DNA of 64,000 bases, taken from positions 7,712,001 through 7,776,000 of the forward strand of contig OY759599.1 in the NCBI GenBank assembly GCA_963662465.1, in the 5' to 3' direction. Positions 1 to 64,000 of this stretch are shown piece after piece. The DNA is from Desulfatiglandales bacterium. Its GTDB lineage: Bacteria; Desulfobacterota; DSM-4660; Desulfatiglandales; Desulfatiglandaceae. The notes beneath the pieces were generated by a model. That model was not told the DNA's origin, searched no databases, and saw only the letters and a list, made by a program, of their open reading frames with translations. Numbering within the stretch: the stretch's first letter is position 1; each line of letters starts with the position of its first letter. The position numbers were made by a program, and so were the translations under genes.

Positions 1-227
1 CGCCTTTCACCCTGGTGGCCTTGTTTGACAGCGTCAAGGTGGCCCTCATGATTGTACTCTCCATTCCCCTCACCCTCATCGGCGCCTCCTGGACCCTGCT
101 GTTTATTCCGATCATTTTCGTTCTGTGGATGAGAACATCAACCCTTGAAACAGAACGAGCTTTCTTCCAGAAAGCCTATCCAAAAAAGTTTCGAAACCTT
201 TTTTTCCGACAGCAGAACCGGCCTTGA
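1..227 (+). pseudogene. C-terminal remnant of an RND (AcrB/CusA-type) efflux permease, apparently internally deleted; 5' part outside window
   Basis: LFDSVKVALMIVLSIPLTLIGASWTLL resembles RND TM8-9 and runs directly into FIPIIFVLW, which resembles the last TM helix. Confidence 0.4.
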
Positions 228-1336
228 TTTCAATGCCAAGTAATGCAGTATCTTCTTGTTCAATAACAGTAATTGATCTGGCATTGTAGCGGACACCGGG
301 GAGGTACTCACGGAGGAATGCACGTATTTCTTCTCTGCATCCGGATGGGGGATAAATTGACCAACCCCCAATATGTTGTGGTCGTAGAAATTGCCGGGGG
401 CGCCATCAAAGCAAAAGCACCTATTTGACTGACGTTGCAGTATCTCAACGTTTTGGAGGTGTGAATTCTTCCGTATACCCAAAAGGTATCAAAAATGCTC
501 GAAGGATGAAATGCAGGCAGCCAATTCATGTCGTTCAACCTCCATTTAGTACAGTTTCAAAGCGAATTTTTACACCTACTATTTCTTGTAATTGTGCAGC
601 GTTTTACAATTTTCCGTTTCTATCGAAAATTTTCTTCATTTTCTGGTGAGATTCCGGGAAATTGGTCTTCGGAAGCGAAATCTGTGACTTCAACGCTGGC
701 GTATGTAACCTTCCTTCCGTTGGATATTTATAAATTTGTCGCTTTACAAGTGGTTGAAAATCAGTTTAAATTGATCAAGTGACGTGCAAGACTTATACAC
801 GTTAATCCTTTGATGAAAACATGAATTGGGAAGTTGTGAGAAAGATTGTCACCGTATCGCTAACTTTATGAGGAAAGGAAAATGAAAAGAGGAATAATTA
901 TAGCAACAGCAATACTGTTATTCTTTATCCTTAAAGATTAAAATTCCCTAACATTAGGGGTATAGAGGGCCTTTTACTTTGGCATTTGTGGGGTATGTTT
1001 GGGGGTCTGTAGAGGGGTTATTCCCAGAACCTTTGTGGGAAAAATGTTCAATGATTGCTCTGTCAGCCTTGCGCGATTTTAATGACGTTGGGGTGAGAAT
1101 GCAAGTACTCTTTTTCTGCGACCGGATAAGCGGTAAACTGACCGACCCACACATCTTCTGTTTAGCAAAAGACCATCAGGTCAGTATCCCCCAGGTTTTT
1201 TGAGCGTTGCTATATTTTGGGTTTTGGTATAAAAAATGAGTTAAGGTGAGGCTGGAATTTTTTCAAATTCGAGGTAATACTCTCTCCAAAGAAGTATGGC
1301 ATATCAGCACTTTTTATTGAGAAGGAGTTTTAATGA

Positions 1337-3535
1337 ATGAGAAAAGCATCTTTTAGATTCTCCTTAGTTTTCACTTTTCTGTTTACGATTCTATTTGCAG
1401 TTCCAACATCTGCGGTCGTTTATATCCCAGCATACGTGGGTAAGGTGACAGCAAAGAATACTCAAAACCAAACGATTGAAATTTTGGTCATAGATGGGGT
1501 CAATAACTGTCGGACAGATAAAATTGGAGAAACCCTATCGGCTGTTCCTCGCAATAGCGCTGCATTCGTTGGAGTGGAAGTTGGGGATTATGTTTCAGCC
1601 GCAGGTACCGGTACAGACTGGTATGCTATAGCCAAATTAAAATCAAAAACTGAAAGGGTCATTACTGACCTATATGGGGACATGTGGTTTGGCGGTATAT
1701 GCGCTACGTTTTCTGATCAGCTTCCATTTTTGGGAAATTACACCCTAGACCTCAATTTCACACAAAACTGTTCGACAAACTCTCCTACTATGGAAGATCC
1801 TAAAATCATAATCACAAAACCCTCTGGGGAAATCCACACAGAAAATCTCACGCTCGGTGAGTTATATAAATATAAGGATGGTCAATATGCTATCGACATT
1901 ACCTTTGAAGGTGGTTCTCCAGGGTCTTGTGCTATTGGAGCTCAAGCGATCTCAAACTTTGTAATTAGTATAACAGAGACTGAACAGACCGGTTTACCTG
2001 TTGGAACCCTCCTTTACAGAACCTCCGAGAACAACGAGATGCCGGGCAGGGTTGGTTCACCAACCAATGGCGCCCTCAATTTTCCTTATCTTCAGATTCC
2101 ATGTGCCATCTATTGCGGTATGTTGTATTCTGATGATTGGATTACAACGAGCGATAGGAAAAGAATTCTTTGGGAAAGCTGTCCTGAAGAAGAAAGACCC
2201 TTTCCACCAACTAGAACAGGTCATGTTGCCATATATATCGGTGAAATTGATGGGGAACACAAAATAATCGAAGCTGGAGGTAATTTTAAAAAAAACTTAC
2301 AAATTTTTCCACAGATTAACATTGCACCATTAAATACCTTTGTTGATGAGGGACATGGTCAAGTCTTTATCGGGGCAAAATTTCCAACAGGGATTGATGT
2401 CCATGGTCATAGTTTACCCAGCAACTGGCAAGCAAATATTGTGGGATTGGCCGAAGAGCATGAAGGTGAAAACTATGATTTAGATTTCAACCTTCAAAAA
2501 GGTGAAACTGGAGGAGATTGGATCTGTGTTGGCTTTGCAGAAAAACTATATGAAAGCTGTAATCTAGAGCCAAAACTAACAGGAGAACAGCCGTTGACAT
2601 TTTTTGAACCTTATCCCTACGGTGCAACCGGAACGCAGTTTTATGGTGGGTATGATATTACAAGGGATGGTTTTTACGATAGTGGAGAAACAGGCGGCCT
2701 AATCAACTCTTATTCTTACAGTGGAAACGACGGATATTTTAGAAGATGCGAGGAGATTTGTTCTGCTACAAATTCCTTTCAAGCTTATGTAACATTCTCG
2801 AATCACTACGAGTTCTCACGTGTAACACACCCAAGAAATGATGAATACGATACTACCTGTGGTAACAATTATAATATAGGCAGGGAAAACGATGGAAGAA
2901 TTCACATATTCTGGCCCTATACCCAGTTCAAACAGGATACCCTAAAATCCATCAGAACCACTCTCGACGCTGGAACCACCGTTGTAAATATTGTCGGAGG
3001 ACCATCAAAGGCCAACCCTGTAACCGTTTTCCCCGGGTGTGGAAAGACAGTTGAGATTGAAGTCGAAGTTATGCGAAGAGATGGTTCTAAAATAGAAAGT
3101 TCACAGCTTAAAACCAGCAACTTCGTAGTTTCTCTCGAAAAGAATGAGGATGGTCGCTGCGTAGCAATGCCCTCCATATACGATACTGTCAATAGAGAAG
3201 TTTACTTCTTTAGTACAAATATTCCTTATACATCGATAGGTTGTGGCACATATGAGATTCGTGTTGACTACAAAGACGATGCTGGCGTAGTGAGGTCCTC
3301 ATACAGTCAGGACAATGCTCTTATTATTTCGAATATTGGGGAATCAGCGGAAATTCGCAATGTTAACTTCTCTTCAGGTACAACATCCGAATACGTTTCC
3401 ACTAAATCAATTACGGTTGGTCCGGGCATAACCATTGAAGACGGTGCGTCCGTCACCCTCAAAGCACCAAAGGTCAATGTAAAGAGTGTCTCAATATTTA
3501 AAAATGGCGCCAAAGTCGAGATAAAGCAGCAGTGA
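1337..3535 (+). CDS. Secreted multidomain protein with permuted NlpC/P60 (YiiX/YebB-like) papain-fold domain and C-terminal beta-rich domain
   Basis: 732-aa ORF, RBS GAAGGAG, N-terminal signal peptide, GHVAIY ... YD ... WICVGFAEKLY (His before Cys = permuted order); C-terminal ~65 aa homologous to ORF 4136..6382. Confidence 0.7.
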   Translation: MRKASFRFSLVFTFLFTILFAVPTSAVVYIPAYVGKVTAKNTQNQTIEILVIDGVNNCRTDKIGETLSAVPRNSAAFVGVEVGDYVSAAGTGTDWYAIAKLKSKTERVITDLYGDMWFGGICATFSDQLPFLGNYTLDLNFTQNCSTNSPTMEDPKIIITKPSGEIHTENLTLGELYKYKDGQYAIDITFEGGSPGSCAIGAQAISNFVISITETEQTGLPVGTLLYRTSENNEMPGRVGSPTNGALNFPYLQIPCAIYCGMLYSDDWITTSDRKRILWESCPEEERPFPPTRTGHVAIYIGEIDGEHKIIEAGGNFKKNLQIFPQINIAPLNTFVDEGHGQVFIGAKFPTGIDVHGHSLPSNWQANIVGLAEEHEGENYDLDFNLQKGETGGDWICVGFAEKLYESCNLEPKLTGEQPLTFFEPYPYGATGTQFYGGYDITRDGFYDSGETGGLINSYSYSGNDGYFRRCEEICSATNSFQAYVTFSNHYEFSRVTHPRNDEYDTTCGNNYNIGRENDGRIHIFWPYTQFKQDTLKSIRTTLDAGTTVVNIVGGPSKANPVTVFPGCGKTVEIEVEVMRRDGSKIESSQLKTSNFVVSLEKNEDGRCVAMPSIYDTVNREVYFFSTNIPYTSIGCGTYEIRVDYKDDAGVVRSSYSQDNALIISNIGESAEIRNVNFSSGTTSEYVSTKSITVGPGITIEDGASVTLKAPKVNVKSVSIFKNGAKVEIKQQ

Positions 3536-4135
3536 AACAGATGCGCTTGAATGGTATAACCGAATGGTGGAACTTTAACCTGTAAGTTTCGAATGAATCC
3601 AGCACCATGGCTTCCCCAGACCCGCCAGGTTGGACGAAACCAAGCAGGACCGTAATCATTTCATCCATGTATGGGTTGATTTTCCGGTTGACACCCTGTT
3701 TGGTGTGGCATAGAGGATGAGCGTGGGCAAGCGGGTACCCGAACCCGTGAGAAACCCCTAGGCGAAAGCGCAGGTAGGTGAGAACCGGGAATTAGTTGGC
3801 ATGTTCTAAGGGGTGATGTTACTTGGGGCTACGGGGTCGGAGTGCTGTTTTTGTTTGGAGCCTCTTTTATAGTGAATACAATTTCTTGCTTCTTTTTTGT
3901 ATTATCATTAACAGGTTTCGGTTTATCCGAGAAATCGTGGGGACATGTGGCACCCTAACTGCGATCAGCTCCTCTGAATGATGATACCACAGTGCTTGCT
4001 TTGGCTGACGTACGTAAAACTTAAGCCAGAATTCATTTGCAAATCGAGCTACATTCTTCAAACAAGTCAATTTTCGAGATTTCCCATTTCATAATTCGGT
4101 TTGGGTTTTAACAGAAAAGAATTAACTGAGTTTCT

Positions 4136-6382
4136 TTACTGCCGTATTTTGACCACTGCCCCCTCTTTGGCATCAAAAAGGCTCTCAATAATGACTTTGT
4201 CGGCCCTTATCGTCACAACGGCACCTTTTTCCATGGTAAGGTCCTTTCCAATGGTCAGAGTTCCCCGATAAGTGTATTGACAATCAGCATTTGAAGGAAA
4301 GCTGATATTTTCAAGACGTCCCTGGGAGATGTCGGGACATGAATAGGGTGGGTATCTCCCCGGCGGAGGGGGTGGAGTCTCTTCGTCCCCTGTTGATCCC
4401 TTTTCTATCCTAACGCCCGCGGCATTTACAGGTGGAAAAATGACCGTCACACTGCCTGCTGTGAGGACCTTGATGAAATAGCCCGTCCCGCACAAAAGGG
4501 TATTGGTGCTGGTATCCAGCTTTTCGTAACCGTTATAAGGGCCATTTCCCGTGTAGTGCCACGCACATCTCTGGGTTAGATTGTTGTCCACACTGGTGAT
4601 GCCGTAGGCGTTAACTCCATCGGTTACCTGGATGTTGCCGAGATCAATGTTCGTGCTGGTCCATGGAAGGGCCGTCAGATTCCACCCTGAAGGAATGGAC
4701 ATCTCATAATTCACCCCGCTCGGCGCAATGGAACCCCGGAAAGTGACTACATCGTTGAGCATGGCGATGATCCAGAATCCCATGCCGGGGACGATATTCA
4801 AGGAGGCAAAACTTACCGAATTGATTTCAAGATAATTGGAAGCCATGTAGGCGAAAACGCGCCAGAGGCCTGGATTGTAGGCTCCAAGGACACCTTCCAT
4901 TTCCGCCAACATTTCCGCCCCTGTCATAGAGAGGGGGACGGTGAAGATTCTATAATCCGTGGTCAGGCCGGTGCCTCCTGGCAGGGGGTAGTCAAAGGTG
5001 CCTGGAGTGGTAACTGTAAGCGTTGAAGTATTACTTGTTGCATTTCCGTAACTGTTTGTTGCTACACAACGATATTTATAGCCATTCATTTCTGCAGCAG
5101 TACTTGATATGTTTAATGTGATACTCGTTGCCCCGCTGTATATCCCTTCGTCGATCACATTTCTCCATGAGACCGTAAATTCCTGCCATTGGTATGAAGT
5201 GGCATTATCGGCGGAAATAGTGAATGAAGCGCTTTCACCTGCATTAACAGAACAATCTGATGGTTGTAATGTTATTGTCGGCACTTGTGCCGCCTCAACA
5301 TTGCAGAAATCACTTGCACTTCCGCTGGGATTTGTTGCTTCTAATGTGACTTTAGCTACGGTCCCGAGCTCAGTTCCTTCAGAACATGTGACCAGGATAA
5401 CGATATCCTGTGAAGCGCTGCCAGCCAAAGTGAACGGAGATGACGGAGATTGAATGACGGCTGTCCATTCGCCCAAATCAATTGTTTCATTCAATGTTAC
5501 ACTTGTTTCTGAATCTGTTAAGTTTGTAACGGAATAGGTTAAATCAATACTGCTGCCAGGAGCAATCCGGCTGAAAATAGGTGCGGAAACCAAAAGACCG
5601 CTGACTTCCTTGGTGATAAATTTTTCAGTGGCATGGATGGTCCAAGTAGCACCGGCGGCCAGGCTTTCTTTCCTCCATTCCATGGCCATACCATTATCGG
5701 TTCCTTCATTTGGGTCGATTGCATCCGTAAGGGCATTTGCCATAACACTATTCCTTACATCCCAATAATAACGGCTTTCATATGCATAGGGAATCGTGTT
5801 GCCCTGTATGTACATATTCTGCTGCGAGGTCTCCGTTAGCATTTTCTTCACGCCAACAATATTTTCTGTCGGCTGCCAAAAACCCGCGCCATTATCTCCT
5901 CCTGAGAGATACGTATCTCCACCCGAGAAGAAACGCAAATCATTCACTGTCGCATCGGACAAATTAGTAATTTCCCATTGAAGGGTAAAATATACGGCGC
6001 CTGGTGGATAATAGGTTGTTTGCTTTATGCTAACGACATCGCTCTTTTCCAGCACCAGCTCAGCAGTGTCCGTGCTGCTGGTGTTGCTGCTGGTCGTCAG
6101 TGATGTTGCACCGCTATTATAATAACTGCCTTCAACGGCATAATCGGTTCCGTTTATATAACAGAGTGTGCTTTTGTGATTACCACCGTACCATTGTTGC
6201 TGCCAGTAGCCGTCGCTATACCGGTGAACTGACATATTACCATCGTCGTAAATGCTTATTCGAAGGGTTCCTTCGGTTTCAACGCCGCCAAGGGTTTGTG
6301 TTGTACCCTGCGCACGTACATTAAATACGGATAATAATATGAAGTTGACTAAAATAACTATGATACTTTTCATAATCTTCAT
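4136..6382 (-). CDS. Secreted/surface protein with Ig-like domains, poly-Pro linker and C-terminal beta-rich domain
   Basis: Start reassigned to ATG 6382 (RBS AGGAGG, signal peptide MKIMKSIIVILVNFILL); I-set-like ITLQP...SYQWQ...YRCVATN; TPPPPPG linker. Confidence 0.75.
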   Translation of the reverse strand: MKIMKSIIVILVNFILLSVFNVRAQGTTQTLGGVETEGTLRISIYDDGNMSVHRYSDGYWQQQWYGGNHKSTLCYINGTDYAVEGSYYNSGATSLTTSSNTSSTDTAELVLEKSDVVSIKQTTYYPPGAVYFTLQWEITNLSDATVNDLRFFSGGDTYLSGGDNGAGFWQPTENIVGVKKMLTETSQQNMYIQGNTIPYAYESRYYWDVRNSVMANALTDAIDPNEGTDNGMAMEWRKESLAAGATWTIHATEKFITKEVSGLLVSAPIFSRIAPGSSIDLTYSVTNLTDSETSVTLNETIDLGEWTAVIQSPSSPFTLAGSASQDIVILVTCSEGTELGTVAKVTLEATNPSGSASDFCNVEAAQVPTITLQPSDCSVNAGESASFTISADNATSYQWQEFTVSWRNVIDEGIYSGATSITLNISSTAAEMNGYKYRCVATNSYGNATSNTSTLTVTTPGTFDYPLPGGTGLTTDYRIFTVPLSMTGAEMLAEMEGVLGAYNPGLWRVFAYMASNYLEINSVSFASLNIVPGMGFWIIAMLNDVVTFRGSIAPSGVNYEMSIPSGWNLTALPWTSTNIDLGNIQVTDGVNAYGITSVDNNLTQRCAWHYTGNGPYNGYEKLDTSTNTLLCGTGYFIKVLTAGSVTVIFPPVNAAGVRIEKGSTGDEETPPPPPGRYPPYSCPDISQGRLENISFPSNADCQYTYRGTLTIGKDLTMEKGAVVTIRADKVIIESLFDAKEGAVVKIRQ

Positions 6383-7080
6383 AGTATGCCTCCTATTTAA
6401 ACTTTTCAACTGGGCCACTGTCAAGGAGTGAACAAGGCGTGGTATTAGCGTTGTGCCTGGTGTTTTGGATTGACTTCCTCCTCCATTTGGAGAACTATAA
6501 GTGAAGCACTGCTTGAAAATTGCCAAAGGAGCCATTAACGGTTCCTTCGATAATATAATTCGTCAATTTCAATGCGAGAATCTTGAGGCTTTCATGGGTA
6601 GACTTCAAAAAGAGGAAGATTTGCTGCAAAAGTGGATTGCTGTTGAAAACAAGGGGCTGAATAGAAAACGAAAAAATCCAACCAACTTATTCAAATAGAA
6701 GAATGTTCCGAAGAAAGTGTCAAAGAGCAATTGGCTGAAGCAGCATGAGCAAATAGCACGCTAAAAGTCTAAATTTTCAAAGAACTATTTTTCGAAAATT
6801 CAAGAAAGAATTCACGCCATCAAAAACCTGCAATATGCCTTACGTATCTACAACTGCCCTCAAATTTCTGGATCCAAATTGAAAAATCTTACCACCACAA
6901 CATATAGGGGTCAACCAATTTGCCGCTTATCCGGTTGAAGGAAAAGACTTCTATCATTACGTCAGCATTGCACAACGGCGAACAATATGCAAGACTGGGG
7001 TCTCTAATCTTCATCTTTTGTCTGTAAAATCATATAGATGTTTCGGAATGTTTCAAAAAACGCAAAAGTGGTTTACATTT

Positions 7081-7188
7081 TCAACATAATGCATTTTCAT
7101 AATGATCTAAAATTTTTCGATCTTTTGTTACCAATGGATCGTTATTCAAAGCTGCGTTTGCAACGATATGCGTATCAATGTAAATCAA
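7081..7188 (-). pseudogene. vapC: VapC/PIN toxin with large in-frame internal deletion (35 aa left)
   Basis: Own translation from TTG 7188 (RBS GAGG): MIYIDTHIVANAALNNDPLVTKDRKILDHYENALC = PIN N-terminal motif (IYxDTH) joined to PIN C-terminal motif (LVTKD); overlaps antitoxin stop. Confidence 0.75.
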
Positions 7189-7411
7189 GATTTACCTCTT
7201 TTTCCCAGCTAATGTTCACAAGATCATCTGGATTTCCTTGAATAACATTAGGTCTTGATACCAAATTCTGGAGCTTGTTGAATTTCCCGACCGGTACAAT
7301 CTTCAAGCGTTTGCTGCCCTTGTTAATTTCAATCGGCACACCACTATTCAATACTTCATCAAGCAGCTTGTAAATATTGCTTCTCAATTCTGTTGGACTG
7401 ACTGTTTTCAT
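7175..7411 (-). CDS. Phd/YefM-family antitoxin
   Basis: MKTVSPTELRSNIYKLLDEVLNSGVPIEI, typical Phd/YefM N-terminus; directly upstream of PIN remnant. Confidence 0.85.
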   Translation of the reverse strand: MKTVSPTELRSNIYKLLDEVLNSGVPIEINKGSKRLKIVPVGKFNKLQNLVSRPNVIQGNPDDLVNISWEKEVNLDLH

Positions 7412-7574
7412 GATGACCTCTCTTAACAAAGGACGTACCGCATAAATTCAAGATACGTACATGATGGACAATTTTCCCCTAATCGTCCGGAGATAATAGA
7501 TTCTTATAGAAGAGCGTTAAGATTGAAAGATAATAGCGCTGCGCACCTGTCGGTGTGAAGCGCAGTGTAATAAA

Positions 7575-8788
7575 TCAGGTGGGGTCAATCGATAACGCCC
7601 CTTTGTAAAGGGTGATATTACCCGAAATAGAATATTGTAGGACGTCTGAAGGAACAATGACCGACACACCTTTTGATAAGGGCAGAATCCGGTCCCTTTC
7701 TAAATCCTCAATCATGCCATTGCCCTCCATGCAAATCAGAATCTCAACACTCCTTTTTGTTGGGCTTCTGAAGGTCCCTTCACCTTTTAGATGGATCTCC
7801 GACAGCTGAAATTCATCCGCGGGAGTTTTATAAATCCGTTCGAAATTGTCATTGGGAAGAGGTCGCTGTTTTTGAACGGGAAAGGTGTTAAAATTGATGA
7901 TTTTAAGAAGCTCCGGCATATCCACATTTAGGGGTCAGACCGCCCCTTAGGACATTATCGGAACTGGCCATGATTTCCATTCCAACACCTGAAAGGTAGG
8001 CATGGGGCTCGCCTGCCGGCACATAGATAGCTTCACCCGGTGAAAGGACTACCAGATTCAGAAAAAGCGGCGATAATATACCCATGTCCCCAGGGTATTC
8101 GCGGTTCAATTCCAGCAGCCAGTAATAGGCGCGATCATTGCCTTCAATTCTCTCCGCGCCCTTAAGCGCTTCGTTCACCACTTGGGGCAATCGCACGGCA
8201 TCCATGGACATGAGGGCTGAAAAAAAACCGCTTCATCCCGGCAGCGTTCGGTTCTTTTCGCAATAGATCCAGTTCCGGCGGAGGGGAAGAAAGGAAAAGC
8301 CGATTCATCAGATTCAAGATGTCGTCCGGCGCACGAAAACCCTTCATGGCCTCAAAAGGTGTTACTGCGCACAGGTTCTCGGGTTTATGGGAAGCATCCT
8401 TGTAATTCCTGTTGGGGGCATCCAAAGGGATATTAAGCCGGTTTTCCCGTTCAAATCCTTCCCGCGCCTGCATCATATCAGGATGAACCTGAATGGACAG
8501 GGGACGACCAGCGGCAAGGACCTTAAACAGAAAGGGAAGTTTTTTTGAAAATCGATCGGCCGCATATTTTCCAAGAACCGATTCGGGATCCGCCGCGATG
8601 ACGTCAATAAGCGATCGCCACCGACCATCCACTTCGACCATGGAGGGGGCTTTGGGATGAGCGCCCATCCACAGTTCAGCGATTGGCGTTTCCCAGGGTT
8701 TTGGTAGGCCTAAAAGGGATTGCAGCACGGTTCCGGAGCCCCATGCATATTTCTGAACCGGATTTTTAAGGATATGGATATGTTTCAT
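7575..8788 (-). pseudogene. manA: Mannose-6-phosphate isomerase class I broken into three frames
   Basis: Motifs YAWGS, AELWMGAHP, LSIQVHP, HKPE, PHAYLSG, EIMASSDNVLRGGLTPK spread over ORFs 8162..8794, 7903..8211, 7575..7925; shifts at A8 run 8220-8227 and near 7925. Confidence 0.85.
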
Positions 8789-9041
8789 TACCATCCTCCG
8801 CAGCTTTTTTTATGGGAGAAGTGAAAAAGGCCATTTCGAGTTGAGAAATCCTTTTGCTATGAACCTTTACCCGATCCTTCCCACCACATAATATTCTTCC
8901 CTCAGTATTTTTGTATTCACCATAACGAAAAGTGGTATATGGGGCAAGGGCAAAGCCTTTCTTCCATATTGTTCCACTTGACATGGTTTGGCACTATTGC
9001 GAGCGGGTGCAATACAAAAAAGTGATGCAGGCGGGCATAAA

Positions 9042-9125
9042 GGGCGGACACATAGGTCTGCCCCTACGGGCATATCGTGAATCAAAAGATGGGGGGTGGG
9101 TAGGGGCAGACCTGTGTGTCTGCCC
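9042..9125. repeat. Inverted pair of GTAG-family REP elements (REPIN/BIME-like)
   Basis: gggcggacacataggtctgcccctac (9042-9067) and gtaggggcagacctgtgtgtctgccc (9100-9125) are near reverse complements, each an imperfect palindrome starting with GTAG; partial third copy at ~9137-9146. Confidence 0.75.
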
Positions 9126-9150
9126 TCCTAATAAGGGTGTCTGCCCGGCT

Positions 9151-9657
9151 TTATCCGTCTGCTGCCTCTTCCGGCAGTCGTACCACCAGCACAGGCGTTT
9201 TGCATCTTCTGAGGACCCGCCTTGAGGTACTTCCCATGAGCGCATCGGCCAGGCGTTTGTGGCCATGAGCGCCCATTACCACGAGGTCATACCCCCCTTC
9301 TTCTACTTCATCCAGGATCAACTCAACGGGATTTCCAGCCTTTACCATAAGGCCGTCAACGATGAAAGGGCAGGTGGGGTGTTTTGAACTCATTTCATTG
9401 CAAAAGTCCTCAAGTTTTTTGCGAAATTTTTCACGAACTTCCTCTTCATTTCGTTTCATGATTTCCTTCCACTTGGTTTCACCAATTATGTTTACAACCA
9501 GGCTCTCCCGGTAAGGCGTCAATTGTTCGAGAACGTGGAGGAGGGTAATTCCCGCTCCATATCGGTTGGCGATGCCGGCCGCGTAACCCGCAGCGTAACG
9601 GGCATTTTCGGAAAGATCCGTGGTATACAGAATCTTCTTGATTTCAGGAATTATCAT
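9151..9657 (-). CDS. Universal stress protein (UspA family)
   Basis: IKKILYTTDLSENA...LLHV...DLVVMGAHG...MGSTSRRVLRRCKTPVLVV; start reassigned to ATG 9657. Confidence 0.92.
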   Translation of the reverse strand: MIIPEIKKILYTTDLSENARYAAGYAAGIANRYGAGITLLHVLEQLTPYRESLVVNIIGETKWKEIMKRNEEEVREKFRKKLEDFCNEMSSKHPTCPFIVDGLMVKAGNPVELILDEVEEGGYDLVVMGAHGHKRLADALMGSTSRRVLRRCKTPVLVVRLPEEAADG

Positions 9658-9842
9658 TGTCCTCTCCCTTGTGCCATCAGGTCTTGGCAGAATGCGGTTG
9701 GAAAACCACACTGAATCTGCTAAGTTTTTTTCATGTAACGTATTTGTCGAGTTATAGTGTTCCGGAAGATTGAAAGGCAAGTGAAATATCGGAAATTATT
9801 TGTCTTAGATCCGCAATCCGCAATCGACAGGGGGAATCAAGT

Positions 9843-10136
9843 ATGAATGAAACCGTTGAAATCGTTGTGGGCATCTGCGCTCTGGTGGCCGTCTATATTC
9901 TCACCCGGCATTTTCATTCCTGGCGGCTTTCAAAAGCGTATGCCTTTATTATGGATGATTTGAAAAAAAAAGGCGCTACGACGCCTCTGTTGGCAGTGCA
10001 TCTTTCCTATGCCAAAAAAAATATGCTTCGCATGGGTACTCGGGATTACCGGCCAAAAGCGCTGGAACATCTCGCCATGAAACAGATCGTTGGGATGACG
10101 GAAAACGGAAGATATTTTCTGAGGAGACCCAGATAA
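9843..10136 (+). CDS. Small membrane-anchored hypothetical protein
   Basis: 97-aa ORF with RBS GGGGGA, N-terminal hydrophobic helix, followed by terminator. Confidence 0.65.
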   Translation: MNETVEIVVGICALVAVYILTRHFHSWRLSKAYAFIMDDLKKKGATTPLLAVHLSYAKKNMLRMGTRDYRPKALEHLAMKQIVGMTENGRYFLRRPR

Positions 10137-10206
10137 TTAACGGTTTCTTGAGGACTCTATAAAGCGGGGGAAATTCCTGTTTGTGGAATTCGTAAAGTTT
10201 GGCGCT

Positions 10207-10242
10207 AAAGCCGTCTCTCAGAAATGGGGACGGCTTTTTTTT
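10207..10242 (+). terminator. Rho-independent terminator (possibly bidirectional)
   Basis: aaagccgtc...gacggc followed by T9. Confidence 0.75.
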
Positions 10243-10294
10243 GTGTGGGGAAAAGGGATGAGGGCCTACAGAAGTTTAATCAGGGTGGCCACAA

Positions 10295-10574
10295 TTACAC
10301 AAAGAAGGATTTCAAAACGAGAGCGGCAATACCGGCAAGGACGAACCCCATCATCCACTTAATGACTTTGAGTTCACCGTCAAGTCGGCTGATATCGTTT
10401 TTCAAGGAAAATTCAAGCTCTTTGAGGTCCTGTCTGGTGGAGATGCGGTCTTCAAGGATTTCTGTTAAAGACTCTTTCTGCGCTTCAGAAAGTGCCTCAG
10501 CCTGTGCATCGTCGAAACCAGCGGACTTCAGCCTTGATATATGCGTGCGTGTCAAACGTAACGGTGGCGCCCAT
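10295..10574 (-). pseudogene. DUF1640/CCDC90-family coiled-coil membrane protein, frameshifted near codon 14
   Basis: ATG 10574 gives MGATVTFDTHAYIK, continuing in another frame as RLKSAGFDDAQAEAL...TRQDL...IKWMMGFVLAG. Confidence 0.75.
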
Positions 10575-10770
10575 ATGATGAACCCCTTTCTTGAAATGGA
10601 TATGAAGAATCCTACCATGAGGAAAAGTCAGGGACAACTTTTTATTTTGAGGGGATGTTTTTTTTAAGCCGTCCTCTTTTTCAGGGCCGGTTTTTTGTGT
10701 CAGTAAAAGTTTTTTTGACCCAATTTTGACCCAAACCAGCCCAAAACAAAAAAAGCACTCACAGCCAAAA

Positions 10771-10841
10771 GCCGTAAGTGCTTGTTATTGTTGGTGCGCC
10801 CAGCAGGATTCGAACCTGCGACCTACGGATTCGTAGTCCGT
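10771..10841. repeat. att site: displaced tRNA-Arg 3' fragment plus IHF-like flank
   Basis: gccgtaagtgcttgttattgttggtgcgccc...tcgtagtccgt matches 34658-34728 except position 10780; ends at the anticodon stem. Confidence 0.95.
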
Positions 10842-10964
10842 TTTAGGGATGATTTCCAGGGAAACCATAGGACGCTAAAAGATACATTTTCTGATTGACA
10901 TTTCAAAACCTTATCTATAAAATACCTTCCTAGAACGTCCTTCAAAATCCCTTAGTTTAAGCTT

Positions 10965-10989
10965 AAAAAAGTGGTAAATAAGTGGTAAA
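10965..10989. repeat. Putative integrase arm-type sites (tandem AAGTGGTAAA)
   Basis: aaaaaagtggtaaataagtggtaaa identical at 10965-10989 and 34596-34620, inside both element ends; extra gtggtaaa at 34573-34580. Confidence 0.75.
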
Positions 10990-11009
10990 CCGTTTCCAGG
11001 GAGGCCGAT

Positions 11010-12275
11010 GTGAGAAAGAAGATTGAATGGATAAAAACTCGGTATGTAGGAGTAAGATGTTTTAGGCATTCCGAACGAAAACATGGGGTGCAATTCGATA
11101 AGTCTTTTCATGTTCGTTTCAATGGGGATGGTAAATTGTGGCAATCATCCCTTGGATGGTCCAGCGAGGGCATGACAGCCGAGAAAGCATCTATGAAGCT
11201 GTCAGAGTATAAGCAAAATTTCAAAGCCGGTAAACGTCCATGGACGATAACCATGGAAAGGGAAGATTCTGAACGGAAAGCCCAAGCAAAAGTTGAAGCC
11301 AAAGCCACATTGGAAAAAGAGTCCATGACCTTTGGAGAATATTTTGAGAAAATTTATTACCCCATTGCCAAGACTTCAAAGAAACAAAGGAGCTATGAAC
11401 AAGAGCTGTCACATTTCAATTTGTGGTTGAACCCTGCTATTGGAAATATGCGGTTGAGAGACATAAGGCCTATGCACTTGGAACGGGTAAAACGAAATCT
11501 TTTGAATGCTCCGGTCATATCCAGGGGGAAGAAACCAAAAAAAAGCTCGGTAAAGAAGCAAGCTAGATCTCCAAGGATGATTCAATATGTTTTTGCCACA
11601 GGGCGGCAATGTTGGAATTATGCGCGGCGGGATGGGCATGTGGCCGGCGAATGGCCAGGGAAGGAGGTTAAGATCCCAAAGGTTGAAAACCAGAGGATGC
11701 GTTTCTTGACGGATGCGGAGGGTGATCAGTTGTTGGCCGGGTTGAAAGAACGGAGTCAGCAATTATATGATATATGTTTGTTGTCCTTGGATAGCGGGCT
11801 GCGGGCTAATGAAATTTTCTCCCTTACATGGAACCGGGTTGATATTGATCAGAAGTCTGTCAAAGCTTTTGATTCCAAAGGGCGTGATCGGGTGGTTTAT
11901 TTGACGGACAGGGCAGCAGATATGCTTCAGGCTTTACCAGAACGTCAAGGGCTTGTGTTCAAGAGCCGTACGGGGGAACAGATCAAAGAAATATCAAATG
12001 CTTTCAACAGGGAGGTTGACAGCTTGGGGTGGAACGAAGGGGTCCATAGCAGAAAAGATAAACTTGTTTTCCATTCCCTGCGGCATTCGTACGCTTCCAG
12101 GCTTGTGGCCAGGGGTGTGGATCTGTATGTGGTGGGGCAGTTGATGGGGCACAGCGATCTTACAATGACAAAACGGTATAGCCATCTAAGGCCGGATACG
12201 TTACAGGCTGCGGTGGGATTGCTTGATGAACGAAAACAACAGGCGGATGTGATCCCATTGGCAGTAAAGAGTTGA
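11010..12275 (+). CDS. int: Tyrosine recombinase / phage integrase
   Basis: SGLRANE (R), FHSLRHSYAS (HxxR), LMGHSDLTMTKRY (H, Y); next to att. Confidence 0.95.
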   Translation: MRKKIEWIKTRYVGVRCFRHSERKHGVQFDKSFHVRFNGDGKLWQSSLGWSSEGMTAEKASMKLSEYKQNFKAGKRPWTITMEREDSERKAQAKVEAKATLEKESMTFGEYFEKIYYPIAKTSKKQRSYEQELSHFNLWLNPAIGNMRLRDIRPMHLERVKRNLLNAPVISRGKKPKKSSVKKQARSPRMIQYVFATGRQCWNYARRDGHVAGEWPGKEVKIPKVENQRMRFLTDAEGDQLLAGLKERSQQLYDICLLSLDSGLRANEIFSLTWNRVDIDQKSVKAFDSKGRDRVVYLTDRAADMLQALPERQGLVFKSRTGEQIKEISNAFNREVDSLGWNEGVHSRKDKLVFHSLRHSYASRLVARGVDLYVVGQLMGHSDLTMTKRYSHLRPDTLQAAVGLLDERKQQADVIPLAVKS

Positions 12276-12361
12276 AACTCGATGATCAAGTTTTTTCTCA
12301 AACCTTGTAAACACTGGGTTGAGAATGACATGCTTTTACAAGAATATTTTTGTTAAAAACC

Positions 12362-12445
12362 ATAAGTATTTGATATTATTGATTGTCAATAAACATGCCA
12401 AAAATGCCGCTGTTTTGATTAAAATCAATCATATCAATATCTTAT
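12362..12445. promoter_or_regulatory. Inverted pair of IHF-consensus sites upstream of the replication module; TTGACA at 12530
   Basis: TATCAA-TATC-TTA (+) and TATCAA-ATAC-TTA (-) both fit WATCAANNNNTTR. Confidence 0.45.
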
Positions 12446-12807
12446 AGAAAAATTGATCATTAAGGTAAAGTTTTTAAACAAACTTTCAACCCTTGCTAAC
12501 TTTTATAATTTTTATTATTATTCTTGCTATTGACAATCTTTGGACAATGCGTCCAAAGAAAAGCCCCTAAAGCTCGTTGGCGCGGGCAGTAGGGGCAAAG
12601 TCGATGCAAGAAGCAAAATAAACCTTCTCTCCAAAGTCGGCGTTTGGCTTCTGCGGTAAAAAGAGTAAGCAAAATTAGAGAGCGTGTCAAGATTATTTTC
12701 ACAGGCTTGACTTCTTTTCGTTTCCCCTTTCTTCCCGTAGTTACACCATACCCCTAGAGAATCCTTGCTTCTTGCCAAATCCTAGAAGGCAAGCAGGAGG
12801 ATTTTCC

Positions 12808-13032
12808 ATGCCTAAAACGAACCATGGTTCTATCCTGGAACCGGAACCCCATTTGCTTAAAGACCGTATCACCAAAACTGAAATCCGCCTTTGGCAACTT
12901 CGGCGGGCCTTGGGTGGGCGTCCGTGTGAATCCCACTTGAGCCGAGTCTTAGCTGGTATTGTCCCTATGAGCCGTGACTTGGAGAGCCGGATCACTTCCG
13001 TATTGGATAATCTGGAAGGAGGTGACCGCTAA
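12808..13032 (+). CDS. Small HTH-like DNA-binding protein (Cro/XRE-like)
   Basis: RBS AGGAGG before ATG 12808; LWQLRRALG...ESHLSRVLAG pattern; coupled to next gene. Confidence 0.6.
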   Translation: MPKTNHGSILEPEPHLLKDRITKTEIRLWQLRRALGGRPCESHLSRVLAGIVPMSRDLESRITSVLDNLEGGDR

Positions 13033-13259
13033 TGCCAAAACCCAAAGATATTTTTCAGGCAATGGCGGAAAAATGGCCATCTGCAATTGTAGCCAGAACT
13101 GAAATGAGAGATTTTTCCGGTGGTGCTGTATCAGCCAAGCTTTTGGCCAATGCAGACTGCGAGGGAACCGGGCCAAAGGGCCGTTTTTGTATTGGGCGCA
13201 AAGTCTGCTACTCGGTGGAAAATGCCATAGATTGGCTGCGAGCCAGGGCCAGCAAATAA
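13032..13259 (+). CDS. Excisionase/AlpA-like winged-helix protein
   Basis: SAKLLANADCEGTGPKGRFCIGRKVCYSVENAIDWL matches the Xis/AlpA GP-F-IGRKV-Y-W pattern. Confidence 0.75.
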   Translation: MPKPKDIFQAMAEKWPSAIVARTEMRDFSGGAVSAKLLANADCEGTGPKGRFCIGRKVCYSVENAIDWLRARASK

Positions 13260-13269
13260 TTGGGGAAAT

Positions 13270-14097
13270 GTGCCAGAAATGAAAAGGCCCTTTCCAGGGG
13301 CAAGCTGGAATGGGCCATCGAGGTTAAAAATGAATTCAATTAACAACAATTTAAAGCCTGATCTTGATCAAGTCAAGACTTATTCCCTATATGATCGGGA
13401 AGTCTGGAACTTGTTTCTAAAATCTGGTGAAGTTGTCGAAATGCGTATTCTGGGGGCCTTCGGTAAGCACAGGGCATGGGCCGGTTTTGCCAAGGGTACG
13501 GTTTCGGGATACTTTGACAATCACACTGATTTCTGTAAATGCCTAAAAGTGGCGGATACTGCTGAATGTGATGGTGTTTACTTCACACTTCATGTGATTG
13601 ATCCACGGTTGATAGGCAGAGCATTAAACAGGCTGAAAGCTGCGGATAAAACCACAGCAGACAACAACGTCATAATTTACCGGTGGTTGCCGGTTGATCT
13701 TGACGCCAACAGGCCCTCCGGCATTTCATCCAGTGACAGTGAGCTTAAACACGCTATGCTGATGCGGGAAGAGGTGGCGGCATGGGTTGTGTCCAATATG
13801 GGGTTATCATCCCCTGTCAAGGGCATGAGTGGCAACGGTGGCCATCTTCTTTTTCCTTTGCCTGATATTCCAGCCAACAAAGATTCAGAAGCATTCATCC
13901 AAAAAACCTTACAGGGGCTTCATAAACGTTTCAGTGATGATCAGGTGAGCATTGATACATCGGTGTTTAATCCTTCACGGATCTGGAAAGCTTATGGCAG
14001 TACAGCCAGGAAGGGTGATCAGGTTCCGGCGAATCAATACCGAGAGTCACGCCCTCACAGAATGGCGTTCATTGATGATCTGGGGGAGGTGTTTTAA
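13270..14097 (+). CDS. Archaeo-eukaryotic primase (AEP/primase-polymerase) domain protein
   Basis: AEP motifs WLPVDLD (DxD), SGNGGHLLF (SGxGxH), IDTSVFNPSRIWKAYG; start uncertain (13270 or 13330). Confidence 0.75.
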   Translation: MPEMKRPFPGASWNGPSRLKMNSINNNLKPDLDQVKTYSLYDREVWNLFLKSGEVVEMRILGAFGKHRAWAGFAKGTVSGYFDNHTDFCKCLKVADTAECDGVYFTLHVIDPRLIGRALNRLKAADKTTADNNVIIYRWLPVDLDANRPSGISSSDSELKHAMLMREEVAAWVVSNMGLSSPVKGMSGNGGHLLFPLPDIPANKDSEAFIQKTLQGLHKRFSDDQVSIDTSVFNPSRIWKAYGSTARKGDQVPANQYRESRPHRMAFIDDLGEVF

Positions 14098-14936
14098 TGG
14101 TGACTGCGGAAGATTTTATGAATAAAGCGGATGAACTGTTTGGAAAAAGTGATCCCAAGAAACCCGGTGGCGGGCAGTCGGGTGATAGGCGGATGGATCT
14201 GGGGTTGTACTTAGATTTTTTTAAGATCGGGTACAAGATAAAAACTAAGGGAACCCGGACAATTTATGCCCTTAACGAATGCCCGTTTGATTCAAGCCAT
14301 GTCAACAATGATGCGGCTTTCTTCCAGGATGAAAATGGAAAACTTGGATTCAAGTGTTTCCATGATTCTTGTCAGGGAAAGGGATGGAAGGAAGCGAAAG
14401 CGAAAATAAGCGGGGATGTGTCCCTGGGGGCTTTCATGGTTGGTGGCGATGGTGATGGAGAACAAAAGCTGGAATGGCCGGAACCGAAACCCATCAAAGC
14501 GGAATTGAAGCCGGTTGAAGCGATGCGGGAAGGGATGATCCCTGCTCCTTTCCTGCCCATGATAAGGGATGTATGTCACAGGATGTCAATTCCTTTGGAT
14601 TTTGTGGCTATTCCCATTGTGATTGTTGCCGGATCTGTTATCGGGACCGGATGCAGAGTGAAACCAAAGCGCAAGGATGATTGGGCGATTGTTCCAAACT
14701 TATGGGGAGGAATAATGGGTCCGCCATCCAGGTTGAAAAGTCCGGCATTGGAAGAGATTGTGAAAAAGCAGTTGGGCAGGCTTGAATCTGAAGAAATCGA
14801 GAAACACAAGACGGTCAAGGCTTCATGGTTGCAGGAAGTTGAAGGCCATAAGTTAAAGAAATCCGTTTTGGTATCGGAATATAAGAATGCGCTAAAAAAG
14901 GAGATTAAAAAATGCAAAACTCCAGTGAACTTTTAG
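14097..14936 (+). CDS. Zn-finger plus N-terminal half of DUF3987 (YfjI-like) helicase/ATPase
   Basis: CPFDSSH...CFHDSC Zn motif; WPEP; VPNLWGGIMGPPSRLKSP (Walker A-like). Confidence 0.8.
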   Translation: MVTAEDFMNKADELFGKSDPKKPGGGQSGDRRMDLGLYLDFFKIGYKIKTKGTRTIYALNECPFDSSHVNNDAAFFQDENGKLGFKCFHDSCQGKGWKEAKAKISGDVSLGAFMVGGDGDGEQKLEWPEPKPIKAELKPVEAMREGMIPAPFLPMIRDVCHRMSIPLDFVAIPIVIVAGSVIGTGCRVKPKRKDDWAIVPNLWGGIMGPPSRLKSPALEEIVKKQLGRLESEEIEKHKTVKASWLQEVEGHKLKKSVLVSEYKNALKKEIKKCKTPVNF

Positions 14937-15991
14937 AAGAAATCCAAGGGCTTTCGGATGCTACGGAACCCACAGAGAAACGATATAAAACCAATGATTG
15001 CACAACGGAAAAGATGGTTGAACTTCTCTCAGTTAATCCACGGGGGCTTTTATACTTTCGGGATGAGCTTGTGGGCCTATTCCGGCGGATGGATAAGCCT
15101 GGGTATGAACAGGACAGGGCCTTCCTCATTGAGTCATGGAGCGGGAATGGGGAGCATACGGATGATAGGATTAATCGGGGGACCATCAGGGCCAAGAACT
15201 TGTGCATCTCTATGTTGGGCAGTATCCAGCCGGGGAAGTTGGCGGGTTATTTGAGGCAAGCCATATCAGGTGATGACAACGACGGTTTTGTTCAAAGGCT
15301 TCAAATGATGGTTTACCCGGATCTGCCTAAGTTTGCTTACATAGATCGGTGGCCGGATGTGGAAGCAAAAAACAGGTGTTATGAAATTATCAGGGATTTG
15401 GCGAATTCAGATTTTGACGCATTCAGTATGGGTAATGATTTTGAACAGGATGAATCCGGGCCTTTCCTCAAATTTGACGATGAAGCGCAAGAGGTGTTTG
15501 AAGAGTGGTTCATGGACTTGCAATCAAAGATTGAGGCTGAAGATGAGCATCCCGCTCTCATTGAGCATTTGGGGAAGTACAGATCTCTTATGCCATCATT
15601 GGCGTTAATTTTCCATCTTATCGAGCTTGCGGATGGAACGGGCCAGGGCGCTATTTCCAAGAGGTGTGCAATACAGGCAGCGGCATGGTGTGACTACCTT
15701 GAATCACACGCCAGGCGGATATATGGCATGGTGCTTGATGGTGCTGCTATTGCGGCGGCTGTACTGTCACAAAAGATTGAAACCAAAAAGCTGGAATCCC
15801 CATTTAAGATCAGAACCATTCAGAGAAAGGGATGGGCGAGATTAACGGATAATTCCGAAATCCGGGAGGCTGTTTTGTATTTGGCCGATGCCGGATGGGT
15901 TCGGGAAAAGGAACCGGATCAAAAGAAATGGGGCAGACATGCGGAACCCGAATGGGAAATCAACCCTAATGTTTTTTCATATATTCACTAA
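14912..15991 (+). CDS. C-terminal half of DUF3987 (YfjI-like) helicase/ATPase
   Basis: RGLLYFRDEL (Walker B-like), DRINRG, GSIQP, DGFVQR; in -1 frame to upstream half, own RBS AAGGAG. Confidence 0.8.
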   Translation: MQNSSELLEEIQGLSDATEPTEKRYKTNDCTTEKMVELLSVNPRGLLYFRDELVGLFRRMDKPGYEQDRAFLIESWSGNGEHTDDRINRGTIRAKNLCISMLGSIQPGKLAGYLRQAISGDDNDGFVQRLQMMVYPDLPKFAYIDRWPDVEAKNRCYEIIRDLANSDFDAFSMGNDFEQDESGPFLKFDDEAQEVFEEWFMDLQSKIEAEDEHPALIEHLGKYRSLMPSLALIFHLIELADGTGQGAISKRCAIQAAAWCDYLESHARRIYGMVLDGAAIAAAVLSQKIETKKLESPFKIRTIQRKGWARLTDNSEIREAVLYLADAGWVREKEPDQKKWGRHAEPEWEINPNVFSYIH

Positions 15992-15996
15992 AAGGA

Positions 15997-16042
15997 GTAC
16001 CGACAAAACCGACAGAAGTAGTTTTGTCAGTTTTGTCAGTAC
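15997..16042. repeat. Iteron-like inverted/direct repeat; candidate replication origin
   Basis: gtaccgacaaaaccgaca ... tgtcagttttgtcagtac; further copies at 16176-16196 and 34407-34426. Confidence 0.65.
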
Positions 16043-16078
16043 CCAATTAAGGGAATAAGCGTTTTTTTAGGTGACCAC

Positions 16079-16420
16079 ATGAAATGGATTGATGAGCTTG
16101 AAAAGATAAAAAGTCCAGATCCCGAACCAGTAGGAACGGATGGCGCTAATGTTTTTTTGTGGGATGCTAAAAGGCGTACCGACAAAAGCGACAGAATGCC
16201 CACAACAGAAAAGCGAGAAAACGAAAGAACTGGTTATCCCATCCCAATGGATGAAACCGAATTTGCCATGGGCGAACGGCAAGCCATCATTGATGCGGAC
16301 GGTGGTCAGGATAAACTCTATTCCGGGCCGATGGATTTGAAAAGCAGGGACCTATCGGAGGATGAACTGCTGGCAGTCCACAGGGTAAGGGAATTTTTCC
16401 AAGGGACGTTGGTTCCCTAG
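16079..16420 (+). CDS. Hypothetical protein of replication module
   Basis: 113-aa ORF, RBS AGGTGA; ERQAII and LAVHRVREFFQG motifs. Confidence 0.6.
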   Translation: MKWIDELEKIKSPDPEPVGTDGANVFLWDAKRRTDKSDRMPTTEKRENERTGYPIPMDETEFAMGERQAIIDADGGQDKLYSGPMDLKSRDLSEDELLAVHRVREFFQGTLVP

Positions 16421-16561
16421 TCCGAAGATCAGACAGTAATTTAAAACCTTTAAACGGTCAATTGACATTTGCCTATGAGTTGGTGACACTATGACGTCAG
16501 CTCAGAAAGATGGTAAGAGAAATCAGCGTCAGGGCTACAAATCCCTTATTGTGGAGATGAT

Positions 16562-16687
16562 GTGGAGGCAAAAGAAAACAAGAGCAGGGACCTATCGGCT
16601 GTGGATCTTCTGGAAGTCCATGAAACGAAACGGGCCTTTGGCGGCGCGGTGATCCCATCAGAGCAGACAGAGGAAGGGCATGTTTGA
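16562..16687 (+). CDS. 41-aa paralogue of the C-terminus of 16079..16420
   Basis: GTG with GGAG RBS; KSRDLSAVDLLEVHETKRAFGGAVIP vs KSRDLSEDELLAVHRVREFFQGTLVP; shared DNA agcagggacctatcgg. Confidence 0.4.
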   Translation: MEAKENKSRDLSAVDLLEVHETKRAFGGAVIPSEQTEEGHV

Positions 16688-18640
16688 CATGAAACTTGCA
16701 AATCTTGACCTACATCCGTACCGGGGTCCGAAGCAAGTTTCCCGCCAAACATGCCACCAATTTTAATAACAACCCTGACCTTGAACGTTTTCCTCCCATC
16801 CCCGGGGCTGCAATCGGTATACCAAACAGCCGGCAAACCGATTGCAGCCCCTCATTCTCAGAAACCTCGAAACTCAGAGCCAAAGCCATTCGGAAGCGCA
16901 TCCCAAAGGCATCTACCGCAAACAGCCGCGGAAAATGCCTTTGGGGTACGCTGATCGTTTTAATAAAGGACCACTACATCGGAGCGCCCTCCGCAGAGAT
17001 CGCCAAGGCACATCCCTCGCAAAAAGAGCCGCAAGGGTCGCGCCATGCCGAACTCTGCTCCAGGCGAACCATTTTTATAACAGACCAGACCTCGACCGTC
17101 GGGGGGGGAAAGCCATGCCTTTCTGGGGTGAATCACAGTTCTACGACATCGGAAGAAGGGCCTGTCACACAGCTTGCAGGAGATATCATGTCGGGCAGCA
17201 GTGGCAAGCTGTCCGCCAGGCCCTTGCCAATTTGATAACAACCTTGTACTCGACGTTCTGGGACGGCTTCATAGGCATTGAGAATTTCGATAGCTGGTAA
17301 GCACTGCATCAGTAGGGTTTTTCGCAAGGCGCTTGCAGTTGGTCATGTCGGGCATAGTAGCAAGCCCCTCGCCAAAAACCCGTTAATCTAATCCACATAC
17401 CTTTGCAGCCATCTCCCAGGGATGCACCTCAAACTTTGGTTGCGACCTCAATGCTTTTACGACATCAGTTGGCTGTTGTCGGCACCCTTCCCCCCTCTCC
17501 CCACGCCCCTCTCCCCCCATCCCCTCCAGCCATTTGCTTAACCGTGCCCTGAAAAGAGGGACACTGGCAAATGGCTGGGATAAGGATGGGCCAAAGACGC
17601 GGCGCCGTTCCGGCTTGCAGGCCCACCTTCTTTTTAAGTGGGGAAAGGGGGGAAGGGTGCCAGTCTCGACAACTCAATCTAAGACCCTTACGGGAAATTC
17701 CGTCCGGAGGCCGGTAACCCGCCGGAGGCGTATCAGAAAAAACAGCACAATCCAATGGCGCTATGGCCCGGCACATCATCCGGCCAGGCACTTCCAAACA
17801 GCCGCAAGTGCCTCCCCTCCTTCAGCGCCAGGCCACAGCGCCCCCAAGTTTAACCCTGGTACTTTTCATGGCAAGCCTATCAGGTCCACAACCTTGGTAA
17901 GCAGGGCATCAGACCGCCCGGTGGCGGGCACATTAAACAAAGAACATACATCGGATCGGCCCGGTGGCCGTCTTAATTTAAAAGAGCATGCATCAGGCCG
18001 CCCGGTGGCGGTCACAATTTGATTCACATACCTTTGCAGCGACCTCTTTCCTCTTATCCTTCAGCATTGGAATCCCTTAACCTTGGGGCTCAAACGTCGC
18101 GCCAAAACAAGAGCGTGATATTCCTTCAACGTTCACAGCCAATGGCCCACCCTCAATCACGCACTCGTTTTGGCGCGGCGAGGTGTGTTTTCCCTTCGCT
18201 CGCGGTAAGCTTTTCCTTTGACTTGAAAGTCCTCGCGTCACGCGGGCAAAGGCAAAACACCCCATTCGGTTTTGATCACATACCTTTGCGGTCAGCCCTT
18301 TCCTCTCATGCACCAGCGCACGGCGGAATGTTCTTCGTTTATTTCAATCTCAACCAGCCGAGCGCTTCCGTTGAGGGACTTCAACCGCTTGGCTTGGTCA
18401 TTCCATAGGACTGCGGGTGGGCGCAAAGGGACGCGCTCACCCTTGCGCCAATTCCAATGGTTGCCATTCCATGGGTAGCTTGGTTGTAGGGCGCAGGGAA
18501 AAAGTGCGATTAATCTAACTCGCCCCCACCCCTTTACCCACACCCGGCTCCGCCCCCAGTGGGTTACTTGCCCTTACGGGCTCGTGCAATATGTAAAACC
18601 CCACTAACCCCCATCCTCCCTACACCCTCCTGGCCCCCGG
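16677..18640. repeat. Non-coding array of motif-framed stem-loops (function unknown)
   Basis: At least 12 inverted repeats read directly; recurring flanks CATC(A/G)G and AAT(T/C)T, loops CAAACAGCCG x3, TCATGTCGGGCA x2, CGGT x3, and CACATACCTTTGC x3. Confidence 0.8.
17907..18020. repeat. Three 42-bp tandem units, each with a CGGT-loop hairpin
   Basis: CATC at 17907, 17949, 17991; stems ccgcc/ggcgg, cggcc/ggccg, ccgcc/ggcgg. Confidence 0.85.
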
Positions 18641-19391
18641 ACCTCCAAACTTACGAGTAACTAAAGAGCGAACCTTTGGGTAATCGGGCAGAAAAACAAA
18701 GCGTAGAAAAGAAAAGAGAGAAAGCGGAAGAGAGGAAAAAGAAAACCCTGGTGCCACGTGCAATACATAATGAAAAAACCAGATCTTTGACACAAGCCCT
18801 TTCCCCTTGGAAACAATCACAAACATGCATATACGAGGACTATGGATTAATCTGCTAACTTTTTATTCATAGCTTGGCTTTTCATTGGACGCTGACGCTG
18901 CTGCTGGCCGCAATAATTGGTGACAGGGCGGAATATCATCAGAACCTTTTACGTTACAAACCCCAATATGCCATTCAAACCATTGATATCATGGGAGCAG
19001 AACATGGGATGCATGGTAACAACCTCTAACAAATCTATTGCTTATTTGTGACAAATTGTTTGAATCGCTTCGAAACATAGCCGGGGGTGCCCCTCGATCC
19101 ATCTTGACCATCCCCCGGCCGCTTGGGCTGGTGGGTAAGCAGCCGCAGTTTTTTACCGGGGGAATGGATGCTAAAACGTGATCCTTCTGAATTTCTGAAC
19201 ACCATAAAAAAGGGCTGGTGACATCGCGACAGGTAAGAGGGTTAACACATGTTAAAAGAGGGGATAATTCATGGAAAAAATCTCTGATGTGACATCATGC
19301 CCTGCCAAGGTGACAGGTTGCTATTTCCAAAAATCTGTTCTATAAAAGTGGTAATTTCCCTAATGATTTCGATTAAAAAGAGGACTGTATT

Positions 19392-19985
19392 ATGGGGGGG
19401 CATGGCTCTGGAAGGCCGTTATTCTCCGGGCGTAATGGCAGAGACACCACGGAAAGCCAGCACCGGGTTGATATACGATGGTTGAAACAACAAGGACGCC
19501 TTCGGCCTCATGCCTTTGGTTCGTTGTCCTGGTCAAGCGGGGGCAAAGAAACAGGCTCTATTGGTTATGCGATGGAAAAGGACCGGATGGTGCTGAAATA
19601 CCAGATAGGAGCCGATAAGGAACAGATTGAACAGACAGTTTGCTTTGACCGGACACCATGCCATTTTGGTGGATACCGACAATGGTTCCTTTGTCCCGGC
19701 TGCGGAAAGCGGGTGGCGCTTCTGTATGGGGCAGGGAAATACTTCCTTTGTCGGCATTGTTATGACCTGACGTATTCCTGCAAGCAGGAGCAGCCGGTTG
19801 ACCGCTACATGAGAAAGGCAAGGCGGATAAGATCTCGCCTAGGGGCAAGTGATAACCTGGGTGAACCGATATGGCAGAAGCCAAAGGGTATGCACTGGCG
19901 AACCTTTGAACGATTGAAGAACAAAGCGGATACAGCGAATGAGTGCTCATGGCGGATAATGGGCCGAAGGTTTGGGTTATGCTGA
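19392..19985 (+). CDS. Conserved hypothetical zinc-ribbon protein of mobile elements
   Basis: MGGHGSGR N-terminus, WFLCPGCGKRV-LY-FLCRHC, KPKGMHWRTFERL; RBS AGGA. Confidence 0.8.
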   Translation: MGGHGSGRPLFSGRNGRDTTESQHRVDIRWLKQQGRLRPHAFGSLSWSSGGKETGSIGYAMEKDRMVLKYQIGADKEQIEQTVCFDRTPCHFGGYRQWFLCPGCGKRVALLYGAGKYFLCRHCYDLTYSCKQEQPVDRYMRKARRIRSRLGASDNLGEPIWQKPKGMHWRTFERLKNKADTANECSWRIMGRRFGLC

Positions 19986-20780
19986 AAATCGTAAGCGCCC
20001 GGGGGATTGGTTCTAAACCAAAGAAAAACCAAAAGGGGGGAACCAGGCCTCCCCTGGGGCATTTATTAGCATCCCAATGGCAAGAAACCACTGGAGGCTG
20101 GCCACGATTATGGACATCGAGTTAATTAACAAGATCACTAAGTTTGCCTAAACATGGTTAGTGGTGGATAACCAATGGCTAACAGAGCAAAGTGAAGTAA
20201 GTTAATTTTGGTTAATTATTCAATCCACAGGACAGGATAGGAGAATGCTATCGTTTGCTAACCTTCAAGCGGGTTTTCAGAACCTGACAAAAGCTGACTT
20301 GAAGCACCTATATGAAAAACTTATGGATGGACTTTTTTAAATCTCAAGACAGGAGGGCAAATGGAAAAATAACATAAAGGAATACTGAATACCCGAAAGG
20401 GTGGTGTGCTAATTTCCGGCCGGAAACGGGGGATAAGCAGAAGGCGCTGAGACACCCTGGGCGGAAGCCAGGTAGGATGAACAACTGGAAATCAATAATG
20501 GTGATTTCTACGCATATCTTTGCTTGACAGGATTCCTTGATAGGACTATCAGAATAAATCAGGCCTGAATCGTTTGGTTGAGACATATTTTATGATGATG
20601 AAAATGTGGTTGATTTCTTTGGGATATGAAGGATCATAGGGTGGGAGTTCTGGGTAGGGCATGAGGTGAGGTGAAAAAGCTGGCGACCATCTTCCTGTAT
20701 GATTTTGATTTTGCACGATAAGGGCGCGACTTATTTTTTAAATATTGAAGATGGTGAGGTAAAATATTTTACGAATTTTC

Positions 20781-20809
20781 TTGACATTCAATATCATAAT
20801 ATTATGATA
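20781..20809 (+). promoter_or_regulatory. Sigma70 promoter with overlapping perfect 18-bp palindromic operator
   Basis: TTGACA 20781-20786, TATGAT -10; TATCATAAT|ATTATGATA 20792-20809. Confidence 0.8.
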
Positions 20810-20819
20810 GGAGCCGAAT

Positions 20820-21227
20820 GTGGACGATGAATTCTCTGGGCTGTGGAAACTTTACGATTATTATAATGAGAAGGGTGTAAATGAAATTAAGCTTTGGACA
20901 GAAAAACTTGAGAAAAAACATCGCATTAAATTAAACCTTAAGCTTGACATGTTAGAACAAACTGGCCCGGATTTATCACCAAGACTGCTCGCTGGTCCTG
21001 TCTTTGACCATGTGTACAAGTTAAGGGTCGATGCGAAAGAAGTTCAACTCAGGCCATTTCTATGTAAAGGCCCGATTGATAATGGCAAGGAATTTACTCT
21101 CCTTTTGGGGGCTAAAGAAGTTGGTGGCAAATATGACCCCAGAAACGCAAAGAAAATTGCTGCATACAATAGGATGGAAATTATAGCCAACAAAAACAGG
21201 CGGTGTGATCATGAGCGGATTAGGTGA
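20820..21227 (+). CDS. RelE/HigB (Gp49-like) toxin
   Basis: KLDMLEQTG...VYKLRV...LRPFLC...FTLLLGAKE pattern; precedes XRE antitoxin (HigBA order). Confidence 0.7.
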   Translation: MDDEFSGLWKLYDYYNEKGVNEIKLWTEKLEKKHRIKLNLKLDMLEQTGPDLSPRLLAGPVFDHVYKLRVDAKEVQLRPFLCKGPIDNGKEFTLLLGAKEVGGKYDPRNAKKIAAYNRMEIIANKNRRCDHERIR

Positions 21228-21777
21228 CATCCTAAAGGAAGACTTTAAAGACAAAGAAACCCGTGATATATACTGCGGCGAATTCTTGAATTCCAGCATA
21301 GCGACACAAATCAAGGTGTTGCGAGAGCAGCGTAATTTAACCCAAAAAGAGTTGGCAACCCTGGCAGGGATGAAACAATCACGGATAGCCACAATAGAAG
21401 ATGTAAATTATTCGTCATGGAGCATAAAGACCCTCAAAAGAATAGCAGAAGCGTTTGATTTAGCGCTTACCGTGCAATTTGACAGCTTTGGGTCTAAATT
21501 GTTTGACATCATTAACCTTCAACGCGACACGCTGGCAAGGCCTTCATTTGACGATGATCCGGTTTTTCAAGAAGAACTTGGCACACAATATAATATAACG
21601 GTTTCCGGGGAACCGATTGAAAGCCCTACGTTCATAGATAGAAGGGAAGATGTTCTCACAACCGATGATGAAACGCTCGAAATTTTGCCATTTTATACTG
21701 AAGTCATAGGGGCATTTGCCACAATGGCGACAATTTCAGACCAACACAACAACAGACTATTAAGGCTTGCTACTTAG
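21205..21777 (+). CDS. XRE-family HTH antitoxin (HigA-like) with long acidic C-terminal extension
   Basis: IKVLREQRNLTQKELATLAGMKQSRIATIE...TLKRIAEAFD; ~75-aa tail ending LLRLAT. Confidence 0.85.
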   Translation: MIMSGLGDILKEDFKDKETRDIYCGEFLNSSIATQIKVLREQRNLTQKELATLAGMKQSRIATIEDVNYSSWSIKTLKRIAEAFDLALTVQFDSFGSKLFDIINLQRDTLARPSFDDDPVFQEELGTQYNITVSGEPIESPTFIDRREDVLTTDDETLEILPFYTEVIGAFATMATISDQHNNRLLRLAT

Positions 21778-21789
21778 GGAGGGCAACCC

Positions 21790-22122
21790 ATGACCAACAT
21801 TAAGGAGGAAAAACCTTCTGAAGATCAACATAAAAAAAGGGCTACATTTAAACGAGTTCAATCCGACAAACACCGCCTTTATTACGCCAGCAACACCCAG
21901 GTGAAAGGGTCTTTCTTTGATATACGCGTGATTGCTGGCGAGATTGTTCCTAGTGACAACGACGAAGCTGTGTTCCGAGAGGATGTTTCAGTCGTGTTCT
22001 CCCCTCAACATGCCAAGGCTGTTCTCGGACTATTAAAACAACAAATAACGGACTATGAGAAGAAATACGGGGATATCCCTACCCTTAAGAACGCTCTCGC
22101 TATTAATGTGGACGTTCAATAG
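21790..22122 (+). CDS. DUF3467-like protein
   Basis: YYASN...FDIRV...VVFSPQHAKAVLGLLKQQITDYEKKYGDIP matches DUF3467 pattern; RBS GGAGG. Confidence 0.75.
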   Translation: MTNIKEEKPSEDQHKKRATFKRVQSDKHRLYYASNTQVKGSFFDIRVIAGEIVPSDNDEAVFREDVSVVFSPQHAKAVLGLLKQQITDYEKKYGDIPTLKNALAINVDVQ

Positions 22123-22150
22123 CCCATCTGACAACCCTATACACCCACCC

Positions 22151-22172
22151 AACCGCCTTCGGGCGGTTTTTT
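22151..22172 (+). terminator. Rho-independent terminator of the three-gene operon
   Basis: aaccgcc-ttcg-ggcggtt followed by T-run. Confidence 0.85.
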
Positions 22173-22607
22173 GTGCCCATTTCCCACCGATCCCTGCAAT
22201 AATCCTCAAACGTCTCGTACTTCTCACGGTACAGGCTGGAATTTCTGATCTCGATATTTATTTGACTGAGCTTTGTTCAAAAAAATGAACATCGCAAGAT
22301 CCCTGCCCATGTCGGCGAGACTGTAAGTTTCCCTGAAAGTTTGCTCTGGAACGCGCTACAGGGGGCATATAGGGTCGCAAGAATCAAACGTCCGCAGCGA
22401 AAGGCACAGTTGGGGGGTATGGGTTCTGGAATACCGGCTCAATTTCAACAAAAAAAATAGCCAAGGTGGGAGTTCGGAGCCGCCATCCCCCGGCCAGAAG
22501 TCCTGAAAAGAAGATATCATCGGGAGCCCGCCTTTGCTTTCCGACTTGGCCGCTTTGGGCGGTATAGTGCGGCCTCGGCCAAATGAGGAAAGGCGAACGA
22601 GTATCGA

Positions 22608-22731
22608 ATCGAGTAGCCGGGGGTTTTTCTCCCCCAGCCTCTACCCCATCCCGCATGAGGTTCCGCACAGGGTGTTTTCGCAGATGTTACCGGGCCGTAG
22701 CCGAGTAAGAGGTGCTCACCCACAGTTCAAA
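22608..22731 (-). mobile_element. Truncated group II intron 3' end (IEP tail, domains V-VI; class IIC-like)
   Basis: Minus strand ELWVSTSYSATAR* then accctgtgcggaacctcatgcgggatggggt...ggctgggggagaaaaacccccggctactcgAT. Confidence 0.75.
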
Positions 22732-22778
22732 AAAATACGGGCATGCCGGCAGCTCCTTATTCTCTTCAATATTTCAAC

Positions 22779-25520
22779 TTACCATCTGGTCAGCAGTTCT
22801 CGGATCGCCTCAGCTTGGTTAAGTACCTCGGAGGTATTGTCCCAGTCCGCATCCAACGATTCTACAGTCTCTTTCAGGGTGAAAGGATTTTGTTCCCGTT
22901 CGGCGATGATGGTGAGGATAGTATTCTCGTCCCATTCCTTATCATCCAGCATATCGGTGACCCACTGGTCCACAATGAAATCGGGAATAGTGCCGAAGAT
23001 ACTCGTGATCTCTTGAATGCGACCGGAGAGGGTCTGGAAGAGCCTCAGTTCTGCACCCTTGTCATAGCGCATGTTGTAGAAGGGGATCCGCTTTGCCAAG
23101 GTACCACGCTGAACGCGCCCTTTGCGCTGTTCCAGAAGAGTTGGGTTCCAAGGCAAATCGAGATTGATCAAACAGCCCAGTTTCTGCAGGTTAAGCCCGG
23201 TGCTGGCAGCATCGGTGCCAATCAGCAATTTCAGCCGCTCCTGCACCACTTTTTCCTTGAGCAAATCACGATTGACGCTCTGGATCTTTCCTCCCTCGAA
23301 GAGTTTGCTGGCACTGCTGTTGGTGTAGAGACCGATCGGCTCTTCAATGTGCTCCACCAGATACTCGGCAAGAGCATAGGCGGAATCATAGAACTGGCTG
23401 AAAATCAGCACCCCACGGTCGAGCCAGGTACGTCCCTCAAATTTCGATGCCAGAATCTCCCGTACCCGTTCAAACTTTGGATCATTTTCTCGCTCCAGAT
23501 GGCGCGTTAGATGTTCTTCGAGCCTCATCAGAAATTCCTTTTCATCGTCAGTCAGTGGGTAAATGGATTGGGCATCGTCATCCGGATCATCCTCGATTTC
23601 CAGCGCCCGGCCGACGAGCATCTTGCGGGTTGTCTTGAGGCCGGCTTCCAGCGAACTTCCCACCCGGCGCTGCAAGAGGGTCTTGATGAAGCCTCCCGCC
23701 TTGATCCGATGGTGAAGTGCTTTAGCAAAATCCTCGGCCAGCTCGAAGGCCTGCGCCATGCTGTGCGAGCAGAGAATCGGCTGGCCATCGCCAAAGACAA
23801 CCATCTCGATCTTCACCAGTTTCCCTTCTTCTTCCAGGCGGTCACGGGAGCGCTTAACGACCCACTGTGTAAAAGGGTTGACCTCCCGCAGGGTTATGAA
23901 CTCCAGTTCATCAGCGCGAGATGAATCGAGCTTGTCCAAGTCGGCATTGGTCGCCAGGTCGTCGGCGACGCTAAGCCCGAGATCGTTACGAATCCAGTCA
24001 AACACCTCGGTGCGTCCATCTAGTCGGGTTGGCAGGGGGTTGCGCCAGTATTGCCATTTTTCATAAAGCTGGGTCAACTCTTCGCGGCCGGCGACCAGAT
24101 CAAAAATCTCCGGGCCGTCGTGTTTTCTCCACAGACTGTTTTCGCCGCCCAATATCTGAGGGTTATTGACAGAGAGGATGTGCAACAGGTCCCACAACTC
24201 CATGGGATGTAATTGCACGGGAGTTGCTGTTGCCAGCAGCATGGTCATCGTACGGCTGGCTAATTGCTCGGCAAACATGTATAGGCGTTTCTTCTCCGGT
24301 GATTTATAAACATTGTTGGGGGAGAGGTTCCCCCGCCTGATTTTATGGGCTTCGTCCCAGATGACACAGGAGTAACGTCTTTGCAGCAGCTGTTCAATAA
24401 GGATACTGTTTCGCTCTGATATGGGGGCGCTGGTGATGACCGAGGTCGAGACAATACCGATCTTGCGGGGGCAGTTTGTCAGCCGGTCAGGAAGCGCCGG
24501 ATGGAACTCGTCCCGCTCGGTCAGCCAACCGCCGTTCTCCCAGCGAGCTGAAGGGACGGCAAGTTTCAGCAACAACTCTTCCTGCCATTGAGCCAAGAGT
24601 GGTTTGGGGGCAAGGATCAGGATAGGCAGTGAATCAAGGGTGCCGATCAATTTAGCCAGAGCACCGAGCTGCAGGGTTTTTCCTAACCCTACCCCATCAC
24701 AGAGAAGAAAGCGAGCGCCGCGCAGGGGATCATTTTTATGTTTGAGATGTTCGTTGAAAGCAAGATTGATGAAATACTTCTGGTGGTCCCAGAAACCAAA
24801 AAGTTCGGTGGCTGTGGGTACTTCGGCCAGCAGCGGCTCTGGTTTGGGTTTTTCCAGCCAGGGGCCGATGTGCTCCAGAACGGTCCGTTGTGATAGTCTT
24901 CCGATCTGCTTTACGATAAACTCGGAAAGAGGGAAGCCTTTCTCCCACAGGGCATCAAACTCCTGCTGAACCCAGGTGACACTTTCTGGGCTGTCATCTT
25001 CCCAAACCAGCTCATAATTCCTGGTCCAGGCCCGGGAAGAGTCGTTGGCGCTGCCAATAAAGGATGTTGCCCCCTGCGGCCCTTCAATTACCCCGCCTTT
25101 GCCATGCACAAACCCGAATTCGGAATCCGGAACGATACGAATCTCGAAGAGCCGACCATCTTGGCTGGAAGCTTTCAGCAGTTGGTACAGAATCTTGAGT
25201 CTGGTCTGTGCCTCGTGGCCATGCACATCCACCAGGTGGGGGAATTGACCGGCATTCCAGGCAAGCCGCAACAGACTCTCCTCCAATTCCTTACGTCGGG
25301 AGCCGGTTGCCATGCGTACTGTCTTCACGTCCTCGGCGCTTACCTCGGCATTGCAGACAATCCGTATCTGGGGAATATCGGCCAACTCAGTCGCCGCCAG
25401 TTCCAGCAGACTACTCTGAAAATAACCGGCGATACGATCATAGCGGCGGGCATCGGCCAGACGCTTCTGCAGAAACTCGTTGTAGAGGCTTCCACGGCGG
25501 GAGCTAAAACGCTGTAGCAT
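22779..25520 (-). CDS. PLD-nuclease/SNF2 helicase fusion (restriction-like system)
   Basis: HGKGG...GSAND (HKD-type), DGVGLGKT, DEAH, ATATP, TGLNLQ, QRKGRVQR; start reassigned to ATG 25520. Confidence 0.9.
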   Translation of the reverse strand: MLQRFSSRRGSLYNEFLQKRLADARRYDRIAGYFQSSLLELAATELADIPQIRIVCNAEVSAEDVKTVRMATGSRRKELEESLLRLAWNAGQFPHLVDVHGHEAQTRLKILYQLLKASSQDGRLFEIRIVPDSEFGFVHGKGGVIEGPQGATSFIGSANDSSRAWTRNYELVWEDDSPESVTWVQQEFDALWEKGFPLSEFIVKQIGRLSQRTVLEHIGPWLEKPKPEPLLAEVPTATELFGFWDHQKYFINLAFNEHLKHKNDPLRGARFLLCDGVGLGKTLQLGALAKLIGTLDSLPILILAPKPLLAQWQEELLLKLAVPSARWENGGWLTERDEFHPALPDRLTNCPRKIGIVSTSVITSAPISERNSILIEQLLQRRYSCVIWDEAHKIRRGNLSPNNVYKSPEKKRLYMFAEQLASRTMTMLLATATPVQLHPMELWDLLHILSVNNPQILGGENSLWRKHDGPEIFDLVAGREELTQLYEKWQYWRNPLPTRLDGRTEVFDWIRNDLGLSVADDLATNADLDKLDSSRADELEFITLREVNPFTQWVVKRSRDRLEEEGKLVKIEMVVFGDGQPILCSHSMAQAFELAEDFAKALHHRIKAGGFIKTLLQRRVGSSLEAGLKTTRKMLVGRALEIEDDPDDDAQSIYPLTDDEKEFLMRLEEHLTRHLERENDPKFERVREILASKFEGRTWLDRGVLIFSQFYDSAYALAEYLVEHIEEPIGLYTNSSASKLFEGGKIQSVNRDLLKEKVVQERLKLLIGTDAASTGLNLQKLGCLINLDLPWNPTLLEQRKGRVQRGTLAKRIPFYNMRYDKGAELRLFQTLSGRIQEITSIFGTIPDFIVDQWVTDMLDDKEWDENTILTIIAEREQNPFTLKETVESLDADWDNTSEVLNQAEAIRELLTRW

Positions 25521-25524
25521 CTTG

Positions 25525-28518
25525 TCATGCTCTCCAGTTTTCGACGCTGATGGCAAGCGCTGCCAGGGGGTTCTGATAGTCCTGCCACTGGTTATTGCCG
25601 GCAGTGGCCTCGCGCAGATAGGCCAGGATTACTGCCAGGCGGCTGGTGCGGATATTCCAGAAGTCTGTGCTGTCCACCAGGTGTTTGACCGCCCGGTCCA
25701 TGTCCGCCCCTTCCGCAAGGAGTTTCAGCGAGTGGTAGAGCTGTCGGGTGGGGGAGTATTTCCACAGCCCCCGTTCGGCAGGGGCAATGTCGGCAAAGCG
25801 TCCAGCATCGGGGCGCGGCAGTTCTTCGGGCAGCATAGTCCGGCTGTCGTTGGCCCGCACCGGTCCCATCAGGCTTTCGTAGTCGGCAAGGCCATAGGCG
25901 CGGCCCAGGTCCTGAAATGCGCTGATTTTGAACATGCCCTGCTGTTCGATCTCAAGGCCCTTGAGCAGAAACTTTTCCTCTGCCGCAAACTCCCGCCAGA
26001 ACTGGTAGGAGTCGCCGGCAGCCTGTTTTTTAATGGCTCGCTCCATGGCTGGCGGCACAAGGAAATCGGTGGCGGTTCGCTTGGCGTTTTCCATGAGGAC
26101 ACGCAGGGCGGAACGGCCGCGCTCCCGGTTGGGGGTACACAGTTCTGCTTCCAGATCAACCCCGTCAATGGTACCATAGCCGGTCACCACTTCGGCGGCG
26201 GTGGCCTGGGCAGCCAGCAGATAATCAGTGTCTGTATAGCCGCAGCGGGTGAGGCCACCTTCCACCTGGCTCTGGCGCATGCGGGTAATGACCTCTTTAA
26301 CCCGTTTGTTCACCTGGGGGGTGATGAAATCAACAAAACCCATCTTGTCGCCGGTCCGTTTGCGCAGTACCATGTTATAGGTGGCCTGGACATAGTTGCC
26401 GGAGCGGATGCCAGCCCCGGGCGTCTCGGTGGCCACACTCCAGACCTGTTTCACCTGAAGGCCGGCAGCCCACATGATGAGGGCCAGGTCTTCCCATACA
26501 TCGGTGGACTTGTGGGTGAACATCAGCACCTGCATACCGTTGTCCGGCATTTTCATGGCGAGGCGGCGATAGCAGTCGGCCATAGCCATACGGAATGGGG
26601 CATCGTTTCCCTTCACAGCTCGGGTTCGCATGGAATCGGTGTACCAGTCCGGAAAGGCTGCTTTCAGGTGTGGGATATACCAGGCCAGGAAGAACTCGGA
26701 TAGTTCCTCATAGTTGACCGCATCTGCGTAAGGCGGGTCAGTGATCCAAAGGTGGCAGGTTGAATCGATTTCACGGGCATCACACACTTCAACCTTGTTT
26801 ACCTGATTTGTTGTAATTGCCTGGTGTCCCGGTTGCGCCTGAAAAGCCAAATGTTTCCAGGATCGGCAGGCATAATTCAACATAGTATTGAGAGCTTGGT
26901 TGTAGTACACAGAAACCGTCCCGCCAATGCCTCCTCCATCACCTGATTTCCATCGAGTTAAACGGGCATTTGCTTCGATAACTCGGCCAAAAGCTAGAGT
27001 TAAAGCAGCCCGGACCTCAGTCTCGCATCCTACCAACCGTCGTGAATACTCCCCTGCCATCAACAACTGCCTCGGATTAAAAAGCTGGTGCCAGTGGGTC
27101 CAGCCCCTTGTACGGATTGGTTCATCCGTCTTTTCTCCCGGTTCGATCCGCCAGCCGGGGATCCAGCCGTCCAACTGCCATTCGGCAAAGATATCCTCCA
27201 ACATCTCTACAACCCTGGATTCGACCTCCAAGTCATGGATGTGTGGTTCTCGGTAAACCAGATCGCCCCGGCGAACACGCCCACGCTCGTCTTCATAATC
27301 GGGCTTTCGCCAGCGGATGCAGTAGAGCCGTTCCTGCAGGAGGTCATCAGGCCGCGGGATAAAGTCGCTTTTTTCCCAGCGTCGCAACCCCCCGGCGTTT
27401 TCAATAAGTTGATTGTAGGGAATGGTGCGCTGAATGTTCTGGCGGCAGCCTTCCTGTTTGAAAATCTCCCAGAGGGCCGGGGGACAGACCACATCCCGCC
27501 CCTGCTTGGTCCCTTCTTTGACATGCTTCCAGCCCTCTCCGCCATGAACCACCCGGAATCCGAATTTTTTTTCCGCCTTGATGGGAACCAACTCCACCCA
27601 GGTTTTCGTTTTCGGGGCAATTTCCCAGCTCGGGCAGATGGGGACGCGCCAATTGTCCCACTCCGGCACCACCATCTCCAAACAATAAAGATAAGTCTCG
27701 GCCCTCCATCCTTCCTCACTCTGCTCCAATTCATGTTCACAGAGCCAAGCGTCCATCTCATTGTACAGCCTCTGCTGCTCGGTATGGACCAGAGCCCGAA
27801 GTTCATCGCTGCCGCCGACAATATTGAGCGCCCCCCAGGTAAGAAGACAGGCAACAGGATTAAGATCCGATGCATAGACATCGCAGCCCAGTTCAGCCGC
27901 CTCGAAGGGGATGGAGCCAAGACCGGAAAAAGCATCCCCTAACTTGAGCCGCCCGCCGAACTGGCGTCCGGAAAGCTCCTGAACCAGCTCCGGCAGGGAT
28001 GTGGCCGTGGTGCGAAGATAGATGTTGATTTCCTTCCACGATTCCGGCGCCGGTCCGTCGATCTCTTCCACCCGGTAGCAATATTTACGCTGGGTGGTAT
28101 GGTCCATGGTGTAGAAGACCCGTTTCTCCAAGGCTTCTTTCATCTGTTGGTCAAGGCCACGCCGCTTCCAGCGGCTATCTTCGTCAAACAGGGCTCCGAG
28201 TTCTTCGCCGGTGGCCATGGATTCACAGAGGTCGGCCGGCAAAGGGGCCTTCTTGCGCCGCCACATACCTGCGTTATCAAGACACATACACTTGAGGAAT
28301 ATTTCCAGATCATCCGGCCAACGTTCTGGATCATCGGAGGCTGGAAAGACTGCGGCCAGAATAATAGAGCGGGTTAGGACCAATGGTTTGGAGCCCCACC
28401 ACTTACCAAGACTATTCAGCGGTTTGCCGACATAGGGGAGCCGTTCAATATAGCTTTCTAGCGACAGGGGACCGATGGGAAACTGGACTTCCAGGAGAGA
28501 GCGTTGGGCCATAATCAC
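25525..28518 (-). CDS. DUF1156 amino (adenine-type) DNA methyltransferase
   Basis: KWWGSKPL, DAFSGLGSIPFEA (motif I), TDPPY (motif IV). Confidence 0.9.
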   Translation of the reverse strand: MIMAQRSLLEVQFPIGPLSLESYIERLPYVGKPLNSLGKWWGSKPLVLTRSIILAAVFPASDDPERWPDDLEIFLKCMCLDNAGMWRRKKAPLPADLCESMATGEELGALFDEDSRWKRRGLDQQMKEALEKRVFYTMDHTTQRKYCYRVEEIDGPAPESWKEINIYLRTTATSLPELVQELSGRQFGGRLKLGDAFSGLGSIPFEAAELGCDVYASDLNPVACLLTWGALNIVGGSDELRALVHTEQQRLYNEMDAWLCEHELEQSEEGWRAETYLYCLEMVVPEWDNWRVPICPSWEIAPKTKTWVELVPIKAEKKFGFRVVHGGEGWKHVKEGTKQGRDVVCPPALWEIFKQEGCRQNIQRTIPYNQLIENAGGLRRWEKSDFIPRPDDLLQERLYCIRWRKPDYEDERGRVRRGDLVYREPHIHDLEVESRVVEMLEDIFAEWQLDGWIPGWRIEPGEKTDEPIRTRGWTHWHQLFNPRQLLMAGEYSRRLVGCETEVRAALTLAFGRVIEANARLTRWKSGDGGGIGGTVSVYYNQALNTMLNYACRSWKHLAFQAQPGHQAITTNQVNKVEVCDAREIDSTCHLWITDPPYADAVNYEELSEFFLAWYIPHLKAAFPDWYTDSMRTRAVKGNDAPFRMAMADCYRRLAMKMPDNGMQVLMFTHKSTDVWEDLALIMWAAGLQVKQVWSVATETPGAGIRSGNYVQATYNMVLRKRTGDKMGFVDFITPQVNKRVKEVITRMRQSQVEGGLTRCGYTDTDYLLAAQATAAEVVTGYGTIDGVDLEAELCTPNRERGRSALRVLMENAKRTATDFLVPPAMERAIKKQAAGDSYQFWREFAAEEKFLLKGLEIEQQGMFKISAFQDLGRAYGLADYESLMGPVRANDSRTMLPEELPRPDAGRFADIAPAERGLWKYSPTRQLYHSLKLLAEGADMDRAVKHLVDSTDFWNIRTSRLAVILAYLREATAGNNQWQDYQNPLAALAISVENWRA

Positions 28519-28538
28519 ACACCTTTTTCAGAAGAGCT

Positions 28539-29282
28539 TCAGCTGGATAGGGCCGTCTTCCGAGTTGTTCTTTTTGCTTTTTTTACCTGTGCCTTTTCGG
28601 GTAGGACCGGTGTTTTCTGCTGTGCCTTTTTGGTAGTCGCCTGTTTTTTTGTCCGGGGTGCTGGTGGCGCTTTCACAGTGTCCGCTGACTTCGACAATGG
28701 TTGGTTTTTCTTGGGTTTCTTCCCGGCCACTCTTTTTTGTGTCTTCGGCAAGCCATTTGCAGGCCTTTTTTTTTTCAGCGTAATCATATCGGTTGTTCTG
28801 CTGTCAGGTGTTTCGGACAGGGCATGGAACAGGGCCAACCGCCAGCCCGCGCCTTGTCTCTGGCCTGGGGCCACGCCCTTGGCGTAAAGCCACCAGCGTT
28901 CCTCACGGGCCAGTTCGCGCCAGCCATGCAGGATGGCCTCGGCCTGACCATCGCCACCTACCTCGCTCAAGGCCCAGAAGAGTACGGCAAGTTCCCGACC
29001 GATGAGTGGGCTCAGGCGGTTAGTGCCGCGTTTCAGAACAGGGGCCTTTTTCGGCCGTTCGGTTTCGCCCATCCCTTCAGCAAGTTCCCGGACAACCCGG
29101 TCACTTAATGCATTCCACAAGTCTGTCGGGATTAAAGCAAGCTCGGTCCGCCGTGGCCCGCGCTCGGTCTGGATGATCTCCGTGAGAAGGCACTGGCCGG
29201 CCTTTCCGGTATCCCAGACCAGTTCATAGAAGTCACCAGTGGGATCGACAACGCCAAAATCATGGACAACGGGGGTGCTCAT
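28539..29282 (-). CDS. DUF3780 protein with Lys-rich C-terminal tail
   Basis: GRELAVLFWA...W...EERWWLY...GWRLALFHAL; ATGA overlap with upstream stop. Confidence 0.85.
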   Translation of the reverse strand: MSTPVVHDFGVVDPTGDFYELVWDTGKAGQCLLTEIIQTERGPRRTELALIPTDLWNALSDRVVRELAEGMGETERPKKAPVLKRGTNRLSPLIGRELAVLFWALSEVGGDGQAEAILHGWRELAREERWWLYAKGVAPGQRQGAGWRLALFHALSETPDSRTTDMITLKKKRPANGLPKTQKRVAGKKPKKNQPLSKSADTVKAPPAPRTKKQATTKKAQQKTPVLPEKAQVKKAKRTTRKTALSS

Positions 29283-32200
29283 TGGCTCACCTGACTTTGC
29301 TCGATCTTGGTGTTGCTGTCCACCTGCCACTTAAGAAACGACGAGCCGGTGGCAAAATGGATCTGATCGAAACGCAGCGACCACTCCCCGTCCGGCACCT
29401 GCTGGTCGAGAAACTCAAAGGCAGTGATGATGGCCTGGGGTTCCAAGCGGGTCTTACGGTCCCAGGTCAGGGTGACGGTATGGTCGGTGGCGGCGTGGGT
29501 AACCTTGGCCTGCACCATCTGCAGTCGCGCGTCCGCCGGTAATCCGGCCAGGAACTGATAGCTGGCTGATCGGCTGACCAGATGGGTAAAAACACGGCCA
29601 TTCACGGTCACCGGCAGCGCTGGATCAATGGGAGGCGGATCGTCCGCCCCTCCACCGCCACCCCCACCTTTTCTGGGGATGGTAAAGCTGACATCCTTGG
29701 TGGCACTGCCCTTTGTGGCATGGAGGCGCACCGTGGTTCCTTCCGCAACATCAATGCCAGGAGGCGCGTAGGTTTTCCCCTGGTTGGCCGGATCAGCGCC
29801 GTCAATTGTGAATCGTACTGAAGACGAAGGCGGCACCACCTTGACCTTGACCACCTTTTTGCCTGGTGTAGGGGAATCCATGAAATCGTGGAACAGGTCG
29901 ATGCTGTTCTCGATGCGGTAGGGTTTTCCTTCCTTGTTCTGACCTCTTGAATCCACCGCCTTGAACTCGATCAGCATGGCGTCGGAGGCCAGCGGGCTGT
30001 CTGGGCTATGAGTGCGGTATTCGCCGCCATCCTCACGAACCATTAGCCTGTCGGCATGGGCGAGCTTGATGTCAGTGGTGGTGATTGTGCCGGTATCGCG
30101 GCCACGCGAGTACTCAATAGTCACGCCGGTGATTTCTTCAAAGGGCGGTTTCAGGAGCTGACCGGCCTCTTCCCGCCACTCGCCAGCGGTCAGGAGCGCT
30201 TCGCGCATCCGATCCAAAGTGCCTGGCTCAATCCAGAGCATGTGGCCCCTTGAGGCCGCTCCTTCCTTGATCTGTTCCCAGGAGGTGCGGTTGGTTGCAG
30301 GGAAAAGGAAAGTTTCAATCCGGTTTCGAAGTGGCTGATAGACCTTGACTTTGTTGTCACCGGAAGCCGGAGCAAAGACTTGAAACTTTTTGACGTCCCG
30401 CAGGGTGGCCTCGACCACAAACTCCCCCTTGCTGGCGATCTCGTTGCGGTATTGAATGCGGTTGCCGGATTTTTCATCGATATAGCTGTCAAGGAGCGGG
30501 GTGACTATGAGCGCGGTTTCCTGTTCTTCGTCGATAAGTGGATAGTAGAGTTTGTTGAAGACTGCCTTCACGGCGATAAAGAGTTCGGTCTGGTATTCGG
30601 CCAAAGAGTCCTTGGCCTTCTTGTACTGGCTGTCATCCGGGGTCAAATCGGCAAGCACCTGGCTGATGGCCCAGAGGCGCTCCGCCTTCTTGTTGACATT
30701 GAAGATACCGGTCTGGTCCACTGCGGTGAGCACAGCAAGCCGGTTTTTGAACTTCTCGTCGGTGAAAAATGTCTGAAAATCGGTGTCCGGCTTGAGGATG
30801 AGCAAAGTTGACCGGTCCCGTTCGAGCTGCACTTTGTCCAGGGCGGGGAGCACTGCCAGTTTCTGGTAGCAACGTTTGTCGCGGGGATCAAACATCTCTT
30901 TCAGTTTTTCCTCGATCATCGCGTCCCGGTCGGTGGTGGTACAGACATTGGTGTAGCTGTTGACCTGGGCGTTGAGGTTCTTATGACGATGGAAAAAATA
31001 CCGCCCGGATTTTGTCTGTTCAATGTACCAGCATGTGTCATAGAGTTTCTTGAGAGCATCACGCAGCCCGAGGATGGACTGGCCCGGCGCCAGAAGGTAC
31101 TCGGCAACCTCGGCATCGGTGAGCCCCCTGGGGTGTATTTCGGAAAGCGATGCACTGTAGATCCAGCGGGCGCATCGGCTGGCAAGGTTGTCGGTTTCAG
31201 TATCCAGGCTTTCTGCATGAGAAGTGCCACTGTTGGCGATGTCGGTCTGCAGGGCGTCCCGCAGGGATTTCTTGACCTCAATGAAACGGCTGGAGACATT
31301 GGCATCGTTAAAGTCTGCTGTTTCAAGAGCGAGGAGATAGTGTTTCCCGACTGCGTTTTCACCTTTATTCCAGAGGCTCCTGACAATGGTCGCCATTAAC
31401 CGGATCACATCTCGGGTCTTCTGGAAACCCGGGTTATCATTGAATGAGGCAATGAGGTGCTTGGTGGAGAAATGAAAAGGCCAGGAAGCATGGATCTCTT
31501 CCCTGATCTTCATGGTGGGCCGGTCGATGATCGTTTTGGCTTTGTCAAGTTCGGCAACATAACCGGATGCAATCGCCTCAATCTCCTTGCGGGTGGCGTT
31601 AATCTCCTGGAAGAGCCGCCGCCGCAGAATGGCGTAGAGTTCATCCTTGGTATTGTCAACCGGTGCGATGCTCTGCGCTCCTTTGGACATCTCGTTGTCC
31701 ACACTTTTCAAAGCGCTGCCGAGCATATCGTTGGATTTGAGAATACGGGACAATTCTTCCGCACCCTGTTCCCAATCCTTCTGGAGATCAGCAATGACAA
31801 TAACCGCCTGCCGGCACTCCTTGTAATCGCGTATGGCGCCAAACAGGTTAGTCAAGGCAATGCCGGCCAGGGTTGCGCCCCTGGTTCCTTCTTCCTTGCT
31901 CCCTTGGCTTGCGGCATGCACCAGATAAAAGGCCAGCTCGTCGAGCAAGATCAACGCCTGACGTCCTTTGAGAGCATCACGCCATTCCTCTTCCGACGGG
32001 GCTCGGTCGGAGGGGAACTTGACGCCAAGGGCATCGCCCAGATAAACCCACACCTTCTTGTCAGTGGCCCGCCCGGTGAATGCCGCGACGACGTCGGGGT
32101 GTGCCTTGGGCAATGGGTCTTTGAAATTAACCAGGGTGGCCAGATGGGGGAAACGTGCCAGGATGCCTGCCACGATCATGCTTTGGGTTTTACCACCGCC

Positions 32201-32428
32201 CATGGATTCGGAGAGTTTATAGATGCCGCTGGCCGAACCTGTGCCAGCTATCCGGGCAAACGCCTGGGAGAGAAGCGTCTCCATGCCCGACGTAAGGACG
32301 TTGGAGTCAAGAAACTCTCGCGCTTCTGCCTCGGTGAGTCGAGGCAGGTCGGAAAGATTGACGACAAAATCAGCTGTACCATCAAGGACGGCCTGGCGAG
32401 GTATACAGGATTGAAAAAGGTTTTTCAT
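29279..32428 (-). CDS. DUF499 AAA+ ATPase with C-terminal Fn3-like domain
   Basis: SMGGGKTQ (Walker A), ILLDEL (Walker B), WPFH, FQKTRDVIRL; FTIDGADP Fn3-associated motif. Confidence 0.9.
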   Translation of the reverse strand: MKNLFQSCIPRQAVLDGTADFVVNLSDLPRLTEAEAREFLDSNVLTSGMETLLSQAFARIAGTGSASGIYKLSESMGGGKTQSMIVAGILARFPHLATLVNFKDPLPKAHPDVVAAFTGRATDKKVWVYLGDALGVKFPSDRAPSEEEWRDALKGRQALILLDELAFYLVHAASQGSKEEGTRGATLAGIALTNLFGAIRDYKECRQAVIVIADLQKDWEQGAEELSRILKSNDMLGSALKSVDNEMSKGAQSIAPVDNTKDELYAILRRRLFQEINATRKEIEAIASGYVAELDKAKTIIDRPTMKIREEIHASWPFHFSTKHLIASFNDNPGFQKTRDVIRLMATIVRSLWNKGENAVGKHYLLALETADFNDANVSSRFIEVKKSLRDALQTDIANSGTSHAESLDTETDNLASRCARWIYSASLSEIHPRGLTDAEVAEYLLAPGQSILGLRDALKKLYDTCWYIEQTKSGRYFFHRHKNLNAQVNSYTNVCTTTDRDAMIEEKLKEMFDPRDKRCYQKLAVLPALDKVQLERDRSTLLILKPDTDFQTFFTDEKFKNRLAVLTAVDQTGIFNVNKKAERLWAISQVLADLTPDDSQYKKAKDSLAEYQTELFIAVKAVFNKLYYPLIDEEQETALIVTPLLDSYIDEKSGNRIQYRNEIASKGEFVVEATLRDVKKFQVFAPASGDNKVKVYQPLRNRIETFLFPATNRTSWEQIKEGAASRGHMLWIEPGTLDRMREALLTAGEWREEAGQLLKPPFEEITGVTIEYSRGRDTGTITTTDIKLAHADRLMVREDGGEYRTHSPDSPLASDAMLIEFKAVDSRGQNKEGKPYRIENSIDLFHDFMDSPTPGKKVVKVKVVPPSSSVRFTIDGADPANQGKTYAPPGIDVAEGTTVRLHATKGSATKDVSFTIPRKGGGGGGGADDPPPIDPALPVTVNGRVFTHLVSRSASYQFLAGLPADARLQMVQAKVTHAATDHTVTLTWDRKTRLEPQAIITAFEFLDQQVPDGEWSLRFDQIHFATGSSFLKWQVDSNTKIEQSQVSQ

Positions 32429-32447
32429 GAAAGCCCCTTTTGAATAA

Positions 32448-32753
32448 TTATTGACAAATCAAATAGCTACGTCGTGACAAATCCGATAACCTGGGCGGAG
32501 CTAATCCCCCTGTGAGCGTCCCCTTGGAAAAAATCAGAGTCCCATCTGAATCCAGGATATTTTTTTCCGTGCGCTTTGGGTAGCTGGCCGTAGGCATTTC
32601 CTGAAGGTGGTATTTATCCGGGAAAATGCCGTCTTCAGTCTTCCGGCCTTTGGGAATCCATCCGCCATGGGGGATATCGTGCTTAATGGCGAAATCAAGG
32701 GCCGCTTGGTCGGCGCCAGTCTGGCCGCCTGAAATGATTTTCTTTATTCGCAT
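32448..32753 (-). pseudogene. Putative molybdenum carrier / YpsA SLOG-family protein, 3'-truncated
   Basis: KIISGGQTGADQAALD...GGWIPKGR...YPKRTEKNILDSDGTLI...LTGG, then similarity is lost at ~32505. Confidence 0.75.
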
Positions 32754-32784
32754 AATGTTTCTATCCGTAATCAAAAGATACTTT

Positions 32785-33246
32785 TCACGACCAATGTTCT
32801 CTAGGCCCAACATATTTCATGACCCGACCGCTTGTAGTACCAAAATCAATCACATCCTCTTCTGGCTCCTGATTCTTCCCGTTAAAAAACTCATAGCAAG
32901 AGCAATTCGTATCAAAGATTATGACCGCTTCGGGATCATCGTCTATCTCACAATATTCCATGTCTAGCTTATCCTTCATACGTCCAATTATTCCGAAAGA
33001 ATCACTGAAATCAGGTGAATCTAAGACCTGTTCAATAAGGCTATAAAGTTGCAGCAAATCAACCATGAATGAATTGCATTTGTCGCATTCCATATGTACC
33101 GCATCGTCAATGAAATCATCGCATAGGTACAACCTCTTAGCTGCTCGAATAAAATTAGAATAGTATTGCTTCCCGATTCTCACATTATTGGGGGAATCAA
33201 AAGTTGATAATCCAGAATCAATAATTTCAATCAAAAAACGCCGCAT
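32785..33246 (-). CDS. Acidic hypothetical protein
   Basis: ORF with RBS GAGGAGG before ATG 33246; no family recognised. Confidence 0.55.
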   Translation of the reverse strand: MRRFLIEIIDSGLSTFDSPNNVRIGKQYYSNFIRAAKRLYLCDDFIDDAVHMECDKCNSFMVDLLQLYSLIEQVLDSPDFSDSFGIIGRMKDKLDMEYCEIDDDPEAVIIFDTNCSCYEFFNGKNQEPEEDVIDFGTTSGRVMKYVGPREHWS

Positions 33247-33389
33247 CACTTGCCTCCTCACCCGGATAAACCCCTTCCATAACCAGGCCCGTACAACGCA
33301 CAACAATGTTTTTCTGAAACCCCAACCATGATTTCAACCTGATATCCCCACCGTGGACCCGTTTGTTGTAGGCGCACGTCCCATGACCA

Positions 33390-34037
33390 TCAAACACAAC
33401 CATGTTGTCGCCGAGGGTGGTATGGTGGCAGTTTTTCAGATACTCGCCGAATTACACAATCAACAGGCGTTGGAAAATTAAGGTGTACAGCACCTTCTTT
33501 ACGTGCGTAATAAGGTTCGTTTGCTTCCCACTGCCTCTTTGCGTTTGCATTGAATCTTGCTTCCAACGACAAGGCCTTTGCAAGCCTCTCTCCATAGAGA
33601 ATTTCTACCCAGCTATTAAGAAGGGTCAGTATTTCATCAGGATACGGGTCAAGATGATCACGTATTCCATGAAGCCCCCATAGCGCGAGTAACGTCTTTT
33701 CACTCGGTACTTGGGTATCTATAGGTTTTGTGCGCAGTGCTTTGATTTCTCTTTTTATCTTCCCTTTCTTCCGACAATACCCCCCAAAACTTAGAGAATA
33801 CGCCAGAGGTGTTATAAGAAGCAGGAAAAGAATTAGTACATATCCAATCGGAAGCATAAAGAGTTGTTTAATCCTATCACCGATGCTTTCTTCCCATTCA
33901 ATTCTCCATGTAATGTCATCTATCGGAGATTCGAATTGAATCCCATCTTTTACTAATCGGGCAAGAAACGAATTTGCCGCAGTCAAATTTGCCTCGCGGG
34001 ATTTTTCAATGCATTGACGTTCTTTGCTACTTATCAT
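33390..34037 (-). CDS. Hypothetical membrane protein
   Basis: 215-aa ORF with one hydrophobic segment; RBS AGAGG. Confidence 0.6.
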   Translation of the reverse strand: MISSKERQCIEKSREANLTAANSFLARLVKDGIQFESPIDDITWRIEWEESIGDRIKQLFMLPIGYVLILFLLLITPLAYSLSFGGYCRKKGKIKREIKALRTKPIDTQVPSEKTLLALWGLHGIRDHLDPYPDEILTLLNSWVEILYGERLAKALSLEARFNANAKRQWEANEPYYARKEGAVHLNFPTPVDCVIRRVSEKLPPYHPRRQHGCV

Positions 34038-34678
34038 AAATATAACCTCTATCCCTTAATCCAATTTGTCGCCATGCGGTTGAATGCTCCTCATTTAAGA
34101 TACGGGGTTGTTTTGGTCGATATCCATTTCGTCCTCTGGCTGAGGTTATTTTCATGCGGAGTTTATCAACAAAATTTCATGGGAAAGGATGATAGTACGC
34201 ATGGGTTCCTGAATTCAAGCTTTTTCCAAGCGCCGGGCACTAACAATAACTGACAGCCTTCCTGAGCATAACCAACAGGAGAAATCGAATTACTTTAACC
34301 TCAAAGATAAGATTCGCCAATGCCACGAGGTGAGTTGTTCGCCGTCAAAGGAATAACATGGATCAAATCAGGCCGGTTTTTTTGCCTGGGAATAGTTGGG
34401 AGGGTATTTTGTCGGTTTTGTCGGTATGTAATTAGCGCGTTTTTATATTTTTTATGCCTGGGGTGGCAGGTCCTTTTAAGGATTTTGGGTATTTTGAGTA
34501 TAGGGGTTGAAAGTTGAAAAATCTTTCTCTTGTTGATGGGGAAGGAAGCTGGCCCCCGGTGGCCGTTTTTTTGTGGTAAACGGATATCAAATCCGAAAAA
34601 AGTGGTAAATAAGTGGTAAATCCGGGGGTAGAGGTAAAGCTCTGAAAATGGCCATTCGCCGTAAGTCCTTGTTATTGT

Positions 34679-34755
34679 TGGTGCGCCCAGCAGGATTCGA
34701 ACCTGCGACCTACGGATTCGTAGTCCGTCACTCTATCCAACTGAGCTATGGGCGC
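34679..34755 (-). tRNA. tRNA-Arg (anticodon ACG), CCA encoded
   Basis: GCGCCCATAGCTCAGTTGGATAGAGTGACGGACTACGAATCCGTAGGTCGCAGGTTCGAATCCTGCTGGGCGCACCA folds as a cloverleaf. Confidence 0.97.
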
Positions 34756-34823
34756 AATGGCAGAAAGAGTATATACCAGAGTTCGTTCGATTTGGCAACC
34801 ATTCAATGGATATAAATAAATTT

Positions 34824-35312
34824 TCAGGTGTATCTGTGAACAATTTTTTTGATGATGGCGGTGGTTGAATGGCCTGTGACAAATGGGATCCTTCGAACTT
34901 GTCCTCCGGACGCTTTCACCACGTCCGCGCCGATGATTTCGCTTTCCGCCCAGTCGCCGCCTTTGACCAGAATATGGGGGAGCAGCTCTTTGATGATCCG
35001 TAAAGGGTTGTCTTCGTCAAAGATCAGGACCCCGTCAACGCATTCAAGGGCCGCCAGCAGTTCCGCCCGCATCTGTTCCGGAAAAATGGGCCTTTTGCTG
35101 CCTTTAATGGCCTGAACGGAACGATCGCTGTTGAGGCCCACCATTAAAAAATCTCCCAGATTTTTGGCGGAAGACAGATAACGGGCGTGTCCGGGATGGA
35201 GGATATCGAAACAGCCGTTGGTAAAGACGATTCGTTTTCTCGCATTTTTGAGCGTGGCGCATTTTTTTTTGGCGTCATCGAGGGTGTATATTTTGTTGAG
35301 ATACGACTTCAT
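34824..35312 (-). CDS. rfaE2: D-glycero-beta-D-manno-heptose 1-phosphate adenylyltransferase
   Basis: VFTNGCFDILHPGH, GLNSDRSV, LVKGGDW, STT. Confidence 0.93.
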   Translation of the reverse strand: MKSYLNKIYTLDDAKKKCATLKNARKRIVFTNGCFDILHPGHARYLSSAKNLGDFLMVGLNSDRSVQAIKGSKRPIFPEQMRAELLAALECVDGVLIFDEDNPLRIIKELLPHILVKGGDWAESEIIGADVVKASGGQVRRIPFVTGHSTTAIIKKIVHRYT

Positions 35313-35335
35313 TAATGGCTCCTGGTTTCAAAAGA

Positions 35336-36076
35336 TTATAGCACGGCCTTTGCCAGGGTGACACAAAAAACAGCCTCGGCGCCGCCTGAAGTCAGGACCC
35401 TTGCGCATTCGTTCAGGGTATTTCCGGTGGTTGCCACATCGTCAACCAGAAGGATGTTTTTTTTGAGTACCGCCTTGGGGGTTTTCAGGTGAAAGGCGCT
35501 GTGAACATTTTTCCGTCTTTGTTTTTTGGACAGGGTGGTTTGAGAGATGGTGTATTTTGTTCGGATCAGGGAGAAAAAATCCAATTCTCCGTTCAGTTTT
35601 TTGGCAATGTGCCTTGCCATCAGGAGGCTCTGGTTAAACCCTCGTTCCCGAAGCCGCTTGAGGTGGAGGGGAACGGGTATGATCAAAAATGGTCCCCGGT
35701 TTTGGAATCGTGTCTTCACAAATTCAGCCAGAAGCGGTCCCACTGAATCGGCCACAAAGGTTTTTTGCCCGTACTTGAGCCGATGAACCGCCTCGACAAC
35801 AGGCCCTTCGTACCGATATGGGGCGTAGGCTGTTTGAAAAAACGGCTTTGTTTTGAGGCAATCCTCACAGGTGTGATTTTCAAGCTGATGGGAATCAAAG
35901 GGCATGCCGCAGATGTTGCAGAAAGGCGCCTCGATGGCGCTGAAGCTTGAGATGCAGTCGGTGCATATGGAATGTTGGGCTTCCCCTGCAATAAAAGGGG
36001 CCTTCCACAAAAAATTTCCGCAAATGACGCATCGGGGCGGGTAGATGATTTGAGCAAGCTGTTTTATGGGGTTCAC
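35336..36076 (-). CDS. comF: ComF family protein (double zinc ribbon + PRTase)
   Basis: CxxC x4, PVPLH...RGFNQS, LLVDDVATTGNT. Confidence 0.92.
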   Translation of the reverse strand: MNPIKQLAQIIYPPRCVICGNFLWKAPFIAGEAQHSICTDCISSFSAIEAPFCNICGMPFDSHQLENHTCEDCLKTKPFFQTAYAPYRYEGPVVEAVHRLKYGQKTFVADSVGPLLAEFVKTRFQNRGPFLIIPVPLHLKRLRERGFNQSLLMARHIAKKLNGELDFFSLIRTKYTISQTTLSKKQRRKNVHSAFHLKTPKAVLKKNILLVDDVATTGNTLNECARVLTSGGAEAVFCVTLAKAVL

Positions 36077-36480
36077 TTTTTCGGGGGTCCGCCGGTTGGG
36101 GACGCTTTGACGAAGTCCTCAAAAGAGCAATCTCGATTGATTCCCCGGCACGCCAGTTTGGCGTTGTTCCAGGTTTCTTCATCCGCTACGTTTGCCGGGA
36201 AAAAGGGCCACAGGTCGCAGCGGGCAGGCTTTACGGGATGAATCGTACACCCTTTTCCCTTTTGAAAGAAAATGCAGAAATTGTCCGCGCCTACTTTGGC
36301 ATAGATTCTGCCATTGCGCTTTTCAGTGTATTCTGAAAGGAAATCTTCAAGGCCCAGGCCCAGAAATTCCGCTATTCTCTTCCGTTCTTCTTCTTCCATA
36401 AAGATGCCGCCCTCGCCATAGCAGCATTCTCCACACATTTTGCAATCAAATGCTTTCAATATTGATCCTCGCCCGGACAA
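36073..36480 (-). CDS. YkgJ-family cysteine-cluster protein
   Basis: CKMCGECC, CIF, CTIHPVKPARCDLWPF. Confidence 0.88.
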   Translation of the reverse strand: MSGRGSILKAFDCKMCGECCYGEGGIFMEEEERKRIAEFLGLGLEDFLSEYTEKRNGRIYAKVGADNFCIFFQKGKGCTIHPVKPARCDLWPFFPANVADEETWNNAKLACRGINRDCSFEDFVKASPTGGPPKK

Positions 36481-36494
36481 GCCGGATTTTAAGA

Positions 36495-39416
36495 TTAAGG
36501 GTTGTCGGGGTTTTTAGCGGCGTGCTTCACCAGCCGTTCAAGATCCCAGTCCACCAGGAGTCTCAAGCGGGAATTCAACCCTTTTTTCTTGTAGACAATA
36601 TGACCATGCTCAAGCCCGTATTGAAACAGATCCCGGGTGGCTTCAACGTCATGGCGGCAGTATTCGGCCAGCTTTTCCATTTCTCCCTGCCGGAACCATT
36701 CCACAGCCTGAAGGCCATGGGCGGTTTTTCCCTTGCCCAGGGTTTCCGTAGCCAGAAGATCGAGTCCCAGTCTGAACCCCAGCCGTTGATGAATGTCCGC
36801 CAGGATATCAAAGGTGGGAAGGGTTTTCAAGTCCTGTTCGGTATAGGCGCCCAGGACTTTGTAATCAAACCCAATGATGTTAAACCCCACGATGAGATTG
36901 CCTTTGGCCAGATGCCGCACCAGGTCATGGATGCGGTCTTCCTCAAACATCAGAAAACGGTTCTCCAGGCTGTCAAACAGAATTGCCACGGAGACCCTCA
37001 TGAGGTGGGTGTTACGCCAGCCCCCCACGTCCTGAGCGGTTTTTTGGGTTTCAAGGTCAAGGTAGAGTATCCGGGGGCCGGCGGGTTTTTCCTCTCGCGG
37101 CGTTGTTTTATGGGCAACCGGCAGGGGCGTCCCATGATCTGTTTCATCGGCCATGTCGCCAAAAGAAATGTGCCCCAGAAGGCCTTCGAGGATCAATTGC
37201 GCCGCCGCCTTATCCAGGGGTTTGTTGCCGGAACCGCACTTGGGGGAATGGATGCAGGAGGGGCACCCGTCCTCGCACTCGCAGCTTTTGAGGTGCTCCA
37301 GGGTTTTTTGAAGAAGTTCCAGGATAGTCTCAAATCCCCGGAGGGCCAGCCCCACGCCGCCGGGATAGGCATCGTAGATGAAGATGGCGGATTTTCCCAC
37401 CTGGGGGTGGTGGGGGTAACAGATGCCGCCGATATCGTTTCGATCGCACAGGGCAAAAAGGGGGAAGAGGCCGATGGCGGCATGCTCGATGGCATGGATG
37501 CCGCCCATGAAATGAAGCCCTTTTTTTTCCACAAAGCGCATCAGAATCGGCTCGATTTCCACCCAGAAACCAGAGGTTTCAAAAATCCGGGGGGGCAGAT
37601 CTTCCAACGGAAAGACCCCCATGAGGCCCTGCCCGGGGATCGATCGTTTTTCATAGCCGGTGACGATTTCGGTGACTTTGAGGATGCCCTCCCGTACGAT
37701 GAATTGCCCCCTTGGCCGGCTTTGGTGAATCTTGATGATTTCCGTCTCTTTTTCGCTGAGGGCACGCGTAAAATACTTGAGGTCGGATTGATGAACCACC
37801 ACGTCCTTTTTGTCCGGGAACAAATGTTCCACCTCATATTGACGGGCCCGATGCAGGTAGATGGCGCCTGGATGGCATTCCTTGAATACCTTGAAACCGC
37901 CCACCGTTCCGATGGCTTGCCCTGTCTCCCGCTCGAAAATGGTAAAGGTTTCGCCGGCGGAACGAATGTTGACGGCGAGCTGGGGGTTGCGCCGGGCCGA
38001 AAACCACATGGGGTCTCCTTCGGCGGTTCGGCTCAAGAGCCCATTTTTTTCCAGTTGGTCCAGCAGCGGCATCAGGTCGTGGGGCCAGAAGTCTTCATCT
38101 TCACGGGTGATGGGCAGTTCCGCCGCGGCGCACACCAGATGTTCTTTCACCACGTAGGGGTTGTTCGGGTCCAGGATGGCGGCTTCAAAGGACCTTTCAA
38201 ACAGTTCATGGGGATGTTTCATGAAATACTGGTCCAGAGCATCGGGTTTGGCCACCAGAAGGATCATGGAGTCCCGGCCTGATCTGCCTACCCGACCGCC
38301 TCGTTGCCAGGTGTTGATGATGGTGCCCGGATACCCCACCAGCAGGCAGATGTCCAGGTATCCGATGTCGATGCCCAGTTCCAGGGCGCTCGTGGAGACG
38401 ACCCCCAGAAGATCACCGCGAGCCAGCCGACGCTCGATGCGGCGTCTCTCCTCGGGCAGAAAGCCCGCCCGATAGGAGCTGATTTTGTCGCGAAGGGCGG
38501 GCGTGAGCTGGGTGACCCAAAGATGGATCAGTTCGGTAACCTTTCTCGCCTGGGCAAAGACAATGGTGCGAAATCCCCCTCTGACGCATTCCGTGAAAAG
38601 CTTTGCGGATGAAAAGTTGGGGCTTCCTTCGGGGTTGAGGAATAGCACGTGCCGGCCGGATTTCGGGGCGCCGGTGGCGCGGACCACTTCAATTTCCTGT
38701 TGGATGAGATTTTCCCCGAAGGGTTTGGGGTTGGCAACGGTGGCGGACAAAAGCACGAACTGGGGATTGGCCCCGTAAAAGCGGCACAGCCGTCGCAGCC
38801 GTCGGATAATCTGGCTCAAATGGCTTCCGAAGATTCCCCGGTAGGTATGCACCTCGTCCAGGACCACGAAAGAGAGATTCTTGAACAATGCCCCCCAGCC
38901 CTGGTGATGCGCCAGGATGCCCCGATGCAGCATATCGGGATTGGTGAAAAGGATATGGGGAAGGTTGCGTCGGATCATTTTTCGCTGGTAGGGCGTGGTG
39001 TCGCCATCGTAGATGGCCGCGTTGATTTGAAGGCTTTCAATCCGCTCCAGCCATGCTGAAAGACTTTTTAACTGGTCATGTTCCAGGGCCTTCAAGGGGA
39101 AGATGAAGAGGGCCCGGGCGTTGTTGTCCTGAAGTATCTTTTCAAGAACCGCCAGGGTATACACCAGGGTTTTTCCGCTGGCGGTTTCCGTGGCCACCAG
39201 TACGTTTTTCCCCGCCTCAAGATGGCGGATGGCATCGCACTGATGGGTGTAGAGGCGATTGATTCCCAGTGCGTCCATGGCCTTCCGAATGTCGGCGTGG
39301 AAATTGGGCAGTGTTCCGTAAACCGCCTCGCGGGCCGGAAGAAAATGTTCGAATACAAAGGCCCGCTCGAAGTCGGTATGACCTTTCAGGGTGCTGACGA
39401 ACTGAGAAAGGGTCAC
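36495..39416 (-). CDS. DEAH helicase with DUF1998 (MrfA/Hrq1-like) fused to C-terminal RNase H-like exonuclease (YprB/MrfB-like)
   Basis: TASGKT, DEVH, SAT, QRGGRVGR, CECEDGCPSC, then YLDLETQ...GFNIIGFD...YCRHDV. Confidence 0.9.
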   Translation of the reverse strand: MTLSQFVSTLKGHTDFERAFVFEHFLPAREAVYGTLPNFHADIRKAMDALGINRLYTHQCDAIRHLEAGKNVLVATETASGKTLVYTLAVLEKILQDNNARALFIFPLKALEHDQLKSLSAWLERIESLQINAAIYDGDTTPYQRKMIRRNLPHILFTNPDMLHRGILAHHQGWGALFKNLSFVVLDEVHTYRGIFGSHLSQIIRRLRRLCRFYGANPQFVLLSATVANPKPFGENLIQQEIEVVRATGAPKSGRHVLFLNPEGSPNFSSAKLFTECVRGGFRTIVFAQARKVTELIHLWVTQLTPALRDKISSYRAGFLPEERRRIERRLARGDLLGVVSTSALELGIDIGYLDICLLVGYPGTIINTWQRGGRVGRSGRDSMILLVAKPDALDQYFMKHPHELFERSFEAAILDPNNPYVVKEHLVCAAAELPITREDEDFWPHDLMPLLDQLEKNGLLSRTAEGDPMWFSARRNPQLAVNIRSAGETFTIFERETGQAIGTVGGFKVFKECHPGAIYLHRARQYEVEHLFPDKKDVVVHQSDLKYFTRALSEKETEIIKIHQSRPRGQFIVREGILKVTEIVTGYEKRSIPGQGLMGVFPLEDLPPRIFETSGFWVEIEPILMRFVEKKGLHFMGGIHAIEHAAIGLFPLFALCDRNDIGGICYPHHPQVGKSAIFIYDAYPGGVGLALRGFETILELLQKTLEHLKSCECEDGCPSCIHSPKCGSGNKPLDKAAAQLILEGLLGHISFGDMADETDHGTPLPVAHKTTPREEKPAGPRILYLDLETQKTAQDVGGWRNTHLMRVSVAILFDSLENRFLMFEEDRIHDLVRHLAKGNLIVGFNIIGFDYKVLGAYTEQDLKTLPTFDILADIHQRLGFRLGLDLLATETLGKGKTAHGLQAVEWFRQGEMEKLAEYCRHDVEATRDLFQYGLEHGHIVYKKKGLNSRLRLLVDWDLERLVKHAAKNPDNP

Positions 39417-39421
39417 GTTGT

Positions 39422-39778
39422 TTACTTTTTTACTGTGGATTGGGTCTCGGACGCTTTTTTCTTCTCAAACTTTTTTTTCAGAGCCTCTTCGATTTCTTCT
39501 CCGCTCGCTTTGGCCCGATCTTTTTCCGTCATTTGAAGTTGCTCGTGGGTTTTTTTCAGGATATTGCTCATGAAGGTGTCGTTTTCAACGCTCCAGGCGC
39601 TCCATCCATCAATCCCGATATATTCGTCGTAGGTGGTTTCGTAGTAGGGATCATAAATCCTGACGCCTTTTTGTTCGTCATATTCATATCGGACAAATTC
39701 CCCATCAAAACGCTCAAAATCTTCATCTTTCAGCCCCAGGTTTTTCAACAGGGGCTTGTGTGCTTCCTTCACATTCAT
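39422..39778 (-). CDS. Hypothetical protein
   Basis: 118-aa ORF in operon with RBS GGAG. Confidence 0.7.
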   Translation of the reverse strand: MNVKEAHKPLLKNLGLKDEDFERFDGEFVRYEYDEQKGVRIYDPYYETTYDEYIGIDGWSAWSVENDTFMSNILKKTHEQLQMTEKDRAKASGEEIEEALKKKFEKKKASETQSTVKK

Positions 39779-39787
39779 TTTATGCTC

Positions 39788-41785
39788 CTAAAGTTCCAGC
39801 TGTGCTTTTGCGGATTCCATTTTATCGTGGCATTCTTCCCACTTTTCAATCTGGGTATCCAGTTTTCTTTTGACCTCTTTGTATTCGGTTAAGAGCGGCA
39901 CGCTTTTTTCGTTGTCTTCAAATATTTTCGGGTCGGCAAGGAGGATTTCCACCGCCTTCTGTTGGGTTTCCAGTTGGGAGATGAAGGCTTCCGTTTGTTC
40001 AAGTTCCCGTTGAATCGGTGCTAGAACTTTGTGAATCCGCTGCCGCTGTTCAGCCGCTTTCCGCTTATCCTTTTTTCGATGCCGGCTTTTATTGCCTGAA
40101 AGGACCGTGTCCTTTTGTGTGGTATCGGAGGCAGGTTTCAGCCCTTTTCCGGGATTTCCCGGGTTAATATCCGCTTCGGTTTCGGAAAGATGCCGGTAAT
40201 ATTCTTTCAGGGTGCCGGGGTATTCGATCATTTCCCGGCCGCTGATGTCCCAGATCTTGGTGGCCAGGCGGTTGACAAAGGACTGGTTGTGGGAAACGAA
40301 AAGGAGGGTGCCGCCATATCCCGACAATGCATCAATCAATGTTTCTGAGCTTTCGATGTCAAGGTGGTTGGTGGGCTCATCCATGAGCATGAAATTTCCG
40401 GGTTTGACGAGGAGCTTTGCAAGGGATACCCGGGCTCTTTCCCCACCGGAAAGGACGCTGATGAACTTGTCCACATCATTGCCCGAAAAGAGAAAGGCCC
40501 CGCAGACCGATCTTACAAATCCGATGCTCGCATCGGGGGCCGACTGGTAGACTTCTTCCACTACGGTTTTTTGAGGATTGAGCAGGTCGGAATGGTGCTG
40601 GGCAAAATAGGCGATATTGACCTGATGGCCCAGAACAATTTTTCCCTGATCCGGCGTCAGTTCCCCTGCCACGGCACGAAGCAGGGTGGTTTTTCCGCAA
40701 CCGTTGGGGCCGATAATGGCGATCCGTTCGCCCCGGGTGACTCTCAGGTTGAGATGTTCATAGAGAATGTTATCCCCGAACCGTTTTGACACATCCCGAA
40801 TGGCAACCACTTCATCTCCGCTTCGCGGAATGGGCGGAAAGGAGAAGCGGAGGGTTTTTTCCTTGCGATGGGTCTGAACGATTTCCATCTTTTCCACCAG
40901 TTTAATTTTGCTCTGAGCCTGGCGGGCCTTGTTGGCCTTGGATTTGAACCGTTCAATGAATTTCTGAGCGTCCTTGATTTTTTGTTCCTGATTTTTGGCT
41001 TTGGCTTCAAGGGTTTTAACTTCTTCGCCGCGGGCTTTTAGGTAGAAGTCATAATTGCCGCTGTAGGAGCGCATGCCTTCCGTTTCAAATGAAACAATGC
41101 GGTTGATCTGCCGATTGAGAAATTCCCTGTCGTGAGAGATCAGAATCATGGCGCCCTTAAAGCCCTGAAGAAACGTTTCCAGCCATCTTACGGAGGGCAT
41201 GTCGAGGTGATTGGTGGGCTCGTCCAGGAGAAGCAGATCGGGTTTTTGGTACAGAAGCCTTGCCAGGGCGGCCCTCATCTTCCACCCGCCGCTGAGTGTG
41301 GAAACAGGTTTTTGAAAATCCGACACGTTAAATCCGAGGCCCGATAGGATTTTTTCCGCCTCGTGATGGGGAAAATTGAGATCCAGGCGGTTTATTTCCT
41401 GGTGTATATTGGCAACCTGTTTGCCAAGGTTGCTCTGGCGCTGTTTATCGGAAGCCTTTTCAAGGGAATGTTCCGCTTCTTTCAGATCTTTTTCAAGCGC
41501 CAATCGCCCCGGTATGGCGCTGAGGACCGACTGAAGCAGGGATCCTGATTCAATTTCCTGTATATCCTGGGCAAGGTATCCCATACGGGAATTCTTCGCA
41601 ATTTTGATCTCTCCGCTATCGGGTGCGATCTCACCCATGATAACGCGGAGCAGGGTGGTTTTTCCGCTTCCGTTGGGACCTACCAGGCCGATGCGATCTC
41701 CGGGATTGACTTGAAGTCCTACCTGGTTGAAAATCTGCCGTTCAACAAAGTTGAGGGAAACCTTAATGACGCTTACAAGACTCAT
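39788..41785 (-). CDS. ABC-F family ATP-binding protein
   Basis: Two ABC cassettes (GPNGSGKT, LSGGW, DEPTNHLD twice), no TM, C-terminal coiled coil. Confidence 0.93.
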   Translation of the reverse strand: MSLVSVIKVSLNFVERQIFNQVGLQVNPGDRIGLVGPNGSGKTTLLRVIMGEIAPDSGEIKIAKNSRMGYLAQDIQEIESGSLLQSVLSAIPGRLALEKDLKEAEHSLEKASDKQRQSNLGKQVANIHQEINRLDLNFPHHEAEKILSGLGFNVSDFQKPVSTLSGGWKMRAALARLLYQKPDLLLLDEPTNHLDMPSVRWLETFLQGFKGAMILISHDREFLNRQINRIVSFETEGMRSYSGNYDFYLKARGEEVKTLEAKAKNQEQKIKDAQKFIERFKSKANKARQAQSKIKLVEKMEIVQTHRKEKTLRFSFPPIPRSGDEVVAIRDVSKRFGDNILYEHLNLRVTRGERIAIIGPNGCGKTTLLRAVAGELTPDQGKIVLGHQVNIAYFAQHHSDLLNPQKTVVEEVYQSAPDASIGFVRSVCGAFLFSGNDVDKFISVLSGGERARVSLAKLLVKPGNFMLMDEPTNHLDIESSETLIDALSGYGGTLLFVSHNQSFVNRLATKIWDISGREMIEYPGTLKEYYRHLSETEADINPGNPGKGLKPASDTTQKDTVLSGNKSRHRKKDKRKAAEQRQRIHKVLAPIQRELEQTEAFISQLETQQKAVEILLADPKIFEDNEKSVPLLTEYKEVKRKLDTQIEKWEECHDKMESAKAQLEL

Positions 41786-42014
41786 GGCTTTTTTGTGTGA
41801 TCTCTGTTATTTTTTAAACCTGCGCGAGGCCATCCGCCCCCGCGGAGAATGGCTTACCCTTGCACGGGCGCCGTTCCGGGGCTGAAATAAGGATTTCAAG
41901 CGCCGGTGAAGTTGGTTTGAAGGCTTATATATAATGGTTAATGCTGAATTTGCAAGGGTCATCGGTTTTCAATTTCCGAAGATTGGAAAAGCCATGACCC
42001 ATGAACGATAACCG

Positions 42015-43832
42015 GTGAGGCTTAGGGTGACATCAGAACCGATCCAACGTAAACTGGCAGCGATCTTGAGCGCGGATGTTAAGGGATACAGTCGCCTTAT
42101 GGGTCAGGATGAAGCGGCGACGGTAACGGCTATCAGGGCGCGTCGCCGGATTATGGCTTCCGCCATTGAACGCGGGCACGGCAGGGTGGTTGATTCCCCC
42201 GGGGATAATGTCCTGGCGGAGTTTGCCAGCGCCGTGGATGCGCTTAAATGCGCCGTTGCCATACAGGAGGCGCTGGAGAAAAAAAATGCGGAATTGCCCG
42301 ATGACCGTAGAATGGTTTTCCGCATGGGGATCAATATCGGAGACGTGATCGTTGAAGGCGGGGAGATCTATGGAGATGGCGTCAATATCGCCGCAAGGCT
42401 GGAGGGCCTGGCCGACCCGGGAGGCATTTGTATTTCAGGGACCCTGTATGACCAGGTGAAGCGAAAGGTCCATTATCGATACGATTTCATGGGTCTGCAA
42501 ACGGTCAAGAACATATCCGAGGCGGTTCGGGCCTATCGTGTGACATGGAAAGACGCCGATATGGTGAAGGGCGCCGAAAAAAGAAAAAAGTCCTACAGAT
42601 TGATCCTATTTACGGGGAAAGGGTCCGGGTTTATACCGAAAGTAATCGCGACATGCTTTTTGATGCTTCTGCTGATGCCTTTTGCGAACCATTTTAACCT
42701 TAACCTGTTGACGAAAATGTGGCAGTGTCGCCTGACCCTGTTGCCCAATGCGCACCAGGTGACCGTTGTCACCATTGACAAAGACGAATATCGGAAGATG
42801 AATGTGAAGGGGGGAGAATTGCCGCCGCCCCCATTTGATTCAAGGCCGAAGCTTTGGCGTCAATACAACCCGACGGTTATCAAACACCTTTTTGAAATGG
42901 GCGTGGGCGCCGTGGGATTTGATTTCTGGTATTCCCCCGCCAATGATGCAGCCGAGAAAAAGGCCACGAACCGATTTGTCGAGAGTCTCAAATGGGCCAG
43001 GGAAAAAGAGTTTCCCGTTATTCTGGGGCAGTACCGTAATACGCAGGATCAGGCCGTTTACAGCCAGACCGACTGGGGCTTTATTTCCGTATACAGGGAT
43101 TTGACCTGGATCAATGAAGTCATGTACCTGAAGACCTGGGACAGGATGGCGGTATCGGGGGTCGTGGTGGACCGCCCGGGTTTCTTTTTACAGGTATTGG
43201 CGGAAAAATTGAGGTTGAAACCGGTGCTGGACGAAAGCGGGGTGAGGCTCATTGGACCACCGATTCCAAGGCGGCTGTGGTTGGCCTTTGCTGAGACGCC
43301 TTTTACAACCGTGCCCTATCACGAAGTTTACAATGGATGGGCGGATGAGAAGTTGTTTTCGGGGCGGATGGTTCTTATCGGTATGGGGGGCGCTGAAACG
43401 GATTACTTCCATGTTCCGTACAGTCCCACCGATTTCACGCCCCATAACAAGGCGGATGGTTATGGAATGCCTGGCGTATTTCTGTTCGCCCATGCCGTCA
43501 ATCAGATGGTTCAAGGCTATTATCACACTGAAATAAACGATGAATGGAGACTGACGGGTTCAGGTGAAACCATTTCACTCTTTCATCTGGAGAGCATTCT
43601 GTATCTCTTGCTTGAAACCATCGGCACATGTTTGTTAGTCTATGGGGTGTCGATTATTACCCGAAACAAGGGACTATGGAAAACTCTTTTCCGGGCGTGG
43701 TTGGCAATGGCGGCTCTTATTGCGGCACTGGTCTTTATCCCCGTTCTTTTTGGGCTGGCTAATTTTTTATTGGCGGGCCTTGTTTTTTCGTTATTGTCAG
43801 TCAGGGGCATGAAAAACCAAAAACTCGCTTGA
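42015..43832 (+). CDS. Class III nucleotide cyclase with C-terminal CHASE2-like sensor domain
   Basis: AILSADVKGYS, GDNVLAEF, GINIGDV, GDGVNIAARL; TM; VVTID...AVGFDF...VLIG...DYF...MPGVFLFAHAVNQ; C-terminal TMs. Confidence 0.8.
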   Translation: MRLRVTSEPIQRKLAAILSADVKGYSRLMGQDEAATVTAIRARRRIMASAIERGHGRVVDSPGDNVLAEFASAVDALKCAVAIQEALEKKNAELPDDRRMVFRMGINIGDVIVEGGEIYGDGVNIAARLEGLADPGGICISGTLYDQVKRKVHYRYDFMGLQTVKNISEAVRAYRVTWKDADMVKGAEKRKKSYRLILFTGKGSGFIPKVIATCFLMLLLMPFANHFNLNLLTKMWQCRLTLLPNAHQVTVVTIDKDEYRKMNVKGGELPPPPFDSRPKLWRQYNPTVIKHLFEMGVGAVGFDFWYSPANDAAEKKATNRFVESLKWAREKEFPVILGQYRNTQDQAVYSQTDWGFISVYRDLTWINEVMYLKTWDRMAVSGVVVDRPGFFLQVLAEKLRLKPVLDESGVRLIGPPIPRRLWLAFAETPFTTVPYHEVYNGWADEKLFSGRMVLIGMGGAETDYFHVPYSPTDFTPHNKADGYGMPGVFLFAHAVNQMVQGYYHTEINDEWRLTGSGETISLFHLESILYLLLETIGTCLLVYGVSIITRNKGLWKTLFRAWLAMAALIAALVFIPVLFGLANFLLAGLVFSLLSVRGMKNQKLA

Positions 43833-43898
43833 AACATTTTTAAAGACGGGCTTTTCGACGGAAAAAAGGGTCGCAGTTGCTGAAAGGGGATTAGCAAT

Positions 43899-44384
43899 AT
43901 GAATTTAGATAAATTGAGATGGGTTATACCCTTGTTTTGCGTTATGGTTTTGTGGGTGTTTCAGGGATTCGCGGGGGAAAGGGAAGGCAAACAAAACCCG
44001 GTAAATTCAGGGATGATTGAAATTGACTGTAACATCTCACACCTGGAATTATATCTGTGTTCTAAAGAAAAATACCAAAGAAAGGAAACACGGGTGTTTT
44101 TCGGTCTGATAAAATCGGAGCGGTTTGTCTGTTCTGAAGGAGAGATTTCGCTGGGAGAGACGCCGGTTAAGCCGATGCATGTGCCGCCCGGAAAATACAT
44201 ATTGTTGGTCCCTCGGGATTACCGATGGGAACATGACGGTCCCATTGAGATCGATGTAAAGACCGGGAAAAGAAGGTATTTTCTATTGAAGCTTTTCAGC
44301 ACCCGGGCCGATAGAAGCGGCGATGACCACGGTGGGGGTGGTGGCGGTGGCGGCGGTGGCGGCGGTGGCGGCGGGGCACGTTGA
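43899..44384 (+). CDS. Exported hypothetical protein with poly-Gly tail
   Basis: Signal peptide, GETP...PGKY motif (PEGA-like), GGT/GGC repeat 44330-44377. Confidence 0.6.
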   Translation: MNLDKLRWVIPLFCVMVLWVFQGFAGEREGKQNPVNSGMIEIDCNISHLELYLCSKEKYQRKETRVFFGLIKSERFVCSEGEISLGETPVKPMHVPPGKYILLVPRDYRWEHDGPIEIDVKTGKRRYFLLKLFSTRADRSGDDHGGGGGGGGGGGGGGGAR

Positions 44385-44398
44385 TCAGCGCCGGTTTA

Positions 44399-44848
44399 TT
44401 AACGCCCGGCATGACTTGGCATGGCGCGATGCTCCACCATGATGCACCGGTTCATGACGACCTGTATGCCCGCCTTCCTGGCTTTTGCGGCGGCGTCGTT
44501 ATGGAAAATCCCCAGTTGCATCCAGATGGCTTTGACCCCCATGCGAATGCACTGGTCCACCACCGGGGGAACACGGGTGGAATTGATGAAGAGGTTGGCC
44601 ACATCAATGGTAAATGGGATGTCTTCAAGGGTTTTGTAGCAGGTTCTTTCCAGTATTTGTTGCTGCCCCGGATTTACGGGAATCATGTCATAGCCCTGTT
44701 CCAACAGATATCGGGCGACCCTGTTGCTGTCCCTGGATGCTTTGGGCGATAGGCCCATAACCGCAATTCGCTTTGAATTCCGCAGTATTTTTGCTATTTT
44801 TTCCGCAGGGAGCGTGTAATCAGGTAGTTCGCATTCGATAGCTTGCAT
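44399..44848 (-). CDS. CoA-binding protein (YccU-like)
   Basis: IAVMGLS...PVNP...IWMQLG...VVMNRC. Confidence 0.9.
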   Translation of the reverse strand: MQAIECELPDYTLPAEKIAKILRNSKRIAVMGLSPKASRDSNRVARYLLEQGYDMIPVNPGQQQILERTCYKTLEDIPFTIDVANLFINSTRVPPVVDQCIRMGVKAIWMQLGIFHNDAAAKARKAGIQVVMNRCIMVEHRAMPSHAGR

Positions 44849-44856
44849 GGGTTCCC

Positions 44857-45171
44857 CTACGTTAACAAATTCTTGACGGTTTCCGCTTTTTTCTTTACAT
44901 CCATGGCCTTTTTGACCCCTGGGACCTGTTCCATGACTTTTTCGACCATCTGACTTTCCAGATCGAGTGGTTTTTCGGTCTGTGATGGTTCAATTTTTTT
45001 CACGGATTTTTCATCGGAGTGTTTTTCCGATTTCAATTCCTTTTTGACATTCCTGAATTCCCTGATAGCGCCGCCGAGGCCTTTACCAATATCCGGAAGG
45101 CGCTTAGCGCCAAAGATAAAAATGACAATAATGGCAATGACAATCAGTTCCGTAGGACCAAGCCCGAACAT
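44857..45171 (-). CDS. tatA: Twin-arginine translocase TatA/E subunit
   Basis: MFGLGPTEL...FGAKRLPDIGKGLGGAIREF. Confidence 0.9.
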   Translation of the reverse strand: MFGLGPTELIVIAIIVIFIFGAKRLPDIGKGLGGAIREFRNVKKELKSEKHSDEKSVKKIEPSQTEKPLDLESQMVEKVMEQVPGVKKAMDVKKKAETVKNLLT

Positions 45172-45173
45172 CG

Positions 45174-46250
45174 TTAACTCCTCTCAAGCCCTACGAATTG
45201 GACAGGGTTTTCATTTTCGTCTCGTGCTTCTATGGTTCCGATACAGTATGCTGCTTCTCCCATGGCTTTCAGCCTCAAGAGTACCTCGTCGACTTCTTCC
45301 TCATTGACGACGATCAAAAGTCCCAAGCCGTTATTAAAGGTCAGCAGCATGTCATGATCCGATACACGTCCGGCTTTTTGGATATATTGAAATACCGGGT
45401 GGGGAACCCAGGCGGTTGTGTCAATGACAGCCTTGCAACGTGAAGGAAATATGCGGGGGGGATTTTCGATGAGCCCTCCGCCCGTGATGTGGCTGATGCC
45501 GTAGAGATGAAAATCCCTTCTTAGATTGCTGATGGTTCTGGCGTATATACGGGTAGGTTCAAGGAGTTCCTCACCAAGGGTTCGACCAAAATCCGGAACA
45601 TGGTCGGAAACGGACATTTTCAGGTCATTAAAGAAAATTTTGCGTACCAGTGAGTATCCGTTGCTGTGGAGACCGCTGGAACCGATGCCGATCAGCCGAT
45701 GGCCTACGGCAATTTCGCTTCCGTCCAGCAGTTCTTCGTTATCGGCCATGCCGACCACGAATCCGGCCAAATCGTATTCGTCTTTTGCGTAAAAACCGGG
45801 CATCTCAGCGGTTTCTCCTCCGATGAGCGAGCATTTTGCGTCGATACACCCTGCTGCAATCCCTTTCACAATTTCTACGGCTTTATTTTCATCCAGCACG
45901 CCCATGGATATGTAGTCAAGGAAAAAAAGAGGAGATGCGCCCTGTACGACAATATCATTGACGCACATGGCGACGAGGTCGAGCCCGATGGTATCATGTT
46001 TGTCGAGCATGAAGGCAATCTTGAGCTTTGTCCCAACGCCGTCGGTAGAGCTGACCAGGACAGGGTTTTTGATGTGCTGAACTTGCAGCGAAAAGAGACC
46101 GGCAAATCCGCCGATATTTGTGATGACGCCCGGGGTCTGGGTTTTGGCAACAATCGGTTTGATTTGCTCTACAAATCTCTTTCCTGCCTCAATGTCGACG
46201 CCTGCTTCGGCGTATTGATCTTTTAGATTATCCGGTTTTAGGGGGTTCAT
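45174..46250 (-). CDS. purM: Phosphoribosylformylglycinamidine cyclo-ligase
   Basis: YAEAGVDI, STDGVGTKL, GGETAEMP, GLHSNGYSL, HITGGG. Confidence 0.97.
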   Translation of the reverse strand: MNPLKPDNLKDQYAEAGVDIEAGKRFVEQIKPIVAKTQTPGVITNIGGFAGLFSLQVQHIKNPVLVSSTDGVGTKLKIAFMLDKHDTIGLDLVAMCVNDIVVQGASPLFFLDYISMGVLDENKAVEIVKGIAAGCIDAKCSLIGGETAEMPGFYAKDEYDLAGFVVGMADNEELLDGSEIAVGHRLIGIGSSGLHSNGYSLVRKIFFNDLKMSVSDHVPDFGRTLGEELLEPTRIYARTISNLRRDFHLYGISHITGGGLIENPPRIFPSRCKAVIDTTAWVPHPVFQYIQKAGRVSDHDMLLTFNNGLGLLIVVNEEEVDEVLLRLKAMGEAAYCIGTIEARDENENPVQFVGLERS

Positions 46251-46394
46251 TCTTTTTTAACTCCATTTCAGGCAATCCCGAATCGATTTTTACCGGGCGA
46301 TGGTTCTCTGTTTATTTCGTAAATAGTCGTTTGCGAGTTCAAAGGATGTATTCCTTTGGATTTTTATCTACCCCCTGAACCCGTGAACGGTTAT

Positions 46395-46721
46395 TTAGAG
46401 GGCAAACAATTGCTCAATTCTTTGGGCAAGCATGATGTCTCCGACCGCTTTGAGTTTCCCACCCATAAAAGCTTGCATGCCGTTGATTTGTTTGTTAATC
46501 ATGCCAAGCCATGTTTCAGCTGACATGGTGAGTGTTACGGTGGGGGCGTCATGGGCGCCTTCCATGATTTCACAGTTTCCGCCATTGATGGCAATGTTCC
46601 AGCTCCCGCCATCATCCCCGGTTATTTCAAATTGAAATACCGCATTCAAATCTTGGGCCGCATCAGCATTAAACACCTCGGGCATTTTGTTAAATACGTC
46701 CCTTACATTCATTAAAGCCAT
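46395..46721 (-). CDS. SCP2 sterol-binding domain protein
   Basis: AVFQFEITG...AFMGGKLKAVGDIMLA; start ATG 46721 with RBS GGAGGA. Confidence 0.9.
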   Translation of the reverse strand: MALMNVRDVFNKMPEVFNADAAQDLNAVFQFEITGDDGGSWNIAINGGNCEIMEGAHDAPTVTLTMSAETWLGMINKQINGMQAFMGGKLKAVGDIMLAQRIEQLFAL

Positions 46722-46976
46722 TTTTAGTCCTCCTCCTGCTTTCCTCTTTTTCGGACCGGATATAACTAGCAAATGATCCTATTGTCAATCAATATTGACA
46801 ATAGCCGAAATTTCTTATTTTAGCAATGGAACCTTATTCTAAAAATAAGAAATTTCCCATGGCAAAATATTAAAAAGTGGTTTCGCTTTATGAGAACTGA
46901 TTATTTTGTGATTTTTCTTGCAATATCGTAATGCCTATGCTAAAAATCCCGCATTTTAGTTGAGGATGCAAGTGCC

Positions 46977-47330
46977 GTGAAAAGGAAAGCCCCTCCGCTA
47001 GTGGCGTTTTTGGGTAAAGATACTGCATTTGAGGGGACGTTGTCCTTTACCGGCGGTCTTCGGATTGATGGTTGTTTTCAGGGAGAGATTACGACTGATG
47101 GGACCCTGATTGTGGGAAAAACTGCGGTTATCCGAGGTGAAATTCGTGCTTCATACGTTCTTGTCAGCGGTGAAATTCATGGCAATACCGTTGCGGACCG
47201 GAGGGTCGAGGTTTTGACATCCGCCAGGATTTTCGGGGATATACAGTCTCCGGAGATTATTGTGGGTTCAGGTGCTGTTTTTGAGGGGAAATGTCGAACG
47301 GAAAGCAGTGGAACGGCGTCATTCATCTAA
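46977..47330 (+). CDS. Bactofilin (polymer-forming cytoskeletal protein)
   Basis: FEGTLSF...LRIDG...GEI...GAVFEGKC repeats. Confidence 0.88.
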   Translation: MKRKAPPLVAFLGKDTAFEGTLSFTGGLRIDGCFQGEITTDGTLIVGKTAVIRGEIRASYVLVSGEIHGNTVADRRVEVLTSARIFGDIQSPEIIVGSGAVFEGKCRTESSGTASFI

Positions 47331-47469
47331 CGGCATAGGCGTGAAAAAAGGTTTTGACAATCGCCGTTTTTTTTTGTAAAAGGCGGTAATTTTGTGTGAA
47401 GTAGCCCTGTTTGTAGTTCATTGTAAACCTAAAACCCATGGGAAATCGTGATGAAAGGATGCCTCTGAT

Positions 47470-47898
47470 ATGCTGAATATAGATGGTACACTAATTCTTC
47501 AAATAGCTAATTTTCTTATTCTTCTTGTGGTGATGAACATTATCCTCTATAAGCCGATCCGTGGGATATTGGCAAAAAGAAGTGAGGAGATGGCATCACG
47601 TCAAAGGATGATTGATGATTATCAGGACCGTGTGGCGGAGAATGAGAAAGCGATCGAGACCGGTATGGTTTCGGCACGAAAGGAAGGCTATCAGGAAAAA
47701 GAATCCCTGAAGATTCAAGGCCAGGATGAGGAAAAAGGGGTTCTTCAGGAAGCCGGCGCCGCCGTCGAGCGGAAGCTGACAGCTGCGAAGCAGGAGATTG
47801 AGATTAAAATGGTGGCTGCCAGAGAAACCCTGGAGGGAGAGATTGTCGGTTTTTCCAATGAGTTGGCTGAAAAAATTCTGGGGAGGAGTGTTCAATGA
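47470..47898 (+). CDS. atpF: ATP synthase F0 subunit b'
   Basis: N-terminal TM, LYKPIRGIL, coiled coil, KILGR; first gene of atp cluster. Confidence 0.88.
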   Translation: MLNIDGTLILQIANFLILLVVMNIILYKPIRGILAKRSEEMASRQRMIDDYQDRVAENEKAIETGMVSARKEGYQEKESLKIQGQDEEKGVLQEAGAAVERKLTAAKQEIEIKMVAARETLEGEIVGFSNELAEKILGRSVQ

Positions 47899-48500
47899 TT
47901 AGTTTAGGAAGCAAAAAGGGGAAATCAATTCTGATTGTTGGTATTGCGCTGCTCTTTATGATCACTCTCTGTGGGGTTGCTTTTGCGAGTGGCGGTGAAG
48001 GTGCGTCGGCGGGGCACGATCAAATGCTTAACCTGATGTATCGCCTTCTCAATTTTGCCCTTCTGGTGATTATTCTCGTGGTGATTGTCAAGAAGACCTC
48101 CATGCTGCGTTTTTTCGGAGAGAGAAGGGACGAAATCAAGAAAAAGCTTGAGGAGTTGACGAAGGAACGCCAGGCAGCTGAAAATCGGAGTCGAGAGCTT
48201 GAGACCAAGCTTCGGGAATTTGAAATTCAGAAAAAGGAGATCCTCGAACAGTTCAGGGCTGAAGGCGCGGCGGAAAAAGCGCTAATTATCGCTGAAGCCA
48301 GGGAAAGGGCAGCGCAACTCATCAGCCAGGCGGATCGCACCATTGAGCGTGAGATTCAAGGCGCCACTGAGAGACTAAAACAGGAAGTGGTTGAAATAGC
48401 GGCCCTGCGGGCGGAGGAAATTATTGTCAAAGGGATAAGGGACAGTGATCAGGACCACTTGGTGAATGAATTCATTAAAAGCGTGGAGAAACTACATTGA
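47895..48500 (+). CDS. atpF: ATP synthase F0 subunit b
   Basis: RLLNFALL TM plus coiled coil; precedes atpH. Confidence 0.88.
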   Translation: MISLGSKKGKSILIVGIALLFMITLCGVAFASGGEGASAGHDQMLNLMYRLLNFALLVIILVVIVKKTSMLRFFGERRDEIKKKLEELTKERQAAENRSRELETKLREFEIQKKEILEQFRAEGAAEKALIIAEARERAAQLISQADRTIEREIQGATERLKQEVVEIAALRAEEIIVKGIRDSDQDHLVNEFIKSVEKLH

Positions 48501-49048
48501 CCGGTTCAAAGATTTCCAAAAGATATGCAAAGGCGCTGCTCAGTCTGGGGCAGGAAGATGGGAATTATGCGGAATACGGGGATAACCTGAGGGAATTCGC
48601 CGGATTTTGCGAGGAGAACCCGGAATTCGGTAAGGTAATCTGCAATCCGGTTTTTTCCGTGGATGATCGAAAAAAGGTGCTGAATGTGATACTGGAGAAA
48701 AGCCCCTTTGCTGATTATGTCAAGAACTTTCTGCGGCTTCTCCTGGACAAAAACAGGATACAGAACATCGAAGATGTTTCAGCCAATTACACACGACTCA
48801 CCGATGAGATTTCAAACATTATCCGTGCTAATATCATTACGGCCCGACCTTTGAAAGTTGAGGCAATGGACAAACTGGATGTTGTCCTTGCAAAGATTAC
48901 TTCCAAGACGGTCAAAACCAATGTGGAAGAGGATGCGTCTCTCATTGGGGGGCTTGTCGTAAAGATAGGTGATTTGGTATTGGATGGCAGTGTCAGGGCA
49001 CAGCTTGAAGGCCTAAAAGAATCATTTAAGAGGGGTGAATATAACTAA
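48497..49048 (+). CDS. atpH: ATP synthase F1 delta
   Basis: SKRYAKAL...[22 protein letters not shown]. Confidence 0.95.
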
Positions 49049-50562
49049 TGGAGATCAGAGCTGCAGAAATAAGTGAGATAATCCGGGGTCAGATTAAAGA
49101 CTATGAAAAGAAGGTCGAAGTAAGTGAGACCGGAACCGTCTTGTCTGTGGGTGATGGCATCGCTCGCGTATACGGGATTGAGAAGGTCATGGCCATGGAG
49201 ATGGTGGAATTCTCCGGAGGCATCTATGGCCTTTGCCTTAATCTGGAAGAAGATAACGTGGGTGTCGCCATTATGGGCGATGACTCCAAAATTAAAGAGG
49301 GCGATACAGTCAAGAGGACCGGCAAAATTGCTGAAATCCCCGTGGGAGAGGCGGTTCTAGGTCGCGTTATTGATGCGGTGGGGCAGCCTCTTGATGGGAA
49401 GGGTCCCATTGAAGCAACTGAATTTAACCGGCTTGAGATGGTCGCGCCCGGCGTTATTGATCGGCAATCCGTTTCCGAGCCCATGTACACGGGTATCAAG
49501 GCAATTGACGCCATGACGCCGGTGGGAAGAGGCCAGCGCGAGTTGATCATCGGCGACAGGCAGATCGGGAAAACAGCCATCTGTGTGGATGCCATCATCA
49601 ATCAGAAGGATACGGATGTTTACTGCATTTATGTGGCGACGGGTCAGAAAAAGTCAACCGTTGCGCAAGTGGTTAATATCCTGGAAAAGCATGGGGCCAT
49701 GGCATACACAACTGTTGTAGCGGCGTGTGCCAGTGACCCGGCTACTCAGCAGTTTATTTCACCCTACGCCGGTTGCGCCATTGGAGAATACTACCGAGAC
49801 CAGGGAAAACATGCCCTGATTATTTATGACGATCTTTCAAAACAGGCCACCGCTTACCGCCAGGTCTCTCTTTTGCTCAGGCGGCCCCCCGGACGGGAGG
49901 CTTTTCCCGGGGATATTTTTTACAACCATTCCAGGCTGCTTGAACGGGCCGCCAAGGTTAATGATAAACTGGGGGCCGGGTCTCTGACGGCACTTCCGAT
50001 TATTGAAACCCAGGCAGGTGATGTTTCCGCGTATATTCCCACCAACGTGATTTCCATTACGGATGGTCAGGTTTATCTGGAGCCGAATCTGTTTTTCTCC
50101 GGCGTTCGTCCCGCCATTAACGTGGGTCTTTCCGTTTCCCGTGTGGGCGGCGCTGCTCAAACCAAGGCTATGCGGAAGGTTGCGGGTTCTCTTAAACTGG
50201 ATATGGCTCAGTTCAGGGAACTGGAAGCCTTTGCCGCTTTCGGTAGTGATCTTGACAAAGCGACACTGAAGCAGCTCGACCGCGGTCGCAGGTTGGTTGA
50301 AGTATTGAAACAGCCTCAGTTTCATCCCATGACCGCTGAGAAAGAGGTGGCTATCCTATATGCAGGTTCAAAAGGCTTCCTAGACAAATGGCCGGAAAGT
50401 TCGGTTGCCGATTATGAAAAACAGATGCTTGAGTTTATGAGCAGCAAGCATGCAGACGTTTTGGCCGATATCAAGGAAAAAGGTGATATTTCGGAGGAAA
50501 CGGACAATAAGCTGAAAAAGGCTCTGATGGAATTTGAGGGAATTTTTCAACCTGCGGCCTGA
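49048..50562 (+). CDS. atpA: ATP synthase F1 alpha
   Basis: [33 protein letters not shown]. Confidence 0.98.
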
Positions 50563-50628
50563 TTCGCTTTATCCTTTTGAAAATGAAAAGGGCCATAAAC
50601 TTCAGATAACTAAAGAGAGAAAGGCCAC

Positions 50629-51510
50629 ATGGCAACCTTAAGTGATATTCAGAGGAAAATAGGCGCTGTTAAAAAAACGCGGCAAATTACCAAAGCCATG
50701 AATATGGTTGCTGCTTCCAAACTCCGCGGCGCCCAGATGAAAATGGAGAGCTTTGAGCCCTACGCAACGAAGTTTGCGGAAGTGCTTGGAAATCTGGCAA
50801 GCCGGATCGAAACGGATATTCATCCTCTGCTCGTGAAAAAGGAAAAGGTTTCCCGGGTGGAGTTGCTGCATTTTTCAGGCGATAAGGGCCTTTGCGGTAG
50901 TTTCAATACCAATTTGTTTCACCGGGCGGAAAAGTGGGTGAAGGAAGAAAAGGATAATGGCGTTAACATTGCCCTGACGGCGGTTGGAAAACGGGGCCGC
51001 GATTATTTTAAGAAAAGAGGGTATGACCTTATTGGAAGCCACGTTAATGCATATGGGAGTGTTGACATATCCTTTGTCAATCAGATCAGCAGAGGCATGA
51101 TTGACCGGTATCTTGCGGACGAAGTGGATAGCGTCTATATGATCTACAGTCGTTTTCTCGGTATGGGCAAACAGTTGCCTACATTGGTGAAACTGATTCC
51201 CGTTGAGCCGCCTGGGGTCAAAGGTGAAGAACGGTCAGGCGCTGACGAGGCAGAGTATCTTTGTGAGCCGGATCCCGAAGGTCTGATGATCGAGCTTTTA
51301 CCCAAACACATTAATGTGCAAATTTATAATGCATTCCTGCAAAACGAAACAAGTGAGCATGCCGCGCGTATGGCTGCCATGGATAATGCTTCCAGGAATT
51401 GTGACGATCTTGTAGAAAGTCTTACCCTTGCTTACAATAAAGCACGACAGGCGGCTGTTACTGCTGAATTGATGGACATTGTGGGTGGCGCCGCCGCCTT
51501 GAAGGGATAA
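50629..51510 (+). CDS. atpG: ATP synthase F1 gamma
   Basis: QITKAMNMVAASK, DKGLCG, SEHAARM, NKARQAAVT. Confidence 0.97.
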   Translation: MATLSDIQRKIGAVKKTRQITKAMNMVAASKLRGAQMKMESFEPYATKFAEVLGNLASRIETDIHPLLVKKEKVSRVELLHFSGDKGLCGSFNTNLFHRAEKWVKEEKDNGVNIALTAVGKRGRDYFKKRGYDLIGSHVNAYGSVDISFVNQISRGMIDRYLADEVDSVYMIYSRFLGMGKQLPTLVKLIPVEPPGVKGEERSGADEAEYLCEPDPEGLMIELLPKHINVQIYNAFLQNETSEHAARMAAMDNASRNCDDLVESLTLAYNKARQAAVTAELMDIVGGAAALKG

Positions 51511-51527
51511 CGGTTTTAACCATATAA

Positions 51528-52955
<1,428 letters not shown>

Positions 52956-52971
52956 ATAGAGGGGATAGTCC

Positions 52972-53382
52972 ATGGGAAAGCTGCATTTGGAAGTTGTTAC
53001 CCCTGAGAAGGTGATGGTGAGTCAAGAGGTGGACATTGTTGTTGCTCCTGGAACCATGGGTGAATTCGGCGTTTTGGGAGGACATGTACCCTTTCTTTCG
53101 GGAATTGAACCGGGTGAGCTGCGTTTTTCCAACGGCAATCAAACGGAACGGTTTTTTGTGACCACCGGATTTTCCGAAGTATCGGACGACAAAGTCTCGG
53201 TTCTGGTTGACGCTGCCGAAAAAGCCACGGAAATTGATTTGGAGCGGGCCCGGAAGGCTTTGGAAAGAGCCAAGGAAAGACTGGCTGCGGATCGGGGCAA
53301 GGACGATGTTGATTTTATGAGGGCTGAGGGTGCACTTAAGCGCGCTATTGTCCGAATTAGATTATCGGAAAAGAAAAATTAG
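52972..53382 (+). CDS. atpC: ATP synthase F1 epsilon
   Basis: LEVVTPE...GEFGVLGGH...IDLERA. Confidence 0.96.
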   Translation: MGKLHLEVVTPEKVMVSQEVDIVVAPGTMGEFGVLGGHVPFLSGIEPGELRFSNGNQTERFFVTTGFSEVSDDKVSVLVDAAEKATEIDLERARKALERAKERLAADRGKDDVDFMRAEGALKRAIVRIRLSEKKN

Positions 53383-53405
53383 CGAAATAAAAATCAATAA
53401 ACATT

Positions 53406-53442
53406 AAAAAAAAGGCAAGCGGAATTGCGCTTGCCTTTTTTT
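53406..53442 (+). terminator. Rho-independent terminator after atpC
   Basis: A8-ggcaagcg-gaattg-cgcttgcc-T7. Confidence 0.88.
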
Positions 53443-53603
53443 ATGTATTGACCTTTCTTGATTTCAAAGATAGTATGCAGCGATGTTTATGATGAGGATA
53501 GTCGTTTAATTGAAAAATAATCGTAAGTGCTGAATTTAAAGTGACAGGGCTTTATATTCCTGACTTTTGTAGAATGTTTGACATGGAAGAGGTGTGGGTG
53601 ATT

Positions 53604-53885
53604 ATGGATACGGAGAATGAAAACAATCAGTATAATGTTTTAGAATCTTCCAATGCGGAGCATGAGGTTGATCAGTTTCAATTGCTTGAGGAGAGAGTTA
53701 ACGGCCTTATAGAAAAAATAATGGCTTTGAAAGTCGAAAAAGAAGCCCTTGAAGAAATGGTTTGCCTCGAGGAGGCGAAAGTTTCCGAATTGAAAACAGA
53801 AGTTGAGAAACTACGATCCGTCAGAAGTGATGCCAAGCAAAAGATTATGTCCCTTCTTGAAAAAATGGAACATGCTGCAAGCTAG
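53604..53885 (+). CDS. zapB: ZapB-like coiled-coil cell division protein
   Basis: Short all-coiled-coil ORF (FQLLEERVNGLI...IMSLLEKM) upstream of zapA. Confidence 0.65.
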   Translation: MDTENENNQYNVLESSNAEHEVDQFQLLEERVNGLIEKIMALKVEKEALEEMVCLEEAKVSELKTEVEKLRSVRSDAKQKIMSLLEKMEHAAS

Positions 53886-54040
53886 GGCAGTTGAGGCTGG
53901 TGGTGGTCTGAGTTGTTCATTGTGTGAGTGGAAAATCGCCAATGGGTTTTTGAACCTATGGTGGCCAAATAGTATGGCCCCTTAATCTTTTGAGAGGGAT
54001 TTAGTGCCTTGTTTTTTGGGTGCTTGGTAAACTCGGAGAT

Positions 54041-54319
54041 ATGAAAAATCCAATTCGAATCAGGATTCTGGACAATGAATATCTGCTGCGGAGCGATGAA
54101 GAGCCCGAGCAGGTGACTGAAATTGCTAAACTGGTCAATGATAAGTTGGATGAGGTCAGAAAAAACTCTGACAAACTTTCCGAGGGAAAAACGGCCATTT
54201 TGGCTGCATTTGATATTGCCGGTGATTATCTCCGTTTGCTTAAAGAACGAGATGTGTTGCTTCGGGATATTCAGGACCGTTGTCGGTTGATGAATCGGCA
54301 GATTAAATCCTTGGAATAG
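54041..54319 (+). CDS. zapA: Cell division protein ZapA
   Basis: IRILDNEYLL...IAKLVNDKL...AILAAFDIA; upstream of rny. Confidence 0.88.
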   Translation: MKNPIRIRILDNEYLLRSDEEPEQVTEIAKLVNDKLDEVRKNSDKLSEGKTAILAAFDIAGDYLRLLKERDVLLRDIQDRCRLMNRQIKSLE

Positions 54320-54845
54320 AGATGCTTTCTCTTTTTTTTATTTTCCGGGATTGCTTTTTTTAATTGCCGAACGGAACATATTTTCGCTAGGTGGTGGCTA
54401 CGACGCTTGGCTTACCGGCCGGGATTTTTATATATTTGAGGGTCTGGGGATATTAGGACAAAACACGCGAAACGTGATAATATAATAAATAAAAAGAGTT
54501 TGTATTGAACATTGCCTGGATATTGAGATGGATGTGACGGTGATCCTGTAGCTGGGTCATCTATGCTTTTCTGTCCTTGTCGGGATGCATTAGAGGTCTG
54601 TGTTTGCCCTCCTTCCCCATAAATCGGGATGTGGTATTTTAACCCGATGTCCCTTCTTTTGCATTAGATAATCATATTCTAAAGCAACTTTTTTCGATTC
54701 TGGTGCTGGTGTAAACTTAGGTGGGTTGTGGTGTCCGCGCATTTTCTTGCTGGGGGCTCCCTGCCGGTTTAGTATATTTGCGTCTTAATTTGTTAGGCGT
54801 AAGAAAGACCCTCGATAAGCTGATTTTTAGGAGCAGAAAAGTATT

Positions 54846-56408
54846 ATGAGCTCATTGTATATGATAGCCATAGGTGGTGCGGGGCTGATCGTTGGGATAC
54901 TGTTCGGTTTTCTGGTTCGAAAGAAACTGGTGGAAAGTCGAATTGAAGCCATTGAAGAGTATTCAAGAAAGGTCTTGGCTGAAGCGCAGAAAGAAGCCAA
55001 GACAACAAAACGGGAGGCAGAACTTCAAGCTAAGGACACCTTGTATCAAATGAAGGTGGAATTCGAAAAGGAGAGCAAGGAAAAGAAAGATGAAGTGCTG
55101 GCTCAGGAAAAGCGGCTTCATCAGAAAGAAACGAATATCGATCACAAAATTGAGCAGCTTGAAAAACGGGAAGATCGGATTGCTGAAAAAGAAAAATCCG
55201 TTGTTAGAAATGAGCTTGAAAACAAGAAAAAGGAGGCGGAATATAACAAGCTTATTGCTGACCAGCGAATTGAGTTGGAAACGATGGCCGGTATGTCGGG
55301 GGAAGAGGCAAAGCAGCTTTTGGTTAAGTCCATGGAGATGGAGGCTAAGCACGATGCCGCCAAAATGATCAGACGCATTGAAAGTGAAACCAAAGCCGAA
55401 GCCGACAGAAAAGCTCAGGAAATTATCGCGCTCGCTGTCAAACGATATTCTGGAGACTATGCTGCCGAAAAAATTGTCTCCGTGGTTAATCTTCCCAGTG
55501 AAGAGATGAAAGGTCGAATTATCGGAAGAGAGGGGCGGAACATTCGTGCCATTGAAGCGGCGACCGGTATTGATCTGATCATAGATGATACGCCTGAGGC
55601 CGTCATTTTGTCCGGATTTAATCCGGTGCGAAGACAAATTGCAAAAATTTCATTGGAGAGATTGATTGAGGATGGCAGAATCCATCCGGCGCGGATTGAA
55701 GAGATTGTGGCAAAGGCGACCTTGGAAATTGAAAGCAGTATGAAAGAAGCCGGTGAGCAAGCTACTTTTGATGTGGGAGTACACGGCATTAATCAGGAAC
55801 TCGTCAAGCTTATCGGTCGTCTTAAGTACCGGTCGAGTTATGCACAGAATGTATTACAGCATTCCATGGAAGTTAGTTTCCTTTGCGGTATTATGGCCGC
55901 TGAATTGGGGCAAAATGTGAAACAGGCGAAACGCGCAGGTCTGCTTCACGATATTGGAAAGGCTGTGGATCATGAAGTTGAGGGCCCACATGCCACTATT
56001 GGAGCGGATCTTGCGAGGCGTTATGGTGAATCGAACCTGGTGGTTCATGCCATCGCGGCGCACCACGAAGATGTTGAGATGGAATCTGTTTTGGATGTGC
56101 TGGTTCAGGCAGCGGATACCCTTTCCGGGGCCAGGCCCGGCGCGCGTCAGGAAATGCTTGAAAGTTATGTCAAGCGGTTGGAAAAGTTGGAAACAATTGC
56201 CACATCGTTTCGCGGTGTCACCAAGTCTTTTGCGATTCAGGCCGGTCGCGAGATTCGGATCATGGTGGAAGGCAAAATTGTCAGCGACGAGCAGTCCAGT
56301 GTACTCTGTAGAGATATTGCAAAGAAAATTGAAAAAGAATTGACCTACCCGGGGCAAATCAGGGTGATTGTAATTCGTGAAACCCGTGCCGTCAGTTACG
56401 CCAAATAG
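54846..56408 (+). CDS. rny: Ribonuclease Y
   Basis: N-terminal TM, coiled coil, KH ([14 protein letters not shown]), HD (LLHDIGK). Confidence 0.97.
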
Positions 56409-56412
56409 TGGA

Positions 56413-57135
56413 TCAGGCGTTTGAAGATCCCTCTAAAATTGGGGGCAATTGATGCAGTGCATCAAGCTCCACATCAGCTGGGAATAGCGTCATCGCTTCC
56501 TGTGAATCTTCACCGCCGCGGAGATACCCGGCCAGCATTCCCGCTCGACGGGCCGCGTTCACATCATTTCGAGAGTCCCCAATTAAGAGTGTCTCTCCAG
56601 GCTCTACGCCAATGGCTTTTGCCGCGGTTAGCAATCCTTCCGGATGTGGCTTAAGCCTGGAAACGTCATTTCTGGATATTACTACCCGAAGTAAACCGAA
56701 GAGCCCCAGCTTCTCCATGGCAGCTTCAAGCGACACTTTCCCTATGTTGCTGACGAGACCCATTTTGAACCCCTGGTTTCTGAGTTTCTTAAGTGTTTCC
56801 AGTGTATCGGGATAGCGTTTCCAGCGTGTCAAAGCATCCGCATCAAAATGGTCGTAAATGCTGTCCATGAGATCTTTTGCCCCAGTGGGCGACTTTTTAC
56901 CTTTTCCCTGCTCCGCCAGATCCAGCGTATGGTTATAAATGTGGGCATAGCCGGGTTTTTCCCCGTACCATTGCTGTTTATAACCGGCTTTGGAAAGGGC
57001 TTCCAGTGTTTCGGCAACAGCCGTCTCAAGCTGCCACTGGAAATCCACCAGAGTCCCTTCAAAGTCAAAAAAAACCTCTTTTATGGTGGTTATCTTCGCA
57101 AAAATGGCTGAATTGGGTTTTTCAAGATGGGTCAT
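56413..57135 (-). CDS. HAD-family hydrolase (phosphoglycolate phosphatase-like)
   Basis: FDFEGTLVD, VSN, KPHP, IGDSRND. Confidence 0.88.
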   Translation of the reverse strand: MTHLEKPNSAIFAKITTIKEVFFDFEGTLVDFQWQLETAVAETLEALSKAGYKQQWYGEKPGYAHIYNHTLDLAEQGKGKKSPTGAKDLMDSIYDHFDADALTRWKRYPDTLETLKKLRNQGFKMGLVSNIGKVSLEAAMEKLGLFGLLRVVISRNDVSRLKPHPEGLLTAAKAIGVEPGETLLIGDSRNDVNAARRAGMLAGYLRGGEDSQEAMTLFPADVELDALHQLPPILEGSSNA

Positions 57136-57601
57136 TAGGAGGCCTTTCAGTTACTTTTAAAAGATTCAAAAAGATGTCGTCCGATTTTTTTTGTCATACC
57201 TGACAGCATGGTTTTCGTCAAGTATGAAAAAGAGTAACGGAAATGATTTTCATTCGCAATTAAATGCGAATTTGCTTGCACTTTTTACAGTACAGCTATA
57301 ATGTAGCGCTATTGCAGCCATTTTTAAGGAATCTCGGAGCATATCTTCGAGAATGTTTAAGAAGTCTCTTTTTTGTTCCTGCATCTGGGGTTTATGAACG
57401 TTTCAAGCCCGTAAGGATAAGAAGGCCTTTTTACATGATATCAATGCAGGTTTTGCCTTGACAGGGTGTTAATACTCTCCTAGTCTCCAAAGGGCGTGCC
57501 CCTTTATTTTGGTTTAGGCGCCGCTTTTGAGTTTTTTTCCCTGTTTTTTTGATTGAAAATATGAATGGAATAAGCCGCCATTGCTGAAAGGAGGAGTCGT
57601 A

Positions 57602-58159
57602 ATGTCGAGAACGAAGTCCTATTTGGAAGGGATGCGAATCTTGGCTGTGGATGATGAAGAAGACGTTCTTGATACGATTGAGGAGGATCTGGAGTTTTCC
57701 CATATTGATAAGGCCTCGGATTATAACACTGCCAAGGCGAAGATCGCCAATGGGAAATATGATTTGGCCATTTTGGATATTATGGGTGTCGATGGTCTGA
57801 ATCTTCTTCAGGAGACCGTTTCAAAGGGGATTCCCACCATCATGCTGACCGCACATGCGATGAATGCAGATACGCTGATGACCTCTATTCAGCGGGGCGC
57901 CATTGCTTTTTTGCCGAAAGAAAAACTGGCAGACCTGGAACAATTGTTGTCGGGTCTCCTTGAAGCACATCATGCGGGTAAACCGACCTGGAAAATTCTT
58001 TTTGAAGAGCTGGGTGATCATTTCAATGAAAAATTCGGGCTGGGTTGGCAAGAAAAGCACGGTGATTTCTGGTCCAGGTTTAACCAAACCTATAGCGTCG
58101 GAAAGGGTATTCAAACCCGGCTGATGCATGATCGGAAAATATTGTCAAAGGGTGTTTGA
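57602..58159 (+). CDS. Response regulator receiver protein with C-terminal extension
   Basis: ILAVDDE, ILDIMG, MLTAH, FLPK. Confidence 0.88.
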   Translation: MSRTKSYLEGMRILAVDDEEDVLDTIEEDLEFSHIDKASDYNTAKAKIANGKYDLAILDIMGVDGLNLLQETVSKGIPTIMLTAHAMNADTLMTSIQRGAIAFLPKEKLADLEQLLSGLLEAHHAGKPTWKILFEELGDHFNEKFGLGWQEKHGDFWSRFNQTYSVGKGIQTRLMHDRKILSKGV

Positions 58160-58296
58160 GTGGGTATTTCGATGTTTGAAAGGAGGTGACGCCGTAAAAT
58201 TTTTGAAAAATTCGGATTGAGGTCCATTGTGGCGCCTTGATCGGCCTGGTGAGAGGGCGATTCAGTTTGTTGAATCTCTGACAGAAAGGAGCAAAT

Positions 58297-59385
58297 GTGG
58301 CGATGAAAAAGCTATTTTTTTCTGTAGTGGTGTGTTTGGTAGGGGTTGTTATGATCTGTGGTGTGGGATGGGCAAAAAAGGCGCCTTCCCTGGATACATG
58401 GAAACCAGCCTTTGATCCATCGGGCGCAAAGTACAAATGTATGGTTTCAAATGTTTCTCATCCTGTCCTTAAGGGCGTCTTTGCCGGTTTTGCAATCCGC
58501 GATGAATTGTGGAAACGCACCAACGGGCAGATCTATTTTGACTTCAAACCCTTTTCCATGCTGGGGGGAGAGGTTGAAGTTCTGAATCAACTCCAGATGG
58601 GCGCCATTCAGGGTATGGCCTGTAGTTCCGTCGCATCAACCAATTTGGGGCCCCGGTTCGGGCTCATCAACCTTCCCTTTCTCGTGGATACTTTTGTCAA
58701 ATTGGATAAATTTGTCGATAGCGGTAAGCTCTTTGACCATTACATGAATGCCATGGACCACCAGGGGATCATGGGGTTGGATATTACCGGATACGGAAAT
58801 TACGGATGGGCGACTACCATTCCGGTCAGGAACATTGAGGAAGCCAAGCAAGTGAAATTCAGGATTGCGGAAGCCGCTGTCAATAAGATGCTCTACAAGG
58901 CCTGGGGCTTCAATCCCGTTGTGATGCCGTGGCCGGACGTGCCGGTCGCCTTGAAGCAGGGCGTTATTACCGGCCTGGACCATTCGCCCACGGTTTGCTA
59001 CATCACTAAAAAATTTGAAGTGGCAAAATATTTCACCAGGGTCAATTATGCTCAGGGGTTGTTTATCTGGATCTTTAACAAGGCCTGGTTCAATAAACTT
59101 CCCGCCGACCTTCAAAAAACCTTTAAGGATGTGGTCCACGAGATATGCGCCAAAACGCGTCAGGAGACCATTACTCAGGAAGCATGGGCCATCAAGGAAG
59201 CCAAGGCAAAGGCCGGCGTTACCTTTATCGACCTGTCCGAAGCGGATATGGCGACCCTGCAAAAAGAAGGCAATACGGTCTACAAGGATTTCGCTCCCCA
59301 AATCAACAAGCTTTACCCGGGTGACAAGTACCGCCCCAAGGATTTCCTGAAAGAAGTTCAGGTCTATTTGGGCTATAAGCCGTAA
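58297..59385 (+). CDS. dctP: TRAP transporter substrate-binding protein
   Basis: Signal peptide, LGGEVEVLNQLQMG, KFRI, ALKQGVITG. Confidence 0.9.
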   Translation: MAMKKLFFSVVVCLVGVVMICGVGWAKKAPSLDTWKPAFDPSGAKYKCMVSNVSHPVLKGVFAGFAIRDELWKRTNGQIYFDFKPFSMLGGEVEVLNQLQMGAIQGMACSSVASTNLGPRFGLINLPFLVDTFVKLDKFVDSGKLFDHYMNAMDHQGIMGLDITGYGNYGWATTIPVRNIEEAKQVKFRIAEAAVNKMLYKAWGFNPVVMPWPDVPVALKQGVITGLDHSPTVCYITKKFEVAKYFTRVNYAQGLFIWIFNKAWFNKLPADLQKTFKDVVHEICAKTRQETITQEAWAIKEAKAKAGVTFIDLSEADMATLQKEGNTVYKDFAPQINKLYPGDKYRPKDFLKEVQVYLGYKP

Positions 59386-59444
59386 ACCTATCATGGGCGG
59401 GGTGGAGAGATTCTCTTCCCGCCCGTATTTTTTGGGGAGTAGAC

Positions 59445-59948
59445 ATGTTTCTAAAAGTGTTGGGCTTTTTTGATAAAGTGCTGGCTTTTATTGAGGATTG
59501 GACCCTGTTTATTGCCACCTTCGCCGCGTTACTTGCCCTTTTTGTAAATGTGGTTTTGAGGTACGGGTTCAATTATTCCCTGGCCTGGTCGGAAGAGCTG
59601 GTACGGGAAGTGATTATTCTAACGACCTTTATCGGATGCAGCGCCGCCATAAAGGCCCGTTCTATGATCAAGATTGACGCCCTGGTTCAATTGGTTCCAA
59701 TCCTGAAAACGCCTCTTGGCATTTTCAGCCATTTGATCACACTCCTGTTTTCCGGCATGATGGTGTATTATGGCTGGAAAATGGCGGCCCTTCAGATTAT
59801 GACGCAACAGAAAACCATCATACTTGAGATTCCTCTCGTGTATCTCTATGCGATTCTGCCTGTCATGGGGGTTATGATGTTTATTCGAACCGTTCACGTG
59901 ATGTATCAGGATTTTCTGGAAAAGCGGACTGAAGCGGAAGCGGCCTGA
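59445..59948 (+). CDS. dctQ: TRAP transporter small permease
   Basis: NVVLRY...WSEELVR, four TMs. Confidence 0.9.
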   Translation: MFLKVLGFFDKVLAFIEDWTLFIATFAALLALFVNVVLRYGFNYSLAWSEELVREVIILTTFIGCSAAIKARSMIKIDALVQLVPILKTPLGIFSHLITLLFSGMMVYYGWKMAALQIMTQQKTIILEIPLVYLYAILPVMGVMMFIRTVHVMYQDFLEKRTEAEAA

Positions 59949-60000
59949 TTGCAGACGTCGTTTTAGATATCCATCCCTATCCATTCGGAGATAAACTTTC

Positions 60001-61296
60001 ATGGAACTAAGCTATCTTGTTATCTTGCTTATCCTCCTCGGGTGTATGGCCGCGACGGTGCCGGTCTTTATGTGCCTCTTTTTTACCTCGGTCATGGGTT
60101 TTGTTCTTTTTACCGACTTGCCTGTCCTTGCGCTTGCTCAAAGCCTCTTTCGGAGTATGGATAAATTTGCCCTTGTGGTGGTTCTCTATTTCATACTTTG
60201 CGGCAATATTATGACAGCCGGGACCATTGTGGACAAACTCATCAAGGTGGCCAATGTGCTGGTCAGTTGGCTGCCCGGCGGACTGGGCATGGCGGGCGTC
60301 ATTGCCTGCGGCCTGTTCGGCGCCATATCCGGTTCTACCGTGGCCACGGTGGTCGCGCTGGGTGGTTTTATGATTCCCGCGCTCATGGAGAACGGGTACA
60401 ATGAAAAATATACGCTCGGCCTCATGACGACCTCCCCTAACCTGGGGGTGATTATCCCTCCCAGCATTGGGATGATACTCTATTGTATGATCAGTAATGT
60501 GTCTTTGGAGGGTCTCTTTTTGACCGGATTTGTACCCGGGTTTTTAATTATTGTCATAACGTGTATTTATTCCTATTTTTACTACCGAAAGAGAACCGAC
60601 TTTGTACGTATGCCCGTTCCCGACATGAAGCAGGTTCTTTCCGTCCTCAAAGAAGGATCCTGGTCCCTGATGTTGCCGGTGATTATTTTCGGCGGGATTT
60701 TTTCGGGCGCCTTCACCGCCAACGAAGCGGCGGTTGTGGCATGTGTGTTTGCCTTTGTGGTGGAACTCTTTATTCATAAATCCATTAAACTTCGAGATGT
60801 GAAAAGAATAACCGTCAGCTCCGCCGTCACTTCCGCGACCCTGTTAATCATTGTCGCGGGCGCAACCTGCTTTGGCCGTTATCTGACTTTGGAGTCCATT
60901 CCCAGCAAGATCACCGAGGCCGTTCTGTCCAGTATTCAATCTCCCATATTGTTTCTGGCGGTTCTGAATGTCCTGTTGCTGATTGTCGGCATGTTCATGG
61001 ATATTATTTCGGCGACCCTTATTCTGGGACCGGTGTTTTTGCCCATGCTTGACGCGTTCGGCATTAATCCCATGCATTTTGGATTGATATTGACCGTTAA
61101 CCTTGCCATTGGCTATTGTACGCCGCCCATGGGGGTCAGTTTGTACATCACGGGGTCCATTGCCAATCGAGATCTGGTTTATGTTTCAAAAGCGGTGATG
61201 CCGTTTTTGGCCATACAGATCGGGGTGTTGATTTTGATGACCTACTGGCCGGAACTTGTATTGTGGTTGCCCGGAAAATTCGGTTACTTGAATTGA
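60001..61296 (+). CDS. dctM: TRAP transporter large permease
   Basis: FGAISGS, IIPPS, FTANEAA, TPPMG. Confidence 0.93.
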   Translation: MELSYLVILLILLGCMAATVPVFMCLFFTSVMGFVLFTDLPVLALAQSLFRSMDKFALVVVLYFILCGNIMTAGTIVDKLIKVANVLVSWLPGGLGMAGVIACGLFGAISGSTVATVVALGGFMIPALMENGYNEKYTLGLMTTSPNLGVIIPPSIGMILYCMISNVSLEGLFLTGFVPGFLIIVITCIYSYFYYRKRTDFVRMPVPDMKQVLSVLKEGSWSLMLPVIIFGGIFSGAFTANEAAVVACVFAFVVELFIHKSIKLRDVKRITVSSAVTSATLLIIVAGATCFGRYLTLESIPSKITEAVLSSIQSPILFLAVLNVLLLIVGMFMDIISATLILGPVFLPMLDAFGINPMHFGLILTVNLAIGYCTPPMGVSLYITGSIANRDLVYVSKAVMPFLAIQIGVLILMTYWPELVLWLPGKFGYLN

Positions 61297-61384
61297 CGGT
61301 TTGCGGGATAAATAATGTTATTTTAAAAAAGTTTTTATCTTGGTATCTTAATTTGCGAAAGATTTTTAGAAGGAGAACAAACGG

Positions 61385-62965
61385 ATGAATTACGCCAAGT
61401 ATGCTACGCTTCACGCTCGTCATCAGCCTGACAAGGAATGTCTTGTTGAACGGACGCCTTCCTTGAATCAGAGAAGGTCTCTTACATGGAGACAGTTCAA
61501 CGATGAGATCAATCGAGTGGCCAACTATCTCTCAAAGGAATTGGACATCAAGTTTGGCGACTATGTTATGCATTTGCAGAATAATTCCCTGGAATGGTTG
61601 ATTACCTATTATGGCATTATTAAGCTCGGCGCCGTGGTGGTTCCACTGAATTTCAGGTTTATGGAGTCTGATATCCTTTATGCCGCGGAGGTGTGTGACC
61701 CTAAGGTTTTTATCATTGGTTCGGAATTTCTTCCGGTGGTGCAGCCCGCTCAGAAAGATCTGACCACCGTTGAAAAATATATTTGCGTAGGCCCCGAAGT
61801 TCCCGATGATATGATTAATTTTAAAACCATCGAAGCCTACGACGACATTTCCGAGGCCTTGGTGGATGTGGACGATCAGCATGACTTGGCCATGATGTTT
61901 ACTTCCGGCACTACGGGAAAACCTAAACCCGTGCTGCATACCCACTATTCCCTGAACAATACGGCCATTGGAAATGGGATGAGCTATTTTGTGAAAAAAA
62001 ATGACAACTATGTTTTCTTCCTTCCCCTTTACCATAGCGGCACCATGTTTTTGTGGGCGCCCTTCTATGCCACGGGGGCAAAGGGAACCATTCTGCGTGA
62101 GTTTACCGATCCTAAATGGATTATGGAAGCGCTGGCGGAAGAGAAGGGGACGGATATTCTCTTCGTGGTGCCCATCGCCGTTGCCATTTTGAATGCCCTC
62201 AAGGATGGGAAATTGAAACTTGAAAACTATGATCTTTCAGCCTGGCGTCATATGGAGATCGGCGCTCAGCCCGTTCCCTATGATGTGATGAAGAAGCTGG
62301 TGGAAACCCTTCCCGTTGCCGTATCCAATATTTATGGCATTACCGAAGGCGGCGGCGGCGGTCTCTTCAATCTGTATCCGGATGATGTGTTGCGCAAACC
62401 GGGGTCCATTGGAAAACCCACTTTCGGCGTTGAGGGGAAGATTGTTGATTACCACGGAAAGGAACTGCCCCCTGGAGAAGTGGGGGAACTGGTTTTTTCC
62501 ACCCGCAGAATGATGAAGGGGTATTTTAAAAATGAGGAAATGACCCGGGATACCCTCAAGGATGGGTGGCTCTATACTGGAGATCTGTTGCAAACCGATG
62601 AAGAAGGCTTTTTTTACATTGTCGACCGGAAAAAGGACATGATTACCAGCGGGGGTGAAAACATCTTTCCCGTGGAAATCGAAGATGCCCTGATGGAACA
62701 TCCGAAAATCGATGATGTGGCCTGTATCGGCCATCCCGATGAACGCCTCGTTGAGGTTGTGATGGCCATTGTTCAGCTGAAAGCTGGGGAAACCATGACG
62801 GAAGAGGAGGTGCTGGCCTTTGGTAAAACCAAGCTGGCCAAGTATAAACTTCCCAGAAAAATACTTTTTGATAAAGTCATGCGGAATCCCACCGGAAAAT
62901 TGATGAAGCCTCAGATGCGCGAAAAATATACCGGCAGAAGAGAGGCTTTTCAGAAATTAGCATAG
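61385..62965 (+). CDS. AMP-dependent acyl-CoA synthetase
   Basis: FTSGTTGKPK, YGITE, TGDL, DRKKDMI, TGK. Confidence 0.93.
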   Translation: MNYAKYATLHARHQPDKECLVERTPSLNQRRSLTWRQFNDEINRVANYLSKELDIKFGDYVMHLQNNSLEWLITYYGIIKLGAVVVPLNFRFMESDILYAAEVCDPKVFIIGSEFLPVVQPAQKDLTTVEKYICVGPEVPDDMINFKTIEAYDDISEALVDVDDQHDLAMMFTSGTTGKPKPVLHTHYSLNNTAIGNGMSYFVKKNDNYVFFLPLYHSGTMFLWAPFYATGAKGTILREFTDPKWIMEALAEEKGTDILFVVPIAVAILNALKDGKLKLENYDLSAWRHMEIGAQPVPYDVMKKLVETLPVAVSNIYGITEGGGGGLFNLYPDDVLRKPGSIGKPTFGVEGKIVDYHGKELPPGEVGELVFSTRRMMKGYFKNEEMTRDTLKDGWLYTGDLLQTDEEGFFYIVDRKKDMITSGGENIFPVEIEDALMEHPKIDDVACIGHPDERLVEVVMAIVQLKAGETMTEEEVLAFGKTKLAKYKLPRKILFDKVMRNPTGKLMKPQMREKYTGRREAFQKLA

Positions 62966-62983
62966 GGCTTTTCAACCAGGATT

Positions 62984-63019
62984 AAAAAAAGAGGCGGCAT
63001 TTTGCCGCCTCTTTTTTTT
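62984..63019 (+). terminator. Rho-independent terminator
   Basis: A7-gaggcggca-ttt-tgccgcctc-T8. Confidence 0.88.
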
Positions 63020-63044
63020 CGATGTGTATCGAGGGGAGTTTTTT

Positions 63045-64000
63045 ATGATGGACCCAAAATACGGCATTTGCGGTATCTGTTTTCACAGCCCCGGTTGTGG
63101 CGTCATCGTTCATTTTGATGAAGATCATAAAATCGAGCGGCTGGAACCGGACCCGGGTGCGCCGATGGGCAATATCCTTTGCCCCATTGCAAACAGCGTT
63201 AAAGAAATAATTTATGGCGATGCCCGGTTAACCCACCCTTTAAGACGGGTAGGGCCGAAGGGAACCCATAATTTCGAAAAAATTTCATGGGATGAGGCGT
63301 TTGAGGTTATTGTCCATAGGCTGAATGATTTGAAAGAAAAATTTGGACCTGAAACCGTCGGTTTTTATGCCGGCACCGGTTCCTATGAAAGGTCATTTAA
63401 AGATGTTTTTCAATTAAAAGGTTCGGAGATCTATCTGGCTTCCAGCGTGTTGTTTCCTTTTGGTTCCCCCAACACCTTCGGCGTCGGCGCCCCGTGTTTT
63501 ACTTCTTTAGGCGTTATTGCACCCAAACTGACCATGGGATGTGTGCAGTACGATATGTTTTCGGATGTGGATAATGCGGAATTGATTGTCGTATGGGGTA
63601 CCGACCCTTCTACTTCGACGCCGCCTGCGATGTTTGAACGGTTGAAGGCGGCATCGGAGGAAGGCGCCGACATTATTGTGATCGATCCCAGAAAAACCAA
63701 AACCGCAGAGCTGGAAGGGAGCGACTGGATTCCCATCAGGCCGGGGTCGGATGGCGCCCTGGCGTTGGGTTTGGCCCATATCCTCATTCGGGATAACCTT
63801 TATGACAAAGACTTCGTGAAGGACTGGACCATTGGTTTTGATGAGTTTGCCGCCTATGTAAAGGCCTTTACCCCTGAATATGTATCGGCCGTAACGGGTA
63901 TTGAAGCGCGTAAAATTGAATATCTGGCGGAAAGTATCGTTGATGCGGAAGGTGCTTCCTATGTCATGTATACGGGACTTGAATATACGAAAAGCGGTGT
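63045..64000 (+). CDS. Molybdopterin-dependent oxidoreductase, N-terminal part (runs off window)
   Basis: Own translation MMDPKYGICGICFHSPGCG...LCP...RLTHPLRRVG...ISWDEA...IRPGSDGALALG; not in ORF track because no stop in window. Confidence 0.88.
   Translation, partial: MMDPKYGICGICFHSPGCGVIVHFDEDHKIERLEPDPGAPMGNILCPIANSVKEIIYGDARLTHPLRRVGPKGTHNFEKISWDEAFEVIVHRLNDLKEKFGPETVGFYAGTGSYERSFKDVFQLKGSEIYLASSVLFPFGSPNTFGVGAPCFTSLGVIAPKLTMGCVQYDMFSDVDNAELIVVWGTDPSTSTPPAMFERLKAASEEGADIIVIDPRKTKTAELEGSDWIPIRPGSDGALALGLAHILIRDNLYDKDFVKDWTIGFDEFAAYVKAFTPEYVSAVTGIEARKIEYLAESIVDAEGASYVMYTGLEYTKSG

What the first reader, a model, noticed from the sequence alone, without database searches (positions are those of the whole stretch)
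16677..18640. ~2 kb array of variable hairpins framed by fixed motifs: candidate ssDNA priming battery or structured-RNA array
Seen: no credible gene, but consecutive stem-loops at 16677-16755, 16804-16851 (perfect 15-bp stem), 16895-16952, 16985-17066, 17156-17225, 17315-17381, ~17475-17673 (multibranch), 17786-17813, three units at 17907/17949/17991, 18095-18180, 18185-18260 and 18317-18508. Stems differ in sequence and length. Most start a few nt after CATC(A/G)G (16977, 17147, 17307, 17463, 17907, 17949, 17991; variants cattcgg 16887, caccag 18311) and are followed by an AAT(T/C)T-like motif. Conserved frame plus variable insert is neither CRISPR, REP nor attC. Knowledge (recalled): DnaG primes at 5'-CTG-3' templates, and the phage G4 origin primer begins pppAGUAGGG and runs through a hairpin; the unit at 17307 reads catc-AGTAGGG-hairpin. 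RSF1010 RepB' primase also recognises hairpin ssi sites. Inference: the minus strand (hairpin then CTG/CCG) offers many priming sites for complementary-strand synthesis or acts as a decoy for host or helper proteins. The alternative is a processed RNA array, with a candidate TTGACA promoter at 16462. G.T pairs occur on both strands, slightly more on minus by my hand count, so strand is unresolved.
Basis: partly seen in the sequence, partly recalled or inferred. Interest (0 to 1): 0.88.

Follow-up and report, generated by a model that had tools for sequence, protein, structure and literature searches.

The report
Tandem framed hairpin array beside origin
A 2-kb gene-free stretch of an integrated mobile element holds about fourteen different, strongly folding hairpin units framed by short fixed motifs; the design recurs in related elements, fits no known RNA or DNA family, and its function is unknown.

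Summary
Window 16677-18510 holds about 14 stem-loop units at the stated coordinates. They fold far better than shuffled sequence (z -7.4 minus strand, -5.8 plus strand).

CATCRG occurs 8 times on the plus strand and never on the minus (shuffles: mean 1.4, none of 1000 reach 8). Seven of the 8 lie 0-6 nt before a hairpin.

The same design recurs in two other mobile-element loci of this genome, in one other species of the genus, and in two metagenome contigs that hold the same sequence. There the stems differ but stay paired, while loops and frames are kept.

The long hairpins fold best on the minus strand: 67 G.U pairs against 5 A.C mismatches in 21 hairpins. One roughly 200-nt unit, M (18311-18510), is a separate covarying family that folds best on the plus strand.

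Rfam gives nothing. The array is missing from 14 other DUF3987 elements and from a near-identical copy in this genome. It also sits beside an unrelated Toprim primase.

My best reading (0.45) is a new, lineage-restricted array of small structured RNAs at the border between origin and cargo genes. RNA versus ssDNA was not settled, and the function is unknown.

The parts
15991..16200 (.). Context: iteron and inverted-repeat origin region just after the DUF3987 helicase gene
   Evidence: D18, I3, I17; 87% copy at G000:6128522. One search shows a similar inverted repeat after the DUF3987 gene in L010.
16491..16687 (+). Context: duplicated C-terminal fragment of the small ORF (16079-16420). Its reading frame ends inside the 5' arm of hairpin A, and the first CATCRG (16656) lies in it.
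   Evidence: (D4). In L070 the intact 142-aa ORF runs into hairpin A.
16677..16755 (-). Hairpin unit A
   Evidence: I6.: -39.7 minus vs -32.1 plus. The L070 copy differs at 5 of 79 positions.
16804..16851 (-). Hairpin unit B (class 1: apical loop shared with C, D and X)
   Evidence: (I11). In the L070 copy the loop is kept, and 4 of 20 stem pairs changed on both sides yet still pair.
16895..16952 (-). Hairpin unit C (class 1)
   Evidence: (I5)
16985..17066 (-). Hairpin unit D (class 1 variant)
   Evidence: -52.3 minus vs -37.2 plus; 6 G.U pairs on minus, 0 on plus.
17156..17225 (-). Hairpin unit E (class 2; apical part shared with F)
   Evidence: (I8)
17315..17381 (-). Hairpin unit F (class 2)
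   Evidence: (I9). The L007 copy keeps the outer stem and has a different, still paired inner stem.
17475..17673 (-). Long branched hairpin G
   Evidence: (I2). 11 of 74 pairs changed on both sides and kept, compared with L007.
17676..17737 (.). Linker module N, ending in TATCAG. Its first 20 nt are identical in all three arrays of the genome.
17757..17842 (-).
   Evidence: I1.: -59.1 minus vs -41.6 plus.
17907..18013 (.). Three short GC hairpin units H, I and J, each right after CATCRG. This is the most conserved unit type; one copy occurs in genome G001.
   Evidence: (D8, D15)
18014..18094 (+). Conserved spacer motif of about 40 nt (…ACCTTTGCAGCGACCTC…). Other copies are at 17385-17425 and 18264-18310, and before M units elsewhere.
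   Evidence: (D1, D2)
18095..18180 (-). Hairpin K
   Evidence: (I4)
18182..18263 (-). Hairpin L
   Evidence: (I10)
18311..18510 (+). Unit M: a multi-stem element with a covarying closing helix. There are six copies in this genome and three in tandem in L070.

Best explanation
The stretch is a modular array of small structured non-coding RNAs carried by integrative primase-helicase elements. It sits at the border between the replication origin and the cargo genes.

Shown:
- About 13 hairpin units are selected to fold on the minus strand.
- Unit M is a separate, roughly 200-nt structured family that folds on the plus strand.
- Units are framed by short, strand-specific motifs.
- Stems change quickly but stay paired, while loops and frames are kept.
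- Whole units are gained and lost between copies.

Inferred:
- The hairpins are made as minus-strand RNA, either as one precursor or from several starts.
- This RNA is cut in the A/U-rich single-stranded frame. On the minus strand that frame reads A-R-A-U-U, 2-6 nt before each stem, which resembles the sites preferred by RNase E/Y-type enzymes (recalled).
- The product is a set of stable hairpin RNAs that display conserved loops and a conserved GAUG tail.
- The likeliest job is binding or titrating a protein or RNA partner. It would then serve as a decoy or as a regulator of the element's replication or maintenance.

The partner and the function are not known.
For: Folding beats shuffles.

Strand-specific selection:
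- In 21 long hairpins from five loci, the minus strand has 560 Watson-Crick and 67 G.U pairs. It has only 5 A.C mismatches, which would be G.U on the plus strand.
- 17 of the 21 fold better on the minus strand.
- In the window, G.U pairs summed over ten units number 31 on minus and 8 on plus.

The bias flips between neighbouring units. Eight of 9 M units fold better on plus. In L070 they sit between minus-type hairpins. This argues for selection on each unit and against a regional mutation bias.

G.U pairs make up about 11% of pairs (67 of 627). I recall that share as typical of structured RNA.

In all six class-1 copies compared (B, C, X in the window; B', C' in L070; X' in L007) the apical loop motif is the same. 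In B, C, B' and C' the minus-strand fold closes it with a G.U pair; on the plus strand that position is an A.C mismatch.

In the paralogues of unit J, the minus-strand tetraloop reads UCCG in L007 and UUCG in L008. I recall both as members of the stable UNCG RNA loop family.

Compensated stem change with kept loops and frames:
- B against its L070 copy: 4 of 20 pairs changed on both sides and kept.
- G against its L007 copy: 11 of 74.
- 17 pairs in all (alignments).

Hairpins A and C are about 94-97% identical to their L070 copies (5 of 79 and 4 of 58 positions differ). The last part of the neighbouring gene aligns much less well.

M has a closing helix paired in 93% of cells. Three of its pairs changed on both sides, and 1 of 500 shuffles reaches the covariation score.

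A metatranscriptome run (X1) holds contigs over parts of the array, each at least 90% alike: 16424-16755, 17259-17507 and 17733-18091. These are 6 of the 8 contig pieces listed (10 were laid). One contig runs on after unit A into a stretch that matches the L070 version at 17 of its first 18 letters.

The frames are strand-specific and placed next to the stems.
Against: - No transcript is shown for this organism. The X1 evidence consists of assembled contigs from an RNA library, with no strand or end information, and DNA carry-over is not excluded.
- No convincing promoter or terminator was found. The scan lists 3 promoter-like sites against 2.5 expected, and 5 terminator-like sites against 6.2 expected. 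One of the three is a minus-strand site that ends a few nt before hairpin X.
- The minus strand is also favoured with DNA energy parameters (sum over units A-L: -279.5 vs -235.4 kcal/mol). Folding therefore cannot separate RNA from single-stranded DNA.
- On the plus strand the short units H, I and J, and several long units, look like weak terminators: a hairpin followed some bases later by a T run.
- The array always lies next to origin iterons, which is just as well explained by a DNA role.
- No partner protein gene is shared by all arrays.
- The RNase-site reading of the frame rests on a recalled consensus.
Confidence: 0.45

Rival explanations
1. Single-stranded-DNA hairpin signals. When the element's origin is unwound, or the element is copied or transferred as a single strand, the minus-strand hairpins fold. 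The short motif just 3' of each hairpin (CTG or CCG within C-Y-G-A-T-G) then serves as a start site for a primase. Many different hairpins would give many entry points.
For: - The geometry fits what I recall of the phage G4 origin and the RSF1010 ssi sites: a hairpin, then a start a few bases 3' of it.
- The minus strand folds better with DNA parameters too.
- The array adjoins iterons in the window, in L070 and in L008, where the iterons lie inside the array.
- Primase-helicase genes are adjacent in 3 of the 4 larger loci.
- A sequence like unit I sits inside the small ORF next to the iterons of the array-less copy L009.
- Units on both strands (hairpins on minus, M on plus) recall the paired ssiA/ssiB of RSF1010 (recalled).
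Against: - 0 of 14 other DUF3987 loci show an array.
- L009, with the same helicase gene at 96-99% translated (tblastx) identity, has none.
- The same units serve elements with unrelated primase types, and also occur in a locus where I found no primase gene.
- The G4-like start is not conserved.
- Three of the 8 frames read CCG rather than CTG.
- There are 67 G.T-type pairs, and the minus-strand loops are of an RNA-type family.
- M is a branched 200-nt fold with covariation.
- On chromosome replication the window's plus strand looks like the leading strand, since cumulative GC skew rises. The minus strand would then not be the exposed template.
Confidence: 0.2
2. Cassette-like recombination array. 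Each hairpin is a folded recombination or transposition site, in the manner of integron attC sites or the ends of single-strand transposons. The fixed frames would be the crossover points.
For: - Whole units are present or absent between copies.
- The 260-nt difference between the window and L008 is bounded by the frame letters ATCAG on both sides (joint 17731 to 17992, 49).
- An extra unit lies between A and B in L070.
- The hairpins are alike in form but not in sequence, face one way, and fold strand-specifically, as attC sites do.
- Tyrosine recombinases are present at all three loci.
- Earlier notes on other windows of this genome report integrons.
Against: - There is no pair of complementary core boxes at the hairpin base. 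Only 1 of the 8 or so TAGATT-type frames I read by eye reads like the integron core consensus (recalled).
- The borders of the extra L070 unit do not fall at CATC.
- There are no genes between the units.
- The units are not dispersed in the genome. Of 169 occurrences of the class-1 loop word, hairpins were seen only in the array loci in the part of the output I could see, which was cut.
- Five letters of shared sequence at one deletion can be plain microhomology.
Confidence: 0.1
3. Plus-strand regulatory punctuation. The hairpins act in plus-strand RNA as terminators, attenuators or stabilisers that insulate the replication operon from the cargo genes. This would be like empty stem-loop-plus-promoter cassettes of T4-type phages.
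For: - All upstream genes are on the plus strand, and the small ORF runs into hairpin A.
- Many units are followed 3-7 nt later by a T run.
- One short unit is scored terminator-like.
- M is on the plus strand.
- The array sits at the border between core and cargo in the window and in L008.
Against: - The stems are systematically weaker on the plus strand: 5 A.C mismatches against 67 G.U pairs.
- Terminator-like sites are not enriched: 5 against 6.2 expected.
- Thirteen in a row with conserved loops is more than insulation needs.
Confidence: 0.1
4. No cellular function. The stretch is a pile-up of self-maintaining palindromes, such as decayed miniature inverted-repeat elements kept paired by template switching during replication.
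For: - The genome is rich in mobile elements.
- Arms of inverted repeats can correct each other without selection (recalled).
- The distribution is narrow.
Against: - Loops and frames are conserved more strongly than the stems, and more than the neighbouring gene end.
- The wobble bias is one-sided and flips between neighbouring units.
- No dispersed copies were found.
- The order of units is kept in a diverged environmental relative.
Confidence: 0.07

Closest known systems
Single-strand initiation (ssi) signals: the phage G4 complementary-strand origin and RSF1010 ssiA/ssiB (recalled, not fetched)
   Same: A hairpin on one DNA strand is followed a few bases 3' by a short start motif. It lies next to an origin and primase genes.
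   Different: - Here there are about 13 unlike hairpins in tandem.
- The array is absent from 14 of 14 related primase-helicase elements examined.
- It is shared by elements with unrelated primases.
- Wobble content and loops are RNA-like.
- No priming has been tested.
Integron attC arrays
   Same: Tandem, same-direction, imperfect hairpins that are conserved in form but not in sequence. They fold strand-specifically, and units are gained and lost.
   Different: - No complementary core boxes at the base of the hairpins.
- No integron integrase beside the array.
- Spacing is about 40-160 nt, with no cassette genes.
TIGR-Tas stem-loop arrays (PMC12045711; passages read)
   Same: Arrays on mobile elements of hairpin units with variable palindromic stems and very short conserved motifs. 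The paper reports that they are transcribed and cut at the linkers.
   Different: - TIGR units carry two 9-nt spacers in loops and lie next to a Nop-domain Tas protein.
- Here the stems are nearly continuous duplexes.
- No Nop-like hit was found in the Pfam or PHROGs scans of the neighbours.
Protein-sponge RNAs of the CsrB/RsmZ type (recalled)
   Same: Many hairpins with unlike stems display a repeated short motif in loops and linkers.
   Different: - The motif here is different (GAUG-type tails, and two loop classes).
- The stems are 15-30 bp long.
- No partner protein is known.
Promoter-early stem-loop (PeSL) cassettes of T4-type phages (named in earlier scan notes; papers not read)
   Same: A fixed short sequence combined with a variable stem-loop, repeated at module borders in a plastic genome region.
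   Different: PeSL units flank small genes and act on the gene strand. Here there are no genes, and the stems favour the opposite strand.

Membership tests
Any Rfam 15 family | Match at or above the family's gathering score | tested here: not met
   - Whole window: only two tRNA hits.
- 15900-19500 at E up to 5: 8 hits, all far below gathering; 7 are animal microRNA-precursor models and 1 is a lncRNA region.
- L070, L006 and L002: 18 weak hits, none reaching gathering.
Integron attC | Complementary core boxes that pair at the hairpin base, and an integron integrase or cassette genes alongside | tested here: not met
   The frames CATC and AATTT/AATCT are not complementary to each other and lie outside the stems. 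There are no genes between units. The core consensus used for comparison is recalled.
CRISPR | Near-identical direct repeats separated by unique spacers | tested here: not met
   The direct-repeat families are short and few. The only near-identical repeats are the three short units.
REP/BIME or MITE-type dispersed palindromes | Many similar copies dispersed over the genome | tested here: not met
   - BLAST of 15991-19400 against the 8.16-Mb genome finds only the two other arrays and the origin copy.
- Of 169 loop-word occurrences, hairpins were seen only in array loci in the part of the output I could see; the output was cut.
G4-type or RSF1010-type ssi | Priming of complementary-strand synthesis on the folded single strand | not testable with these tools
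   The geometry is compatible. Linkage to primase genes fails in 14 of 14 relatives.
G4-type ssi | Conserved primer start sequence at the foot of the hairpin | tested here: not met
AGTAGGG follows 1 of the 8 CATCRG sites (17307). The L007 copy reads differently.
TIGR-Tas | Adjacent Nop-domain Tas protein, and dual spacers flanked by box C/D-like motifs | tested here: not met
   No Nop-type Pfam or PHROGs hit among the neighbours. The 197-aa ORF after the array has no named relatives. A remote fold match was not tested.
Retron-like template arrays | A reverse transcriptase, and an msr-like recognition structure for each unit | tested here: inconclusive
   No reverse-transcriptase domain among the window or L007/L008 ORFs scanned. 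A reverse transcriptase acting from elsewhere in the genome was not searched for.
Intrinsic terminators | GC-rich stem followed directly by a T run, on the transcribed strand | tested here: not met
   5 terminator-like sites against 6.2 expected in shuffles. Where T runs are present they start 3-7 nt after the stems.
Type III toxin-antitoxin RNA arrays | Near-identical tandem repeats next to a toxin gene | tested here: not met
   The units are unlike one another. There is no adjacent toxin family hit.

The most novel reading that the evidence does not exclude
The array is a bank of exchangeable hairpin cassettes. Units are added and lost at the fixed frames, and their fast-changing but always paired stems carry specificity. 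They might act as double-stranded guide or decoy RNAs against competing elements or phages. Alternatively, they might be a set of single-strand entry sites, each tuned to a different helper's replication or transfer enzyme. Either way this would be a new kind of programmable nucleic-acid module on mobile elements.
Probability: 0.1. Interest if true: 0.9.

Novelty: categorically new. Interest (0 to 1): 0.72.

Why it matters
If the units are RNAs, this is a new family of structured non-coding RNAs, plus a second one (M), arranged in a way not described for bacterial mobile elements. It would point to an unknown layer of control or conflict at the origin of integrative primase-helicase islands that carry defence genes.

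If the units act as single-stranded DNA, it would be the first tandem battery of folded priming or recombination signals.

Either way the locus offers dozens of natural compensatory stem variants for a direct test.

The narrow distribution limits its general reach. It was found in one genus and in two metagenome contigs that hold the same sequence.

Tried and rejected
- Known RNA families: none.
- Protein coding: rejected. Similarity to the paralogue is alike in all six frames.
- Genome-wide repeat family: rejected.
- N-module pattern in 209 genomes of the order: only chance or coding matches, with backward controls alike.
- DNA search in 60 relatives and then in the 209 genomes of the order: only one 31-nt match, in G001.
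- Metagenome scan with a two-block pattern taken from M. My script found 123 matches, and a filter for the downstream M motifs kept 3. One of these (L112) is GC-rich coding DNA; L070 and L114 are real and hold the same sequence.
- Viral contigs: 3 spurious hits, then 0 hits, then 52 hits of which none has the hairpin context.
- Stems as copies of phage or plasmid sequence: only chance matches at E = 7. Those collections hold few phages of this group, so this says little.
- Sigma-70 promoters for each unit: not supported. By eye, a TAGATT-like hexamer lies 2-5 nt before many minus-strand stems, but no -35 partner was found.
- Sigma-54 promoter, hammerhead core, box C/D: considered by eye from recalled consensus motifs and dropped because key positions or spacings do not fit.
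- DnaA-box-like words: 4 on plus and 0 on minus in 15950-18900, against about 1.1 expected. This is too weak to use.
- Runs X2 and X3 appear to be DNA of the organism. X4 is of unknown kind and patchy. None gives strand or ends, so they were not used as expression evidence.
- The ORF after the array (19392-19985): no family.
- Literature: two full-text searches found no description of such an array.
Full report
**Setting**

The window is G000:C1:7712001-7776000 of an 8.16-Mb single-contig genome. The best outside relative of the local helicase gene is in Desulfamplus magnetovallimortis at 45% identity, so I take the organism to be a member of the Desulfobacterales.

The finding lies in an island of about 24 kb. 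A tRNA-like fragment at 10795-10875 marks one end and tRNA-Arg(acg) at 34679-34755 marks the other. In order, the island holds:
- a tyrosine integrase (11010-12275);
- unassigned ORFs;
- a DUF3987 helicase split into two ORFs (14097-14936 and 14912-15991);
- an iteron and inverted-repeat region (about 15991-16200);
- a 113-aa ORF (16079-16420) and a duplicated fragment of its end;
- the gene-free 16.68-18.65 kb stretch;
- four small plus-strand ORFs;
- a minus-strand defence-type operon: PLD-helicase, DUF1156 methyltransferase, DUF3780 and DUF499.

The 741 nt from 16660 to 17400 fold at -320 kcal/mol on the minus strand (z -7.4) and at -268 kcal/mol on the plus strand (z -5.8). No shuffle out of 20 does as well on either strand.

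CATCRG occurs 8 times on the plus strand and never on the minus strand between 16650 and 18650. Dinucleotide shuffles give 1.44 on average, and 0 of 1000 reach 8. Seven of the 8 copies end 0-6 nt before a stem.

The A/T-rich 3' frame (TTTTAATAA, AATCTAA or AATTTGAT) occurs 7 times on plus and 0 on minus, against 0.13 expected from the genome rate.

The frames are common but not universal. With a strict pattern, 17 of 33 hairpins in five loci have the 5' frame and 13 of 33 have the 3' frame. These are lower bounds, because some of my borders were off by a few bases.

Reading the sequences by eye, the last one or two letters of CATCRG often pair with letters just before the 3' frame (GG with CC, AG with CT). 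The truly single-stranded frame is then CATC on one side and AAT(T/C)T on the other.

**Unit types**

- B, C, D and X share an apical loop word (families D5 and D10).
- E and F share another.
- H, I and J are short GC hairpins that differ by a compensated stem change (D8 and D15).
- 18311-18510 is not a simple hairpin. It is a multi-stem unit that I call M.
- A spacer motif of about 40 nt (…ACCTTTGCAGCGACCTC…) recurs after F, after J and before M (D1 and D2).

**Relatives**

The same genome has two more arrays.

- **L007** (C1:1576220-1577655) is 83% identical to window 17294-18453. It lies between chromosomal genes and a 129-aa HTH gene, insertion sequences and an integrase.
- **L008** (around C1:162.4-164.3 kb) lies in another island. 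That island has an integrase, a Toprim/zinc-ribbon primase-helicase, a small-terminase-like gene, the same HTH gene, and a related defence operon. Eight GGGCAACCT-type iterons lie inside the array by eye; one search finds six exact copies there.
- **L009** is a near-identical copy of the DUF3987 module (96-99% translated identity). It lies next to tRNA-Arg(ccg) and has no array.

Outside this genome:
- 0 of 14 loci that encode DUF3987 relatives show an array after their iterons.
- DNA and pattern searches of 209 genomes of the order found only one small hit. This is a 1.9-kb contig of another species of the genus (G001). It holds an H-like unit, a class-1-like hairpin after CATCAG, and a J-like unit followed by AATCTAA, next to what looks by eye like a membrane-transporter gene.
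- One metagenome contig is a true relative: L070, 10.1 kb, with L114 holding the same sequence. It carries an intact 699-aa DUF3987 gene, different iterons, the small ORF, copies of A, B, C and D in the same order, then three tandem M units, an H-like unit and an E/F-like unit. The frames are the same.
- A covariance model of the M 5' domain finds six copies in this genome, including a lone one at C1:592426-592521. It finds none in 104 other genomes of the family.

The design is therefore conserved but confined to a narrow lineage. It is an accessory of several kinds of element and not part of the DUF3987 replication module.

**Evidence of selection**

Between the window and L070, hairpin A differs at 5 of 79 positions and C at 4 of 58. 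The end of the neighbouring gene aligns much less well.

B keeps its loop while its stem changed: 4 of 20 pairs changed on both sides and kept, 2 changed on one side and kept, 2 broken. In G against its L007 copy, 11 of 74 pairs changed on both sides and kept.

Over nine orthologous pairs the counts are 212 unchanged, 15 one-sided and kept, 17 two-sided and kept, 37 broken, and 9 with gaps. Most of the broken ones are in F and G, where an inner stem was replaced by a different stem that still pairs in its own fold. They therefore reflect my mapping more than any loss of structure.

Whole units differ between copies:
- L008 joins the end of module N directly to unit J, and the 260-nt difference is bounded by ATCAG on both sides.
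- L070 has an extra short unit between A and B.

**Which strand**

Folded on the minus strand, 21 long hairpins from five loci have 560 Watson-Crick pairs, 67 G.U pairs and 27 other single mismatches. Only 5 are A.C mismatches, the kind that would be G.U on the plus strand. Seventeen of the 21 are more stable on the minus strand.

In the window, G.U pairs summed over units A-G, X, K and L number 31 on minus and 8 on plus. The L070 copies of B, C, D and E show the same bias, but its copy of A does not.

Unit M is the reverse: 8 of 9 copies fold better on the plus strand. Its closing helix is paired in 93% of cells, 3 of its pairs changed on both sides, and 1 of 500 shuffles reaches the covariation score.

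In L070 the M units sit between minus-type hairpins. The bias therefore belongs to each unit and not to the region. This argues against a replication or transcription mutation bias and for selection on the folded single strand.

DNA energy parameters give the same direction (sum over A-L: -279.5 minus against -235.4 plus). Folding alone cannot say whether the strand is RNA or DNA.

**RNA or DNA**

For RNA:
- About 11% of pairs are G.U.
- The class-1 apical loop is closed by a G.U pair in the minus-strand folds of B, C and their L070 copies; on the plus strand that position is an A.C mismatch.
- In the J copies of L007 and L008 the minus-strand tetraloops belong to the stable UNCG family (family recalled).
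- M has a branched, covarying architecture.
- Contigs of a metatranscriptome run cover parts of a relative's array: 6 of the 8 pieces listed (10 were laid). One runs on after unit A into a stretch that matches the L070 version at 17 of its first 18 letters.

For DNA:
- The array always adjoins origin iterons.
- The hairpin-then-CYG geometry matches what I recall of G4-type and RSF1010-type priming signals.
- A unit-I-like sequence lies inside the small ORF next to the iterons of the array-less copy L009.

Against any simple transcript model, promoter-like and terminator-like sites are not enriched.

I put RNA ahead, but this is not settled.

**How it may work**

On the minus strand each unit reads as follows: an A/U-rich single-stranded stretch (A-R-A-U-U, often within TAGATT or TAAATT), then 2-6 nt, the hairpin, 2-6 nt, and C-Y-G-A-U-G. 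Some class-2 loops contain the same GAUG-type word.

I infer a minus-strand precursor, or several short transcripts, cut in the A/U-rich frame. This would give stable hairpin RNAs that display conserved loops and tails to a partner. M would be an independent plus-strand RNA.

A decoy or regulatory role at the origin-cargo border is my best guess. No partner gene is shared by all arrays. No reverse transcriptase or Nop-type protein was found nearby.

**Comparison with known systems**

- No Rfam family matches.
- It is not CRISPR, a dispersed palindrome family, a terminator set or a type III antitoxin array.
- It lacks the paired core boxes and the genes of integron cassettes.
- TIGR-Tas stem-loop arrays are the nearest published array of hairpins with very short fixed motifs. 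They need a Tas protein and loop spacers (PMC12045711, passages read).
- Priming signals remain untested.
- Two full-text searches found no description of such an array. Supplements were not consulted.
- Earlier scan notes on other genomes describe retron-like template arrays and hairpin-punctuated gene arrays. They prompted the reverse-transcriptase check but are different objects.

**Verdict**

This is a real, selected, strand-specific and modular non-coding array with no known family. Its function and its chemistry (RNA or ssDNA) are open. Interest 0.72.

Noticed in passing
window 18311-18510; L007 10234-10432 and 11508-11690; L008 8482-8700 and 9708-9890; G000:C1:592426-592521: Unit M is a separate structured family of about 200 nt. 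It has a covarying closing helix, a variable hairpin, and two copies of a conserved ATTCCATGG-type word. There are six copies in this genome, all in the same chromosomal direction. One of them is a lone partial copy far from any array, between an Lcl_C-domain gene and unassigned ORFs.
   Followed up: partly
window 14097-14936 and 14912-15991: The DUF3987 primase-helicase is split into two overlapping ORFs here. It is further broken in the paralogue L009. In metagenome contig L070 it is a single 699-aa gene.
   Followed up: partly
window 16340-16380 and 16580-16620: The end of the 113-aa ORF is duplicated (80% identity over 41 nt). The second copy resembles the L070 version and carries the reading frame that runs into hairpin A. 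This suggests a past recombination between two element types.
   Followed up: partly
L009 9856-9880: The array-less paralogous element has, inside its 159-aa ORF next to the iterons, a sequence very like unit I: CATCGG followed by a short GC palindrome.
   Followed up: no
window 22779-32428 (minus strand): The cargo is a four-gene defence-type operon: PLD-helicase, DUF1156 methyltransferase, DUF3780 and DUF499, all with strong PADLOC matches. A related set lies in the L008 island. A cpYpsA SLOG gene lies at 32448-32813.
   Followed up: partly
L008 9160-9340: Eight iterons of GGGCAACCT type by eye (six exact), about 22-42 bp apart, lie inside that array. The recurrent spacer motif of all arrays contains the related word GCRACCT.
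   Followed up: partly
window 18510-18745: Right after the array comes a run that is very C-rich on the plus strand (many G tracts on the minus strand). An A/G-rich tract of about 70 nt follows.
   Followed up: no
window 19047-19248: A further non-coding piece is also held by the metatranscriptome run, with the highest contig depth of those laid. It contains a GC hairpin, then a stem-loop with a class-1-like loop word, followed by six T. On the plus strand this looks like a terminator.
   Followed up: no
window 17389, 18020, 18534, 18863: Four words within one mismatch of the recalled DnaA-box consensus, all on the plus strand. About 1.1 would be expected.
   Followed up: partly
window 10795-10875 and 34679-34755: A weak tRNA-like match (34.8 bits, not called by ARAGORN) and the full tRNA-Arg(acg) bracket the island. 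They probably mark its two attachment sites.
   Followed up: no
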